This document shows, piece by piece, positions 1-64,000 of a DNA stretch of 64,000 nucleotides (the first letter of the stretch is position 1; each line of letters opens with the position of its first letter). Source of the stretch: a bacterium (GTDB lineage Bacteria > Bdellovibrionota_C > UBA2361 > CALJRW01); contig JANNBC010000011.1 of NCBI GenBank assembly GCA_031385045.1, positions 1 to 64,000 on the forward strand, in the 5' to 3' direction. A program made the translations under genes and the position numbers. The notes beneath the pieces were generated by a model. It worked only from the letters and a program-made list of their open reading frames with translations. It was not told the origin of the DNA and did no database searches.

Positions 1-45
1 ATTTTTTCCAAGCTGTTAGGAAAAAACCAATGGGTTTTAGTATAT
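1..45. repeat. Right half of a MITE-like repeat, truncated by the window start
   Basis: ttttccaagctgttaggaaaaaaccaatgggttttagtatat aligns with ttttgccaagcagttaagaaaaaccctagtgggttttagtatat at about 40415-40458. Confidence 0.65.
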
Positions 46-99
46 CTGCTTTAATTTTAGCCCTGAAAGCCACTTAAGGATTTTAAGGATAATCTCAAG

Positions 100-486
100 A
101 TGATTCAAAGAAAACGAATTCTATTAGTCGACGATAACGTCTCCCAGTTAGACTTAATTCAAATACTTTTTGAAAATGATGGCTTTCATGTTGACCAAGC
201 AATTAATGGAGTACTAGCAATTAGTGAATTGGAAAAACAAACAGTCCATCCAGACTTAATTGTAATGGACTTAATGATGCCCAAATTATCAGGCACAGAA
301 ACAGTTAAGCGACTTAGGATTCTTGGGATTAAATGTCCGATTATTGCTTTTACTTCAATTGATGAAGAAGATATCCTTCAAGAAGCAATCGACGCCGGCT
401 GTAACTCTGTCTTAATGAAACCTTGCAAGCCCGACTTATTATTAGCAGAAGTTAGAAAATTACTTATTGCCACAGAACTAAACTAA
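100..486 (+). CDS. Single-domain response regulator (CheY-like receiver)
   Basis: ILLVDD, DLIVMDLMMP phospho-acceptor Asp and KP motif; no output domain. Confidence 0.9.
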   Translation: MIQRKRILLVDDNVSQLDLIQILFENDGFHVDQAINGVLAISELEKQTVHPDLIVMDLMMPKLSGTETVKRLRILGIKCPIIAFTSIDEEDILQEAIDAGCNSVLMKPCKPDLLLAEVRKLLIATELN

Positions 487-1206
487 AGAGTCCCGCCAAT
501 AAGTTAAAAAAACTGCCGTAGCTTGGGAAACATTTAAAGAATCAATTTGCCCATGCATTGGCAAATAAACTTTAAAATCAGAATTCGTCAGTAGAATATG
601 CTTAATTCCATCCCCTTCGGAGCCAAGAATTAAAGCTGTTTTTTGGGGGAACTCAAATTTTTGAATTGGCTGTGCACCTTCGTCAATTGCCGTAGAAACT
701 ACCCAAAAATTATGTTTCTTAAGTTCCTTTAAAGACTGCGCAATATTAGTAACTTGAATGAGATTTACCAACTCCGATGCGCCAACAGAAACCTTTGTAA
801 CAACATCTGTAATACCTGAATTACGAACATTACTCCATAAAACAGCAGAAACTCCAAAGCATTCTGCTGCTCTGAGAATCGCACCAAAATTATGCGGATC
901 GCTAATCTCATCCAGAATCAAAATTAATTCTTGCGGAGCACGAGCAGTCTCCAAATATTCGGAAAGGGAATAGACTTTTCTTTCTGTGACTTCGGCAATA
1001 ATCCCTTGATGTTGACTATTAGGGACTAAGCGATCGAGGGCAAATCTATCTTGATGAATTACCTTGACCGAGTTTTGATGAATTAACTCAGAGAGTAAAG
1101 AATTTTGTGATTTACCGAGCTCTAAAGAACAATGAATTTTTTTAATGCGAGAAGGCTGAGCTTTTAGCAATTCAATAACTGAATTTTTACCAACTAACAG
1201 CGACAT
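478..1206 (-). CDS. rlmB: 23S rRNA 2'-O-methyltransferase RlmB (SpoU/TrmH family)
   Basis: SpoU motifs HQGI, LDEISDPHNFGAILR, GSEGDG and SLNVS. Confidence 0.9.
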   Translation of the reverse strand: MSLLVGKNSVIELLKAQPSRIKKIHCSLELGKSQNSLLSELIHQNSVKVIHQDRFALDRLVPNSQHQGIIAEVTERKVYSLSEYLETARAPQELILILDEISDPHNFGAILRAAECFGVSAVLWSNVRNSGITDVVTKVSVGASELVNLIQVTNIAQSLKELKKHNFWVVSTAIDEGAQPIQKFEFPQKTALILGSEGDGIKHILLTNSDFKVYLPMHGQIDSLNVSQATAVFLTYWRDSLV

Positions 1207-1406
1207 TATTTCTTGTCTTCTTGTTCACTTTTCTTAGCTTCTTCTTTTGGTGTAATATCAATAGCTTCAGATTCTTTATATGATGTGCGGAAATTACTGA
1301 TTGCCTTACCTAACCCAGAGCCTAGTTCTGGTAATTTTCTTGAACCAAAAAGTAGCACAACCACACCAGCCACAATAGCAATCTCAGTAACACTTAATCC
1401 AAACAT
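1206..1406 (-). CDS. tatA: Twin-arginine translocase TatA/E subunit
   Basis: N-terminal TM helix followed by LLFGSRKLPELGSGLGKAI. Confidence 0.92.
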   Translation of the reverse strand: MFGLSVTEIAIVAGVVVLLFGSRKLPELGSGLGKAISNFRTSYKESEAIDITPKEEAKKSEQEDKK

Positions 1407-1410
1407 TTTA

Positions 1411-2751
1411 TTAACTTATTGAATAAACTCGCCCAGCAAAATAGGTTGGCTGGATTTCAGAATCAGCTGACAAAGCAAAAGCAAAGCTTTGTTTCTGATT
1501 TGGCAATAAGACAAACTTATCCTTTTCCTTTGAGTTAGGCAATTCAGTCAAGGTTTTACGATCTAAAGAAGCATATTGTACCCCAGAAATGTCCTTATCG
1601 AGCGTATGAAAAGAACGTGCTAATACTTGGCCCTTAGTATCAAATAAAACACCTTCAATCACAGGATCCTTAATTGACTTACTACTGTTATTATAAAACT
1701 CCCCAGTTAATAACTTTAAGTCTTCTCCATTATCGAGCTTTACTAATTTAAGCTCTAATCCCTTAACACCGACACCAGGCAATGGATAACTCCTAGAAGA
1801 CTGAGTTGCAAAACCAAAGTAGCCAGAAAAGCTTTGCGGAGATGTAAGAATAATATTGGTTAGCAAATATAATAAGATCAACACAACTACGATTGGCGCT
1901 AGCAACATTAAGATTCGAGTAGATGCACCTACTCCAGATTTTCCCAAGCTGAGTTTACGGAAATTTCTGGAGTCAATCCTTGGCACAGAAAAACTAGGAA
2001 GTGCCATCTTTGGAAAAGATAACTCTGGCAAGGAATTAGTAAATTTCTTAGAATTTACTTTTGGCAAAGCTAGCTTAGATACTAGATCTTTAACAGAAAC
2101 ATTTGGTATTTTTAAATTAGATAAATGCTGATCTAAATTCCAAGCGGAACTACCCTTAATTGCGGGAGCCTGAAGAACCGGCTCATTAGCAATTGATTTC
2201 TGAAACTCAGTAAAAACAAATGACTTACGAGGCTCACCTGACTTAACATTTCGCACTGATAGATCAGGAGATTTATTAGTCATTGCAAAATTAATTTTCT
2301 CAGATGCTCGCGTTTCTTCCTTCTTATTACGAACGGCAATTAGCGGAGCATCAGACGTAACTTTTAAACTAGAATTAAAACCGAAGGATGCTTTAGTAGT
2401 GGGAGCTGGCATTGTTGGCCCCTTAGTGGACTCATAGGATCTGGAATCAGGCATTGAGGCTTGAAAAGACTTAACAGGCGGAGTGCTCTGATTCACACCT
2501 GAATTAAAATTAAAACCAACTTGCTCCACTGGGTTTTCTAGCGCTGGTACTGCTTTAGCAAGCGTCACTTCAAAAATATTATCACAGGAAAAGCAATGAA
2601 ACTTGGAACTGGACGCATTAATGACACTATCACTAGGTATGGAATACCGAGTCTCACAATATTGACATTGGACAACAAGATTTTCAGACTCTTTGGAATT
2701 ATTCAAATCGATCAACGGCTTATCAAAATCAAACTTTAGATTATTACTCAT
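1411..2751 (-). CDS. Zinc-ribbon (MJ0042-type) membrane protein with DUF3426-like C-terminal domain
   Basis: N-terminal CQYCETRY...CFSCDNIF, long low-complexity linker, single TM, then GEFYNNS...LFDTKG. Confidence 0.7.
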   Translation of the reverse strand: MSNNLKFDFDKPLIDLNNSKESENLVVQCQYCETRYSIPSDSVINASSSKFHCFSCDNIFEVTLAKAVPALENPVEQVGFNFNSGVNQSTPPVKSFQASMPDSRSYESTKGPTMPAPTTKASFGFNSSLKVTSDAPLIAVRNKKEETRASEKINFAMTNKSPDLSVRNVKSGEPRKSFVFTEFQKSIANEPVLQAPAIKGSSAWNLDQHLSNLKIPNVSVKDLVSKLALPKVNSKKFTNSLPELSFPKMALPSFSVPRIDSRNFRKLSLGKSGVGASTRILMLLAPIVVVLILLYLLTNIILTSPQSFSGYFGFATQSSRSYPLPGVGVKGLELKLVKLDNGEDLKLLTGEFYNNSSKSIKDPVIEGVLFDTKGQVLARSFHTLDKDISGVQYASLDRKTLTELPNSKEKDKFVLLPNQKQSFAFALSADSEIQPTYFAGRVYSIS

Positions 2752-2968
2752 AACAAGAAATTGCTAATTTGAACAGCGAATGCCCTAAACTTTATGACAT
2801 TCATAAATATTATTGACTAACTAAGAGTAAGTCAGAGTAAGCAAAAATCCAATTTTTACTTAAAATAAATTCATTTTTTGGATGATCTTAACTGAAAACG
2901 ACCAACAACTTTAAGTACTTTAAAGTAAAATTTGATTTTAGGCTAGTGTAAAATATATATTTTTCAAG

Positions 2969-3742
2969 CTAAGCGCTTGGATTCTCAGTGAATATTTGAT
3001 GGCGGAGTCTTTGATAGTCTCGCTGATCTAATTTTTCAAACTTACCGATTGCTAAAGTGCCTAAATGAAAGGGTCCATAGGAAATTCGCTTCAATTCAAT
3101 CACTGGAAATCCAAGGTGCGACATAATCCTTCTGACAATTCGATTTCGTCCTTCTGATAGCTCTAAACTGACCAGTGTATTTGGCCCCTGCTGCTCGATA
3201 ATTTTTGCCTTACCAACAACCTTACCATCCGCTAGACGAATACCCCGAGTAATCTTATCTAGTACCTGCTCAGGAATTGAACCCTTCACTAAAGTCTCAT
3301 ACTTACGGACAAACTCATAACGAGGATGCATTAGGCGATTTGCTAAATCACCATCGTTTGTCAAAATCAACAGGCCGCTAGTGTTGTAATCGAGCCTCCC
3401 AACTGTAATATATTCTTGATATTTTTTACTGAGCAACTCATAAATAGTCGCTCTTCCTTCCGGATCTCCACGACTTGTAATAAAACGGAGTGGTTTATGT
3501 AAAATTAAGATCCCTCTTTCTGGCAAGTGGAGCAGCTGGTTTTTTACTTTAATGCTATCATTACTTGGATCCATTTTAGTCCCAAGTTCAGTAACTACTT
3601 TACCATTTAGGCGTACATCACCAGACTCGATTAATCGCTCCGCCTGTCGCCTGGAAATATTGGTACATTCAGCAATGTACTTCTGAATTCGAACAAGTAC
3701 CCCCTCAGAGTCTTGTGCAGATTTGTTTTTTATTCCTGACAT
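2969..3742 (-). CDS. rluB: rRNA pseudouridine synthase RluB (RsuA family)
   Basis: S4 domain (SRRQAE), GRLD catalytic motif, EGRNRIVRR; follows scpB. Confidence 0.88.
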   Translation of the reverse strand: MSGIKNKSAQDSEGVLVRIQKYIAECTNISRRQAERLIESGDVRLNGKVVTELGTKMDPSNDSIKVKNQLLHLPERGILILHKPLRFITSRGDPEGRATIYELLSKKYQEYITVGRLDYNTSGLLILTNDGDLANRLMHPRYEFVRKYETLVKGSIPEQVLDKITRGIRLADGKVVGKAKIIEQQGPNTLVSLELSEGRNRIVRRIMSHLGFPVIELKRISYGPFHLGTLAIGKFEKLDQRDYQRLRHQIFTENPSA

Positions 3743-4422
3743 TCAGCAGGTACCTCCGCGGCAGTTGGAGTGCTTTCATCTGCGGAATTTTCAGCGGCCT
3801 CTAAGCTATTCGCTAACATCTCACCAACGGAATTTTCGATCTCTTCTACCTCTCTTAGATTTGGCAAATCCGCCAAAGAACCTAATCCAAAAACTTTAAG
3901 AAATTCATCTGTCGTAGCATATAATGAAGGCTGACCCGGTGTTGCTTGTTGACCAGCAATTTTAATTAACTTTCGATCTAACAGAGTTTTGAGTGTTGGA
4001 CTCACATCAACCCCGCGAATTTTCTCCACCTCGGACTTAACTACTGGCTGACGATAAGCAATAATTGCTAGAGTCTCCAATGCTGCCGGGCTTAGTTTCT
4101 TAGGCTTACTGGCTTTTAATTTTTGAATATATGAGCTGTAAAGATTTTTTGTTCTGATTTGATATTGCTCAGCAATTAGCGAGAGCTCAATACCCGAAGA
4201 TTCATCTTGATACTTAGTTTGCAAAAGCTCTAAAGCCTCGGTAACTATCGAAGTGGAAGCTTCTAAAACTGCGACAAGTTGCTTAACGGACAGAGGCTCA
4301 CCATGAGCAATTAGCAAAGCCTCCAAAACAGGAGCGATTTCTTCAGGACTAGCAAACTGACTAATGGATTCAACATGATCAACAGCGACTTGATTTTCAA
4401 TCGGAGTATTCTCTTCAGACAT
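3730..4422 (-). CDS. scpB: SMC-Scp complex subunit ScpB
   Basis: LSPAALETLAIIAYRQP, IRGV, LYATTDEFL. Confidence 0.95.
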   Translation of the reverse strand: MSEENTPIENQVAVDHVESISQFASPEEIAPVLEALLIAHGEPLSVKQLVAVLEASTSIVTEALELLQTKYQDESSGIELSLIAEQYQIRTKNLYSSYIQKLKASKPKKLSPAALETLAIIAYRQPVVKSEVEKIRGVDVSPTLKTLLDRKLIKIAGQQATPGQPSLYATTDEFLKVFGLGSLADLPNLREVEEIENSVGEMLANSLEAAENSADESTPTAAEVPAECQE

Positions 4423-4438
4423 GATTTTACAAATAAAG

Positions 4439-5251
4439 TTAAGCTTTTAAACTAATTGGCTCAAATCCCTGATCAAATTCGGAATCAAAAGATTCTCCTT
4501 GACCTGTTGCACTACCGGCCAACATAAGTGTTATTGTATCATCTGTCTGACTGACCCGAATAACCTGACGTTTACTAAGTTCTAACAACGCAAGAAAAGT
4601 ACCAACAAGCTGACTCTTAGTATAAGATTCTCCAAGGATATCTTGAAAATTTACCTTGGGAGTTTTTTCTAAAAAACTTAAGACGAGCGACATACGCTCA
4701 ACGATCGAAACAGACTCTAAAACAATTTGGTAAGTTTTATGATCTTTAATTCGCGATAAAGCCTGACGAAAAGCTTTTACTAACAAATAGGAATCATGAT
4801 CCATAAACCCTTCTTCTGGAGCATCAAATTCATCTAAGGCAGAGATTGGAGGAAAAACATCATCACCTAAAATCTTCTTACTGTTACTGATTAAACTTAC
4901 AGCCTGCTTATACACTTCTGCCTCTCGCAACATACGAAGTAATTCTTCATGAAGATCAACAAAGTTTCCATCCTCATCTTCAACAAACTCGACTGGATTA
5001 TTGAGAATAATATTACTCTTGATGGAAACTAGCGTGGCAGCAATCACCAAATACTCGCTGGCTAAATCTAAATCCAATTCTTTTGCTAAGCTAATATAAC
5101 CAAGATACTGCTCACAAACCTGGGCTAATGAAAGCTTATTGAGCTCAAGCTCACGTTTCTTGACTAGGTGTAACAACAAATCAATTGGGCCTTCAAAGCT
5201 CTGCATTTCCAGAACAAAGGCACTACGGTCAAAGAGAGAATTTAAGATCAT
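4439..5251 (-). CDS. scpA: Segregation/condensation protein ScpA
   Basis: FEGPIDLLLHL and TFLALLEL motifs; start uncertain. Confidence 0.93.
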   Translation of the reverse strand: MILNSLFDRSAFVLEMQSFEGPIDLLLHLVKKRELELNKLSLAQVCEQYLGYISLAKELDLDLASEYLVIAATLVSIKSNIILNNPVEFVEDEDGNFVDLHEELLRMLREAEVYKQAVSLISNSKKILGDDVFPPISALDEFDAPEEGFMDHDSYLLVKAFRQALSRIKDHKTYQIVLESVSIVERMSLVLSFLEKTPKVNFQDILGESYTKSQLVGTFLALLELSKRQVIRVSQTDDTITLMLAGSATGQGESFDSEFDQGFEPISLKA

Positions 5252-5459
5252 GAAAACTTACGCCGAAGATAAGATTAACGATTTAAAGGTCTTAGAAACT
5301 AAATTACTTTATTTTAGTTTTGCCTGAAAACTGATGCTTACTATAAGTAACTTTAAGTTAATTGTCTACAAAAAAATCGATAATATTAGCTCTAGAAAGT
5401 TATGTCTTACTTAGCGTCCAATGGAATTAGAGATTTTTCATGAGAGGGATAAGTGCCAA

Positions 5460-5876
5460 TTACTCGGCGGACTTTAATCTGAAAATTGTTTTGCCAATAA
5501 TAATCTCATCATTAATTTGCAAGCTACAACGAATTCCAGGTGCTAATTTTTCACCACGATTAACATAGGTACCATTTAAACTATTGAGGTCTTCTAACAT
5601 GACTCGCCCTGGCTCAACTTGAATTTTCGCATGCCTTCTGGAAATTCGCGCTTCAACATCAACAAGATCAAGATTAATTTCCGGAAAAGACCCGGACTCC
5701 GGATCCCAACGACCTAAGATGATCTCTCCCTTAGGTAGTAGATACTCTTTACCCTTGTGCTCACCATGCTGAACAACTAGCTTAAACGACTCTACCCGCT
5801 TCTGATTGATCGGTAGAGTATTCATGAAATAGTAACCTTCGGTTGACATACTGCGCGCATAAAATAATGGTATCAA
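5460..5876 (-). CDS. Stand-alone FHA domain protein
   Basis: LGR, ISRRHA and DLNSLNGT; true start may be 5825 (MNTLP). Confidence 0.88.
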   Translation of the reverse strand: MIPLFYARSMSTEGYYFMNTLPINQKRVESFKLVVQHGEHKGKEYLLPKGEIILGRWDPESGSFPEINLDLVDVEARISRRHAKIQVEPGRVMLEDLNSLNGTYVNRGEKLAPGIRCSLQINDEIIIGKTIFRLKSAE

Positions 5877-6037
5877 ATATAATTATGACAAGGTAGAGGC
5901 TAATTGTAGCAATTATATAGTAAACCCAAAAAGTAATTTCCGAGTGTTTAAAAGTGTAACCCTTCACGTGTCTGTAAAAGTTTAAAAGGAACAAATCCCC
6001 TTAAAGGGGTCAATTTACAAAGTAAATTGGGGATAGC

Positions 6038-6136
6038 TTGTCCTCTGTAGCTTTAGCGAAGGAGGAGAGACTCTATCTACTCACACTACTTGAACAAAAT
6101 CTTTTTCGCCGTTGCACCATGTGCTATGGCGGACAA
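6038..6136. repeat. Inverted pair of REP-like palindromic repeats
   Basis: 6038-6066(-) tcctccttcgctaaagctacagaggacaa and 6106-6136(+) tcgccgttgcaccatgtgctatggcggacaa; related copies at 18905 and 33149. Confidence 0.6.
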
Positions 6137-6537
6137 TCTAGATTTTGACCAAGGAATAAATTAGTTTTTTGCACTAATAAAGCCTTTTAAAAGCACTTTA
6201 ACCCTCCCCGTGAGCGGATACTTAGCAAAATCAGTACCAAAAACTAAAAACTACCCCTAAAGACTTCAAATAAAGAAAACATTTGTCTAAAAAGTGCATT
6301 TAATATATCATCGGGTTTGGCTTGACAGATTAAGCTAACTTACAGATTTTATTGTAACTCATTGAGGGATTTTTAGAGAAATTCCCAAAAGTTACATCTT
6401 TGGTAGATCAGTTTCCACGATAGTTTAGACAATTATTAAATGATTTCTTTCCCACTTAATACTCACTCTAGAAATTATAAAGTCCAATTCAATTGCTTGG
6501 CATCTAGGGATCTGCTCGACCTCAAAGGATTACAAAA

Positions 6538-8088
6538 ATGGACGCTCAAAAAATGCTTATTAATGCGTTGCACCCAGAAGATATGCGAATCGCTATCGTG
6601 GAAGGCAAAGAACTTATTGAACTGCAATCAGACTCAATAAACGCAAATAAAAAACTAAAAGGTAATATCTATAAAACTAGAATTACCAGAATCGAACCTA
6701 GTCTTCAGGCTGCATTCATTGATATTGGAACAAAGCGTAATGCTTTCTTGCAAATCAATGATGTTCACCCTTCTTATTTTCTAGATGAAAGTTATCAAAA
6801 GAAACGTCATCAAAAGATTCCAATTCAAAGGGTCTTAAAGACTGGTCAAGAAATTATTGTGCAAGTTGTTAAAGAGGAACGAGGAGTTAAAGGTGCAACC
6901 CTAACAACTTACCTTTCACTTCCTGGAAGATACATTGTCTTAATGCCTGGCTCAGATAGTTCCGGCATGTCTAAGAAAATTAAATCTTCTAGCCAACGCG
7001 CTAGACTAAATAAAATCTATACTGAGTTAGAACTGCCTACTGGCATGGGCATGATCATTAGGACTGCTGGAATTGACAGATCCCTTACCGACTTAAGTCG
7101 CGATCTAGATCTTCAATTAAAGCTCTGGGAGAAGATTGTAAGCAACTCGCGCAGTAAAGAAACACCAAATTTACTTTACCAAGAAAGCGATTCTGCAATT
7201 CGTGTGATTCGCGATTACTTTACTCCGGAGATTCGGGAGATTCTAATTGACGATCAAAACACATACGAACGTGTCAAAAACTTTGTTGGCGAAACAATGC
7301 CCCGCTATCGTTCGCGAGTTAAACACTACACCAACATTCAACCAATTTTCACCACGCATAACATTGATAGCCAAGTAGAAAATACCATGAAGCGCGAAGT
7401 CGCTTTAAAATCTGGTGGTTCGATTGTAATTGATTCACTTGAAGCTCTCGTGGCAATTGATGTTAACTCTGGAAAGTCTACTTCCGGCGATGGGATTGAA
7501 GAGACTGCTTATCGCACTAACTTAGAAGCTGCGCGTGAAATTGCCAGGCAACTACGACTGCGAGATCTTGGTGGTTTAATTGTAATCGATTTCATCGATA
7601 TGATTAGCATGAAAAATCGCACGGCCGTAGAACGCGAACTTCAAGAAGCAGTAAAGTTTGATAAGGCTAGAATTGAATTAGGTCAGTTATCCAAATTTGG
7701 ATTACTAGAAATGTCTAGACAAAGACTGCGTGCTTCAATTATTGGTAAAAGCACAATTACTTGTCAGCACTGTCAGGGTAGAGGATTTATTAAGAGTGCC
7801 AGCGTTGTAGCATTGGAAGTTCTTAGAAAGATCCAATCAGCAGTTATTGTTGGCGGAATTAGAATTGTAAAATGTCGCCTATCACCAGCTCCGGCTCTGT
7901 TTATCTTGAATAATAAAAAGGCTGAACTGGTTGCCTTAGAAGCTGAGTATGATGCTTTGATCTATATTCTTGCGGACAATAGCCTACTTCCAGACTCTGT
8001 AGAATTTGAAATGGAATCAGGCCCTGCACTGCCTAAAACCTCTGCAAATGTTCCTGAAACTACACTGGCAGAGCAAGAAGAAGAGTAG
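6538..8088 (+). CDS. rne: Rne/Rng family ribonuclease
   Basis: GNIYK S1 domain, LQAAFIDIG, IDVNSG, RLRDLGGLIVIDFIDM and Zn-link CQHC; short C-terminus makes rne versus rng ambiguous. Confidence 0.9.
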   Translation: MDAQKMLINALHPEDMRIAIVEGKELIELQSDSINANKKLKGNIYKTRITRIEPSLQAAFIDIGTKRNAFLQINDVHPSYFLDESYQKKRHQKIPIQRVLKTGQEIIVQVVKEERGVKGATLTTYLSLPGRYIVLMPGSDSSGMSKKIKSSSQRARLNKIYTELELPTGMGMIIRTAGIDRSLTDLSRDLDLQLKLWEKIVSNSRSKETPNLLYQESDSAIRVIRDYFTPEIREILIDDQNTYERVKNFVGETMPRYRSRVKHYTNIQPIFTTHNIDSQVENTMKREVALKSGGSIVIDSLEALVAIDVNSGKSTSGDGIEETAYRTNLEAAREIARQLRLRDLGGLIVIDFIDMISMKNRTAVERELQEAVKFDKARIELGQLSKFGLLEMSRQRLRASIIGKSTITCQHCQGRGFIKSASVVALEVLRKIQSAVIVGGIRIVKCRLSPAPALFILNNKKAELVALEAEYDALIYILADNSLLPDSVEFEMESGPALPKTSANVPETTLAEQEEE

Positions 8089-8098
8089 CCAACCAAGA

Positions 8099-8126
8099 GC
8101 GAGTTGGTCTTACAAGATCAACTCGC
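8099..8126 (+). terminator. Stem-loop downstream of rne (probable terminator or stabiliser)
   Basis: gcgagttggtctt-ac-aagatcaactcgc begins 11 nt after the stop; no clear U-tract. Confidence 0.5.
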
Positions 8127-8242
8127 CTCACAAAAACTAGCTATCTAATTAAAAATTTTCAAGTTTTTGCAAATACTATCTTTTTGATTTGAAAAATCCG
8201 TAGTATAGATAAACTCTGTACTATTGGTTTTTTCAGTTTTCG

Positions 8243-9202
8243 ATGGCTCAAGAGTTAAACAATAATTTAGATCAAATTGCTCAACTAATTAAAGACTTCT
8301 CTGGTGCTCAGAGTGTCTTAATTTTTAGTCCAATTAAAAACCCCAAGGGTGAACAGACTGACAACTCCACTGTCCTTAGTCTTTCTGGGCTGGCCTCAGA
8401 ACAAAAAGTCGATCGTCGCTACCTATCGAAATCCGGCGCTGGATTTGTTGGCTGGATTGCCAAGAGTCATAAGCCTGCAAACGTCTCACCTTTTAGCAAC
8501 ACATCAAGATCACTAGGGTTTTATCATTATGATTGCCCGGTACAAAGCATCTTCGGCTTGCCAATCATTAGTGAAACAACTGACCTTTACTCTTCTGAAG
8601 TAACACCAGTTCTTTATTGTGATAGCGAAAAAGCTGGATTCTTTACTCCTGAGCTTGAAGCTTACCTACAAAAAGCTTGTCGACTAATCTCTAGCATTAT
8701 GGATCTAGAGAGAAATTCTAATGCTAATAAAATTGAAAATTTAGATTTCGCAGAATTTTACTCCCGAGCAGAAAAACTTTTAAACAAACTTGGAGCTAGC
8801 TCTGTAGAAATTTTAAGATTAAGACTAGTGAACTCAAGTGACTTAGAAAAAGAAGTTGGCTTTCCACAAGCGCTATCAATTTTTCAGAGAATGCAGCGCT
8901 TAATCCAACAAGTACTTCCACCTAACTATCCGGTAATCCACTCCCCTAGTGGCGAAACAATCATCGTCCTAGATAACATGATGAGCGCCTTCTATGAAAA
9001 TAAAATTCGGATTATCGCTTCCCAAATTAGTCCCGAAAACGTTCTAATTAATTACGATTTCCAACACTTTACTGTAAAAAATAGTAAAATCAGCTCAATT
9101 GATGACCTATTTAATGCGATGTGCTCTAAACCATCAGAGCATCATCAGACGACTCAGAAAGCTGTACCACTAAATGTTAACTCAAAACTAAGCTTTCGCT
9201 AA
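8243..9202 (+). CDS. GAF domain protein with possible degenerate GGDEF-like C-terminal domain
   Basis: GAF-like GAGFVGWIAK...SIFGLPI...VLYCDS; C-terminal SPSGETIIVL at the position of RxGGDEF. Confidence 0.55.
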   Translation: MAQELNNNLDQIAQLIKDFSGAQSVLIFSPIKNPKGEQTDNSTVLSLSGLASEQKVDRRYLSKSGAGFVGWIAKSHKPANVSPFSNTSRSLGFYHYDCPVQSIFGLPIISETTDLYSSEVTPVLYCDSEKAGFFTPELEAYLQKACRLISSIMDLERNSNANKIENLDFAEFYSRAEKLLNKLGASSVEILRLRLVNSSDLEKEVGFPQALSIFQRMQRLIQQVLPPNYPVIHSPSGETIIVLDNMMSAFYENKIRIIASQISPENVLINYDFQHFTVKNSKISSIDDLFNAMCSKPSEHHQTTQKAVPLNVNSKLSFR

Positions 9203-9225
9203 AAAAGTATTTGGTTTTCCTAATA

Positions 9226-10839
9226 TTAAAAACCCAAGATATTTGAGCGAAATAAGCTATTTCGAAAATACAAAATTAATCGATAATAACAAATTACCAA
9301 CCAAAGCAATACTAAAGTCATCAACAATAATGGACTGCTAATGTTTTCTGAAAAGTAATAACTAATAATCTTTAAGCTTTCATTTAAATAATAGATTAAG
9401 AATACACAGAGATCGAAGAACCACTTATAGTCGAAATACAATAGTCCCAGAGCTACAAATCCTAACTGACAACTAATCACAGTTGCTATTGGGGCAATAA
9501 TTAAATTCGTAAAAAAGGAAATTAAATAAAAGTTATCAAACCAAACAATACTAATAAGTCCAGTAGAAATAGTTGTATAAAAATTAATCCGAACTAAATT
9601 AACAAAAAAACCACTTCCCGCTTGATGCCCAAGAGCAATCCCCAGAAGTGCGAAATAAGTTAGTTGCGAGCCAGGTTGGCGATAACAATAGGGATTAATA
9701 ATCAGATCAATTAGGAAGGTGCTACAAATTAGATTTAGAAAACTAACATTTCGATCTAATATTTTAGTAATCGCTAATAAACAAAGCGCAATTACAGCCC
9801 TTGTACAGGCGCTATCAAAACCAACTAGGCGAGCATAATAATAACTAACGACCACCGCCAAGCAACTAGCTAAGGACTCTAAATTAAACCAAGATGCTAA
9901 TCGACGACTAAGTAATAAAGTTTTTAAAACTATGAAGCGAATAAAATAAAAAATAAGCGTAACTTGAAATCCAGAAACAACCAAAAGATGTGCTAATCCC
10001 AAGCCCTTAAAAAGCTGAGTCTGCGAACCGCTAAGAGCTTGCTCATAGCCAAGCGACATCGATAAAAATAACGCCGTGGCATCATCAAAGAATTGATTAA
10101 TACTAGAATTTTGAATTATCCGCTCTTTAACCTGAGCGACCCAACTCCTTTCTGATGGAAGTGGCGCTAAATAATCCAATTGGCATTTAGCATCAAATCC
10201 CTGAAGTAATAAGCTACGATCAAAATTGCTTTCGGCAGAAATTTCTAATTGTTCAAACTTACCAGCAATTACATAACTCCCCCCTGCTTCTAGATAATCT
10301 GCATTATTTCCTATTAAGCTAACACTTCGGCAATAGATCCGCGCGGATCTAGGCAACTTTAACTCCACGCCGGGATCAATAACTTGAAACTTAAGTTGTA
10401 AGTCACGAACTTGATGAACCTGTGGGTTACTTTCTAATTTAACTAATACTGACCGAGCAGAATGTGTTTTAAAAACTGGAGTGAAATTATCTGTAGTTAA
10501 CCAAGCAGTTGCTAGAAGAGTAATTAAGAAGATCGCTCGATAACAGCGAAGAGTTAGTAATAATAAAGAACCAATGCCAATCGCCCAAAAGATTTGATAC
10601 TGCCCAAAGGGAATAAAAGCTTCTTGCACTAGGACTACCAATAGAATTGGAAGCAACAAGGGATAGCGCTTTTTGAATTTTAATAATAATCTTTCGCTAA
10701 TCTGGTATACTCTAAGCAACAATGAACCGACCTCCTTTAAATATTTGCCAATTAATTTTAATTTTTTGCTTAGCTCCCTGGATAGCCTGTTGCAGCGGAA
10801 TAAACACTCAGAAAGATCCTCAAAAAACAGAATCTTCAT
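9226..10839 (-). CDS. comEC: ComEC/Rec2 competence membrane protein, no C-terminal MBL domain
   Basis: FKGLGLAHLLVVSGFQV, SACTRA, PGSQLTY and multiple TMs; true start probably near 10722. Confidence 0.8.
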   Translation of the reverse strand: MKILFFEDLSECLFRCNRLSRELSKKLKLIGKYLKEVGSLLLRVYQISERLLLKFKKRYPLLLPILLVVLVQEAFIPFGQYQIFWAIGIGSLLLLTLRCYRAIFLITLLATAWLTTDNFTPVFKTHSARSVLVKLESNPQVHQVRDLQLKFQVIDPGVELKLPRSARIYCRSVSLIGNNADYLEAGGSYVIAGKFEQLEISAESNFDRSLLLQGFDAKCQLDYLAPLPSERSWVAQVKERIIQNSSINQFFDDATALFLSMSLGYEQALSGSQTQLFKGLGLAHLLVVSGFQVTLIFYFIRFIVLKTLLLSRRLASWFNLESLASCLAVVVSYYYARLVGFDSACTRAVIALCLLAITKILDRNVSFLNLICSTFLIDLIINPYCYRQPGSQLTYFALLGIALGHQAGSGFFVNLVRINFYTTISTGLISIVWFDNFYLISFFTNLIIAPIATVISCQLGFVALGLLYFDYKWFFDLCVFLIYYLNESLKIISYYFSENISSPLLLMTLVLLWLVICYYRLILYFRNSLFRSNILGF

Positions 10840-11426
10840 CTAAAACGAGTCTGGCCGAAGAAGCGTTTTATCAAAAAAACTTTCAGTTTATTAGTGATTA
10901 CCAAAGCGCTCGTTACTTATTTGGTCTTAATCAACAAATCCAAGAATCATTAGCAAGACTTTATCAAAGCAAATGTGCCGAATCTTCCAGTGTACTAATT
11001 GCTAATCACCTACAATCATTTGCTCTCACAACTGGCAAAGCTCAAATTATTATTTCTAAAGGCTTAGTTTCTAAGCTCCGTTCTGAAGATGAATTATTTT
11101 TTGTGCTAGCGCATGAAAATGCCCATATTGCTAATTGTGATTTACGAAAAGATACTTCTAATCACCGTAACTTAGAGCAAGAGTTAATTGCCGACCTTGT
11201 AGCCAGCAATTTGCTAATTGCCACCAATCGTCCAATGTCCGCTGCCTATTCAGCAATCAATCGCCTTTATGAATTACAACCTGAGCAAGAAATACTAGCT
11301 GAACATCCAAGCCAAACTACCAGATTAAAAAATTTGAATCAGATACCAAAAGACATTGGTAGAATTCTTATCAGATCAAACCAGCAGTTTTTTAATTTGC
11401 AGTTAGCTATTAAGCAGTTATCGTAA
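10722..11426 (+). CDS. M48 family metallopeptidase, probable lipoprotein
   Basis: SEDELFFVLAHENAH (HExxH), EQELIAD, EHPSQTTRL; signal peptide ending IAC-C. Confidence 0.78.
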   Translation: MNRPPLNICQLILIFCLAPWIACCSGINTQKDPQKTESSSKTSLAEEAFYQKNFQFISDYQSARYLFGLNQQIQESLARLYQSKCAESSSVLIANHLQSFALTTGKAQIIISKGLVSKLRSEDELFFVLAHENAHIANCDLRKDTSNHRNLEQELIADLVASNLLIATNRPMSAAYSAINRLYELQPEQEILAEHPSQTTRLKNLNQIPKDIGRILIRSNQQFFNLQLAIKQLS

Positions 11427-13271
11427 TTTTTGCAGTAAAGTTTCAGCTAGCTGTAAATTCATTCTTCCAGTTTGAGCAACTTCTTCGATTGAGGCATTTT
11501 TAATCTCTTCGATACTGCCAAATGCTTTAAGAAGTAGGGTCTTACGCTTTAAACCAATCCCTGGAATGTTATCTAAAGCAGAAGAAAAGACTCGTTTGGC
11601 TCTTTGCGAGCGGTGGAAAGTAATTACAAAGCGATGCACCTCATCACGTATGCCCGCAATTAACTTTGTTAACTTGCGCTCAGCCGATAATTCCAAGGGA
11701 ACATTTGCATAAGGCAAATAAATTCTCTCAGGCTTATTAACACGAAACTTACGAACCTCCGTCGTCCGCTCTTTTGCTAAGGATATTATTTCCTGACTAA
11801 TCTTTAGTTCCTCTAAAGCCTCCATGGCATATCGCAATTGAATTTGACCACCATCAATAATTAATAAGTCTGGAAAATCAGCATTCTCCATTGCTGCTTG
11901 CATTCTACGCTTTACAACTTCCTTAACGGCAGCAAAATCATTGGGCTGATCTTGAAAACTGATTTTATATTTTCGATAATTTTGTTTGTCAGGCTTACCA
12001 TCGTAAAAACTAACGATAGCTCCCACGATATCACTACCTTGCAAATTAGAAATATCTAAACACTCAATTCTTCGAGGAACTTGTTTCAACTTACAAAGCT
12101 TGGTTAATTCTTCTGCTAGATTTTGATACTCAACTTCAGAGTTAAATCTAAGTTCAAAATACTTCTGGGCATTTAGCATGGCTAAACTTACCAAGCGAAA
12201 TTTCAAACCTTTTTGAGGTTCTGTGATTGGTACTTTATGACCTGTAATAATCTTTAAATGATTCTGGATAAAATCTGGGCTAAGTGGCAAAATATTGCAA
12301 ACAACTTCTTCCGGAACATCTCGACCGGCAAGATAATATTGTTCAATAACTGACTGCATTAAATCTTCATCTGGCAAATCAACTAATTCAAAGGGATAAT
12401 TATTGTTATAAGCGATACGACCACTCCGAACCTGCATAACCGCTACTACCGCCAAACTTTCTTCTCGGTAAAGTGCAAAGATATCGCGATTCTCCGTTCC
12501 TGAAGAAATATACTTTTGACCTTGTTTAAACTTCTTTAAGATTTCAATCCGATCCCGAGCAATCGCAGCATCTTCAAAAAATAAGTTTTGACTAGACTGC
12601 TCCATTTGTGTTTCTAACTGCTTTACAATTGGTTGGATTTGTCCGTTTAACAAGGAAGTGGCTTGTTTCACCCAATCGGAATATTGATCAGGATCTACTG
12701 CCAGACAACACGGCCCGGCACATCGTTTAATTTGATATTCCAAACAAGGTCGCTGACGATTATGAAAAACTGTATCAGTACAAGTTCTAAGTGGGATTGT
12801 CTGATGAATTAGTTCCGTTAACTCCCTAACTTCATAGCTATAGCTATATGGTCCAAAATACTTAGCACCATCATTTTCCACTCGGCGGACTAGCTCAACT
12901 CTAGGCCACTCAGCATTAGTATCAACTCGAATACTTAGGTAGTTTTTATCATCTTTAAGGCGAATATTATAACGAGGTTTATATTTATTAATTAAGTCTC
13001 GTTCTAAGATTAAAGACTGCTCTTCCGTTTCAGTCACTATCGTTTGGATTTGATAGACCCGTTGCATTAAAAACTTAATTTGATAGCGGTCATCACGACC
13101 AAAGAAATAACTACTTAAGCGAACTTTTAGATCTTTAGCCTTTCCAATGTAAACTACCTTAGCTTCCTGATCTTTCATCAAGTAAACCCCAGAGGAACGT
13201 GGTAAATTATTTAAGAAGGCGCGCTCACCAGCGTTAAATTGGTCAAAAAGCAACGTCACTGATTCGGACAC
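11418..13271 (-). CDS. uvrC: Excinuclease ABC subunit C
   Basis: GIY-YIG (GVYLM...YIGKAKDL), RIECLDIS, PDLLIIDGG, RDEVHRF and HhH. Confidence 0.97.
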   Translation of the reverse strand: MSESVTLLFDQFNAGERAFLNNLPRSSGVYLMKDQEAKVVYIGKAKDLKVRLSSYFFGRDDRYQIKFLMQRVYQIQTIVTETEEQSLILERDLINKYKPRYNIRLKDDKNYLSIRVDTNAEWPRVELVRRVENDGAKYFGPYSYSYEVRELTELIHQTIPLRTCTDTVFHNRQRPCLEYQIKRCAGPCCLAVDPDQYSDWVKQATSLLNGQIQPIVKQLETQMEQSSQNLFFEDAAIARDRIEILKKFKQGQKYISSGTENRDIFALYREESLAVVAVMQVRSGRIAYNNNYPFELVDLPDEDLMQSVIEQYYLAGRDVPEEVVCNILPLSPDFIQNHLKIITGHKVPITEPQKGLKFRLVSLAMLNAQKYFELRFNSEVEYQNLAEELTKLCKLKQVPRRIECLDISNLQGSDIVGAIVSFYDGKPDKQNYRKYKISFQDQPNDFAAVKEVVKRRMQAAMENADFPDLLIIDGGQIQLRYAMEALEELKISQEIISLAKERTTEVRKFRVNKPERIYLPYANVPLELSAERKLTKLIAGIRDEVHRFVITFHRSQRAKRVFSSALDNIPGIGLKRKTLLLKAFGSIEEIKNASIEEVAQTGRMNLQLAETLLQKLR

Positions 13272-13274
13272 AAA

Positions 13275-15287
13275 CTACTCGGCAATTAATAAAAGTTCTT
13301 CTAGCTTAAAGATCAAATCTCGTACTTTTGCAGCTTCTTCAAATTCTTTCTTGGCTGCAAATTGAAACATCTTTTCTCTTTGTAGATTAATTAATTTTAA
13401 GATTTCTTTAGGATCTTTTGGTAACCCCTGATGTTCCAGATCAATTTCTGAAAGATCCACTAATGATTCAAAAATAGAGGCATCAACTGAGCGTTTAGCA
13501 GAAACTGGGGTAATATTATTTTCCAGATTATACTTCGCCTGAATTAATCTCCGCCGATTTGTCTCATCAATTGTTGCTTGAATTGAACCAGTCATTTTAT
13601 CAGCGTAAAGAATTGCTCGGCCATTTAAGTTTCTAGCAGCTCGTCCAACTGTCTGAATTAGAGAACGTTCTGATCTTAAGAACCCCTCCTTATCAGCATC
13701 TAAAATTGCTACTAAGCTAACTTCCACCAAATCAAGCCCCTCGCGCAATAAATTAATCCCAATTAAAACATCAAACTCGCCTTTTCTAAGACCTCGAATA
13801 ATCTCGACCCTTTCAATGGTCTTTACATCTGAATGTAAATAGCGACATTTAATATCAATCTCTCGAAAGTAAGTAGCCAAGTCTTCCGCCATTTTCTTGG
13901 TAAGTGTTGTTACTATTACTCGCTCTCCTCTTTCGATAGTTAAGCGAATCTCATGAGTCAGATCATCCACTTGATTTTTAGCAGGACGAATAGAAATTTC
14001 TGGATCTAACAAACCAGTTGGTCGGTTAATTTGCGCAAAGGTTTTGCCTTGGGATTTTTCTAATTCTCTATCGCCGGGGGTTGCTGAAACAAAAATTACT
14101 TGTTTGGCGCGATCCCAAAATTCATCACTATTAAGTGGGCGATTATCTAAAGCTGACGGTAAGCGAAAACCATACTCCACAAGATTTGTTTTCCGAGCAC
14201 GATCGCCAGCAAACATTCCCCCAATTTGAGGAACAGTTACGTGTGACTCATCAATAATAACTAGAAAATCATCAGGGAAATAATCAATTAACGTAGTGGG
14301 TGATTCCCCCGCCTCTCGCCCAGCTAAATGTCGACTATAGTTTTCAACCCCCGGACAAAAACCTACCTCTTGGAATAATTCTAAATCATACAATGTTCTC
14401 TGCTTAATTCGTTCGGCCTCAAAGCCCTTGCCCCTAGCTCGAAAGACAGGTAACCAAGCATTTAGTTCCTCTTTAATGGAAACAATTGCCTTCTTCACAC
14501 TCTCTTGGCTACTTAAAAAGTGGCTAAGTGGATAAACGGCAACTTTTTTTACTTTTTTTAGAAACTTACTAGTAAGTGGATCAATAAAATTAAGACTTTC
14601 TACTTCATCGCCAAATAATTCGATACGAATCGCTAAGGAATCTTGATCCCCAGGGAAAACATCAATCACATCACCGCGAACTCGAAACGTTCCCCGCTTA
14701 AATTCCAAATCACTACGCTGGTACTGCATGTAAACTAACTGCTGAATAATTTGTTCCCGATCCACCGTGTCACCATCTTCGACATAGAGCATCAAGTTAA
14801 AATATTCCTCTGGAGCACCAAGTCCATAAATACAACTAACACTAGCAACAATGATTGTATCTCGTGATTCTAGAATTGCTCGCGTAGCGGCATGTCTTAA
14901 CTTATCAATCTCCTGATTAATTGAAGAATCCTTTTCAATGTAAGTGTCTGATATCGGCAGATAAGCTTCGGGCTGGTAGTAATCATAATAACTCACAAAA
15001 TAGTGCACATTGTTATTAGGAAAAAATTCACGAAACTCATTGTAGAGTTGCGCTGCTAAAGTTTTATTGGGCGCAATAATTAATGCTGGGCGATTAACCT
15101 CTTCAATCACTTTGGCGATAGTATAAGTCTTACCTGAACCAGTAATTCCAAGTAGTGTTTGATAAGTGTTTTTAGCATTTACGCTTTCAATCAAACCAGC
15201 AATAGCAGTTGGTTGATCACCTCTCGGCTCAAAGGTCGATTCCAGTTTAAATTTTCCAGGAGAAGGAGTGAATTCACGTTTAGCCAT
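13275..15287 (-). CDS. uvrB: Excinuclease ABC subunit B
   Basis: GITGSGKT, YFVSYYDYYQPEAY, DESH, GINLLREGLD. Confidence 0.98.
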   Translation of the reverse strand: MAKREFTPSPGKFKLESTFEPRGDQPTAIAGLIESVNAKNTYQTLLGITGSGKTYTIAKVIEEVNRPALIIAPNKTLAAQLYNEFREFFPNNNVHYFVSYYDYYQPEAYLPISDTYIEKDSSINQEIDKLRHAATRAILESRDTIIVASVSCIYGLGAPEEYFNLMLYVEDGDTVDREQIIQQLVYMQYQRSDLEFKRGTFRVRGDVIDVFPGDQDSLAIRIELFGDEVESLNFIDPLTSKFLKKVKKVAVYPLSHFLSSQESVKKAIVSIKEELNAWLPVFRARGKGFEAERIKQRTLYDLELFQEVGFCPGVENYSRHLAGREAGESPTTLIDYFPDDFLVIIDESHVTVPQIGGMFAGDRARKTNLVEYGFRLPSALDNRPLNSDEFWDRAKQVIFVSATPGDRELEKSQGKTFAQINRPTGLLDPEISIRPAKNQVDDLTHEIRLTIERGERVIVTTLTKKMAEDLATYFREIDIKCRYLHSDVKTIERVEIIRGLRKGEFDVLIGINLLREGLDLVEVSLVAILDADKEGFLRSERSLIQTVGRAARNLNGRAILYADKMTGSIQATIDETNRRRLIQAKYNLENNITPVSAKRSVDASIFESLVDLSEIDLEHQGLPKDPKEILKLINLQREKMFQFAAKKEFEEAAKVRDLIFKLEELLLIAE

Positions 15288-15325
15288 GAGTTATAGAATG
15301 TCTAACGACTAATGATAAAAATAAT

Positions 15326-16495
15326 TTAACCCAGGATAACATTAATTTCTTGTTCGATAAATCTCTTCCAATCGATCAATCTAAATTCATTATTTACGAT
15401 CCTTTCATTTTGCTCATTAACCAGGACAAAACAAGGCACCGTTGGATGTTCCTCTTTGAATGACTTTAGTCCAGTTAAATCCGCAGCACCAATCTTTTTC
15501 CTACTTTTAATTTCAATTGCACAAAGAATTTTAGCTCCTCTCGCAATCAACAAATCAACTTCTGCTCCATGATTCGTTCTCCAGAAATAAAATTGCAAAT
15601 CAAGCCTTTGATAATCACAATAAGCAATAATTTGATTGATGACTAATTGTTCAAATCGACGTCCTTTAACAATTGGATCAAGTTCTGAATTTAATTGATG
15701 GGTTAAAGCATTTGTGACTCCACAATCAAAAAAATAATAACGTGGATGACTGATTAACTGTTTTCTTACACTTCGCGACCAACCAGATAGTTTATTAACG
15801 AGAAAAGTATCTTCTAAAATTTGAAAATATCCTTTCACAGTATTGGAAGTAACTGCACATTCTCTGGCGATACTGCTAAAATTAGTAATCTCTCCATCAT
15901 TTGCTGCTACTATATCAAGGAAAGATCCAAATGATCCAATATCTCTCACCAAGCCTTCTTGTTGAATTTCTTCTTTTAAGTATGTACTAACGTATGCTCT
16001 TAAAAATTCCACAGAATCTTCTTGATCGTTTTCGTAAAGTGTTGGGAGTGTTCCCACTTTTAGTGCCCGATCTAAATTAAAATCCTCTCCTAATTCTTGA
16101 AATGTAAGTGGATAAAGTTGGTATGTGTACGCTCGTCCCGCCAATAAGTTAGCGCCACTACGTTTTAATTTTCGGGCACTCGATCCAGTTAAAATAAATC
16201 TAGCTTTTTTTGATTCAATTAATTCATGTACTTCATCCAGCAAACTAGGAACTTTTTGAATTTCATCAATTACAAAAATGGCCTTAGGATACTTTTTAAG
16301 ATGCAGTAAGATCTCCTCTCTAAATCTCGAGGGATCTTTAGCGTAAGCAATAAAGTTTTTATGTGGCAGAAGATCAATATAAAAATCATCCTTCTTTAAA
16401 AGGGACTTTACTAAGGTACTTTTACCAGTTTGCCGAGGTCCAAAGAGAAAATAACTCTTTTTTTTTGTTGGAATAATTAATCTTTGATAAGTCAC
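15326..16495 (-). CDS. AAA+ ATPase with DUF4143 / PD-(D/E)xK C-terminal domain
   Basis: GPRQTGKS Walker A, IDEIQK, TGSSA, LAGRA; C-terminal EVDLL...AIEIK. Confidence 0.88.
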   Translation of the reverse strand: MTYQRLIIPTKKKSYFLFGPRQTGKSTLVKSLLKKDDFYIDLLPHKNFIAYAKDPSRFREEILLHLKKYPKAIFVIDEIQKVPSLLDEVHELIESKKARFILTGSSARKLKRSGANLLAGRAYTYQLYPLTFQELGEDFNLDRALKVGTLPTLYENDQEDSVEFLRAYVSTYLKEEIQQEGLVRDIGSFGSFLDIVAANDGEITNFSSIARECAVTSNTVKGYFQILEDTFLVNKLSGWSRSVRKQLISHPRYYFFDCGVTNALTHQLNSELDPIVKGRRFEQLVINQIIAYCDYQRLDLQFYFWRTNHGAEVDLLIARGAKILCAIEIKSRKKIGAADLTGLKSFKEEHPTVPCFVLVNEQNERIVNNEFRLIDWKRFIEQEINVILG

Positions 16496-16501
16496 TTCAA
16501 A

Positions 16502-16530
16502 AATATACGGTATATATGAAGCCTTGTAAA
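16502..16530 (-). promoter_or_regulatory. Sigma70-like promoter for the DUF4143 ATPase, near-leaderless
   Basis: TTTACA-17-TATATT on the minus strand, 6 nt before GTG; overlapped by the imperfect inverted repeat cttca..atatac-g-gtatat..tgaag. Confidence 0.55.
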
Positions 16531-16726
16531 GACTTTTAAATATTTTCTAAATTTTAATTTAAGTAACATAATCTGCTTACCCAAACGATAACTAACTGAT
16601 ACCACTGATTATTTTCTAAAAAGCCGTACTATTCTTTGAGTTATTGCCCCAAATTAACTTACTAACTGAACCAATCACTAAATATAGCGAATTTTTTAAG
16701 AACTCTTGGATCGCAGGGGAGATAGA

Positions 16727-17794
16727 CTAAAGAATCGTTCGTTCCTTAATTCTTTTCTTAGCTAATTGAATGGCAGTCTCTTCCGGAAATTGTGATAGTT
16801 TTTCCGCGTTATCAAGAATCTTAACCAGAGTATGAGGAATCTGCATAATTTTATTGTGCACCCACTCACGTTTCCAACCACCTTGATTTAGTTCTGCACC
16901 AACAGAGATTACACCACCAGCATTTACAACAAAATCTGGACAATAAATAATTCCACGACCTGTGATTTCCGACCACATGGAAGAATCACTGATTTGGTTA
17001 TTAGCTGCTCCTAAAATAACCTTACAAGTTAAACTCTTAATTGTTTTTTTATTAATTGTCTGACCAATGGCACAAGGAGCAAAGACGTCACATTCAACTT
17101 TATGAATCTCATTTAAGGCGACAAGCTTAGCACCTAATTCGTTCTTAGCTTGATCTAAATTTGCTTGGTTAACATCAGTGACTATTAATTTGGCCCCATG
17201 ATCTTTTAACTGCTGGGCAAGTCCGTAACCAACTTTTCCAATTCCTTCAATTGCTACCGTAATTTCAGAAACTTTCTTATTTAACTTCTGTTCAACAACT
17301 GTTTTTAAACTTTCGAAAACGCCCTTAGCTGTCCAAGGAGAAGGATCTCCACTTCCACCAGCCTCTTCCGCAAAACCAACGCAGTAGTTACTAACTTGTT
17401 TAATAGTTTGAATATCAGAGACGCGGGTTCCCATATCTTCAGCGGTATAATAAGTTCCACTGAGTGTATTTAAGTATTTTCCAAACTGCGTAAATAACTC
17501 ATCGCGTCCTTCATCCAAATGAGAATCAGCAATTATACAGGCTTTTCCACCACCAAGATTAAGTCCGGCAATAGAATTCTTATAAGACATCCCTTCAGAA
17601 AGTCTGGTAACATCCTCTAGTGCTTCTTCCTCACTGCTGTAATTTTTAATTCGACAGCCACCTAAGCTTGGGCCTAAGACAGTACTATGAATGGCAACGA
17701 TAGCTTTTAGTTTTGTTACCGGGCAATAAAAGAATACGACTGATTCATGCTCTCTTGCCTGAGCCCTAGAGAATACGCCACTATAATTGAACAT
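16727..17794 (-). CDS. Glu/Leu/Phe/Val dehydrogenase (leucine dehydrogenase type)
   Basis: LGPSLGGCR, MSYKN, GGGKA, AEDMGT, SGDPSPWTAKGV, GAANNQ, PDFVVNAGGVI. Confidence 0.92.
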   Translation of the reverse strand: MFNYSGVFSRAQAREHESVVFFYCPVTKLKAIVAIHSTVLGPSLGGCRIKNYSSEEEALEDVTRLSEGMSYKNSIAGLNLGGGKACIIADSHLDEGRDELFTQFGKYLNTLSGTYYTAEDMGTRVSDIQTIKQVSNYCVGFAEEAGGSGDPSPWTAKGVFESLKTVVEQKLNKKVSEITVAIEGIGKVGYGLAQQLKDHGAKLIVTDVNQANLDQAKNELGAKLVALNEIHKVECDVFAPCAIGQTINKKTIKSLTCKVILGAANNQISDSSMWSEITGRGIIYCPDFVVNAGGVISVGAELNQGGWKREWVHNKIMQIPHTLVKILDNAEKLSQFPEETAIQLAKKRIKERTIL

Positions 17795-17806
17795 TTTATT
17801 TACTGA

Positions 17807-17959
17807 TTAATTAGTTTGATCAGGAGTTGTTTCGCGTACTGCTTGAGTATACTTAACTTTATCCTTAGGCTCTTTAATGTCGGCAGATGGCAGAGGCAGT
17901 TTTTGACAGGCAGAGAAAGTTAAGGCCAAAACTAAGAATAAATAGACTAGGGTTTTCAT
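17807..17959 (-). CDS. Small 50-aa putative lipoprotein (not in ORF track)
   Basis: MKTLVYLFLVLALTFSA-CQKLPLPSADIKEPKDKVKYTQAVRETTPDQTN: basic N-terminus, hydrophobic core and lipobox Cys; ends 12 nt upstream of the dehydrogenase start. Confidence 0.7.
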   Translation of the reverse strand: MKTLVYLFLVLALTFSACQKLPLPSADIKEPKDKVKYTQAVRETTPDQTN

Positions 17960-18028
17960 GGTATTTATGGATAAATAAGCCCTTAGATTATAGCATCGCT
18001 TGAAATTAGGTGCAATTCTAAGTAGAAA

Positions 18029-18214
18029 TCAAATCAGACCTGCTTTTTCGCAAGCATCACGGAAGACAAAGTCTACAAATCTAGCCCGCTCTTCGCGTTT
18101 TTTTCTTTTTTCTTCAAGATAGGCAGGAAGGTTATCTAATACTTCAAGGACATCCCACATCCTAGAGTCCTCAAATTCAAATCCCAATTCTCTTAAACGC
18201 TTTACTTGACTCAT
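18029..18214 (-). CDS. Small hypothetical protein coupled to the zeta-like ATPase
   Basis: ATGA overlap with the upstream gene; charged 61 aa. Confidence 0.6.
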   Translation of the reverse strand: MSQVKRLRELGFEFEDSRMWDVLEVLDNLPAYLEEKRKKREERARFVDFVFRDACEKAGLI

Positions 18215-18771
18215 AATTCTTGAAATAAATTATATTTGATTTGATCAAAGACTATTTCTTTTCCATTAGGCTTAGCTGCAATGATTATAGCAGAATTATT
18301 AGTATTATTAAATAACCACCAATTATCAACTAGCTTCTGGTAAATGGAACGGAAATTATTAAGAGATCTTGGAAAGCGACGCAGAATAGTATCACCTGGT
18401 ATATTATGCCCTCCCTCTTTAACACGATTAGCTACTCTTTGAATTGCTAAATCAACTGATTCCACAAAAATAAAATAGATTTCTATATGATACCCCAATG
18501 TTCGTGCATCTTTAATCAATTTAATCCAAATCTTCCCAGAAAGAGTGGTTTCAAAAGCAATATCTTGTTTTGCATCCAATAAATTACGAATAACTTTGAT
18601 TAGAACACGCCCTGATTCTATTTCTGACTTAACTGAATTCCCTAAACCATTAGCAATTGTATCTGCATTTAAAAATGTTTTAATTTGACCATTTTTTTTC
18701 AAAACATCTGCCAAGGTAGATTTTCCACTACCATTTGGTCCTGCAAGAATAATTAATTTAGGAGGTGTCAT
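18211..18771 (-). CDS. Zeta-toxin-like P-loop ATPase/kinase (COG4185 type)
   Basis: AGPNGSGKST, LNAD, FETTLSG, RVANRVKEGGHNIP. Confidence 0.85.
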   Translation of the reverse strand: MTPPKLIILAGPNGSGKSTLADVLKKNGQIKTFLNADTIANGLGNSVKSEIESGRVLIKVIRNLLDAKQDIAFETTLSGKIWIKLIKDARTLGYHIEIYFIFVESVDLAIQRVANRVKEGGHNIPGDTILRRFPRSLNNFRSIYQKLVDNWWLFNNTNNSAIIIAAKPNGKEIVFDQIKYNLFQEL

Positions 18772-18854
18772 TATTTAATTAGAATATAACTTTGAGGGAA
18801 GTGGCTCAAGGGGGAAGTTTGTTAGGTGTAAAAAAGTTATGTTTGAAAACTAAG

Positions 18855-18964
18855 TCCGCAGTCGCCTGAGGTTATTGAGAAATTTTGGAGCTTTATCGGG
18901 ACATTCCGTCTTCGCCAGAAGTTATCAGGAAGAAGGAAATAATTAGAGGGCTTCGACGTGACAC
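18855..18964 (+). repeat. Two tandem degenerate REP-like repeats
   Basis: tccgcagtcgcc..gctttatcgggaca (18855-18903) and tccgtcttcgcc..ggcttcgacgtgacac (18905-18964); both continue cgccNgaNgttat. Confidence 0.5.
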
Positions 18965-19006
18965 TTATTTTTACTTATTAGCCTATGGCTAATAAGTAAA
19001 AATAAG

Positions 19007-19008
<2 letters not shown>
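18962..19008. repeat. Perfect 22-bp inverted repeat at the tRNA 3' end
   Basis: cacttatttttacttattagcc-tat-ggctaataagtaaaaataagtg. Confidence 0.9.
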
Positions 19009-19083
<75 letters not shown>

Positions 19084-19273
19084 CAAATATTGTAGATCAT
19101 TCAAGAGTTTATAGCAAGTTTCATCAAAAATAACCGTGATTTTCGAAACTTCTGGGCAATTTAAATCGTGGTATAGCTAAGCTTAAATACCAAAAATAAC
19201 ATTCATTAGGAACTCATTTAAAAGCATCAAGCCTATATTAGTGCCAGCAAAATGGGTAATTTATTAGCTATGA

Positions 19274-20386
19274 TTGAAGCTCAAACGTTTCACTGTTACA
19301 ATGATCAGACTTTATGAAGATAATTCCTTAGTGCCAGATTTAAATTTTGAACAAAAATGGACCAACACTCCAAGTAGACTAATTATCTTACGTTCTAACG
19401 ACCGTGAAGTTCAAATACTAGCGATTGCCGTCTCCGCCCTCTTCCATATAGTTTTATTTTTTATAGTCTACCTTAACTTTACTGGTCTTTTTTCCAAAGA
19501 GACAGAAAGCCTAACCGAGAAAGTTTTAGAGGTAGAGCTTTTACCAGAGCTATTTAGTAAGAAAAAACAAATTGTCAGTGAATCCGAAAAAGTTAATCAG
19601 ATTAAATCAGAACAAGCATTTAAAGAAGCAGAACAAAATAATTCTATTCTAGAAGAATCAGTTAAGCGTGGAGATGGCGGGAAACCAATTGCTAAAACAA
19701 TCACAAAACCAGTAACGATCCAAAAAGACCCTTCGCCAAAAACTACTCCAAAAGAAAAGCCTGCTAAACAAGTGGTAGAGAAAACTAAACCGAAAACAAA
19801 TGAGCCAGGCAATAAAATAGTTCCAGAAATTAAATTAGAAAAAACTACATCTGCCTCTGATGCCTCTGAAGAAAAGATTGACCTACAAACTAAAACTCAG
19901 AATAATTTAAATTCCGCCCTAGCTGGGAATCTTTTTGCCGGACAAGGGGGGAGTCCTGATTTATTACCAAATGTTCGCGAAGGAGAAATCACTTTACTAA
20001 ACACTAAAGCTTCTAAGTATGCTGTTTTTGTTAGGCGTGTTGCCCTACAAGTTTTTAACGAACTAAAAAATCGTGCTTGGAAACAATTAAATTTTGAAGA
20101 AATTCAAAGTATTATTGGGAATGCTACCGTCATTGCCAAGCTTGATCCAAAAGGTAATTTACTAAGCGCTCAACTAATATCTAATTCGGGATCAAAGATT
20201 TTTAATGATCTAATCTATCTTGCGGTCAAAGATAAAGCCCGCGATCCACATCCACCAGAGTCGGCTTTAGTTGATGGTCAATTTCATTTTGTATTTCAAA
20301 CCAAGATGACATCAGCAATGTCACCTGGTCGAAATGGTGGATACTCTGAAAGACGCTGGTTGGTGCTTAGTGTTGGGTTGGAATAA
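19274..20386 (+). CDS. TonB/TolA-like protein with TonB C-terminal domain
   Basis: TM with S-xxx-H (VSALFH), Lys/Pro-rich spacer, C-terminal LDPKGNL...SNSGSKIFND; start may be 19301. Confidence 0.75.
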   Translation: MKLKRFTVTMIRLYEDNSLVPDLNFEQKWTNTPSRLIILRSNDREVQILAIAVSALFHIVLFFIVYLNFTGLFSKETESLTEKVLEVELLPELFSKKKQIVSESEKVNQIKSEQAFKEAEQNNSILEESVKRGDGGKPIAKTITKPVTIQKDPSPKTTPKEKPAKQVVEKTKPKTNEPGNKIVPEIKLEKTTSASDASEEKIDLQTKTQNNLNSALAGNLFAGQGGSPDLLPNVREGEITLLNTKASKYAVFVRRVALQVFNELKNRAWKQLNFEEIQSIIGNATVIAKLDPKGNLLSAQLISNSGSKIFNDLIYLAVKDKARDPHPPESALVDGQFHFVFQTKMTSAMSPGRNGGYSERRWLVLSVGLE

Positions 20387-20429
20387 TCAATAGATTAGCT
20401 ATAATACTAAAAAATATTTAAAAATATAA

Positions 20430-23400
20430 TTAGAATTCAGGCTTTAATTTCTTCAACTCATTCATAGCATTTTCGGCGCCATCTTTAGCCATCTTTGTTG
20501 GGCTAAAACTAATTGGCTGCGCAGTGATTTGTCCATTCACAGCTTTATCTAAATCTGCACCATTTGATGATTTTGATAAAGTCTGACCTGCACCTGCTAA
20601 AGCAACCAACCCCTTCCCTGGATCTTTAGTAGCTATAGCTTCCCCTCCTAACAAGCCAGCAGTTTGAGTTACAGCACCTTGCAACCGCTGATGATTACCT
20701 TTTAGATCTAAGGTACTACCAGTATTGGCCTGATAATTAGTTGAAGCATAAGAAACTGCAGGTGATAATGCGCTAACTTGCCCACCCAATTCAGACATAA
20801 ATCCATTACTTGGATAGCTAAAGGCTTTATCATAACTAGAACCTAACATTCCTCCAGCACCAATTAACTCTAAGTCTTTTGGTTTATCTTTTGGATCAAA
20901 TGCTCCAGCAACAACTCCACGAGCCGCCATCATGCCCGACATGTGATTACTAAACTTAGCTCCTTGACTATAACTCTGTTCCCGCATGCCAAAGTTAGCT
21001 TGTTGAGTAAGTCGTCCACCCATTTCATTGGAAGCACGAGCTTGTTGTCCCATGACAAGTTGTCCCATCGAAGATTGAATATTGGCATCCCTGGAAGCTT
21101 GCTTAGAATCAAGAACTCCTGTCTGTCGATCTTTTTCCCAGTCTGCTCTTTGAGCTGCAACATCCGCTGACTCAATTCCAAGTTTTCCTTGTTGATTCTG
21201 AACGGCGGCACGATAAAGTGCAGGAGCACCTTTTTTGGTCAAATCAGCTGCCTTACCACCAAGACCTTTCATGGTCTCTACCATAGAAGGATCTCCAGGT
21301 GCCCCCGCTCCGCTTGTTCCAGGGGCACTCTGTGATGAATTTGGCGAAGCTGAACCAGGAGCTGCTGGGGCTGTTTTTGCTAACTGTGTTACTTCATCAA
21401 AAGCCATAGCTGCTTTCATTGAACCCATTACAGATTCCGCTCCCGCTTTACTCTTATCAAACTGGGCAATCTTAGCCGCGTTTCCAATTTCTCCAAATTG
21501 TTTCCCATCAGGAATACTTTGACTACCTTGATCAAATAAACTGCTTCGTGTCCCCAGTGCAGAACTCCGCATTTCTAAGCCCATCGCACTATTCTTAGAT
21601 TGTAAAGCTCTTAAAGCTAAGCCTTCCTGACGAGCACCTTTCGCATTAAATGTCTGCTCTGCAGCCATGTTGTTCATTGTACCATGACGAGTCTCTTCGG
21701 CAATGGCACCTGACCTAGCAGCCGATCCACCCTCAGATGAAACCCCACCAATCCCTTCTTTAACCATGTTGGACATACCAGATTTAGCACCTAGTAATAA
21801 TTGTCCAGTTACTGCCGGCACTGCGAAATAAAGAGCTGACATTAAGTAAATGTAATAGGCATTTACAAGATCATGGTTTAGAGAACGAGAAAGAATTAAT
21901 CCGCGATCAAATAAATCTAAAGCAGTACCTTCTGTTAAACGTAGACCTTGAAGAATAGAAGTAGCCTTTCCATCAGGACCAAAAACAAAATCTACAGAGT
22001 TAGTAGTGTTTACATCATTTGGAAAATCTAACTTTAAAATACTATAGTTTAAAGAAGCTACGTTATTAGAGTTACCAAGATTTGCCCAAATAGATTTTTC
22101 AATATTTTGAATCACAGCAAAGCCTGCATCCCAACTCTTGGCCCAAACATAAAAACTAGACCAAGTAATCATCCACTTCCACCAACCAGGAACTAGTACC
22201 ATGACACAGGCGAGTGGGTAACCAATCGAAAGAAGATAAAGAATCATCCCTTGAACGTGTGGTAACATTTTTGCCCAAGTATAAACCTCGGCAAACTTAT
22301 TTTTAGAGTTAGTTGTTCTACTAAACTCTTCCGCGTAATTGGCACTTCGATCTGATGGTAATAAATTTTGATCAGCAAGTTGTGGTGCCAGTGCAAACTC
22401 ATTGCGAATCATATAAGCCATAATCATATGCAACATGAATTGCTGTCTTTGCGAAGCTGTGGCAATTGGCTCTTCAGTACCATCAGACTTTAAAAATTCC
22501 CAATCATAGGTAAATACAAAATCCATCACATCAGTTTTTATAACTTCATTCTTCACAGAATCAGCAGCCACAGGTAGGTCTAAAGAAGTTCGTAAATTAA
22601 TGTAATGCAATGCTGATTCCCATCGAATCCCAGTCATCAACATCCATAGCCAATCATCACAGGTAATAGTTGTCGCTTGAAATTGCACATCGGCAGAACT
22701 TGGCGCTGTGTTGTTATCGCTAAAAGCAAATTGTTGAAAACCTGGGTTGGCTAAATCATTAGTCTTCTTATTGAGTAATTGCTTATAGGCATAAGGAGTT
22801 GGAATTCTAATCTTATTTAACTCGCACAGTAACTTATCTTTATCATTACCAGAACTACAATCAGTAGAAATGCTTGTACCAGAATTGGTAATTGTGTCAG
22901 GAGTTCCAGTAAATAAAGTTTTAGGTAAATTAAGTCCATTGGAACTTGAAGCTTTAATAAAAGCCCCCTTATTTAAGTATTCACTCATTTTATCACCGCA
23001 CTCACTGGACATATACTGAACCAGTAATTCTCGGAGCTCATTATTGGTAATCTTAGCACCAGTAATATTTTCCATTAACTCCCACTTCTCAGTGCTTAAT
23101 AGTGGCCAGTTTGTGGTTTGTGTTGGTGCAGAGTTCTGGTGACGATCTTTAGGTAACTCCCCTCTAATCCCCATTAATCCCACAACGTTCTGTATTACCT
23201 CGCTAGAAACTTCATCGATTTTGGTAAAAAACCAAGGAACATAAATAGCATAACTTGCTCCTGTTTTTTGATAGTCAGGAGTAATCGCTCCAGAAGCAGT
23301 ACTACTAATAATTGGGTTATTAAGTCCCGTGTAGGCAAGTTCCCAAACTACTCTTTGATCCTGCCTCTCTCCCCCAATCTCCCAAGCAACACCGTGACGC

Positions 23401-23819
23401 TCGACAATGTTAAAGAGCAAGAAATACATAATTCCTGGGCCGGCTGCAAACCAACCGTACATCTTAGGTGGCTGACCAAGAGCCATCATAATAACTGCTA
23501 TGAAAAAACTTAGCATGAAGATAAAAGCACCGATTGTTTTAAGGTAGGAAGCATCGCCACCCATTGGACTACTGTTTGCAGTTCCCAACTGATCTAATCC
23601 ACCAAATTTTTGAAGCAATGCACCAAGAGTCCAATAACCCATCGTGGCATAAGAAGCAGTAATAGGATTTGTAGCAGAAGAACAATATTGTCCCCAGGCA
23701 AGGTGGCCGTCCGCATCTGGCGTACAGCGAGTTGTAATTACAGGTTGGGCATAGGCAGATCCAGCTACCCCAAAAACAATTACTAATAGAAAAAACCCTG
23801 TTAAAATCCTTTTAATCAT
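20430..23819 (-). CDS. TraG-like (F-type/ICE mating-pair stabilisation, TraG_N) multi-pass membrane protein
   Basis: N-terminal TMs, VPWFFTKIDEVSS, Cys motifs (SECG, ITCDDW), second TM cluster LPHVQGMILYLLSIGYPLACVM..WAKSWD, long G/S/A/Q-rich tail. Confidence 0.62.
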   Translation of the reverse strand: MIKRILTGFFLLVIVFGVAGSAYAQPVITTRCTPDADGHLAWGQYCSSATNPITASYATMGYWTLGALLQKFGGLDQLGTANSSPMGGDASYLKTIGAFIFMLSFFIAVIMMALGQPPKMYGWFAAGPGIMYFLLFNIVERHGVAWEIGGERQDQRVVWELAYTGLNNPIISSTASGAITPDYQKTGASYAIYVPWFFTKIDEVSSEVIQNVVGLMGIRGELPKDRHQNSAPTQTTNWPLLSTEKWELMENITGAKITNNELRELLVQYMSSECGDKMSEYLNKGAFIKASSSNGLNLPKTLFTGTPDTITNSGTSISTDCSSGNDKDKLLCELNKIRIPTPYAYKQLLNKKTNDLANPGFQQFAFSDNNTAPSSADVQFQATTITCDDWLWMLMTGIRWESALHYINLRTSLDLPVAADSVKNEVIKTDVMDFVFTYDWEFLKSDGTEEPIATASQRQQFMLHMIMAYMIRNEFALAPQLADQNLLPSDRSANYAEEFSRTTNSKNKFAEVYTWAKMLPHVQGMILYLLSIGYPLACVMVLVPGWWKWMITWSSFYVWAKSWDAGFAVIQNIEKSIWANLGNSNNVASLNYSILKLDFPNDVNTTNSVDFVFGPDGKATSILQGLRLTEGTALDLFDRGLILSRSLNHDLVNAYYIYLMSALYFAVPAVTGQLLLGAKSGMSNMVKEGIGGVSSEGGSAARSGAIAEETRHGTMNNMAAEQTFNAKGARQEGLALRALQSKNSAMGLEMRSSALGTRSSLFDQGSQSIPDGKQFGEIGNAAKIAQFDKSKAGAESVMGSMKAAMAFDEVTQLAKTAPAAPGSASPNSSQSAPGTSGAGAPGDPSMVETMKGLGGKAADLTKKGAPALYRAAVQNQQGKLGIESADVAAQRADWEKDRQTGVLDSKQASRDANIQSSMGQLVMGQQARASNEMGGRLTQQANFGMREQSYSQGAKFSNHMSGMMAARGVVAGAFDPKDKPKDLELIGAGGMLGSSYDKAFSYPSNGFMSELGGQVSALSPAVSYASTNYQANTGSTLDLKGNHQRLQGAVTQTAGLLGGEAIATKDPGKGLVALAGAGQTLSKSSNGADLDKAVNGQITAQPISFSPTKMAKDGAENAMNELKKLKPEF

Positions 23820-23827
23820 TATTCCTG

Positions 23828-24778
23828 CTATCTTTTTACATACTCCGGTTCTTTATAATTCTTAACTCTTTCGTTCACTGCTTCATGCATTGCCAGAATA
23901 CTTTTAGCAATATTTAACTGCGTAGCTTGTAGATCTGATAATTTACCTTCAGTACTTTCATTTAATTGACTTAACAAGACTTGTAGTGCTTCGCGCTGAT
24001 CTTCATTAAAGGTTCCAATTGCAGTATTCACCAGTCCCGCATAATTATAAATAATTCCTAGAGCATGATAATAGGCAATATTAGTTACAAAGATAAAGTA
24101 ATAATTAGAATAACTAAAAGCATCTCGTTGTGCGTCAGTTAACTCTCCTGTTGGGCTTCCATAAATCTTCCAAAATTCCGAATATGGCTTAGGACTTTTA
24201 AATGCCTCACAGGATAACTCTTTAGTAAAAGTTCGATAAAGTTTTAAGAATGACTGGGCCGCAAACTCAGTAAATTTAACATCAGGGATTGAAAGTAGAT
24301 TATATTTAGCAGCAAGTGCCTCTTGATTATTAAAATATGTATCACTTCCCTCTTTTAACTTATCGGGAGTAGAGTTAGCTTCCCCTGTGCAAATTTTTTC
24401 TAAAACCTCCGATAAGGCTTTCCACTTAGCAGTTGCTAACTCACAAGTTAAAGTAGTAACTGCTTTTTGGCCTTCAGCCTTACAGTCATCAACCGTAGAT
24501 CCTGTAGGCTCCACTCGTTTCGTAGTCCACTCTACCTCAGTTTCAGCATTACCAGTCCGTTCAACTGTTACATCCCCAAAATACTTTTTATATTCCTCCT
24601 TAAAGTCATTTAATTTATCCTGAGGAAAAGTAGTAATTAGAGAATTGGCACAAAAGGTCACATCAACAAGGGAAATCTTTTTCTTGCCTGTAAAATTACA
24701 ATCTTGGGCATACAAGATATTTGTAAAAAGTATTAATATTGCTAAGAAAAAGCTTTTTTCTAAAACCTTTAGATTCAT
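23828..24778 (-). CDS. Exported Cys-containing protein, possibly related to the TraH C-terminal half
   Basis: Signal peptide (…ILYA-QD), several Cys, C-terminal coiled coil; directly upstream of the traG-like gene. TraH link is weak. Confidence 0.45.
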   Translation of the reverse strand: MNLKVLEKSFFLAILILFTNILYAQDCNFTGKKKISLVDVTFCANSLITTFPQDKLNDFKEEYKKYFGDVTVERTGNAETEVEWTTKRVEPTGSTVDDCKAEGQKAVTTLTCELATAKWKALSEVLEKICTGEANSTPDKLKEGSDTYFNNQEALAAKYNLLSIPDVKFTEFAAQSFLKLYRTFTKELSCEAFKSPKPYSEFWKIYGSPTGELTDAQRDAFSYSNYYFIFVTNIAYYHALGIIYNYAGLVNTAIGTFNEDQREALQVLLSQLNESTEGKLSDLQATQLNIAKSILAMHEAVNERVKNYKEPEYVKR

Positions 24779-24780
24779 GA

Positions 24781-25440
24781 CTAATTGTTTACAAATAAAT
24801 TGTTCATACCAGCAGCATCTCCATCCGCACGTCGCTTAGGCGTCTCTTCTTGCTTGGAATCTTCTGCGTCTTTACTCGATAAACAAGAATCAACAATTAA
24901 TCCAACATCATGAGATTTATTAGCAGTAGCTTTATCAGTAATACACTTACTTAATTCAGCAAGTAATTGTTTTGCTGGTTGAGAACCAGAATTCTTAGCA
25001 ACTTCGGCAACAAGTTGATAAGTGCTCATGGATCGCTCCATTTGTTGATTACTAAATTCATTGGCCGCTTGTAGCCCTGCTAAAACTGCCGGCTCTGTCA
25101 TGGCCACACCAGTCATATAAAGTGTCACTTGTCCTTTAAGACCCAAGTTTAATAAATCAACACTTCCTTTATGACTCATAGAATCTACATAACCCTGATA
25201 CGATCCAACTCGTAAATTCTTATTTTTAATTGGGGCAGGTGCAGCGCCAGCTCCATCGCCACCATCGCTCGGAACTCGAGGCACAAGCACAGGGGGAAGA
25301 AAGTTATCTCCAATCGCAGTATTTGTCGGCCCCAATGATTCATTTGCTTTATACATTAATGGGGTACTATCCTCTGCTTGAACGATACCCTGACTGCAAA
25401 TCATTAAGCCTGCAATTAAAACTAGCAATCCCTTTCTCAT
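24781..25440 (-). CDS. Exported protein, possibly related to the TraH N-terminal half
   Basis: Signal peptide (VQA-ED); helix LYMTGVAMTEPAVLAGLQAANEFSNQ reminiscent of the TraH core; overlaps the stop of the traF-like gene. Confidence 0.45.
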   Translation of the reverse strand: MRKGLLVLIAGLMICSQGIVQAEDSTPLMYKANESLGPTNTAIGDNFLPPVLVPRVPSDGGDGAGAAPAPIKNKNLRVGSYQGYVDSMSHKGSVDLLNLGLKGQVTLYMTGVAMTEPAVLAGLQAANEFSNQQMERSMSTYQLVAEVAKNSGSQPAKQLLAELSKCITDKATANKSHDVGLIVDSCLSSKDAEDSKQEETPKRRADGDAAGMNNLFVNN

Positions 25441-26510
25441 TTGCCTCTCACAATTTTAAACATTTCATCCAAGTAATTAGCGCTAACAACATCATTTATT
25501 TGATAAAACTTCCCAGAGCTAGAATCGACAACCATAATTGTTGGCGCACTAGTAATATTTAATTTCTGAGCTAACTCTTTAGATGCCAAAGTCGTGAACT
25601 TCGCTCCGGTTCTTTTCTGGAAATTAGCTAACGCCCCGTCCGATACGTCATCTAATGAGAATCCTAGGATATTTAACTCGTCACTATCATCTAACTTAGC
25701 AAACACTGTTTGTAATGCGGTAGCTAAGTCAATTGATTTTTGATCGGTTGTCTTAAAAAAGAAGTAAACATCTACCTGACCAGTTGGAAGATAAGGAACC
25801 TTACCAGTAAGTTCTGATCTAGCTTGAGCTCGCTCGGCTTGTGCAATATCTCTTTTCTCTTCCGGGGATCCAGAGAATAAATCATTATCTTTGCGCTTAG
25901 CTTTTTTTAGTAACTCTTGAGCATCAACTGCCAAGCGACCCACTTGGTTTTCAACTTTAGGCTGCTCGTCAATAAACTGCATTAAGTCAGGATTATTATT
26001 AATTTCTGACTTAACCCAACCATCGGCTGGAATTGCTCCCGTTTTATACATGGCTAAACCATGAATGGAGGCAGCATCTTTGTTGATCTTCTCTAGTGCT
26101 TCAATATAGTTTTGGTACTGAACAGCATATTCAAAAGCTAATTTCTTATCCCCGACCTTCAAAGCTTCAATCATTGCTTGGAAAGGTTTTGGAGCATCTT
26201 TAATCGCCTTTACTTCGTGAGGTAGTTTTGGATCGCCATACTCGGCAATAATTTTTTCTTGAGGAGTTTCAGGTTGTTTAGGAGTAGAATCGGCTTTTTC
26301 AGCATTGGGAAGAAGATCACTTGGTTCTTCTTTATAATAGGCTTTCTCAATTTTTAGCTGTTTACCAAAAATATTTCGAACATCTCTTTCCTGCCCAGGG
26401 AAAAAAGATTGTGAGTCAGCCTGGCAATTAAGACTTGCTATAGCTACTTGAGTAACTACTAAACAAAGTCCTAAATATTTAAATTTACTAAACATTTTTC
26501 TAATACCCAC
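25437..26510 (-). CDS. TraF-like periplasmic thioredoxin-fold protein lacking CxxC
   Basis: Signal peptide; C-terminal VYFFFKTTDQKS...ILGFSLD...LAQKLNITSAPTIMVVDSSSGKF matches the TraF/TrbB pattern. Confidence 0.65.
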   Translation of the reverse strand: MGIRKMFSKFKYLGLCLVVTQVAIASLNCQADSQSFFPGQERDVRNIFGKQLKIEKAYYKEEPSDLLPNAEKADSTPKQPETPQEKIIAEYGDPKLPHEVKAIKDAPKPFQAMIEALKVGDKKLAFEYAVQYQNYIEALEKINKDAASIHGLAMYKTGAIPADGWVKSEINNNPDLMQFIDEQPKVENQVGRLAVDAQELLKKAKRKDNDLFSGSPEEKRDIAQAERAQARSELTGKVPYLPTGQVDVYFFFKTTDQKSIDLATALQTVFAKLDDSDELNILGFSLDDVSDGALANFQKRTGAKFTTLASKELAQKLNITSAPTIMVVDSSSGKFYQINDVVSANYLDEMFKIVRGK

Positions 26511-26614
26511 TTCCCAAAAACTGCCTCTACATATTTCATATCGTACTAAAACATTGAAATGCTTCAGCTAAATCACGATATTTTCTTTAAAATCGATCAA
26601 ATAGTTAATGGCAA

Positions 26615-27016
26615 TTACGGCTCTAAAATTTTATTATAACTATCAAAAATAGCTTTATACTGATCCACAATGGCATTATCAGCTAATGGATTATCACTAC
26701 TAGCACCCTTTTTCTTAGTGCTAAGCGAAGATTGTAACTTTTTCTCAGTTCTTTTTGGCATAGTTTTAGCCAATTCTAAGTCAACAATCGGACTCTTCCA
26801 CTCATTAGTCTCTTCACAGGTCTCAACAACTAAGTCATCAACATTCTTTAAAGGCGAAATATACTTATTCCCCCCATTTCCACAGTAAACTGAAGATGCC
26901 ACCAGCTCGCAGTCCTCCCCTTGCTTAGTGCTATAAACACCATTTTTACAGTTCCAAACCTCAGCATCAGCCAAAGATGTTATAATTAATAATAACAATA
27001 AGTTAACTCGCACCAT
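26615..27016 (-). CDS. Small exported protein, DUF4124-like
   Basis: Signal peptide ADA-EVWNCKNGVYS..C; ATG at 27016 preferred over TTG at 27037. Confidence 0.5.
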   Translation of the reverse strand: MVRVNLLLLLIITSLADAEVWNCKNGVYSTKQGEDCELVASSVYCGNGGNKYISPLKNVDDLVVETCEETNEWKSPIVDLELAKTMPKRTEKKLQSSLSTKKKGASSDNPLADNAIVDQYKAIFDSYNKILEP

Positions 27017-27121
27017 AGAAAGACTATCGGCTAACAAAGCAAACTTAATTAGAAATTTTCGCAGCTTAAAACAATTAATTTATCAAGCTCACGATAAACT
27101 AGAATTAGTATTCAAAAAATT

Positions 27122-27150
27122 TTGACATATATATGTTTAATATATATGCT
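27122..27150 (+). promoter_or_regulatory. vapBC promoter with palindromic operator
   Basis: TTGACA(27122)-17-TATGCT(27145); palindrome acatatatatgt; ATG 7 nt downstream. Confidence 0.7.
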
Positions 27151-27157
27151 TAAACAT

Positions 27158-27406
27158 ATGAAAAGAACTTCCCTCATGTTAGATGATAATTTACTAGAAG
27201 AAATCCGAGCTCTGGCTCAACAAGAAGGGCGAACCTTAAAAGATCAAATTCAATTAATACTAAGAGAAGGAATTAGAAATATGCCTAGTGCCGAGAAAAA
27301 AAATTTTAAACTTAAACTCCCAAGAACAATGGGAAAATTAATTTCAGAAGTTGATATAAGTAATCGAGATCAATTATTTAATATCTTTGATCAGAAATCT
27401 AAATGA
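27158..27406 (+). CDS. vapB: VapB-type antitoxin (ribbon-helix-helix)
   Basis: MKRTSLMLDDNLLEEIRALAQQEGRTLKD RHH pattern; overlaps the start of the PIN gene. Confidence 0.8.
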   Translation: MKRTSLMLDDNLLEEIRALAQQEGRTLKDQIQLILREGIRNMPSAEKKNFKLKLPRTMGKLISEVDISNRDQLFNIFDQKSK

Positions 27407-27834
27407 TTGCAGTTGATACAAATATTTTGGTATATGCGACTCGCCAGGAATTTCCTCAGCATCAGATTGCCTATGAACTTTTAGTGGACCTAGCTGAGGG
27501 CAACAGTCTTTGGGCAATCACCTGGCCTTCAATTTATGAATTCAGTCGAGTACTAACTCATCATAATTTGGTGAATCCTCCCGCCAGTACCAATGAAATA
27601 TTTTTAATAATTGAAAGCTTACTTAAATCCCCAAGCCTTAGAGTCTTATCACATGGCACTAATCATCAACAAACAATGCTAGCAGAAACTAAAAATACAT
27701 TCGCTAAGGGAAATTTTTTCTTTGACTTACAAATCGCCTCGATTCTTAAGGAGCATGGAGTAAAAGAAATTATTACAGCTGACAGTGATTTTTTAAAATT
27801 CTCTTGGTTAAAAGTCACGAATCCGTTTCTCTAG
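27403..27834 (+). CDS. vapC: VapC PIN-domain toxin
   Basis: MIAVDTNILVYA, EFSRV, FFDLQIA, TADSDF acidic residues. Confidence 0.9.
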   Translation: MIAVDTNILVYATRQEFPQHQIAYELLVDLAEGNSLWAITWPSIYEFSRVLTHHNLVNPPASTNEIFLIIESLLKSPSLRVLSHGTNHQQTMLAETKNTFAKGNFFFDLQIASILKEHGVKEIITADSDFLKFSWLKVTNPFL

Positions 27835-28032
27835 CAAAATCTTTAATAGCAAAACCTTCCCTCTTAACAATTCATTGCTTAGGCCTACCCTAATAACTCT
27901 TCAAAAGTTCTTAAAAATACTTTTTAGCACAACTTACTCATAATTTTCTCGATTATCTCCCATCCATAATCGCTACTTATTCTTAGAAGATAAGATCAGC
28001 GACTTGAAATCTAAATGTAACTGAGTTACAAT

Positions 28033-28219
28033 ATGAACAAGAATCATAAGACAACAAACCTCTTAATGAAAGTTAAGTTTTGTATTCAACACGGGCTTTA
28101 TCTTGACACTAGACACGCTTCAGATCGACAGTCGTCAGAAAGACAAATTAATAGATTTGAATATTTTGTTGATTATTACAGCAATTGATTTGGACCTAGA
28201 ACATGCTAATAAAAACTAA
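28033..28219 (+). pseudogene. DUF4258-like toxin pseudogene (internal deletion and frameshift)
   Basis: First frame (28033-28188) reads YLDTRHASDRQSSERQINRFE; a shifted frame reads ILLIITAIDLD to the stop at 28219; central part missing. Confidence 0.6.
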
Positions 28220-28655
28220 GAAACATCACATCGATCATGGGTTAGGGTTTCCAATTAAACTTTTAAATGTGCCAATGTGCAAAATGAGAGGAGAATGGAC
28301 ACCTGCTATTAATTATAACTTGCTTAGTAAATTAGTGCTTCATCAACTCTGCTGTCTGGAAAGCAAGCTAAGTGGCAATCACGTCAGATTTATCAGATTA
28401 TATTTTGAAATGACCCTACAGCAATTTGCTGAGCGTTTTGGAATTACTCACCCTGGCGTTATTAAATGGGAAAATATGAGGGGCGAACCAACTGGCATGA
28501 CTTGGGCAATTGAAAAAGATGTGAGATTATTTATTCTTTGTCGGCTCTCTAAGAAATCAAAAGAGTTAGTGAGTCTTTACCGAACCCTTGAAAAAGTAAT
28601 TAACAAAACTGACTCTATTTATTTAGAAATAGATCTTCGAAAACTGGCGGCATAA
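28203..28655 (+). CDS. Xre-type HTH protein, antitoxin-like
   Basis: LSGNHVRFIRLYFEMTLQQFAERFGITHPGVIKWE HTH. Confidence 0.75.
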   Translation: MLIKTKKHHIDHGLGFPIKLLNVPMCKMRGEWTPAINYNLLSKLVLHQLCCLESKLSGNHVRFIRLYFEMTLQQFAERFGITHPGVIKWENMRGEPTGMTWAIEKDVRLFILCRLSKKSKELVSLYRTLEKVINKTDSIYLEIDLRKLAA

Positions 28656-28657
28656 AA

Positions 28658-31513
28658 CTACTGCGAACAACTACAAACCAAATTCCGATCTCCATAAGCC
28701 GCATCAATCCGCGCAACAGTTGGCCAGAATTTATAGCTCTTCACAAAACTGGTTGGATAAGCTGCTAGTTCACGAGAGTAAGGATGCTCCCAAACGTTAG
28801 CACAAACTTCCAGCGCTATGTGAGGCGCTGACTTTAAAGGATTATCAGCACGATCTAATTCCCCTGATTTAATATCAGAAATTTCTTTAGAAATTCCAAT
28901 CATTGCTTCGCAAAAGCGATTAATTTCCGATAGGCTTTCAGACTCAGTTGGTTCCACCATAATCGTTCCCGGAACTGGCCAAGAGACTGTAGGAGCATGA
29001 AAACCATAGTCCATTAATCGCTTAGCAATGTCTTCCACTTCCACACCAACTTCTTTAAATGATCGACAATCTAAAATACACTCATGCGCTACTAATTTAT
29101 TTTTACCACGATAGAGAACTGGATAAAAACTAGCTAACTTATGTGCCATATAATTAGCACTAAGAATTGCCACCTGAGATGCTTTAACTAAACCTTCAGC
29201 TCCCATCATGGCGATATAAGCAAGAGAGATGGAAAGAATTGAGGCACTGCCATAAGGCGCAGCCGAAACTGGCCCAAAGCCATCATTACTAAATGCAAGT
29301 GGATGTGATGGTAAATAATTTCGCAAATGTTCTTTAGCGGCAATTGGCCCCACTCCCGGCCCGCCACCACCATGTGGAATACAAAATGTTTTATGCAAAT
29401 TAATGTGCATGACATCAGCTCCAATTTCTGCTGGATAAGAAAGTCCCACTAGCGCATTAAAATTAGCACCATCTAAATATACTTGCCCGCCATGCTTATG
29501 AATTAATTCACAGATAATCTTAATGTCTTCTTCAAATACTCCATGAGTGGAAGGATAAGTAACCATTAAGGCAGCTAAATTACTTTGATGTAATTTAGCC
29601 TTTACTTCCAGGTCTACTAAATCAACATTTCCATCATTGTCGCACTCCACTACAATAACTTTTAAACCAGCGATCACGGCACTGGCAGGGTTTGTTCCAT
29701 GCGCCGACTTAGGAATTAAGCAGATATCTCGATGAGCTTCTCCCTTAGCATTTAGGAAAGCTTTAATCGCAATTAATCCAGCGAACTCCCCTTGAGAACC
29801 AGCATTAGGTTGTAAGGAAACACAATCAAAACCAGTAATTTCCTCCAAAGACTTCTCTAGAGTTTTAATTAACTCCAAGTAACCAATAGTTTGAGAATCA
29901 GGTGCAAACGGGTGAATCTTAGAAAATTCTGGCATAGTAACTGGCAACATTTCAGCAGTAGCATTTAATTTCATGGTGCAAGACCCAAGTGGGATCATTG
30001 CTGTTGCTAAAGATAAATCCTTTGTCTCTAATCTTTTGGCGTAACGCAAAAATTCAGTTTCAGTATGATAGGCATTAAAGACAGATTCTTTTAAATACTG
30101 ATCACTTCTGCTTAAGGAAAAACCAAGTTGCTCGTTGGCAAAAATTGATTCAATTTCTTTTAGTGATATTTCCTTTTTAATTAGAACTTTAATTAATTCT
30201 TGAAGATCTTCGGCCGAAGTTGTTTCATCAAGTGCAATAATAATGGAACCCTTTTTCCAAAGACCTAAATTGATATTTAATGCTGCTGCCCTAGCAAGCA
30301 TCTCCGGATTGGCATCAATTTCAATCGTATCAAAAAATTCTTTTTGCTTAATGGCAATTCCATTTTGCCCTAAAACTTGTGCTAATGTTTTTGTTAAGCG
30401 ATGTACCCGCGAGGCAATTGCTTTTAAGCCAGCTGGACCATGATAAGTTGCGTACATAACTGACATAATTGCCAGTAGTACTTGCGCCGTACAAATATTA
30501 CTAGTCGCCTTATCCCTACGAATATGTTGCTCACGAGTTTGTAAAGATAATCTAAGTGCCGGATTACCTAAGCGATCCTTAGAAACACCAATTAATCTTC
30601 CAGGAATTAATCTTTGAAACTCGGTCTTACAAGCAATAAAACCTGCGTGCGGGCCACCAAACCCCATTGGCACACCAAAGCGTTGTGCTGAACCAACAGC
30701 GATATCCGCTCCTAATTTTCCAGGAGACTCTAATAAACAAAGCGCTAACAGATCTGTACCAACGGTAATAAAACATCCGGCATTCTTTGCCGTGGTAATA
30801 AATTTACGATAATCAACAACCCCACCATGACTAGCAGGGTACTGTAAGTAACAACCAAAGACTTCTTGAAACTCAGAAAACATTTGATAATCGGCAACTT
30901 CTAATTCAATTCCTAGACTCGTAGCTCTAGTTTGAATTACAGCCAGCGTTTGTGGAAAAACATTTTGATCAACAAAATACTTACGAACGTTAGGATTATT
31001 TTTCCCATAAAGATTATAGGACATATACATAGCCTCAGCCGCGGCAGTGCCCTCATCTAGAAGTGAAGCATTAGAAATCTCTAAGCCTGTTAAACTCATA
31101 ATCATTGTTTGAAAATTTAACAATGCTTCTAAGCGACCCTGAGAAATCTCTGGCTGATAGGGAGTATACTGTGTATACCAACTTGGATTTTCTAAAATGT
31201 TTCTCTGAATTACTGCAGGAATAACTGTATCATAATACCCGCAACCAATATAACTTTTGCCAATAATGTTTTTCTTAGCAAGTGATTGAAAGTATGCCAA
31301 ACATTCAGCTTCCGACAGAGGCTCGGAAAAAGTACTAAGCTTTAAATCTTTGGAAACTCGAATCTGATTAGGGATAACTTTAGTAATAAAATCATTTAAG
31401 GTTTGATACCCAAGTTCTTTTAGTAGAACATTAATCTCAGAATCACTAAGACCAAGATGTCGATTTGCAAAGATATCCGTTGTCTTAGTTGATGATTGTT
31501 GTTCAATTCCCAT
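28658..31513 (-). CDS. gcvP: Glycine dehydrogenase (decarboxylating), single-chain P protein
   Basis: [48 protein letters not shown] (PLP Lys). Confidence 0.98.
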
Positions 31514-31570
31514 AATTATTATTGGCTAAATATCTAAATTAAAGTTTTCTCTATCCTCACACTAGTGAGC

Positions 31571-31951
31571 TTAAGCATGTGTAAGTTTGGCGTATTCTTC
31601 AGCTGACATAAGTTTAGCAACTTCTACTTCCGAAATATTTTCCAACTCAAAAATCCAAGCAGCGCTATGGGGATCTGAATTTAGTAAATTAGGCTGGTCG
31701 TTTAATTCTTGATTAACGCTAACAACTTTCCCAGAAATAGGCGCGTAGACATCAGAAGCCGCCTTTGTAGATTCCACAACACAGGCGGGACTCCCAGCAT
31801 GCAGTTCCTTGCCAATAGCAGGAAGTTCCACATAAACAACCTCACCTAATTCCGACTGAGCAAAATAGGTAATCCCAATTCTAGCTACGCCATTTTCCAG
31901 CAACACCCACTCATGATCTTTAGTATACTTATAATTTGTTGGATAATTCAT
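31571..31951 (-). CDS. gcvH: Glycine cleavage H protein
   Basis: YTKDHEW, VESTKAASDVYAP (lipoyl Lys); start at 31951 with GGAG RBS. Confidence 0.95.
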   Translation of the reverse strand: MNYPTNYKYTKDHEWVLLENGVARIGITYFAQSELGEVVYVELPAIGKELHAGSPACVVESTKAASDVYAPISGKVVSVNQELNDQPNLLNSDPHSAAWIFELENISEVEVAKLMSAEEYAKLTHA

Positions 31952-31956
31952 AATAT

Positions 31957-33066
31957 CTACTCCAAAACTAAATCTACACATTCTAAATTAAGCGCATGGG
32001 CAACTTCCAAGTTACAGATTTGCCCACCATAAGTATTCACAGCTTTCATTAATTCAGGCGTAGCTTTTAAGGCTTCCGTTAAACCTAAATCAGCAATCTT
32101 CTGAACATAAGGAAGTGTTACTTTTGTTAAAGCCTTAGTTGAAGTTCGCGCAACTTGCGATGGCATATTTGGAACGCCATAATGAATCACTCCAGCTTCA
32201 ACATAAGTTGGATGCTCCAAGCTAGTTGTCTTAATTGTTTCCGCAGCTCCACCTTGGTCAATAGAAATATCAATCAGGACTGAACCTTCTTGCATTAACC
32301 CTACCTGCTCTTTAGTTAATACTCGTGGAGCTTTTGCTCCAGGAATTAGCACAGCTAAGATCATCACATCAGTTTCGGGACATAACTTAGAAATATTTTC
32401 TGGAGTAGATTGGTAAGTCTTTAAGCGATCTCCATAACGACTAGCTAAATCAGCTAAGCGTGCTTCATTAATATCTAAGACATGAACCCTAGCTCCCATC
32501 CCATAGGCTACTTCAACCGCAGCCTGACCCGCAATTCCAGCACCAATCACGGTTACTTCCCCAGGAGAAACTGTATTTGTTCCCCCTAGCAGGACTCCCC
32601 GCCCACCTTTTTGTGTCAAAATTAAATGCGCTCCAAGTTGCACCGCAAGTTTTCCAGCAACCTCGCTCATTGGCTCCAAAAGCGGTAGTCGCCCATCAGG
32701 CATTTGAACTAATTCATAACTAATTCCTGTCATCCCTGACTTAACTAGTTCCTTGGCAACTTCTGGTAATCCAGCCAAATGTAGATAATCAAAAATTACT
32801 AAATCTTTGCGAAAATATTGATATTCTTCCGGAGCTGGCTCTTTCACCTTTACTAATAATTCGGCTCGCTTCCAGCACTCCTCAAGTGTTGAAACAACTT
32901 CACAACCAACATCTAAATAATCTTGATTTGTGAAAAAAGAGCCTAGGCCCGCATCTTTCTCAATTAAAACTTTATGCCCTGTAAGAATTAACTGCCTTGC
33001 TCCATAGGGAGTGATCGCGACTCTTTTCTCTAGGGTTTTTCTTTCTCTCGGTACGGAAATGATCAT
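31957..33066 (-). CDS. ald: Alanine dehydrogenase
   Basis: EKRVAITP, VKVKEP, LLEPMSEVAG, DISIDQGG, YGVPNMP. Confidence 0.95.
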   Translation of the reverse strand: MIISVPRERKTLEKRVAITPYGARQLILTGHKVLIEKDAGLGSFFTNQDYLDVGCEVVSTLEECWKRAELLVKVKEPAPEEYQYFRKDLVIFDYLHLAGLPEVAKELVKSGMTGISYELVQMPDGRLPLLEPMSEVAGKLAVQLGAHLILTQKGGRGVLLGGTNTVSPGEVTVIGAGIAGQAAVEVAYGMGARVHVLDINEARLADLASRYGDRLKTYQSTPENISKLCPETDVMILAVLIPGAKAPRVLTKEQVGLMQEGSVLIDISIDQGGAAETIKTTSLEHPTYVEAGVIHYGVPNMPSQVARTSTKALTKVTLPYVQKIADLGLTEALKATPELMKAVNTYGGQICNLEVAHALNLECVDLVLE

Positions 33067-33148
33067 TGTAATTTTTTTTTTAATTAGTAAGATTAGGCTG
33101 ATAGGATAATATTGAAAATATTCCCAATGATTTAACGAGTATTGTCAA

Positions 33149-33223
33149 TCCGCCTACGCTAAAGCTTTGGCGCATAATTATTACACCCAGTTAGTCGAAA
33201 CGACTAACTGGGTGTAATAATTA
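33149..33223 (+). repeat. REP-like repeat immediately followed by a perfect 23-bp inverted repeat
   Basis: tccgcctacgctaaagctttggcgca (33149-33174), then taattattacacccagttagtcg-aaa-cgactaactgggtgtaataatta (33175-33223). Confidence 0.85.
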
Positions 33224-33247
33224 AAAACCTTTAACTAATAAGTCAAC

Positions 33248-34171
33248 ATGAAGTTTAATAAAGATAAAAATAATTTTAAGAAATTAAGTGGCAACTGGTT
33301 GTCTAGTATTTTGCAAGCTGAAATACTAGAAGAAGTTCAGCAACTTAAGACTAAAAAAGGACGCGTCCCCGGACTTGGAGTAATTTTAGTTGGCAATAAT
33401 CCCGCATCCCTTTCTTATGTCAAACGTAAAAGTATGGTTGCTGAGCAACAATGTGGCTTTATTACTAAAGATCTAAACTTAGCTGATAACTGTACTGAAG
33501 CTGAACTCTCCGAGGCAATTAAAAAGTTTAATCAAGATCCAGAAATAGATGGAATTCTCTTACAACTTCCACTACCAAGACACCTTTCGGCAAATAAATT
33601 TATTGATCAGATTGATCCTAGAAAAGATGCCGATGCGCTTCACCCCTTAAACCAAGGGATTATGTTTCGGGGGGAAGGATATTTAAAACCTTGTACACCA
33701 CTTGGCTCAATGGCGCTAATTGATCTAGCCTATTCTAAGTTTGAATCTGATCAAGCTAATGTTAAATTCTCAGATATTCCCGAAGTAGATTTAAAAGGTA
33801 AGACTGCTGTTATTATCGGCCGTTCAATTTTAGTTGGGAAACCACTTCACTCCCTACTTCTAAATCGTGACTGCACAGTAATTCAAGCTCACTCTAAAAC
33901 AGGAAATATCGCGGAAGTGTGTAAACAAGCAGATATTATTTTAGCTGCCGCTGGCGTACCACAATTAGTTAAGGCTTCGTGGATTAAAAAAGGTGCTGTT
34001 GTGATTGATGTTGGAATTAATCGTAACCCAGAAGGATTTTTAATTGGAGATGTGGACTTTGAAGAAGTTGCCCCTCTCTCCTCTGCAATTACTCCTGTCC
34101 CTGGTGGAGTCGGTCCAATGACAGTCGCAATGTTAATGAAAAACACTCTAGAAATTTACAAAAGACAGTAA
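33248..34171 (+). CDS. folD: Methylenetetrahydrofolate dehydrogenase/cyclohydrolase
   Basis: GILLQLPLP, PCTP, GRSILVGKP, TPVPGGVGPMTVAMLM. Confidence 0.96.
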   Translation: MKFNKDKNNFKKLSGNWLSSILQAEILEEVQQLKTKKGRVPGLGVILVGNNPASLSYVKRKSMVAEQQCGFITKDLNLADNCTEAELSEAIKKFNQDPEIDGILLQLPLPRHLSANKFIDQIDPRKDADALHPLNQGIMFRGEGYLKPCTPLGSMALIDLAYSKFESDQANVKFSDIPEVDLKGKTAVIIGRSILVGKPLHSLLLNRDCTVIQAHSKTGNIAEVCKQADIILAAAGVPQLVKASWIKKGAVVIDVGINRNPEGFLIGDVDFEEVAPLSSAITPVPGGVGPMTVAMLMKNTLEIYKRQ

Positions 34172-35265
34172 TGACTATCCAAAGAACTCCGCTTTACACC
34201 GAACATCTAAAACTTAAAGCCCAGATGGTTCCTTTTGCTGGTTGGGAAATGCCAGTTAGCTATTCAGGAATCATTGCCGAGCATCAAGCTTGTCGACAAT
34301 CAGCAGGACTATTTGATGTTAGCCACATGGGTGAAATCTTAGTCTCTGGAGCTCAGGCTGAAGAAACTTTACAATATCTCTGCTGTAATGATCTAACTAA
34401 AATTAAAGATGGGCAAGCTCAATATTCAGCTTTCTTAAATCCTAACGGCGGTGTTATCGACGACCTAATTATTTACCGTTTTAATTCTACTAAATTCCTT
34501 CTTTGCGTTAATGCTTCTAATGCCGAGAATGACTATCAGTGGATGCTTACTCATAATAAATACCAGGCAGAGATTTTAAACCTGAGTAATTTTTACGGAC
34601 AAATTGCTATCCAAGGCCCAAAGGCTGAAGCAATTCTAATAAAACTTTTTCCAACTGCTTCGGAATTAAAATACTTTCACTTCTTAGAAACTAACTGGCT
34701 AGATCGCCCAGTGCTAATTGCGAGAACTGGCTACACCGGAGAAGATGGCTTTGAAGTATACTTGCAAGCGGAACACACAGCTAAACTTTGGACTGAGTTA
34801 CTAGAACTTGGTGGAGCAGACATTACACCTTGTGGTTTAGGCGCTAGAGACACATTAAGACTAGAAGCTTCCTATCCTCTGCATGGTCATGAATTAACAC
34901 CAGAGACCCCTGCTCTCTCTTCAGGACTAGCTTGGATTATAAAATTTAATAAGCCAAACTTTATTGGCAAAGATGCCTTAGTTAAATACAAAGAATCAAA
35001 CTATCCAAGACTCACTGGCCTGGAATTACTAGAACCAGGAATTGCTCGTGAAGGAACTAAAGTTTTCAACGGAGCAGGAGTTGATATTGGACACTTAACT
35101 AGTGGCACAAAAACACCAACACTTAATAAAGCAATTGCCTTAGGAATTATCGATGCCAAAGAATCTGAACTTGGAAATGAAGTCTTCCTAGATATTCGTG
35201 GACGTAAAGTTAAAGCAATTGTTAGGAAGCTACCTTTCTATCAAAAATCCCCGAACCAGTCATAA
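34171..35265 (+). CDS. gcvT: Glycine cleavage aminomethyltransferase T protein
   Basis: FAGWEMP, FDVSHMG, RTGYTGEDGFE, GLGARDTLRLEA. Confidence 0.97.
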   Translation: MTIQRTPLYTEHLKLKAQMVPFAGWEMPVSYSGIIAEHQACRQSAGLFDVSHMGEILVSGAQAEETLQYLCCNDLTKIKDGQAQYSAFLNPNGGVIDDLIIYRFNSTKFLLCVNASNAENDYQWMLTHNKYQAEILNLSNFYGQIAIQGPKAEAILIKLFPTASELKYFHFLETNWLDRPVLIARTGYTGEDGFEVYLQAEHTAKLWTELLELGGADITPCGLGARDTLRLEASYPLHGHELTPETPALSSGLAWIIKFNKPNFIGKDALVKYKESNYPRLTGLELLEPGIAREGTKVFNGAGVDIGHLTSGTKTPTLNKAIALGIIDAKESELGNEVFLDIRGRKVKAIVRKLPFYQKSPNQS

Positions 35266-35284
35266 TAACGATCGTTCTAATCTA

Positions 35285-35331
35285 AGTAAAATTCACTTGA
35301 CTGAATTTTACTCACGAGTATAATTCAGTCA
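35285..35331 (+). promoter_or_regulatory. Promoter overlapped by a 16-bp inverted-repeat operator
   Basis: TTGACT(35297)-16-TATAAT(35319); inverted repeat tgactgaattttactc-ac-gagtataattcagtca; third half-site agtaaaattca at 35285. Confidence 0.7.
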
Positions 35332-35332
35332 T

Positions 35333-36460
35333 ATGAATATTACTCGTTCTCTAAAAAAGCCAATTACAACTGATTTAAAAGATAAGATCGTGTTAATTGG
35401 AGGACCTAGGCAGGTTGGAAAAACAACACTAGCCAAAACATTTATTCAGAAGAATGAACAATATTTAAACTGGGATGACTTAGAAGATCGTCAAATACTA
35501 AAAACTCATCAAATCGATCCAAAACTAAAAATCGTTATTCTGGATGAAATTCATAAATATGCCAGATGGAGAACACTCTTAAAAGGTTTATATGATAAGT
35601 ATAAGCAGGAACTAAAAATCATCGTAACTGGATCAGCAAAACTTGATCATTTCAGAAAAGGTGGAGATTCTCTTTTCGGTCGTTTTTTTTACTATCGGCT
35701 TCATCCCTTAACTCTAGCTGAAGTAGATCCTAAACTTCAAACTCAAACTCAAACTCTGGAACGCCTAATTAAATTTGGTGGATTTCCAGAACCATTTATT
35801 AAAGCGGATCAAGATTTTCACCGCAGATGGCAAAGGGAGCGAATTAGCCGAGTTATAAAACAAGACCTAAGCGATCTAAGTCATGTTAACGAAATTTCCT
35901 TACTAGAACTTTTAGTTGATGCTCTTCCACAACGAGTTGGCTCCCCCTTATCAATTAAAAGCCTACAAGAAGATCTAGAGGTTTCACCAAATACTGTTTC
36001 TAGATGGATCAGTCTCTTAGAAGAAATCTATTACTGTTATCGGATTATTCCCTATGGCCCACCAAAAATCAGGGCAGTTAAAAAAACTAATAAACTATAT
36101 CTCTGGGACTGGTCAGAAGTGCAAGATGTTGGAGCACGCAATGAGAACCTAATTGCTTCGCACCTTTTGAAGTACTGTCACTATCAGGAAGATACCAAAG
36201 GCTTCAAAATGGAACTTCGCTATTTAAAAGATGTTGATGGAAAAGAAATAGACTTTGTAGTCATAAAAGATAAGAAACCAATCTTTGCTGTAGAATGTAA
36301 AACTGGGGAATCAAATATCTCTAAAAATCTCTTCTATTTTCAAGAAAGAACCGAAATCCCTAAGTTTTACCAAGTTCATTTTGGTCAGAAACAATACCAA
36401 AATAAAAATATAATGGTTTTGCCATTTGCTGAATTCTGCAGGATTGAAAAAATTCCCTAG
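35333..36460 (+). CDS. AAA+ ATPase with DUF4143 domain
   Basis: GPRQVGKT, LDEIHK, TGSA, FGGFPEPF; C-terminal EIDFVV...AVECK. Confidence 0.88.
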   Translation: MNITRSLKKPITTDLKDKIVLIGGPRQVGKTTLAKTFIQKNEQYLNWDDLEDRQILKTHQIDPKLKIVILDEIHKYARWRTLLKGLYDKYKQELKIIVTGSAKLDHFRKGGDSLFGRFFYYRLHPLTLAEVDPKLQTQTQTLERLIKFGGFPEPFIKADQDFHRRWQRERISRVIKQDLSDLSHVNEISLLELLVDALPQRVGSPLSIKSLQEDLEVSPNTVSRWISLLEEIYYCYRIIPYGPPKIRAVKKTNKLYLWDWSEVQDVGARNENLIASHLLKYCHYQEDTKGFKMELRYLKDVDGKEIDFVVIKDKKPIFAVECKTGESNISKNLFYFQERTEIPKFYQVHFGQKQYQNKNIMVLPFAEFCRIEKIP

Positions 36461-36563
36461 ATCCTAATTGCCTGTATTTACTAGTAATGATTTTTATTAC
36501 TTGAAAAATTAGGCTGTATAGGCTAGTATTTCATGAAATACAACATGTTGCACGTCAAATATC

Positions 36564-37703
36564 ATGTACATTAGAAGAATACTAAATCTCGAAAAAACTC
36601 TACAAAGAAAATCCTGCTTCCTACTGGGACCAAGGCAAACAGGCAAAACTAGTCTGATTAAAGAAACATATCAGGATGCAAAATATTATAACCTACTAGA
36701 AGTAGAAACTTTTCGAGCACTTAGTCAAAAACCAGGCTTGATCAAAGCTGAACTAAGCCCCAAAGATCAATTAATAATCATTGATGAAATCCAAAAACTT
36801 CCGGAATTATTAGATGAAGTGCAACTAATTACTCAAAGTTCCTCTGTAAAATTTTTACTAACTGGATCTAGTGCCAGAAAATTGAAACGTGCCGGAGTAA
36901 ATCTTTTAGGTGGGCGAGCAAAATCAATTAACTTGCATCCTCTAGTCAAAATTGAACTTAAAGATCAATTTAACTTAAACCAAGCTTTACAAAAAGGACT
37001 ACTACCCTCGATTTATTTTTCAGATGATTACTACTCAGACTTAAAGGATTATATTGAGTTATACCTAAAAGAAGAAATCGCTATTGAAACTCAAATCAGA
37101 AATCTCTCTAATTTTTCTCGTTTTCTAGATATAGCGGCTCTTTACAATTCACAAATAATTAATTTCACAAATATAGCTAATGATGCACAAGTAGCTCCAA
37201 GCTCCGTTAAAGAGTATTTTCAAGTTCTAGTTGATACTCTCATAGCTAATCGCTTACCAGCTTGGACTAAATCAAAAAAAAGAAAGGCATATTCATCTGA
37301 TAAATTTTATTTCTTCGATATTGGTGTAACTAGGTACCTTCAAGGTAGAAAAACTCTTGATCGCAACTCTAGTGATTTCGGTGAAGCCTTAGAAAGTTAT
37401 CTTTTTCATGAACTATCCACTTATTGTGATTATGTTTCTGGAGATAATCTAGCTTACTGGAGATCCACGTCTGGATATGAAGTTGACTTCCTACTTGGAG
37501 AACATACTGCCATAGAAATTAAAGCGACCGAAAGAGTTGTATCCAAGGATCTAAAAGGGCTTTTAGCCTTGAAAGAGGAAAGCATTTTCAAAAATTATCT
37601 TTTGGTTAGCCTAGATACTCGAGAACGCAGAGAAGCTGGGGTAGAAATTCTTCATTTAAATACTTTCCTGAGTCGACTTTGGAATAATGATTTTAGCGAT
37701 TAA
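36564..37703 (+). CDS. AAA+ ATPase with DUF4143 domain
   Basis: GPRQTGKT, IDEIQK, TGSSARKL, KFYFFDIG; C-terminal EVDFLL...AIEIK. Confidence 0.88.
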   Translation: MYIRRILNLEKTLQRKSCFLLGPRQTGKTSLIKETYQDAKYYNLLEVETFRALSQKPGLIKAELSPKDQLIIIDEIQKLPELLDEVQLITQSSSVKFLLTGSSARKLKRAGVNLLGGRAKSINLHPLVKIELKDQFNLNQALQKGLLPSIYFSDDYYSDLKDYIELYLKEEIAIETQIRNLSNFSRFLDIAALYNSQIINFTNIANDAQVAPSSVKEYFQVLVDTLIANRLPAWTKSKKRKAYSSDKFYFFDIGVTRYLQGRKTLDRNSSDFGEALESYLFHELSTYCDYVSGDNLAYWRSTSGYEVDFLLGEHTAIEIKATERVVSKDLKGLLALKEESIFKNYLLVSLDTRERREAGVEILHLNTFLSRLWNNDFSD

Positions 37704-37709
37704 ATGAGA

Positions 37710-37745
37710 AAAGCCCCTTAAATTGTTTCCAACCTAAGGGGCTTT
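37710..37745. terminator. Probable bidirectional intrinsic terminator
   Basis: aaagcccctta...taaggggcttt between the convergent ATPase and minE genes. Confidence 0.65.
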
Positions 37746-37767
37746 CTAATTAGTCTTCTGAAAAGAC

Positions 37768-38115
37768 CTAAGCTACAGGAGCAGCTTCTGCAGTTGCTGT
37801 CGCAAGTTCTTCTTTCTTATTTTTTTTGGTAGACGTAGCCTCAACTTCAATCTTCTTACGCGCCTTACGAACTACTACTGGGGAATTAATCACTAGAGCA
37901 GTCTCTTCATCTTCTCGCTTATAAGAGATATCAAAACCATCTTTCTCAATTTCGAAATATTTTTCGATCACCTGAACTAACTCTTCTTTAAACGAAGCCA
38001 TTTCTTCACTGTTTAATCCAGTGCGGTCTTGAACCAACACGAAATGTAATCTGCTCTTGGCTGTCTGATTGCTACTAGCTGCACTGCCAAAAATTTTCTG
38101 CCATAAAGTAATCAT
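37768..38115 (-). CDS. minE: Cell division topological specificity factor MinE
   Basis: AKSRLHFVLVQDR, ELVQVIEKY; follows minD. Confidence 0.9.
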   Translation of the reverse strand: MITLWQKIFGSAASSNQTAKSRLHFVLVQDRTGLNSEEMASFKEELVQVIEKYFEIEKDGFDISYKREDEETALVINSPVVVRKARKKIEVEATSTKKNKKEELATATAEAAPVA

Positions 38116-38229
38116 TTGAAACCCCTTAAATAATTATCCGAACGCTAATCAAAGTTTGAATAGCTAAAAAACAACTCGCTAAACAATGATAAATTTTAGT
38201 ATTTATCAGGTAGCTGTTAACTCTCTATT

Positions 38230-39060
38230 CTAAGCCATACCTAGGCGACGTGACAACCTAGTAAATATAGATGGTGCACGATAATCTGACTCATCCATCT
38301 CGCCATGACCGCATAAACGATCAGCAACTTGCATAAATCCTTTAGCAGATCTAGCCTTAGGATTATAAACAACTGGCTCACCAGTATTAGCAGCAATAAT
38401 TACATTATCATCACGCTCTACAACACCAATTAATTCGATTCCTAAAATCTCTTTTACGTCAGCCACTGATAGCATGTCACCACGGCTAACCATGTTGTAA
38501 TCTAAACGATTAATTAACATCTTAGCTTCAATTCCTGCCGCAGCTAGCAGACCAATTACTCGGTCACCATCACGAATCGAAGAAACTTCGGGAGTAGTAA
38601 CAATAATAGCGGAATCAGCAGCGGCATAAGCATTCTTAAAGCCTTGCTCAATACCTGCTGGAGAATCAATTAAGATAAAATGAAATTCACGTTTGTATTG
38701 TTCAATTACGTGTCGAACTTCATCTTCAGTGATCACATCCTTGTCATCAGTTTGTGACGCCGGAAGCATATAAAGATTCGGAGATTTTTTAGATTTAATA
38801 ATTGCCTGGCTTGGCTTACAAACACCCTTAGCAACATCAACGATGTTAAAGACAATGCGATTCTCTAACCCTAGAATCACATCAAGGTTACGAAGTCCAA
38901 TGTCAGCATCAACTAATAATGTTCTCATGCCTTTCATAGCTAAAGCAGCACCGATACTTGCAGTAGATGTTGTTTTACCAGTACCGCCCTTACCTGAAGT
39001 AATTACAATTACTTCGGCTAAGCCTTTCTTTTTACCTGTGGATCCGTTTGAATTATTCAT
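38230..39060 (-). CDS. minD: Septum site-determining protein MinD
   Basis: TSGKGGTGKTT, DIGLRNLD, DSPAGIEQGF, C-terminal amphipathic helix. Confidence 0.96.
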   Translation of the reverse strand: MNNSNGSTGKKKGLAEVIVITSGKGGTGKTTSTASIGAALAMKGMRTLLVDADIGLRNLDVILGLENRIVFNIVDVAKGVCKPSQAIIKSKKSPNLYMLPASQTDDKDVITEDEVRHVIEQYKREFHFILIDSPAGIEQGFKNAYAAADSAIIVTTPEVSSIRDGDRVIGLLAAAGIEAKMLINRLDYNMVSRGDMLSVADVKEILGIELIGVVERDDNVIIAANTGEPVVYNPKARSAKGFMQVADRLCGHGEMDESDYRAPSIFTRLSRRLGMA

Positions 39061-39277
39061 AAGATTAACTACCTACATCGACAAATTTACTCTAACAAAG
39101 CTGAGGCTGAGTTAGAAACACATTGGGAATATTGTTGCCGCTAAACTAGTACAATATCCAAAAAAATCAAGAAAATTTATCTTGTTTTGTCATTTAATAA
39201 AAAAATATTACTAAATCAGAAAACAATACAAACTTTAGTGAGATGAAAACCTTTGATAAAAATCCTTCAGTACGAAA

Positions 39278-40129
39278 TTAACGAATTCGATTCGCTGCAT
39301 TTCTGGAGTTATACTGCTCAACAACAATAGCACTTCCATCTACGTACGCAATCTCAACGCCTTTGCCCTTTTTAAGCTCTGTTCCTCTAGAAATTACCGA
39401 ACCAATACGAAGTTGTGTTGGCTGTAAATCTAAAGAAAAGATAAAGCGTCCACCACCATTCTCATCATAAGCACCAGCGTGCACGACACCACGAAGAATC
39501 CCAAGGACAATCACATCCCCTCCAGCAACAATCTCAGCTCCGTAATTCACATCCCCTACAAGCACAATAGAATTTTCTGTTTCAATTTTTTGACCAGAGC
39601 GTAAAGTTGCGTGCACAATCATGGCATCGGGGTTATCCCAGAACATTGAATTAGCAAATGGCGAATTCTTAGATTTTGCTTCTGGAAAGCTAACATCAAA
39701 ATCATCTTTGGTAACTTCAGTCTCAATCGCTTCTGATAAATTTTCAATACCAGCAAAAAGTCCTGAGCGTGGAGTGGAACTTGTTCTTTCCGGTTGGAAA
39801 GAAGTCGTACGAGACACATGCAAGCCAGAGTAATCATCCATCGCATCGTCCTTGGAAGCAAACTCTTTATTTTGCACTTTAATTTGAAATTTTGTTTTTA
39901 ATAGCTCGATCACCTGAGCACAAAGCTCATCAGACGGGATCCCTTCACACCACTCTAAAATCACCTCATTTCCTGAAAGAAATGAGCGACGAGCTTCTAG
40001 ATAATCGGCAATCGCGTGAAGCAAGACTGAAGATTCCTCCGTAGCAAGCAATCTAAGAGTTAAACCATCCCCCGTTCCGCGGGCACTGACTAAGGAAGAA
40101 CCTGATTTGTTACTTGATTCGTTTTGCAT
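39278..40129 (-). CDS. minC: Septum site-determining protein MinC
   Basis: TLRSGQ, GDVNYGAEIVAGG, LRGVVHAG, QPTQLRIG. Confidence 0.92.
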   Translation of the reverse strand: MQNESSNKSGSSLVSARGTGDGLTLRLLATEESSVLLHAIADYLEARRSFLSGNEVILEWCEGIPSDELCAQVIELLKTKFQIKVQNKEFASKDDAMDDYSGLHVSRTTSFQPERTSSTPRSGLFAGIENLSEAIETEVTKDDFDVSFPEAKSKNSPFANSMFWDNPDAMIVHATLRSGQKIETENSIVLVGDVNYGAEIVAGGDVIVLGILRGVVHAGAYDENGGGRFIFSLDLQPTQLRIGSVISRGTELKKGKGVEIAYVDGSAIVVEQYNSRNAANRIR

Positions 40130-40241
40130 ATGGATTTTTACTTGGTTGGTTTAAACTACTTGTAGTATGCTTATAGCAAAATTAGATCTTCCTAGTCAAA
40201 TGAATTATCTTAGATAATCAGTTGGCAAAGGCTTACTAGTC

Positions 40242-40365
40242 ATATACGAAGCGACATTAAAATTTACTGAAAATTCAAATGCGCTTAGTATATCAAGTGC
40301 GAAGCACTTGAAGCGACCCTTGGGGGTCGCTCAGGCATTGAGTCTTATCCTATAAGGCTCAATGC
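40242..40365. repeat. Structured intergenic element: short TIR-like unit plus three tandem hairpins
   Basis: atatacgaagcg..cgcttagtatat (40242-40293); hairpins tcaagtgc-gaa-gcacttga, agcgaccc-ttgg-gggtcgct and gcattgagtcttat-cct-ataaggctcaatgc. Confidence 0.6.
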
Positions 40366-40377
40366 TGGGGAATACAC

Positions 40378-40458
40378 ATATACTAAAACCTAATAAACTG
40401 AAAAAGCCGCGGCTTTTTGCCAAGCAGTTAAGAAAAACCCTAGTGGGTTTTAGTATAT
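40378..40458. mobile_element. 81-bp MITE-like element
   Basis: 13-bp terminal inverted repeats atatactaaaacc/ggttttagtatat, central palindrome aaaaagccgcggcttttt, second partial copy at 1-45. Confidence 0.55.
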
Positions 40459-40567
40459 TTTGGATTTACTACATACTACTTCTTTGCCTAACAAATACCA
40501 AGTATTAACAGATTTCCAATGAAGTATTTTTACCCACTAAAGCTGTATAAATTTTAGATTTGCCATT

Positions 40568-41071
40568 ATGAAGAAAGCTAAATTAAGCCTCCCTAAATTA
40601 TCTAAAGTTGAATTTGCAAAATTCTTCTGCTCCGGCTTTTACACTGGAGAGTTCCCTTTTGCCCCCGGAACGGCTGGAAGCTTTGCCTACCTTTTAATTT
40701 GGTATTTCGTACTTTCCCCTAACTACCTTTGGCAATTAATCGCCCTAGTCCTTGTGACCACTATTGGCTGGATTCTAACCGCCTACCTACTCCCAAGAAT
40801 AAATCAGGATGGCAATAAAAAACACAACGACCCATCTTGGATTGTAATCGACGAATGGGCTGGCCTGGCCATAGCCTTCCTAGCCGTAGACCCCAAAAAT
40901 GTATGGCAAATAATCGCCGCCTTTGCTCTATTTCGCTTCTTTGATGCCACCAAGATTTGGCCAGTAAGTTATGCAGAAAAAAAGGCTGGGGCGGCTGGGG
41001 TGATGTTGGATGATATTGTTGCTGGGGTATTGAGCGTTATAATTCTAGCCTGCGCTCAATTTTTAATATAA
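40568..41071 (+). CDS. pgpA: Phosphatidylglycerophosphatase A
   Basis: APGTAGS, DPSWIVIDEWAG, FRFFDATKIWP, GVMLDDIVAG. Confidence 0.93.
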   Translation: MKKAKLSLPKLSKVEFAKFFCSGFYTGEFPFAPGTAGSFAYLLIWYFVLSPNYLWQLIALVLVTTIGWILTAYLLPRINQDGNKKHNDPSWIVIDEWAGLAIAFLAVDPKNVWQIIAAFALFRFFDATKIWPVSYAEKKAGAAGVMLDDIVAGVLSVIILACAQFLI

Positions 41072-41212
41072 ACAGCTGGGCATTCAATTTAAGACTAAAA
41101 AGTTGCCTATCTTTCCAAGACTTTTCTTGGCCCTTGAATAAAAAGCACTACATTGCTTAAATCTCTAAACATAAAACATATGCTATAAAACAAATTATTA
41201 GCTTAATTATAC

Positions 41213-44200
41213 TTACTGAGCACTTCCCGTTTCATCTTCTTGCAGACTAGATAACATCTGCGTCAAGATACCTCTCATTGCTTTTCTAGTAGCCGGATCC
41301 ATCGGAACTTCAGGAAGAGGCACTGCATTAGGCTGTACTTGCTCAGTACCAGGTGCCCTCTCCTCACTTACAGAATTTATCGGAAGCTCTGAAAGAACCT
41401 TTGATGCAAAAATATTCATCGCGCTATCATTAGGATTAAATTGCAAAACATGAGGATTTTCAACAGGCCTACGAACATAAAACTGGTTAGACCACCTTTC
41501 TAAACTATCGGCTGTTATTACATGATAACCAATCTGGCGAGCACCAATTACCAACCGAAAATACTCATCATGTAACTCCAAATCATCGGAGTAAGCTCTC
41601 GGATTATTTGTAAGTGCTGGTTGATCACTCCTATATGTAAAGTGATTATAAATCTGCATATTTGAATAAACAACATGATACAAATATGCTTGAAATTTTC
41701 CTATGGTGATTGGATCTGAAACGGAATCAAAGTAAGCTTCCAAAGCTACTATTTTAATTTGATCTTCTTTACTCCATCTCTCCTCGTCATTTCGATCTCG
41801 CTCCTCAACATGCCTCTTAAATAAGGCAGCATCGTAAGCTAGCTCTGCAAGTTGCTTACTACTTAGTGTGTTTGAATTAAATGCGTAAACTAATGGATAA
41901 ATATTAAAAGGGCTATTCTGTACTAACTCCATAAACTCCTCTGTTTTGACTGTAGGATCAAAACAAGCTCTAAAAAGATTAGCCTCTGCCTTAGTTTCGG
42001 TTAGAAGCCATACTCCTTCTCTATATTTGATTATTTCACTCCCTGATACCTTTTTTTCGAATGGCACTTGGGCAAATTTATTTAGGTTAGCGATGAAGTC
42101 ACCTAACTGCCCATCTAGACTATCAATAAACTGAGAAACCTGAATTTTCTCTCTCGATCTCATTATATCATAGACTTCAATGAAAGGATTATTAGCATTT
42201 TCAGCTGCAAAGCGAATATCATCAATTGCTCGCGATGAGATATTTGCGGACGAAGATAGCTCACCTAACCCTTGAATCGCAAGCAAGGCTTCCTTAACTT
42301 TAATAAAATGGCGCGCATCACTCTCAAAAACAATCTCTGCGATTGCCTGTAATCTCAACTCTAATCTTCTAGTTAAAGCTGCTTGATCACCATTATGATA
42401 ATTACGATTAAAACAATGCATAACATACGGTAGGGCAACTAAAACTGAATGTGCTTCTTGATTTGTATTCGTTTCATCATAATTTTTAAAAATGCGAATT
42501 ACATCTCGCATAATTTGGAACTGCCCCTTCTGCCCGCAACTCTCTCTATAGATATAATTAAAAGTAGTTTTTAATAAGTTTGCTGAATATGGTGCCTGCA
42601 GCGACGAAAATCCAGTAGCATCATATTCAAATAAACCAGCAGAAATTATATTTCTAAAACCTTGAGTATTTACTCCAGCATCAGTCTCTTGAGATACTAA
42701 CCTCTCCCCAACCATCAACTTAGCGATATAGTGGCTTAAAGGGTCTTGTCTGTGGCCTAGAGAAATAGACTGCAACTCTGATATCAATTCAAATTGTCGA
42801 TTTCTGGATTGTTCAAGGTAATAGCGAAGGGCTAAAGCAAAATTTACTACTGGAATAGAGGTCGATCCATTTTCCTTTACAAGCATTAAATCAACTTGTT
42901 CAACAAGTTTGCCGACTAAACTTGGATCTACCTCACTAAACAATGGTAAAGTACTAAATTCTTTTATAAGATCTAAGATTACACTATGCATTGATGTTCT
43001 ATCTTGAGGCAAGAGATCATGTTTCATGACTGAAAAAGCAGGAATACCGATGGCATAAGCTTGAGTATCTGCAGCTTTAAGTAACATATCTATTTGAATT
43101 GCAGGATGCTTTGCATTTGATGAAAAAATTCCTCGCTGCTGAGAATCCCCTTTAGTCCTATCTTCAACTTTAATATCTTCTAATAAATATTGGGCTAATT
43201 CTGGACCAGAGATAAATCTTCGATCTCCAAACTGAAGACTTATTAAAGATTCATTAAGTTGACCTAAAAGAATATCATTATCGGTTTTTCTTGAATCTAG
43301 TTGCGTATCTGAACGAAGTGGGATCTTAATCTTATCTACTACCGATTTTCTTTCTTGAATTCCCCATTGCTTCCCATTTATGCCCGGCCTAGCTAGATTA
43401 TCTAAAGTATCAAAGTAGCTTGGGACATCAGTTAATTTATAAAGTAGGATCTCAGGGAAAAATAATTCCCTAAAAATTGGGTTAATTTGCTTCCAGTCTT
43501 TCGCCATTTCAGTTTCGATTTTATCCTTGGATAAATCATTACCAAAGATTACAATCAATTCGAATCTAATAACATGCATGATCTTAGCAAGACGAGTTTG
43601 CTCATCGACAGCACCTTCAGGGTGAAGCTCCTTATGACGCAAAGCCCAATTCAAATTTTGCAAAAGATCATTCTGACTTCTTGAAGCTTCCGTTCTTAAA
43701 GGACTCATAGTCATAATATCATCATCGCTACCATACGAAAGATACCCACTATCGTTTGGCACTTTATGCAAAAGAAATGTCAGAACTGAATTTTGAACAT
43801 CAACCATATTCCTGACCGCCTCAGGCCAAATACAAAGCTGACAATCCTCAGAATCTTCTGGGAGATTTTTAAATTTAAAATCTGGCTCAAGAATACAATT
43901 TAATGTTGTCGCTAAAATCCTACTTACAACATGAATATCATTTTGAAATCCAGAATAATCTTGATAATGATTAAATGTTAAAACAACCTGATCCCAAAGC
44001 AATTTAAAGGCAATCCTACTTACCTTATCACTAACTGGCCTCTCACCATCTGCTAGACCTAATCTATCTTGAGGAAAGATCAAACCTGCGATTGTTGGTT
44101 GCGCAATTAAAACTAATGAATCAGCAACCGCTTTATAAACAATCTGCAAAGCACTAAGCGAAGAATAATCTCTTTTAAAGTTACCATTTTCTCGAACCTC

Positions 44201-44749
44201 CTGAATCAGCGCCCCCAGATTTTGATTCAAGATACTTTTAGGAGAGAATACTGTATCCTTTCTATGTTCTGTCTGATAAATTTTATCAAGTACGTTAACA
44301 GCAGCAACCCCATTGAAAATTAAATCTTGAATAATTAACGAGCCCACTCTATTTGAATCTTGCCCATGGAGCGCAAACTGGTTCCATTCTTTAATGTCAT
44401 TACGGGCACCACTTGCCTGACCAAGCCAAACACCATTAATTGACTGCGCAGCATCAAAACATCGAGTAAAATAATGAATGATAAAGGTACAATCTTTAGC
44501 GTCTAAAGTATCATATATATTTTTCAAGCCAGACGTATCCTTTACCCAAGTAGCTTCAGGGCTTAAGATCTTGGCGCTAAGCGCATGAATCAAGTTAGTA
44601 GAACTCAAATCACGTAGATAATCTGCAGGGACAAAAGACCGCAAATCAAATTCAGTAGATATTTTCAATCGCTCCAATTGCGCGACAAACTGTACTTCAA
44701 TTTCACGATGATTTAGTAATGGACTATTGGTTTGATGATAACTAGCCAT
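41213..44749 (-). CDS. Large hypothetical protein (1178 aa), paralog of 44896-48669
   Basis: Long ORF; shared blocks such as QEAHSVLVALPYV, YNHFTYR and FFPEIL; no signal peptide or TM recognised. Confidence 0.85.
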   Translation of the reverse strand: MASYHQTNSPLLNHREIEVQFVAQLERLKISTEFDLRSFVPADYLRDLSSTNLIHALSAKILSPEATWVKDTSGLKNIYDTLDAKDCTFIIHYFTRCFDAAQSINGVWLGQASGARNDIKEWNQFALHGQDSNRVGSLIIQDLIFNGVAAVNVLDKIYQTEHRKDTVFSPKSILNQNLGALIQEVRENGNFKRDYSSLSALQIVYKAVADSLVLIAQPTIAGLIFPQDRLGLADGERPVSDKVSRIAFKLLWDQVVLTFNHYQDYSGFQNDIHVVSRILATTLNCILEPDFKFKNLPEDSEDCQLCIWPEAVRNMVDVQNSVLTFLLHKVPNDSGYLSYGSDDDIMTMSPLRTEASRSQNDLLQNLNWALRHKELHPEGAVDEQTRLAKIMHVIRFELIVIFGNDLSKDKIETEMAKDWKQINPIFRELFFPEILLYKLTDVPSYFDTLDNLARPGINGKQWGIQERKSVVDKIKIPLRSDTQLDSRKTDNDILLGQLNESLISLQFGDRRFISGPELAQYLLEDIKVEDRTKGDSQQRGIFSSNAKHPAIQIDMLLKAADTQAYAIGIPAFSVMKHDLLPQDRTSMHSVILDLIKEFSTLPLFSEVDPSLVGKLVEQVDLMLVKENGSTSIPVVNFALALRYYLEQSRNRQFELISELQSISLGHRQDPLSHYIAKLMVGERLVSQETDAGVNTQGFRNIISAGLFEYDATGFSSLQAPYSANLLKTTFNYIYRESCGQKGQFQIMRDVIRIFKNYDETNTNQEAHSVLVALPYVMHCFNRNYHNGDQAALTRRLELRLQAIAEIVFESDARHFIKVKEALLAIQGLGELSSSANISSRAIDDIRFAAENANNPFIEVYDIMRSREKIQVSQFIDSLDGQLGDFIANLNKFAQVPFEKKVSGSEIIKYREGVWLLTETKAEANLFRACFDPTVKTEEFMELVQNSPFNIYPLVYAFNSNTLSSKQLAELAYDAALFKRHVEERDRNDEERWSKEDQIKIVALEAYFDSVSDPITIGKFQAYLYHVVYSNMQIYNHFTYRSDQPALTNNPRAYSDDLELHDEYFRLVIGARQIGYHVITADSLERWSNQFYVRRPVENPHVLQFNPNDSAMNIFASKVLSELPINSVSEERAPGTEQVQPNAVPLPEVPMDPATRKAMRGILTQMLSSLQEDETGSAQ

Positions 44750-44895
44750 GATTAATTTATTATAAATTTTTAATCAAAAACTTATCATAAACTGAATCGC
44801 TAAGAAATCTAGACGACTTAAAGTACTAATATCATCAAGATTTTTATACAATAACTAAGTTAAACATTATATTATTAGTAATAAGGAGAAATAAA

Positions 44896-47800
44896 CTAAT
44901 TCAGCCCGCCCAAATACTGTTTAGTTAATTCAACTTTTTCATCATTAGAGAGATCTGGATTTGCCAGTAAGCCTGCCAATAGAACTTTGGTTAAATGTGA
45001 GGAATTTGCAGGTATTTTTAGTGATTCTTGATCAAGCTTAGTATTTTCTTGCTCAGTTTCTTCTTCCGCAAGCGTCTTAGCCATATAAGTTGTGATGGCT
45101 GATTTTTCTGGATCAAAGTGAATCATTTCAGCCTTATGCGACCAACTAGAAGAATGAATCTTTGCAGACCAATTAGCTAAAGAACTAGAAACGGCCTTAT
45201 CATAACTCATACCTCTAGCACCAACTACTAAACGGTAGAACTCATCATGTAAACGTGAATCATCCGCACGCACTCTTGGATTACTAGTTAAACCAGGCTG
45301 ATCTCGACGATAAGTAAAATGATTATAGATCTCCATGTTGGTATAGAGAACGTGATAAAAATAAGACTGATACTTCAATCTTAATTCTTTTTTCTTCTGC
45401 GCAATTTCAGCATGAAGCAATTCTTGATCGACTTCGATAACCTTAACATTTTCGTTGTTGTCAGTAGCTTCTGCCCCAGCTAGCTCTAAGTTTGCTTTCT
45501 CAGCATTAGCAATATGTTTCTCCCTTACAGTACTTGCAACTTGAGTTAATGAATCAGCGAAAAATTTATTTAAGCTTGCTAAGTTCTTTCCTTTATCTGC
45601 GTGATTATCACCAAAAAGGCTTGCATCATAAGCTAACTTTGCCAGATCACCCGGCTGTAATGCTGGCATTTCTAAGGCCAACAAAAATGGATAATTATTA
45701 AAAGGTCCTTTTTCTACTTCTTCTTTATAAGCATCTATGGTTACATTACTATCAAGGCAAGCCTTAAAAATTTTAGCTTCAGCTGCTGTTTCATCTAGTA
45801 ACCATCTACCTTCAACTAATTCTATCCTTTTCTTAAACCACTTTGTTTCCTCGGCTGCTACATTTTGAGTACCTGAACTATCCAAAGAAGAGTCAGCATC
45901 AGAAGCTATGCTCTCTCTTTTAGGCTTTTCATCTTCGCCTGCTAAATAAATTAATTTATCAAGACGATCTTGATAATTTGCAAGTCCCGCTTGCAAATCA
46001 GAACCAGAGATTATCGAAATGAATGCTGGTAAATCAATTGACTGCCTCGCATTCATAATATCATAAACCTCGACAAAGGGATTATGATCATACTCAACAG
46101 ACTTTGAACTTCTAACGAGAGCATCATCAGGTAAATCCTTACCTAAAGCCTTCATTGCTGTTTTTACAGGCTCAAATAACTTGGAGTCTTCACCAATACC
46201 AAAAACAACTCCCTGAATAAGATCTAACCTCTCTGCTAAATTAAACTTAGCAAGGCCATCGGTTCCTTTTAAACGATTAAGAACATACGGCAATGCAACT
46301 AAGACCGAATGCGCCTCTTGCATACCACCATTTGTCTGATCATAATTTTTAAAGATCTGGATCACATCTTTCATAATCTGTAATCCATCAGGTTGCTCTT
46401 GTATATTCTTATATATAAATCTGAATATCGTCTCATTTAAACGGAGCGGGTATGGGCTATGTACGAAAGTAAAATTAGACATGTTAAACATGAATAGATT
46501 CGTTCCAATTTCATTTCGTAAGCTAAATTTAGATCCAGGATTTGGCTTGTCATTTGGATCTTTAACAATTCCCTCTTTCGGAACTACACAAGCACCATGC
46601 ATCAAACTTGCAATAACTTGACACTTATCATCCTGTCTATGTCCATCGATGATACATTTTAATTCCGCGGCAAGATCATATTGCTTATTACGAGTCTGTT
46701 CTAATAAATATGCCAATGCCATGCCAAAATTATTTACCTTTATGCCTGTTTCCTGAGTCTGAAACATGGCATCAATTTTCTCTTTAAGCACAAGCTTCTC
46801 CATCGGGTCGTTAGCAAGTGCCACAAGACCCATTGAATTAGCATTTGGTAATGTTCCAAAATCTTCAACAATCTTTAATATTAAATTTCGCGTTGCTTCA
46901 TTCAAATCGGCAGTCTTTGTATGACTCTTCTGCGCAGTTGCCAATCTTTGTTTAAAGCCAACAAATTGACCTTGCGCGACAGCACCTTCACAATAAACAT
47001 CAAGCGTTGCCGCTTTTAATAATTGATCTTCTTGTAATTTACGATGGTTAGATTTCGCTGAAAAAATACCCTTCAGTGCAGATTCTCCTTCAACTTTATC
47101 CGAGCCATCAATCAGAAATTTTGCTAACTCTACTCCTGAGTGAAATCTCCTATCTCCAATTTGCAAACTCAGTAAAGATCGATTTAATTCTTTTAAATTA
47201 TCTGGAGCTTCTGGCTTAAGTGGGATTGCTAGTCGTTCAATTAAATTTTTTCTCTCTTCGGCAGATAAATTTACACCGACTAGCTCTGGTCGCACCAATT
47301 TATTTAACTCATTAAAGTAAATAGAAGTAGGGTCAGTTAATTTAAAATGAAGAATCTCAGGGAAGAACATTTCTTGAAAAACCTGATTCATATCTTTCCA
47401 ATCTTTGGCCATTTCTTTCTTGACGGTATCTACAGAAAGGTTTTCACCAAAAATTGTCATTAACTGAAAACGAACTACATCAGTAATTCCAGTTAATCTT
47501 GCTTGTTCATAAATAACACCATCTGTGTACAACTCTGTGTGTCTAATCTTCCAGTTAATATATTTATAAAGATCATTTCTAGCCCCATTATCTTCACCTC
47601 TTAAAGGAGAGCTAATCATCCAACCATCATCTGCTAAATAACCTAGAAATCCATTATCATTTGGAACTTTCGAAAAGAGAAAGGTCTGCACGGTATTTTG
47701 CAAACTCACAGAGGTTTTGATTGCCTCGGGCCAACGAGTAATGTGGCATACATCAGAGCTTGCAGGTAAATTTTTAAAGTCAAAGTCTGGCTCTTTCAAA

Positions 47801-48669
47801 CATCGGAGCGTTGTCATCAAGACCCTATTCACAATTGGGGAATCTCGATCAAACCCTGGCATTTGATCATAGTGATTTAAGGTTGCAACTGACTGATCCC
47901 AAAATAACTTTGTTGCCAAGGTGCTAACTCGATCTTCAATATCACTTAACTGCACATCATTATCAGTTGCTCCTTTCTGAGTAGATGTAACCATTCCAAA
48001 TTTTTTTGGTTCATAAATAAGCTGCAAAGACTCCGCAACAGATTTATAGATAATCTGCAAAGAGCCCAAGGCAGAATAAGGCTCTTTAAAACCACCATCC
48101 TCACGCAATTCTTTTAAAAATGCTCCAAGGTTTTGATCCAGAATTTTCTGTGGTGAGAATGGAGTATCTTTCCTAACTTGAAGTTTAAAGACTTCCTCCA
48201 GAGCTTTAATTGCGGCTATGCCATTAACGACCAAATCCTGCATAACCTGACAACCTGGTCGCGCAAGATTGTCAGTCAATAAAGATACAGTCTTCCACTC
48301 TTTAACATCATTACGATCACCACTTTTATCACCAAGCCAAACCAAATGTCGCTTTTGGGCTTTATCGAAAAACTTAGTTGTTTTATCAATTAATTCGTTA
48401 GTATCAGCTCCAAAAATTTTCCCATAGGCGATCTTTAATTCCTCATTTAATTTTCCAAAATCTGTTCCTGAAGTCGTTGCTGCTTGACTAAGTTTATGCA
48501 CTAAATTTGCTGAGCTTAATCTATAACTAATACTTTTTGGAAGACATTCCCGAATATCAAATTCAGCGGCATTATCAAGCCTTGATAAATTATCTAAAAA
48601 TTCCTGGTTAATGTCGACACGACTGACAACTGGTTTTGGTGATGATGGATTACTAACAGCTTCTGGCAT
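44896..48669 (-). CDS. Large hypothetical protein (1257 aa), paralog of 41213-44749
   Basis: Long ORF with colinear similarity to its neighbour; S/P-rich N-terminus. Confidence 0.85.
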   Translation of the reverse strand: MPEAVSNPSSPKPVVSRVDINQEFLDNLSRLDNAAEFDIRECLPKSISYRLSSANLVHKLSQAATTSGTDFGKLNEELKIAYGKIFGADTNELIDKTTKFFDKAQKRHLVWLGDKSGDRNDVKEWKTVSLLTDNLARPGCQVMQDLVVNGIAAIKALEEVFKLQVRKDTPFSPQKILDQNLGAFLKELREDGGFKEPYSALGSLQIIYKSVAESLQLIYEPKKFGMVTSTQKGATDNDVQLSDIEDRVSTLATKLFWDQSVATLNHYDQMPGFDRDSPIVNRVLMTTLRCLKEPDFDFKNLPASSDVCHITRWPEAIKTSVSLQNTVQTFLFSKVPNDNGFLGYLADDGWMISSPLRGEDNGARNDLYKYINWKIRHTELYTDGVIYEQARLTGITDVVRFQLMTIFGENLSVDTVKKEMAKDWKDMNQVFQEMFFPEILHFKLTDPTSIYFNELNKLVRPELVGVNLSAEERKNLIERLAIPLKPEAPDNLKELNRSLLSLQIGDRRFHSGVELAKFLIDGSDKVEGESALKGIFSAKSNHRKLQEDQLLKAATLDVYCEGAVAQGQFVGFKQRLATAQKSHTKTADLNEATRNLILKIVEDFGTLPNANSMGLVALANDPMEKLVLKEKIDAMFQTQETGIKVNNFGMALAYLLEQTRNKQYDLAAELKCIIDGHRQDDKCQVIASLMHGACVVPKEGIVKDPNDKPNPGSKFSLRNEIGTNLFMFNMSNFTFVHSPYPLRLNETIFRFIYKNIQEQPDGLQIMKDVIQIFKNYDQTNGGMQEAHSVLVALPYVLNRLKGTDGLAKFNLAERLDLIQGVVFGIGEDSKLFEPVKTAMKALGKDLPDDALVRSSKSVEYDHNPFVEVYDIMNARQSIDLPAFISIISGSDLQAGLANYQDRLDKLIYLAGEDEKPKRESIASDADSSLDSSGTQNVAAEETKWFKKRIELVEGRWLLDETAAEAKIFKACLDSNVTIDAYKEEVEKGPFNNYPFLLALEMPALQPGDLAKLAYDASLFGDNHADKGKNLASLNKFFADSLTQVASTVREKHIANAEKANLELAGAEATDNNENVKVIEVDQELLHAEIAQKKKELRLKYQSYFYHVLYTNMEIYNHFTYRRDQPGLTSNPRVRADDSRLHDEFYRLVVGARGMSYDKAVSSSLANWSAKIHSSSWSHKAEMIHFDPEKSAITTYMAKTLAEEETEQENTKLDQESLKIPANSSHLTKVLLAGLLANPDLSNDEKVELTKQYLGGLN

Positions 48670-48908
48670 CTTTACTTAATTAACTAATTATCCTTAATTT
48701 GCATGAGTATTTAAACCAATACTTTAATTGAGAAACTCATCTTATAACTAATAAAGATAAGAAAACTCAGTAGCACATACCCTTACGTCTCATTGTGTCG
48801 ACAGTTTGATCCTATAAATTAAGCTCTTTTTACGCATATAAGTAGCTAAATTCTTTAAATAAATGCTGATATTCAGAACTAGGGAAGGTTCTGACTTATT
48901 AAAACATG

Positions 48909-48946
48909 ATTAGGCGAGTGAAAGCTTAAACTTCCAATCGCCTAAT
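48909..48946 (-). terminator. Possible terminator hairpin after the 627-aa gene
   Basis: attaggcga...tcgcctaat stem 15 nt past the stop. Confidence 0.45.
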
Positions 48947-48961
48947 TTGATAGCAAATTTA

Positions 48962-50845
48962 TTAGGCTGCTGCTGGGGCTTTTGTTTCTGCAGGCTTAAC
49001 TTTTACACCAGACTCCTCACGTCTAAATAATTCAGGTTTAGAGGAAAGCTGTGTCTCCAACCATTCATGTGCCTGAAACACATCCCTTTTAGAATCTGCA
49101 GCATGCTCTTTCCCTGGAGTAACATCATCAAGGACAATCTTCTTAAACCTTTTTTCAAATTCAGCCATAATCTTTAACAACTCAACAATCCCATCTGGCT
49201 TAACATAGAAGTCACGGCTACCTCGTAGGAAATCATTACTACTCCCATCTAAAGAAATAGAGGCTTTTGATTCATCAACAGCATTAAACATTGGAACCAA
49301 ATCTACTTTTAATTTTGTAACGTCAGTCATTGCTGACAATTTGAGTTCTTCGGATGTAATACTTGTTAAAAAAGACATATCCTTGCTAATTGCAGAGAAG
49401 GTTTGATAAGTCCCATCTTTGTACTTAACTTTCACTGACACAATATCAGTCCCAAGTACTGTTGCTACTTCTGGCGGCAAAGAATTTCTATTAAATAATG
49501 TTTTAGATAAGAAGCGACTCAACTCTCTTCGTGCTGTAACATCTTCCTTAGCAGCAATTGCTAAATCTTGCAGTCCTCGATAAAGCTTACCTGGCTCACT
49601 CTTGTCATCATTAACTAACTCAAGTGAAGTTAGGGCACTTTTAATTTGACTTGGCCACATGTAACGAATCAGTCCAGTAGGACTTAATACGCTCTTCCCA
49701 TTCCAAGGACTAGTTTGTCGTAGTTCATTTGTAAGCTTTGGATCTGTCCAATACCGCTCATAACTAAAACATACTGTCTTAGGATCTATATTATCTTTCA
49801 AACAAGAAAGCTTTCTTGAACCTGCCGCATAAGAAAGATGGTCATGATTAAAGCCATAAAAAGTAACCATATCCATTACAGCTTCGGGTGCATTTCCATA
49901 AAACTTATCGAGATAGCTAACATAATTTGTCAGCTTTAAACCTTGAGGTTCAAGGTTAAGCCCAGACCAGTTACAATGGCTTGAGATTACATTATTTAAC
50001 TCAATGGATGAGAAGCTACAGAATTCCGTTCTCAAGTTGTGTAACTTTGCGTTATGCACAATCAATTGTCCTTCACATCTATTTTGGATGGCAGATCCTA
50101 CAAGTTGATTTACTATGCCATCAATCTTCTCTCCCGAAAGTGTTTGTCCAAAATCAGGACTAGATTTTGCTGCTTCATCAATATTTTTTATCTTACTAAC
50201 ATTAGAATCATTGCTATTTAAAACCCTAATAGCCTCATCTAAACTACTTGCAATTTCTCCACTTGGAAAACCTACACGCACTTTCTCTAATATTCGACTT
50301 AATTGTTGGTTACTAATTTCATCAGAAATATCAAAAGCAACAATAGTTTTACTAAATGATTTGTCAGGTTCTAAATTACTATTAACTACTCCCTTGGCTC
50401 TCTGCCCCTCAGTTTTCCTAAGAGATTCTCCAAGTTCCTTCTGCAATAGCGAGCTATCACTGCGCTCTAGTTCAAGTTTAAAAGCAAACCGTGGCGTATT
50501 TTCTAATCTTTTTGCTGGACGCTCAGTAAAGAATGCTGATAGTTTTTGCATCACAACCACCTGCAATTCTTGATCCATTTTATGATCTACAGCTACTCGG
50601 CTGGAATCAGTTTTATTCTTTTCAGTAACTTCACCTGCCAACTGTTTTATGTTGCTCTTTGCCTTTCTTTGTCTATCGGCAATTCTTTCTGGGTAAAGAC
50701 GATTCAAAGTATTATCAAAAGTCTGGCCTACTTTATCAGACCAGTTCCTCGGAGTTCTCGGCATTTGTGCATCTTTTAAAGTGCTTCCAGAAGTTGCTGG
50801 GGCTCCTGCCGTAGAAGATGAAGGTGTAGATGTTGTTTTACTCAT
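48962..50845 (-). CDS. Hypothetical protein (627 aa)
   Basis: Long ORF, S/T/P-rich N-terminus, short pentapeptide-like stretch; no recognisable family. Confidence 0.8.
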   Translation of the reverse strand: MSKTTSTPSSSTAGAPATSGSTLKDAQMPRTPRNWSDKVGQTFDNTLNRLYPERIADRQRKAKSNIKQLAGEVTEKNKTDSSRVAVDHKMDQELQVVVMQKLSAFFTERPAKRLENTPRFAFKLELERSDSSLLQKELGESLRKTEGQRAKGVVNSNLEPDKSFSKTIVAFDISDEISNQQLSRILEKVRVGFPSGEIASSLDEAIRVLNSNDSNVSKIKNIDEAAKSSPDFGQTLSGEKIDGIVNQLVGSAIQNRCEGQLIVHNAKLHNLRTEFCSFSSIELNNVISSHCNWSGLNLEPQGLKLTNYVSYLDKFYGNAPEAVMDMVTFYGFNHDHLSYAAGSRKLSCLKDNIDPKTVCFSYERYWTDPKLTNELRQTSPWNGKSVLSPTGLIRYMWPSQIKSALTSLELVNDDKSEPGKLYRGLQDLAIAAKEDVTARRELSRFLSKTLFNRNSLPPEVATVLGTDIVSVKVKYKDGTYQTFSAISKDMSFLTSITSEELKLSAMTDVTKLKVDLVPMFNAVDESKASISLDGSSNDFLRGSRDFYVKPDGIVELLKIMAEFEKRFKKIVLDDVTPGKEHAADSKRDVFQAHEWLETQLSSKPELFRREESGVKVKPAETKAPAAA

Positions 50846-50962
50846 AGCTATGTTGATTCTATATTATAGAAGGATATTGTAGTTATTCTACCATCTAAGA
50901 CAATGTGATTCTATTTTTTTAGAATATTTGTAAATTTTCCTTAAACTGTTATTAAGCTAGCA

Positions 50963-52918
50963 ATGAAAATTTATGTACATTTTGACCAAAATGAGATTGA
51001 TCTGGGCACTTTAATCTCTGAAACAAACAATTCGGTCTGCCTAAAAGATCCTAAAAATAAGGAAATCACTTGCAATACTAATAGGTTATACTACTTAGGT
51101 GATTATCAGGATGGTTTAGACTTAAATCAGATAAACCTTAAGGCCGAAGAGCTCTGGCCTGCCATTGAAATCCCAAAGCTTTGGGAAGCATTTAAAAAGA
51201 AAGCTTCCGTTCCGGGAGCTGAGCTGACAATTAAGCATTTTGGAACAGATCTACCAGAACAGCACTTTGCCCTTTTCCTAGCTGTGCACCACGAAAAAGT
51301 ATATTTTAAACGCAAGTCTCAGGAATTTCACCTGCGAACTGAGAAAGAAGTTGCTGAAAGATTATTAAACAGCAAAAAAGATCAAACAAATCAACTAGAG
51401 CTTCAAGCTACTTTAGAGTTCCTAAGAGATAACATTAGCAATCTTCAAGGCCTGCCAGAAATTGCGCAGAGACTAGTTAATAATTTATTAGCCTTTGCAG
51501 CAGAGAGTCGCGACCTCTTACCAGATGAAAAAAAAGAAGCTCGGGAGTTCTTAAAAGAATTAATTAAAATTTTAAAGATTACTGATCTCGATCCAATCCC
51601 GGCATCTGCTTATCAAATCTTATTAAAACTTGGTGTCATTAATAATTACGCTGACTTAATTTTAATCCGTCATCATCAAAGCCTAAGTTTCACAAAACAA
51701 GCCTTACAGGAATGTAAAAAATTAGCTGTAGATTATCCAAAAATCATTCAAGATAAAAATCGCAAAGATTTAACTAAAGTTCCAATGTTTACGATTGACG
51801 ATCAGTCAACTCTTGATATGGATGATGCCATTTCCTTAGAACAAACTATTGATGGCTGGCAGTTGGGAATTCATATTAGTGACATCTCCGCCTTAATTGC
51901 TAAGGGTTCCGTATTAGATAAATTAGCTTTAAAACGGGCGACTTCGGTTTACTCTACTGGACAAAATATCAATATGCTTCCAGCAGAAATTTCTGAAAAT
52001 TTGGGGAGTTTATTAGCAGGAGAAACTCGTCCGGCCTTAACAATTCACTTAAATTTAGACCGACATTACAACTTGTTATCTTCTAAAATCTTTCCAAGTT
52101 TAATTAAAGTAACCGAGCGACTTTCTTATCAACAAGTTGATCGATTACTAGAAGCTGAAGATTCGCGCTTTGTAGAACTTTATCAAATTACTAATCAATT
52201 TGAGACAAAGCGCTTAGAATCTGGTGCGATTAAAACTCCTAAGAAAGTTAGCGATACTAAGCTAGTTGATGGGAAGTTAACTTTAGAGATTTTTGATGAG
52301 CATGATTTCGCTCGGAACATTATTGCTGAGTTAATGATTATTGCTAATAAGATTTTTGCTGAATATGCTTCGCAAAATTTCTTGCCAGCATTCTTTCGTT
52401 GCCAGGAAGCGCCAGAGCAAACGCAGAATGATGCTGGACAACAAAACCCTGAACAATTTAAGCCTTCTTACACCAGCCTAACGGCTAAGCCCCACCACGC
52501 TTTGGGATTAAACGCTTACTTACAGGCCACTTCTCCCATCCGTCGCTATCAAGATTTGTGCAATCAACGCCAAATAATTAGTCATTTAAAAACTAAAAAG
52601 ACTGAGCTAGATCGCAAAGACTTAGAAAAGATTAAGAAGTTAACATTTGCACCACTAAAAGAAGCTGTAACTGCTAGCAAAGAAAGTCGTAGATATTGGC
52701 TCTTAAGGTATGTGGCAGAAAACTATCCTAAAGGATCTGAATTTACTGCTCAAGTAATTAAGAATGACAAAAAACTTGGCATGGTAACATTAAAAGATTT
52801 GATTATCACTGGACTTGTTGCGCTACCACAAAGCATGAATAGCAATACTGAAATCAAGGTTCGCTTGTTAGCAGTAAATCCTGAAAAAAATGATTTAAAG
52901 CTAGAACTGATTGCTTAA
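50963..52918 (+). CDS. RNB-domain exoribonuclease (RNase II/R family)
   Basis: TIDDQSTLDMDDAIS, HISD, RATSVY, ATSPIRRYQDL. Confidence 0.92.
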   Translation: MKIYVHFDQNEIDLGTLISETNNSVCLKDPKNKEITCNTNRLYYLGDYQDGLDLNQINLKAEELWPAIEIPKLWEAFKKKASVPGAELTIKHFGTDLPEQHFALFLAVHHEKVYFKRKSQEFHLRTEKEVAERLLNSKKDQTNQLELQATLEFLRDNISNLQGLPEIAQRLVNNLLAFAAESRDLLPDEKKEAREFLKELIKILKITDLDPIPASAYQILLKLGVINNYADLILIRHHQSLSFTKQALQECKKLAVDYPKIIQDKNRKDLTKVPMFTIDDQSTLDMDDAISLEQTIDGWQLGIHISDISALIAKGSVLDKLALKRATSVYSTGQNINMLPAEISENLGSLLAGETRPALTIHLNLDRHYNLLSSKIFPSLIKVTERLSYQQVDRLLEAEDSRFVELYQITNQFETKRLESGAIKTPKKVSDTKLVDGKLTLEIFDEHDFARNIIAELMIIANKIFAEYASQNFLPAFFRCQEAPEQTQNDAGQQNPEQFKPSYTSLTAKPHHALGLNAYLQATSPIRRYQDLCNQRQIISHLKTKKTELDRKDLEKIKKLTFAPLKEAVTASKESRRYWLLRYVAENYPKGSEFTAQVIKNDKKLGMVTLKDLIITGLVALPQSMNSNTEIKVRLLAVNPEKNDLKLELIA

Positions 52919-52972
52919 CAACAATCATTCTTAAGCTCCGGTGCTCTAGTAAATCATACTTTGTTCTGGGAA

Positions 52973-53410
52973 TTAATCTTTAAGGTTTTCTAAATCGATT
53001 AAATCTTGTGGGCGCCCAGCTGACTTTTTAAGTTTTCTTAGATCATTTTTAGAAATAAAATGAATCTTAAGATCATTAAGATTAACATCAAATTTATTCT
53101 TCCAGGCATTTGCAAAAGTAGCACCTTTAACTTTTGTTAATAGGTCAATTCTATTTGGAGCAACGCCAAAAATGAACAAAACACCTGGTCGTGAGAAATC
53201 GTCTGCTGATAAGCTATCAATTGGAGCATTAAAACTCTTCAAGGCTTGCATTACTTTTTTGGAATTTAACTTAGAAGGTTCAATCCAGATATCTAAGTCT
53301 TTCGTATAACGTGGTTCAGTGTAGTAAGACACAGCATATCCGCCAATCACTAGATATTTTACTTTAGCGTCGTTTAAACAATGCAACAGATCTCTGAAAT
53401 CGGAGTTCAT
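52973..53410 (-). CDS. Nucleotidyltransferase (DUF6036-like)
   Basis: YLVIGGYAV, PRYTKDLDIW, GRPQDLIDL. Confidence 0.82.
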   Translation of the reverse strand: MNSDFRDLLHCLNDAKVKYLVIGGYAVSYYTEPRYTKDLDIWIEPSKLNSKKVMQALKSFNAPIDSLSADDFSRPGVLFIFGVAPNRIDLLTKVKGATFANAWKNKFDVNLNDLKIHFISKNDLRKLKKSAGRPQDLIDLENLKD

Positions 53411-53567
53411 TAATATCTTTCCCTTTTAATTTCCAAGCATCTTCCACTAGCTCCCAAACGGCATTTAGCCTAACTTCAGCAGACTGTTTTTGCCAATACT
53501 TAATGGAATCTTTTTGGTTAAAATCTTCCATTTTACCAAAAAAAATCTTCTCCATTTTTTTACGCAT
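53364..53567 (-). CDS. Small hypothetical partner of the nucleotidyltransferase
   Basis: YWQKQSAEVRLNAVWEL...RFQRS; overlaps the start of the downstream gene. Confidence 0.6.
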   Translation of the reverse strand: MRKKMEKIFFGKMEDFNQKDSIKYWQKQSAEVRLNAVWELVEDAWKLKGKDINELRFQRSVALFKRR

Positions 53568-53569
53568 AA

Positions 53570-54034
53570 TTATTTAACTTCATTTGGAACCACACGAACC
53601 GCTAACATTTTCCCCTTATTCTCTTCACACTCAGCTCCAGTGATCATTATCTCAGAGGCATCAAAATGCATCCGAGTATCTAGGAGTTGCATCCCTGATG
53701 TATCATGCCAGTTAATCCACAGACCAACTCGTTGATCTTCAAAATAAAGCATTTCTAATTCCAGATCATCGCCATTACTTAGAGTTAATTTTCTCTTCTC
53801 TTGCATTGGTAAGACTACTGACTGTGCGGAATCTAGGTTGAAATTTTTGAAATGGAGATCTTCTAGTTTATCTTTAATGTGCGCCAGGGATTCTGGTATA
53901 ACTAATTTTTTATCAGAAAGATCAGCTCGCGGGTGATCACAAGTAATAGTCTCAACTATTAGAGTTACGTCTTCAGCGAAAGAAAAAACTGGAGTCAAAA
54001 AAACACAAAGTAGTAAGAAATTAATTCTAAGCAT
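53570..54034 (-). CDS. Exported hypothetical protein in the ECF sigma operon
   Basis: Signal peptide SFA-ED; begins 2 nt after the anti-sigma stop. Confidence 0.7.
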   Translation of the reverse strand: MLRINFLLLCVFLTPVFSFAEDVTLIVETITCDHPRADLSDKKLVIPESLAHIKDKLEDLHFKNFNLDSAQSVVLPMQEKRKLTLSNGDDLELEMLYFEDQRVGLWINWHDTSGMQLLDTRMHFDASEIMITGAECEENKGKMLAVRVVPNEVK

Positions 54035-54036
54035 AA

Positions 54037-54675
54037 CTATTTATTCTGTTGGACATTAGCCAGGTAACGACTACGCGGGGCTTTAACCCAAATAATATTA
54101 GAAGATCCATTACGTGCTGGAATCATTCTAATTCGTCCATCGCTCTTAAGCCAATCTAACTCTACAGCATTACGGGGGCCTTGGTTACTAGCTAAAGTAA
54201 CAGGGATATTTGTATCTACTGCCCCCGTCTCGCTAGCTACCTTCGTATCTATTGCAATACTAGCAATTTTTTGATGTGTTGTTATTGGACTAACTTCAAA
54301 ATAATTAACATAACCTAGTTTGAAAATCAGACCCAAACAGAAAGCAGTAGATGCTGTTGCTAAGGTTGCAGAAATTGGATTTCTCTTCCAAAAGCTTTCC
54401 AAAATAGAAACTTTTGGCAATTCAGCTTCGTGAAAAATAGAATTTTTTTCAGCTTGTAAAAGGCGAGAATTTAGCACATTCCATTTATTATCTACTTCTG
54501 CAGGGTTATAGTTCTGAGTAATTTGGACGGAAAGAGACTCTAACTCATGTAGAAACTCTTTGGCCTCAGAAGATTTGAGAAGAAATTTCTCGACATATAA
54601 ATTGGTTAAAAAACCCAATTCACGATCATAATAGGCACTTAGTATGCTTTGTTGTTTTTCGCTAAGTTTATTCAT
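54037..54675 (-). CDS. Membrane-bound anti-sigma factor (RseA-like)
   Basis: LSAYYDREL anti-sigma motif, single TM, directly after an ECF sigma; start 54675 or 54717. Confidence 0.72.
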   Translation of the reverse strand: MNKLSEKQQSILSAYYDRELGFLTNLYVEKFLLKSSEAKEFLHELESLSVQITQNYNPAEVDNKWNVLNSRLLQAEKNSIFHEAELPKVSILESFWKRNPISATLATASTAFCLGLIFKLGYVNYFEVSPITTHQKIASIAIDTKVASETGAVDTNIPVTLASNQGPRNAVELDWLKSDGRIRMIPARNGSSNIIWVKAPRSRYLANVQQNK

Positions 54676-54728
54676 AATCTTACATCTTAAAATAATTATA
54701 CCAAATTTCACTACCATCCACCAGTAGT

Positions 54729-55301
54729 TTAGCGGATATCGACTAAGGCTTTTTGAAGTGCTTTACGCGCATAAAAAAGCCGACTCATGACTGTTCCGCT
54801 GTTTAACCCACAAACACTGGCAATTTCTTCATACGAAAAACCTTCTACTTCTCTCATTAAAAGTACACTGCGGTGTTCCTCACTAAGTTTAGCCAAAGCA
54901 TTCTTAAGTATTCCCATACTCTGCTTGGTTTCTAACTGTTGATCCGGCTGTGCACTCATTGAGTTTAAAATTCCTTCTTCCGAACTAATTCGATCAAATT
55001 CTGGCTCCTCTAAAGAGGCTTGAACCCGACGCGACAGGCGACGCTTTACATCAATCGCCATGTTTCTAGTAATACGATAAAGCCAAGTATAAAAACTACT
55101 CTCGCCTTTGAAATTTTTAATTCCTAAATAGGCCTTAACAAAAGATTCTTGCACGACCTCCTCGGCGTCTTGCTCTGAACGCATGATACTAAATGCTAGA
55201 TTATAAATCCGCGAATAGTAATACTCATAAAGCGCGCGGAAGGCTTGCTTGTCTCCTGCCTGCACATCTGCAATTAATTTTAATTCCTGAACCTTATCCA
55301 C
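54729..55301 (-). CDS. rpoE: ECF sigma factor (RpoE-like)
   Basis: DAEEVVQESF, SSFYTWLYRI, SYEEIA, GTVMSRLFYAR. Confidence 0.9.
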   Translation of the reverse strand: MDKVQELKLIADVQAGDKQAFRALYEYYYSRIYNLAFSIMRSEQDAEEVVQESFVKAYLGIKNFKGESSFYTWLYRITRNMAIDVKRRLSRRVQASLEEPEFDRISSEEGILNSMSAQPDQQLETKQSMGILKNALAKLSEEHRSVLLMREVEGFSYEEIASVCGLNSGTVMSRLFYARKALQKALVDIR

Positions 55302-58040
55302 CTAATGTATCTCACCCCAATTAGAACCGATTCCTAAGCCAATTTTTAAAGGTACGGCTAGACTTAGGGCGGATTCCATCAGATCCTGAATTAATTGACG
55401 TGCTTGCTCTTGGAAATCTTCACTGGTCTCGAAAAGTAATTCATCGTGGACTTGGAGAATAATTTTGAGGGGTAATTTATCAGCAATTATAACATGTTGC
55501 AGACGGTTCATGGCGATTTTGATAATATCGGCAGCAGTTCCTTGCACAGGGGCATTAAGTGCGGCGCGAACTAAAAAGCCTTTGTCACGCCCTGCTGTAT
55601 CAATTGATTTAATATAACGCTTCCGTCCAAACATTGTCTCCACGTAGCCGTCCGCATTTAGCATGGCCTCTACGTTTTTGAAATACTCACGAACTCCAGA
55701 GTAATAAGAAAAATAGTCATCGATATAGCGAGTTGCCTGGCCAACTGGAATTTCTAATTCTCTCGCCAAGCGAAAACCACTCATGCCATAAATGATTCCA
55801 AAGTTAATTGTTTTTCCAAGGCGTCGTTGATTAGAATCTAGTGGCAGGTCTGCTGGTAAATTAAGAATTTGTCGAGCTGTCTGCGTGTGAATATCTTGAT
55901 CGTTTTTAAAAGCATTAATTAAATTCTGATCCTGACTTAAGTCGGCCAAGACGCGAAGTTCAATTTGAGAGTAATCGGCGGAAATTAATTTTTTACCTTT
56001 TGGTGCGCAGAAAGCTTCGCGAATTTTACGTCCATACTCACTTTGAATTGGGATATTTTGTAAATTAGGACTGGAGCTAGAAAGTCTCCCAGTTGCCGTA
56101 ATGGTTTGATTAAAACTTGTATGTAAGCGATTAGTCTTGGCATTTACATAGCGTGGAAGCGCATCAACATAAGTTGATTTTAATTTATAGAGCTCACGGT
56201 AATCTAAGATTGTTTTTGGGAGCGGGTGCAAATAACTTAATTTTTCTAAAGTTGTGACATCAGTAGAAATTCCAGTTTTAGTTTTTTTAAGTCCCGCGGT
56301 TGGTAAGTTTAATTTATCAAAAAGAATTGTGGCTAATTGCTTGGTGGAGTTTTGATTAAAATCTTCGCCTGCTAGATCTTGAATTTTAATATTTAAGGCT
56401 TCTAGATCTATCTCTAATTCCTTTGACATTTTTAATAGAAATTCAGTATCTAAACCGATACCATTCCTTTCAATATCAGAGAGAACTCCGATTAAAGGCA
56501 TCTCAATGTCATCCATCACTCTGCTAAGATCATTTTCAATAATCTTTGGGGCTAATTGCTCTTTTAATAGCCAAGCATAGTGCGCATCTTGTGCGGCATA
56601 ATGCGTTGCAACAGAAACTTCAACTTCTGCAAAGCTAGCGAGCCCCGCAGTGGTATCAGTATACTCTGTCACATCATACCCCAAGTAATCTTTAGCTAAG
56701 CGAGTTAAGCCAAAAGAACTGGCATCAGCATCTATCAGGTATGCGGCAACCATAGTATCAAAACTAATTCCAACCACTCGTACTTGATAATTAGCCAAGA
56801 CGCCAACATCATATTTTAAGTTTTGGCCAATTTTTTTAATATTTGGATTTTCTAGGATTGATTTTAGGGAACTAATTAGTAACTCTACTGGAATTTGTGG
56901 CTCACTTGATTCCCTGTGCGCTATTGGTAAGTAGAAAGATTTGTTATTGTCCCAACAAAATGCTGCGCCAACAATTTCCGCTTCTAAGGTATTTAGAGAA
57001 GTAGTTTCTAAATCAAAAGAGAATTCTTTTTGTGACTCTAATTGTTTTAGCCAAGTTGGAAAATCTTTGGCATAGATTGTCTGGTAATCAGCAATCGCTT
57101 CTTTCTTTGGGGAATTGTTTTTTAAAAATTCGGCTACTAAAGAATCGAACTCTAACTGTTCGGTTAGTTTCTTTAACTCATCAATATTAATAATTTGTCG
57201 TTTAATATAGGATTTTAAATCTTCTGGATTTAATTCTTGAATTAATGGCTGAGCTGGTAAATCAGTAAGGATAAGTGGAACATTTAATTCAATCTGCGTT
57301 AGCGATTTACTTAGGCGTAAGACTTGCGGATCGTTTTTTATTTGTTCGGCAATCTTTTTAGAGCCACGAATACTAGTATTAGTAGCTAGTAAATCAGCGC
57401 TTTCAATAATCTGTTCAATATTACCATAAGCTTGAATTAATGCCGTAGCAGTTTTTGGACCTACTCCACTAAGGCCGGGAATGTTATCAGAGCTATCTCC
57501 TGTTAGTGCTAAGAAGTCTACTACTTGCTCGGGAGCAACGCCAAATTTCTCAATCACTTCTGCTTTCTGATAGTGCTTCCCCTTCATCGGATCGTAAATA
57601 CTAGTTAAGGGATGAACAAGTTGCATCAGGTCTTTATCGGCAGAGACAACGACTGTTTCTTGATTACATTTTTGAAATTGATTAACAAAAGTTCCAATTA
57701 AATCATCAGCTTCAAAACCAGGCATCTCTAAGGTACGCAAACCAAGTGCTTTAGAAATTTCTCGAAAGTAGGGCATCTGCGGAACTAAGTCCTCTGGGCA
57801 CTCGGAACGATTTGCTTTATAAAGTGGATAGAGTTGATTACGGAAAGTTTCTTTGCCGGCATCAAAAATCATTACAACTTGATCACTCTCCATCTCCTTT
57901 AAAAGTTTTAGGAGCATTTTGGTAAAACCGAATAAGGCGTTTGTTGGAAATCCGTTTTTAGTTTTTAGAGGCTGAAGAACTGCGTAGTAGGCACGGAAGA
58001 TATAGCCAGAGCCATCAATAAGGTAAATTTTATCGGACAT
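55302..58040 (-). CDS. polA: DNA polymerase I
   Basis: LIDGS..FRAYYA 5'-3' exonuclease, FDLETT 3'-5' exonuclease, ADYSQIELR, QVHDEL. Confidence 0.98.
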   Translation of the reverse strand: MSDKIYLIDGSGYIFRAYYAVLQPLKTKNGFPTNALFGFTKMLLKLLKEMESDQVVMIFDAGKETFRNQLYPLYKANRSECPEDLVPQMPYFREISKALGLRTLEMPGFEADDLIGTFVNQFQKCNQETVVVSADKDLMQLVHPLTSIYDPMKGKHYQKAEVIEKFGVAPEQVVDFLALTGDSSDNIPGLSGVGPKTATALIQAYGNIEQIIESADLLATNTSIRGSKKIAEQIKNDPQVLRLSKSLTQIELNVPLILTDLPAQPLIQELNPEDLKSYIKRQIINIDELKKLTEQLEFDSLVAEFLKNNSPKKEAIADYQTIYAKDFPTWLKQLESQKEFSFDLETTSLNTLEAEIVGAAFCWDNNKSFYLPIAHRESSEPQIPVELLISSLKSILENPNIKKIGQNLKYDVGVLANYQVRVVGISFDTMVAAYLIDADASSFGLTRLAKDYLGYDVTEYTDTTAGLASFAEVEVSVATHYAAQDAHYAWLLKEQLAPKIIENDLSRVMDDIEMPLIGVLSDIERNGIGLDTEFLLKMSKELEIDLEALNIKIQDLAGEDFNQNSTKQLATILFDKLNLPTAGLKKTKTGISTDVTTLEKLSYLHPLPKTILDYRELYKLKSTYVDALPRYVNAKTNRLHTSFNQTITATGRLSSSSPNLQNIPIQSEYGRKIREAFCAPKGKKLISADYSQIELRVLADLSQDQNLINAFKNDQDIHTQTARQILNLPADLPLDSNQRRLGKTINFGIIYGMSGFRLARELEIPVGQATRYIDDYFSYYSGVREYFKNVEAMLNADGYVETMFGRKRYIKSIDTAGRDKGFLVRAALNAPVQGTAADIIKIAMNRLQHVIIADKLPLKIILQVHDELLFETSEDFQEQARQLIQDLMESALSLAVPLKIGLGIGSNWGEIH

Positions 58041-58162
58041 GAAGAACTGAATTTAGAAATAAGCTCGTAGAGCATAACTAAATTTAGCTAAATAAACAAA
58101 GAGTTACTTAGATTTAAAGAGAGAGCCGAAGATGACTCTTCAGCTCTATATATTTTTTCAAA

Positions 58163-58465
58163 TTAAGCTTCTGCCCTAGCGAAGTTTAACCCAAGCTCTT
58201 CATTTAATCTTTTATGAAGTCTGTCACGTACTCCTGCTGGCATGGCAGTTATTTGGAAGCAATGTTTAGCTTCTTCAATTATAAGCTCGATATCCTCAGC
58301 CAAACTCTGACATTCATTACATTCCTCAAAGTGATGCTCCAAACGACCGGCAAGCGACAGGGGAATCTGTTGCTCTCTAAGTTCTGAGTATAAATCCTTA
58401 AAGTCATCACAATTAATATACTGTTTTTCTAGGTAACTTGTTAATTTAAGGTTATATTTATTCAT
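58163..58465 (-). CDS. Small zf-HC2 (zinc anti-sigma-like) protein
   Basis: INC..., then HFEECNEC (HxxxCxxC) and MPAGVRDRL; ATG at 58465 preferred. Confidence 0.7.
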   Translation of the reverse strand: MNKYNLKLTSYLEKQYINCDDFKDLYSELREQQIPLSLAGRLEHHFEECNECQSLAEDIELIIEEAKHCFQITAMPAGVRDRLHKRLNEELGLNFARAEA

Positions 58466-58689
58466 ATCCAAACTTATTTCCAAAGGTTTAAAATCGCAAG
58501 CCTTAGTAACTTTTGGGGCTCACAACCGTCGTGTATAGGTTTGATGTAGGCAGTTACAAAAAAGATGCAAATTTTTTACATTTTTGTTACATATCTAAAT
58601 TTTTTCTGCTAAGTTGCTGATATCATTAACTCCAAATCTCTCAGAGAGCTCGGGGGAATGTCAGTTTTTTACAAATATGTCTTTATTTT

Positions 58690-59754
58690 ATGATTAAATC
58701 ACTATTTCAACTGCTCCTTTGCCTAGTCATTTCAACTAACATCTTTGCTGAGGAAGCCTTTAAGATTGGAGTGATTGTTGCCCAAACAGGAGCGGCAGCA
58801 AAATATGGTAAATTCGCCAAAATGGGTCTCGAGCTAGCTAAAGAAGAGATTAACCAAGCAGGTGGTGTGGCTGGTAAACCAGTGGAATTAATCTATGAAG
58901 ACTCCCAAACTCAACCCAACAAAGCTCTTGGTGCTTTTAACAAACTCCATAATATCGATCATGTTGATGCTATCATAGGGGACGTCTGGGAATTTCTAAC
59001 TAATGCTTTTCTACCCCAAGCTGATAAGACTAAGACTCTAGTTATGTCACCCACCTCCATGCCACACTCGATCACTATTACTAGTCCCTACTTCTTTACT
59101 ATGGGGCACCACATAGAATACCTAGACTCTGCCTTTCGTTTATACTTTAAGAAACATCCCGAAATAAAAAAGATGGCACTTATTAACTGGGATAATACTT
59201 GGGGACTGGGTTACGGCAAAAAGATTAAAGAAATTATTAAAGAATTTAATATTGAATTAGTTGATGAACTTGCTACTCAAGATTGGAACACAGACATGAA
59301 ATCAGAAGTCACTAGAGTGTTACGTAAGAAACCAGATCTAATCTTCGCACCCTACCTAGGAGAACGAATCGCCAGACGTGTAAAAGAATTTAAATCTTCT
59401 ACAAAAATCTTAACAACTTTAAATATAGTAGAAAGCCTACTTGATGACAGTGCTAACAAAGAACAATTAGAAGATATTTATTTTGTTGATTTCACTGCGC
59501 CAGAAGAATACAACAAGAAATTCCAAGATCGTTTTAATGAAGTGCCACAATTTGAAAGTCACCTGAGCTACGAATCGCTTCGGAGCCTAGTTAAAGCCTA
59601 TAATCAAAATCCAGAAAATATACAGACAGGATTAAAGAGTGTGGCCTATCAAGGAGTATCTGGGAAAATTGATTTTACTAAATCAAATAATGGGAATAAT
59701 GCAGAGGCCGTTCTATATAAGATTGTGAATGGTAACGCTGAAAAAGTTAGTTAG
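58690..59754 (+). CDS. ABC transporter substrate-binding protein, branched-chain amino acid (LivJ/K) family
   Basis: Signal peptide, KIGVI..TG.AA.YG, EEINQAGGVAGKPVELIYED, GVSGKIDF. Confidence 0.88.
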   Translation: MIKSLFQLLLCLVISTNIFAEEAFKIGVIVAQTGAAAKYGKFAKMGLELAKEEINQAGGVAGKPVELIYEDSQTQPNKALGAFNKLHNIDHVDAIIGDVWEFLTNAFLPQADKTKTLVMSPTSMPHSITITSPYFFTMGHHIEYLDSAFRLYFKKHPEIKKMALINWDNTWGLGYGKKIKEIIKEFNIELVDELATQDWNTDMKSEVTRVLRKKPDLIFAPYLGERIARRVKEFKSSTKILTTLNIVESLLDDSANKEQLEDIYFVDFTAPEEYNKKFQDRFNEVPQFESHLSYESLRSLVKAYNQNPENIQTGLKSVAYQGVSGKIDFTKSNNGNNAEAVLYKIVNGNAEKVS

Positions 59755-59782
59755 CACAAAGATTCTAATAACAAATAAATTA

Positions 59783-60604
59783 TCATTCAATATAAGTTCC
59801 GATTCGCTCAGGCCTACCTATATTGAAATATATATAGGATAATTTACCTAGAATATTTTTCGCTGGAATATACGGATTATCATAATGTCTAGAATCCCTA
59901 CTGCGATCGCGATTATCACCTAACAAAAAATAACTTCCTTCGGGAACAAAATATGGCCCTGACTGCTCAGTTCCACCATCAACCCAAATGCCATAATCCA
60001 CTTTAACTGGAGCACCATTAAGAAAAACTTTAGCATCTTTCACTTCAATCTGATCTCCTGGCAGACCGATAACCCTTTTTATATTTCTTAGTGCAGACTC
60101 ATCTGCTTCAGTCTTTGGATTATCTTCTTGGGCAAAAGCTACAAAATCAAAACGCTCAATTGGGCGTGCTAAATAAAACTTTTTACTAACTACTACATAA
60201 TCTCCATCAAACAGTGTTGGAAGATTAGATTCCCCCTTAAATCGAAATGCTTCAAAACGATTCAGCATTTTATTTTCAAGGAATAAACTTGGAAGGGACA
60301 TAATCGCTCCCAATCCTAAACAAAAATACCACTTATTGTACCAGTTAAGTTTATTTTTTACTTCGCCACTCTGAAATGAGTCTGCTAAAGTGTAAATCAT
60401 AATTAGCAAAACAAGTGCACAAACTATGGCCATCCCCCAAAAATAATCTGGAAGATTGAGGTAAACTCCTATAGGAAATGCTAGATAGGCAATCAACATT
60501 AAGATTACACCTTTTTTGACTTCAGATTTATATATCTGACCCAGGCCTGGAGATAATATACTTAGAAATAATGCTACGTAACGCTTTGGCTTAAAATTAG
60601 TCAT
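59783..60604 (-). CDS. lepB: Signal peptidase I with N-terminal membrane domain
   Basis: ESNLPTL (catalytic Ser), IKRVIGLPGD (catalytic Lys), GDNRDRSRDSR. Confidence 0.88.
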   Translation of the reverse strand: MTNFKPKRYVALFLSILSPGLGQIYKSEVKKGVILMLIAYLAFPIGVYLNLPDYFWGMAIVCALVLLIMIYTLADSFQSGEVKNKLNWYNKWYFCLGLGAIMSLPSLFLENKMLNRFEAFRFKGESNLPTLFDGDYVVVSKKFYLARPIERFDFVAFAQEDNPKTEADESALRNIKRVIGLPGDQIEVKDAKVFLNGAPVKVDYGIWVDGGTEQSGPYFVPEGSYFLLGDNRDRSRDSRHYDNPYIPAKNILGKLSYIYFNIGRPERIGTYIE

Positions 60605-60637
60605 ATGAACAATGCTCTCAGTTACTACAGAATAGAT

Positions 60638-61324
60638 CTACTCAACAAACTTATACCCAACCCCATGAATAGTTAGGATATGTCTTGGCACAGTAATATT
60701 AGGTTCTATCTTCTGACGTAATTTTGCGATGTGGTTATCAACTGTTCTAGTTGTTGGATAAGAATTGTAGCCCCAGACTTCATCTAGTAATTCATCACGG
60801 GAAACTACGTCCCCTATTTTCCCGATTAGATATTTTAGCAAACGATATTCACGGGCAGATAATTCTAGTGGCTCTTCCTTTTTCTTAGCTTGATAAGCTT
60901 TGAAATCTATCGAGATGTCTCCGAACTGGTAAGTAGTAATTTCTAAGGTTTGAATTGATCGACGAAGCAAAGCTTTTACTCGAGCCAATAATTCCCTAAC
61001 TCCAAATGGCTTGGCAATATAATCATCAGCCCCCAGCTCCAATCCCAGAACCTTATCAACTTCTTCGGTCCGAGCCGTCAGCATAATAATAGGTGTAGAG
61101 TTACCCTTATTACGCAGCTCTCGGCACATTTGCATGCCGTCCATGACAGGTAACATCACATCTGTAATCACTACGTCGGGACACTCTTTTTCGATTAGAG
61201 CAATGCCTTCCTGACCATTCTCAGCTGTAAATATTTGATATCCCTCAAGTTCTAGGTTTAGAACCAAGCTAGTACGAACTGACTGGTCATCTTCAATTAA
61301 TGCGATTTTGTATTTATTAGCCAT
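60638..61324 (-). CDS. OmpR/PhoB family response regulator
   Basis: Receiver domain (IEDD, DVMLP, GADDYIAKPF) plus wHTH (TRTVDNHIAKLRQK, HGVGYKF). Confidence 0.94.
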   Translation of the reverse strand: MANKYKIALIEDDQSVRTSLVLNLELEGYQIFTAENGQEGIALIEKECPDVVITDVMLPVMDGMQMCRELRNKGNSTPIIMLTARTEEVDKVLGLELGADDYIAKPFGVRELLARVKALLRRSIQTLEITTYQFGDISIDFKAYQAKKKEEPLELSAREYRLLKYLIGKIGDVVSRDELLDEVWGYNSYPTTRTVDNHIAKLRQKIEPNITVPRHILTIHGVGYKFVE

Positions 61325-61554
61325 CTTAACTATTATTTTACAATAGTTTTAGAGAAATTGCATTAGTAGTTATTTAACTACTTAGAAATGACGCTATAAC
61401 AATCGAGCACTAGCAAAATTGACTTAAGCGTCTATTTATCTTATAAATTCCCCCCTGATAGTTTGTACTAAATGATGAAATTTCATTAGTTTAAGTAACT
61501 ATCGACTGAATTAATGCGCTTCTACAAGTTAGAAGGCTACTTAGAATAAATACA

Positions 61555-61875
61555 ATGTCTGAAAATTACGCAATTATTAAATCTGGTGCTAAGCAGTACC
61601 GAGTTCATCAAGGTGAGACCGTTATGGTTGAAAAGTTTGGTGTAGCCGTTGGTGGAACTTGCACATTTGATCAAGTTATCGCAGTTGGTAGCGCTGAAAA
61701 TCTTAAAATCGGCGAGCCACTATTAGCTGGAGCAACAGTTACTGGAACAGTTCTTCAAGCGGTTAAACAAAAGAAAACTATTTCTTTCCAACACCGTAAA
61801 AGAAAAACTCACCGTAAAAAAACTGGTCACAGACAAGAGTTAGTGGCAGTACGAATTGATTCAATTCAAGCATAA
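61555..61875 (+). CDS. rplU: 50S ribosomal protein L21
   Basis: YAIIKSGAKQYRV, GHRQ; precedes rpmA. Confidence 0.95.
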   Translation: MSENYAIIKSGAKQYRVHQGETVMVEKFGVAVGGTCTFDQVIAVGSAENLKIGEPLLAGATVTGTVLQAVKQKKTISFQHRKRKTHRKKTGHRQELVAVRIDSIQA

Positions 61876-61902
61876 TTTTTATATCATAAACAGGAGTTTA
61901 CA

Positions 61903-62160
61903 ATGGCCCATAAGAAAGCCGCAGGTAGTTCCAAGAACGGAAGAAAGACTGCGGGAAAACGTTTAGGCGTTAAAAAGTTTGGTGGTGAAGCTGTAATTGC
62001 CGGAAATATTATCATCCGTCAAAGAGGTACTAAGTTTCACGCTGGAGAGAATGTTGGAATGGGCAGTGACCATACATTATTTGCTTTAACTGATGGTGTC
62101 GTATCTTTTAAACAAGGATACAAACATTACGTTAATGTTCAGCCAGTAGTAGCTGAGTAG
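61903..62160 (+). CDS. rpmA: 50S ribosomal protein L27
   Basis: [22 protein letters not shown]. Confidence 0.98.
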
Positions 62161-62298
62161 TAAACCTATCAGGACGAACGCATAGTTCGTCCTGACAAAA
62201 TCCCCTCCCCCCTTAACTTCTCAAACCTCAAACACACAAAATAATCTGATTAATCAGATAAAAATTTCCATATATTAGAAAGACAAAATAATCAGAAG

Positions 62299-63303
62299 AT
62301 GAAATTTATTGACGAAACAATTATTGATGTAGCTTCAGGCAATGGCGGTGCCGGCTCGCGTAGTTTTCGTCGTGAAAAATTTGTACCGATGGGTGGGCCA
62401 GATGGTGGAAACGGTGGTCGCGGTGGTTCTGTGATTGTAATTGCCGATAAAAATATCCAGACCCTGATTGATTTTAAATTTAAACCGCTTTGGCGCGCCG
62501 ATCATGGGAAATCTGGTTCAGGACGTAGGAAAGACGGGCTTTCTGGTCAAGATCTTGTAATCAAACTACCAGTTGGAACAGAAATTTTTAATAACGCCAC
62601 GCAAGAACTTGTTTGTGACCTAACAGAAGAGGGACAAGAAGTTGTGATTGCCAAAGGTGGTCGTGGTGGCAAAGGAAATGTATTTTTCAAATCAGCTACT
62701 AACCAAGCACCAACCCATGCCCAAGCAGGTGAGCCCGGAGAAAACTTTCGCTTCAAACTTAACTTAAAACTTGTAGCAGACGTGGGAATTGTAGGATTTC
62801 CTAATGCTGGCAAATCAACCTTAATTTCTAAAGTTTCTGCCGCCAAGCCAAAGATATCAGATTATCCTTTTACAACACTCACTCCCAACTTAGGAGTTGT
62901 CCAAGGTAAATTTAGAAACTTTGTAATTGCTGATATCCCTGGATTAATTCCGGGAGCTAGCGAAGGTAAAGGGTTAGGTTTTAAATTTTTAAAACACGTA
63001 GAGCGTACTAAAGTCTTATTATTTTTAGTTGATCCCTTTGCCCTCGATGAGCATGGAGAGCAGATTTCAGCCTGGGATAATTACAACCAATTAAGTCATG
63101 AATTAACAAATTTCAGCGAATGGATGGAGAGCAAGAAAAAAATTATTGCTATTAGTAAATCTGAAACAATTGCCCAAGAAGAAGAACGTACGGCTATAGA
63201 ACAGATCTTTAAGGATAATAATCAAGAGGTCCATTTTATTTCCAGTTTAACTGCCGAGGGTCTGCCAGACCTACTACTTAATATTGAAAAAATACTTGCT
63301 TGA
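62299..63303 (+). CDS. obgE: GTPase ObgE
   Basis: FRREKFVPMGGPDGG, GFPNAGKST, YPFTTL, DIPGLI. Confidence 0.97.
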   Translation: MKFIDETIIDVASGNGGAGSRSFRREKFVPMGGPDGGNGGRGGSVIVIADKNIQTLIDFKFKPLWRADHGKSGSGRRKDGLSGQDLVIKLPVGTEIFNNATQELVCDLTEEGQEVVIAKGGRGGKGNVFFKSATNQAPTHAQAGEPGENFRFKLNLKLVADVGIVGFPNAGKSTLISKVSAAKPKISDYPFTTLTPNLGVVQGKFRNFVIADIPGLIPGASEGKGLGFKFLKHVERTKVLLFLVDPFALDEHGEQISAWDNYNQLSHELTNFSEWMESKKKIIAISKSETIAQEEERTAIEQIFKDNNQEVHFISSLTAEGLPDLLLNIEKILA

Positions 63304-63338
63304 GACAATCGCACCGTTTATAATTAAAACATAACCTA

Positions 63339-63710
63339 ATGAATAACTCTTTAATCAATCAAATTATCACCTCTGCTTCGGACAGCAAATCAATTAACCC
63401 GATTGCCTTTGACGTCAGAGGCCTTGTTGATTATACAGAAACTATCATTGTCCTTAGTGGACGCTCAGACCGGCATACTATTGGTATCGCTAATCGCATC
63501 ATCGAAGATTTAAGTAAGCATAAAATTAAACCCAAGTATCTAGAGGGATATGATAAAGGCCATTGGATCTTAATCGATTTCTTTGATGTTGTTGTGCATG
63601 TATTTTACGAGCCAACTAGAGAGATTTATAACCTAGAAGCCTTGTTCCATCGCGCAAAAGTTATTAACCTCAGTAAAATTATTGATAATTCTAAAAAAGA
63701 AGCAGCTTAA
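63339..63710 (+). CDS. rsfS: Ribosome silencing factor RsfS
   Basis: SGRSDRH, WILIDFFDVVVHVF, REIYNLE. Confidence 0.93.
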   Translation: MNNSLINQIITSASDSKSINPIAFDVRGLVDYTETIIVLSGRSDRHTIGIANRIIEDLSKHKIKPKYLEGYDKGHWILIDFFDVVVHVFYEPTREIYNLEALFHRAKVINLSKIIDNSKKEAA

Positions 63711-64000
63711 AGCGACTCCCTGCTGTTTTCAAAATTGCGCCAAGCTTGTGGGTTTAGGTCAGGCAGAGTAATATCCTTTTGGTACTAATTAATCCTAGTT
63801 AATAAAGCAGTGAACCCGACTAAGATCTACGTTTTAATCGGGCATCTTCTTTCGGTTTCACTAAAATTATCCTTAGTTACCTTTCCACTTCTCACTCATT
63901 TAAGTGAGCTTTTAAGTACCTAAGAACTAAATGTTTTATTCCCCTTTTCATCTGAGCACCCAACAAAGAAATTCGTGTTTAGGGTTTTTAATTTCTAAAA

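Follow-up and report, generated by a model that had tools for sequence, protein, structure and literature searches.

A traF-traG-like operon as an islet of a dispersed and very probably domesticated F-derived type IV secretion system

A chromosomal operon of four genes

Four minus-strand ORFs, all intact and tightly coupled (a 4-nt overlap followed by gaps of 2 and 8 nt), are found in the window, i.e., the whole stretch of 64 kb analyzed here, in agreement with the sequence-only reading of this DNA (Table 1). They are real genes under purifying selection; compared with G008, the other genome of the same genus (that of the window is G000), dN/dS was 0.08, 0.15, 0.25, and 0.16 in operon order, the second and third values being those of the N- and C-terminal halves of the middle protein, rough figures since dS was 1.5 to 2.0. 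An N-terminal hydrophobic segment was detected by hydropathy in the 219-, 316-, and 1129-aa proteins, in line with the description of the two middle ones as exported. The N terminus of the 357-aa protein stayed under the threshold used in this hydropathy search; of the features ascribed to it, the thioredoxin fold and the missing CxxC hold. An upstream 140-aa ORF was discarded as a fifth member, being present in G008 but in 0 of 16 other loci.

Table 1. Genes of the operon in the window
Feature	Position	Strand	Remarks
TraF-like protein, 357 aa	25437..26510	-	Helical N-terminal part and C-terminal thioredoxin-like domain without CxxC
Middle protein, N-terminal half, 219 aa	24781..25440	-	TraH position; exported; aligns to N-terminal half in relatives
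Middle protein, C-terminal half, 316 aa	23828..24778	-	Own N-terminal hydrophobic leader; six Cys
TraG_N/extended VirB6-family inner-membrane protein, 1129 aa	20430..23819	-	Folded core from 1 to ~690 and low-complexity tail

The GC3 of the operon differs from the genome mean by less than one SD. A search for direct repeats of at least 15 nt on its two sides found nothing, none of the 16-mers of the nearby tRNA-Met occurs elsewhere in the genome, and no window ORF resembles the genome's own integrase; by these searches, the 64 kb hold neither integrase nor att duplication, as had been stated. Toxin-antitoxin pairs, like the tRNA-Met, lie close to the operon.

Identity of the encoded proteins

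The long G/S/A/Q-rich tail reported for the 1129-aa protein is borne out by its composition (46% of these residues at 681 to 1129 versus 27% at 1 to 680), and it evolves fast, with a dN/dS of 0.28 versus 0.08 for the core. Pfam and NCBIfam scans were uninformative for the 1129-, 316-, and 219-aa proteins, and the 1129-aa protein had no direct match to the TraG_N profile. This profile was found at an E value of ≤0.05 in 7 of 25 orthologues and, among 14 paralogues recovered with the TraG-like profile, at ≤1e-3 in 10 and above the cut-off in 3; the top ESM Atlas clusters also carry TraG_N (score, 0.95). A complete lack of TraG_N and TraF matches, which the sequence-only reading took as the outcome that would contradict it, is not what these orthologues, paralogues, and clusters present, and the TraG/VirB6 identity holds transitively. 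The core had no plasmid match, and hhalign of the family against four plasmid TraG proteins gave 9.8%. The AF2 model (pLDDT, 82.8) had as its best two of 48,161 folds the R388 VirB5/VirB6 stalk (Z, 6.5) and the DotA-IcmX channel (Z, 6.0), values in the range rated as unspecific for helical proteins by the search tool. Foldseek gave no match for the TraG-like or middle-protein models, and PDB sequence searches with TraG-like, middle, VirD4, and partner queries returned nothing relevant. Other orders of the phylum have five tandem TraG paralogues.

The 357-aa protein is plausibly TraF, judging from its sequence. F TraF is described as thioredoxin-like and without CxxC (PMC7555446), and the fold and missing motif found here fit this description: Thioredoxin_8 matched at an E value of 3.8e-6, and CxxC appears in only 3 of 49 homologues, each time outside the thioredoxin part. 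TraF-specific scores are weak (E values of 0.013 to 0.17), namely 0.17 for Pfam TraF and 0.061 for TIGR02740 in the protein itself, and 0.013 to 0.015 for the TraF profile in two of six further homologues. When the family profile was run against 55 plasmid F-type proteins, TraF ranked first (E value, 0.052).

In relatives, a single undivided gene (encoding one protein of 516 to 737 aa) corresponds to the two middle genes, which are its halves; the 316-aa product aligns to the C-terminal half of that protein, and the split is found only in this genus. A frameshift artifact was rejected, as G008 has the same split, the second half has its own leader, and both halves are under selection. The 219-aa protein had no Pfam match. 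The 316-aa one has a weak collinear likeness to the C-terminal helices of TraH, scoring 10.7 bits at best; 404 TraH sequences, shuffled or reversed, reached 4.1, but the top score among 2486 unrelated ORFs was 11.4. The top seven of the 55 reference proteins hit by the middle-protein profile were all TraH (10 of the 55 are TraH). PF06122 (TraH) was found in 0 of 5 genomes and 0 of 14 family members, and hhalign against the TraH profile gave 1.4%, this reference profile being shallow because the search for diverse TraH proteins yielded none but close relatives of F. A wide structural search with the model gave no clear fold (best Z, 5.3), the ESM Atlas led to DUF5045 only (0.88), and a homologue search from the alignment returned one protein. 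This sequence likeness weakly suggests TraH. Of the proposed traF-(traH)-traG identity, then, TraG is supported and TraF plausible, whereas TraH is a weak candidate and the two middle genes count as one. PDB searches gave no match to F TraH by sequence, and F TraG likewise has no solved relatives; the TraG-like and middle families are, therefore, targets for structural work.

The rest of the machine

The operon is an orphan within the 64 kb, as had been proposed, but other T4SS genes sit on other contigs of the genome, and an isolated relic can be rejected. As predicted, the rest of an F-type apparatus is encoded elsewhere: contig C54 carries traL/E/K/B/V-traC-traX-pilin, and the gene of a VirD4 coupling ATPase (PF02534; E value, 7.6e-38) lies on C46. 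C54 matches were TraK_C (1.9e-6), TrbI/VirB10 (1.8e-14), TraV (0.0016), TraC_F_IV (9.6e-14), TraX (3.9e-31), and the TrbC/VirB2 pilin (0.0058). The VirB4 is of the TraC_F type (PF11130, above the cut-off); its best model is TIGR02746 (2.8e-52), yet far under the equivalog cut-off. TraL and TraE were placed by position and size, their family profiles ranking them first at E values of 0.63 and 0.18, while TraK, TraB, and TraV were found by profile, and the order traL-traE-traK-traB-traV is kept across the TraC loci compared. The Walker A motif is intact in 30 of 30 TraC proteins. Besides G000, TraX was seen at 1 of the 49 other loci. The main operon also has additional conserved lipoproteins, along with PH, SH3, and M23 genes. 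In both family-f10 loci fetched, a second TraF-like–middle–TraG-like module lies directly upstream of traL-traE-traK-traB-traV-traC. No TraN or TraU passed the cut-off with PF06986 and PF06834 in five genomes. Profiles built from three to seven plasmid proteins gave nothing better than an E value of 0.05 for TraN, TraU, TraW, or TrbC in G000, a search in which a TraV control hit at 1.5e-4 and very diverged forms could be missed.

VirD4 was detected in 85 of 91 genomes of the order and in 27 of 30 across the phylum (not in G091, G112, and G113). It has a unique conserved C-terminal domain of ~105 aa, found in no other G000 protein, and no gene family except VirD4 itself occurs at more than 10 of its 49 loci. 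Most of the phylum (114 of 124 genomes) has a second, DotL-like coupling protein, whose sole PDB match was Legionella DotL (3e-12), followed in 12 other loci by a conserved gene of ~160 to 190 aa, kept in G000, with no Pfam match. Both this coupling protein and its partner, which has no sequence match to DotM, are absent from the two genomes of this genus, which has lost the second coupling protein. No relaxase is conserved among the seven MOB families, as the sequence-only reading had it: MOBF was found in 3 of 91 order genomes, MOBH in 0 of 91, and MOBP, Q, C, V, and T gave nothing over the cut-off in the five genomes tested per family. G000 has three integrase-like ORFs, and relaxases outside these seven families, such as MOBM or a tyrosine-recombinase type, may exist. 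Coupling proteins without a conserved relaxase are also the situation in effector-translocating T4SS. No substrate or translocation signal emerged in G000 from the search with the VirD4 domain or from C-terminal charge, unremarkable in seven candidate ORFs, and ankyrin proteins are few (zero to six matches per genome in five genomes). Candidate substrates would be encoded at 41213 to 50845 of the window and in an ankyrin array on C54.

Distribution and inheritance

The phylum consists of uncultured bacteria related to Bdellovibrio. Of its 124 genomes, 121 have TraC, including all 73 of high quality, and the TraG-like profile was found in 111 of 124 and in 70 of the 73; the patchy pattern of an ICE remnant was not seen, and the proposed residence in the core genome stands. 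The order TraF-like, middle, TraG-like is kept in 47 of 57 loci. Tree congruence with a core gene, a check named in the sequence-only reading, was found, TraC tracking RpoB about as well as the RpoB halves track each other: RpoB-N shared 9 of 24 splits with TraC (r = 0.89) and 9 of 24 with RpoB-C (r = 0.89), and IQ-TREE trees, without bootstrap values, shared 10 of 24. There were four well-supported family-level splits against RpoB for TraC and six for VirD4. In AU tests, the TraC alignment rejected RpoB topologies more strongly than the RpoB halves rejected each other, but these tests discriminate poorly since they reject every alternative topology, even one RpoB half against the other. Median identities within the order were 72% for RpoB, 67% for TraC, 66% for VirD4, 37% for the TraG core, 23% for the TraF-like protein, and 15% for the middle protein.

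Possible function

Taken as an identification, an F-derived and domesticated T4SS is very probable. An MPF_F-like system would have been fixed in the chromosome before the phylum radiated. By what is known of F and R388, TraB/K/V would form the outer-membrane ring, and TraC with TraL/E would power assembly, a VirB2-type pilin being the building block. In the inner membrane, the TraG-like protein would be the stalk or the base of the channel. The TraF-like protein would act in the periplasm as a chaperone of the middle protein, which contains Cys, and VirD4 would recruit the substrate through its C-terminal domain. There is no recognizable DNA-nicking enzyme, and, therefore, the function is probably protein injection, which may be contact dependent and directed into prey or host cells; the putative target-facing parts are the middle protein and the TraG tail, both of which evolve fast. 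We somewhat favor the operon as a traF-(traH?)-traG islet of a dispersed machine that now serves the cell by delivering proteins on contact. More tentatively, a single capture of an F-plasmid-type machine by the phylum ancestor might have given a core injector for cell attack or host contact, with a distinct coupling ATPase for each of two classes of substrate and, in one branch, a five-subunit TraG/VirB6 channel converging on that of Rickettsia. Our literature search found no paper on this phylum-wide F-like system.

A host-owned machine that moves DNA, by chromosomal export or transfer with a relaxase of another type or none, or by uptake, with one coupling protein as the DNA motor, seems unlikely. 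In its favor, the best scores of both coupling proteins are with conjugative families (VirD4 to CD1115; the second to SXT TraD, 3.7e-16, and TrbC, 5.5e-14, both DNA-transfer proteins), the second is highly conserved with its follower of no known family, and Helicobacter ComB (uptake) and the Neisseria GGI figure as precedents in a 2012 survey (PMC3548315). The GGI, however, needs its MOBH relaxase, while no family is conserved here, and in the genus without the second coupling protein and partner the remaining system is still under selection. Neither TraU nor TraN, tied in F to DNA transfer and mating-pair stability, was found.

Less probable still is a surface organelle for contact or adhesion, in which a pilus or a bridge between envelopes would keep the cell attached to its host or prey, with little passage of substrate. 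The pilin genes (duplicated in some loci), the fast-evolving target-facing parts, and the five TraG/VirB6 paralogues of other orders would suit it, as would the relaxase-less Patescibacteria T4SS, presented as essential for epibiotic growth (PMC12102498). Against it, the adhesin TraN was not found, and one or two coupling ATPases, which are established as serving substrate transfer rather than pilus assembly, at least as summarized in PMC12857230, are kept at near-RpoB conservation. Finally, an ordinary ICE remnant, or a resident conjugation channel mobilizing MOBF elements in trans, is very improbable and largely refuted, for the MOBF relaxases of G007, G008, and G083, an integrase 2.8 kb from virD4 in G000, and the tRNA-Met and toxin-antitoxin pairs are outweighed by the TraC distribution, core-gene neighbors common to several families (TonB-like in 6 of 57 loci, gcvP in 5 of 57), G008 relaxases adjoining their own coupling proteins, a nearest plasmid TraC just 22 to 25% identical, missing att repeat, native GC3, and purifying selection.

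Comparison with known systems and significance

With MPF_F (F, SXT/R391, IncC), the system found here shares the traL-E-K-B-V order, the F-type TraC, a protein of the TraG_N family, and, two genes ahead of traG, a thioredoxin-like protein that lacks CxxC. In both, traF-x-traG forms an islet of its own, such as the traF-traH-traG islet seen on a MOBH plasmid. The system here differs in having no recognizable relaxase, TraN, TraU, TraW, or TrbC and a barely recognizable TraH, in being chromosomal, dispersed, and vertically inherited with that low TraC identity, and in its VirD4-type protein with a unique C-terminal domain and the extra lipoprotein, PH, SH3, and M23 genes. The Rickettsiales rvh system, as outlined in PMC2653234, resembles it in vertical inheritance, chromosomal islets, and five highly divergent tandem VirB6 paralogues (here in other orders), but belongs to the VirB/P type and has VirB11 as well as duplicates of VirB4/8/9; the system here being F-derived, its five-copy array would be convergent. 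An ATP/ADP translocase had no match in the 124 genomes, where the control was silent too, which is not evidence. Patescibacteria, going by what PMC12102498 sets out, also have a phylum-scale, chromosomal, mostly relaxase-less T4SS with its own VirB4 clade and a co-opted function, although of MPF_FATA ancestry, unlike the F-like one here with its outer-membrane TraB/K/V core. Legionella Dot/Icm (MPF_I) is likewise domesticated and relaxase-less, with the DotA fold likeness and, in most of the phylum, the DotL-like protein and its membrane partner gene in common; it belongs to another Mpf class and has an effector arsenal, no substrate having been found here, and the pair lacks DotM likeness and is lost in this genus. 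The Neisseria GGI occurs as an island in only some members of a single species, against a core trait of a phylum here. Its T4SS is likewise chromosomal and F-like, with a role other than conjugation, but it has a MOBH relaxase and exports DNA, as the 2012 survey presents it (PMC3548315).

In that survey, as far as its account goes, only MPF_T and MPF_I are shown as dedicated protein-delivery machines, and relaxase-less F-type systems are scattered single cases (PMC3548315); protein transfer in the course of conjugation is reported for F-type pED208 (PMC8406263). If an F-derived system has been domesticated across a whole phylum, this would open a further route of exaptation and be a strong clue to the life of 124 uncultured species. 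If the reading of a single capture is true, the machine would be the first dedicated effector translocator in the F class and would define the lifestyle of the phylum. Without TraN, TraU, TraW, and TrbC, the system would also be a natural minimal F machine, with natural experiments at hand in the number of TraG (one or five), the number of coupling proteins (one or two), and the state of the middle protein (whole or split).

The tra genes of the window and of the rest of the genome

The four minus-strand ORFs of the operon, with their overlap and gaps, were confirmed on the sequence, as were a C-terminal thioredoxin-like domain lacking CxxC in the first protein and, in the 1129-aa last one, a low-complexity tail (46% G/S/A/Q) following a folded core of ~690 residues. 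The stretch bears no marks of mobility. Its GC3 is native, no repeats of at least 15 nt flank the operon, and the window has neither an integrase-like ORF nor a 16-mer copy of the nearby tRNA-Met, in line with the lack of integrase and att duplication noted in the sequence-only reading. Against the congener G008, dN/dS ranges over 0.08-0.25 in the four genes, where dS is close to saturation; two neighbouring core genes give 0.03-0.07. Toxin-related and HTH genes lie on the flanks, and the RHH-PIN pair is common to G008.

Further F-type parts, expected to be encoded elsewhere, were located in this 2.83-Mb genome (G000, 61 contigs, rated 95% complete; the window is C5:1-64000). The main tra operon is on contig C54 and a VirD4-type coupling protein on C46 (see the table). 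The operon's gene order is kept in the fetched TraC loci (49, several only partial stretches), with TraX present in one of them. In G000, profiles built from plasmid TraN, TraU, TraW and TrbC had no match, whereas the control profile for TraV did find its target. In 15-19 of the 49 loci the pilin gene is succeeded by a kinase-like gene and two small partner genes. About 20 kb from the main operon there are four tandem ankyrin proteins (561-700 aa), one also PcfJ-like by match; G008 has no Ank_2 match.

Features of the F-like machine and its surroundings in G000 and in fetched loci (L)
Feature	Location	Strand or context	Basis
TraF-like, middle and TraG-like genes	window 20430-26510	minus	
Zeta-toxin-like ATPase, RHH-PIN toxin-antitoxin pair, HTH gene	window 18211-18771, 27122-27834, 28203-28655	operon flanks	
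Three large ORFs	window 41213-44749, 44896-48669, 48962-50845	minus	no Pfam match
Main tra operon	C54:163410-174915	single strand	profile matches and ORF sizes
113-aa exported ORF, then TraL- and TraE-sized ORFs	C54 operon start	same strand	size
TraK	C54 operon	same strand	1.9e-6
TraB/VirB10	C54 operon	same strand	1.8e-14
TraV, then lipoprotein	C54 operon	same strand	TraV 0.0016
TraC, then lipoprotein	C54 operon	same strand	TraC 9.6e-14
PH, SH3, M23 genes	C54 operon, between lipoprotein and TraX	same strand	
TraX	C54 operon	same strand	3.9e-31
VirB2-type pilin	C54 operon end	same strand	0.0058
VirD4-type coupling protein	C46:14785-17163	alone amid polysaccharide genes	
Integrase, primase-like, restriction-modification island	C46:19949-35040	2.8 kb off virD4	
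170-aa gene	C54:175176-175688 (= L036:19177-19689)	follows second coupling protein in relatives	no known family
Ankyrin array	C54:134189-142971		
Kinase-like gene and partners	L036:5462-7375	after pilin gene	
VirD4 with C-terminal domain	L113:11786-14164	domain at residues ~687-792	no Pfam match

Identity of the window proteins

No direct TraG_N match was found for the 1129-aa protein; the domain was reached through its relatives. It is weakly matched by 7 of 25 orthologues, and the paralogues retrieved by the protein's profile (E 1e-24 to 1e-57) match it at E<=1e-3 in 10 of 14 cases and above cut-off in 3 of 14. Top ESM Atlas clusters carry TraG_N in 24-100% of members, at a recognition value under the tool's reliable range. 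Residues 1-700 gave a confident AF2 model (pLDDT 82.8), whose two best structural matches among 48,161 chains came from the VirB5/VirB6 stalk of R388 (231 residues aligned at Z 6.5 and rmsd 6.2) and from the DotA-IcmX channel of Legionella (252 residues at Z 6.0 and rmsd 8.3); to judge from their lengths, the matched chains would be TrwI and DotA. These scores are weak by themselves, since the third-ranked match already reaches Z 5.6. Atlas clusters, orthologues, paralogues, model and fold matches together support membership in the TraG/VirB6 family.

Fold, absent CxxC and position agree with the proposed identity of the 357-aa protein as TraF, and its TraF-specific scores are weak; F-type TraF is likewise thioredoxin-like without CxxC (PMC7555446). 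In relatives, the 219- and 316-aa genes correspond to the N- and C-halves of a single protein of 516-737 aa; among 55 other genomes examined, this split recurs in G008 only. Structural searches with a fused orthologue (pLDDT 71.4) gave no match, and Pfam models of TraN, TraU and TraH found nothing above cut-off in 5 genomes. A weak collinear likeness to the C-terminal helices of TraH exceeds shuffled controls, though an unrelated ORF scores higher still. Its position, size, cysteines and helical C-terminus make this protein a likely candidate for TraH. Tandem duplications occur in G027 and G067 (middle gene plus traG) and G004 (middle gene), at loci L042, L186 and L203.

Distribution and descent

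The TraG-like gene is present in 80/91 genomes of the order (51/55 of high quality), and its profile matches 111/124 in the phylum (70/73). TraC, as a single gene or complementary fragments, was found in 121/124 (73/73), with full-length identities of 62-69% in the order's other genera and 56-62% beyond, and VirD4 in 85/91 genomes of the order and 27 of a phylum-wide sample of 30. Among 57 loci from 55 genomes, drawn from the best TraG-like matches, the TraF-middle-TraG order is kept in 47; the first gene is absent in 8, mostly at the end of a stretch or contig, the middle one is missing in one and unlabelled in another. This module is tied to the tra machine because, in family f10, a second copy leads directly into the traL-traC operon (2/2 loci fetched). 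In G003, virD4 adjoins the traG-like gene. In the phylum's other orders, 13 of 18 fetched loci have five tandem TraG-like ORFs and the remaining 5 have 3-4 within the fetched part; in the 7 loci with a labelled TraF-like gene, this gene precedes the array. The single contig of G024 (rated 82% complete) has the module and no match to TraC or either coupling protein, which is either a gap or a real loss. The small genomes G091 and G092 (family f22, 1.2-1.8 Mb) have TraC, with the TraG-like and second coupling proteins unmatched, and G091 also lacks a VirD4 match. Unrelated ORFs of 530-770 aa without informative Pfam match often lie downstream of the traG-like gene (L041, L048, L049, L050) and are possibly variable cargo.

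Trees of RpoB and TraC from 30 genomes have 8/27 splits in common, including that between orders (label-shuffle maximum 4; patristic r 0.87), and those of RpoB and VirD4 8/24 (r 0.75). In a reduced set, leaving out the truncated or outlying RpoB rows G103, G113 and G117, TraC was as congruent with RpoB-N as the RpoB halves with each other (both 9/24, r 0.89). For the window TraG core, 4/15 splits agree with RpoB in 18 genomes of the order (r 0.77, zero well-supported conflicts), compared with 3/15 between RpoB halves. AU tests reject every alternative, RpoB halves included, and RpoB topologies are rejected more strongly by TraC. The closest plasmid TraC is 22-25% identical. These trees fit vertical descent during a radiation that is poorly resolved, and some exchange between families is possible. 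Residence in the core genome, as first inferred, is supported by the near-universal TraC and the vertical-like trees, and tempered by well-supported splits conflicting with RpoB (4 for TraC, 6 for VirD4).

Coupling proteins and relaxases

A second T4CP occurs in 114/124 phylum genomes (69/73 of high quality), preceded by the gene of a membrane partner; the pair usually lies ahead of the main operon in divergent orientation. Its sole PDB match is DotL (3e-12) and its best-scoring models are SXT TraD and TrbC. Searches of G000 and G008 did not find it. The genus looks to have lost it cleanly, because the small conserved gene found after it in relatives is kept in G000, directly beside the operon and within one contig. 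The C-terminal domain of VirD4 is strongly conserved, with a longer, repeat-like form in G100 and G101 and a second, weaker match in G077. Within 1.5 kb of virD4, no neighbouring gene is shared by more than 10 of 49 loci, and the integrase island on C46 is not among the recurring ones.

Beyond the window, for which the first reading already remarked that no relaxase was recognisable, no conserved one was found. MOBF is found in 3/91 genomes of the order, G000 not among them (that of G008 adjoins its own coupling proteins), and MOBH in 0/91. For MOBP, Q, V, C and T no match exceeded the cut-off in 5 genomes each, and one MOBC match in G057 fell below it.

Possible function and comparison with known systems

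The data show an F-like envelope machine, intact and conserved, that has one or two coupling ATPases and no known relaxase. Coupling proteins recruit substrates and are dispensable for pili (PMC12857230); something is therefore probably translocated. The middle and TraF-like proteins (median identities 15% and 23%, vs 66-67% for the ATPases) may be the outward parts. Protein delivery on contact, with a bacterium or a protist as the possible target, is the function we favour, by a modest degree, because no relaxase was found and these parts evolve fast. Against it, no substrate was found, G000 carries no further copy of VirD4's C-terminal domain, and ankyrin proteins are few. Three large window ORFs are possible candidate substrates; the first two are tandem paralogues (38% identical), otherwise without relative in the genome. 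DNA export or uptake is a weaker prospect, in which relaxases outside the known types are possible, and adhesion, for which coupling proteins would be unneeded, is improbable.

The open-access literature on UBA2361 secretion, Bdellovibrionota F-type/VirB4 T4SS and predatory F-type TraG (subscription journals and supplementary tables being outside its scope) yielded no paper. Under the taxon name there were just surveys and genome papers, and the word "Bdellovibrio" does not occur in a T4SS review of 2025. The T4SS of the predator Vampirovibrio is T-type and lies on plasmids that bear a relaxase (PMC4451040). The original observation was real and its interpretation essentially right. Since it fails as a conjugative element and TraN, TraU, TraW and TrbC are undetected, the system is an F-derived variant rather than a standard MPF_F member. 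As here, the Rickettsiales T4SS is in islets, with five VirB6 and vertical descent (PMC2653234), and those of Legionella and Patescibacteria (PMC12102498) are also domesticated; the present system probably works in a similar way and differs from all three by its F-type stock.
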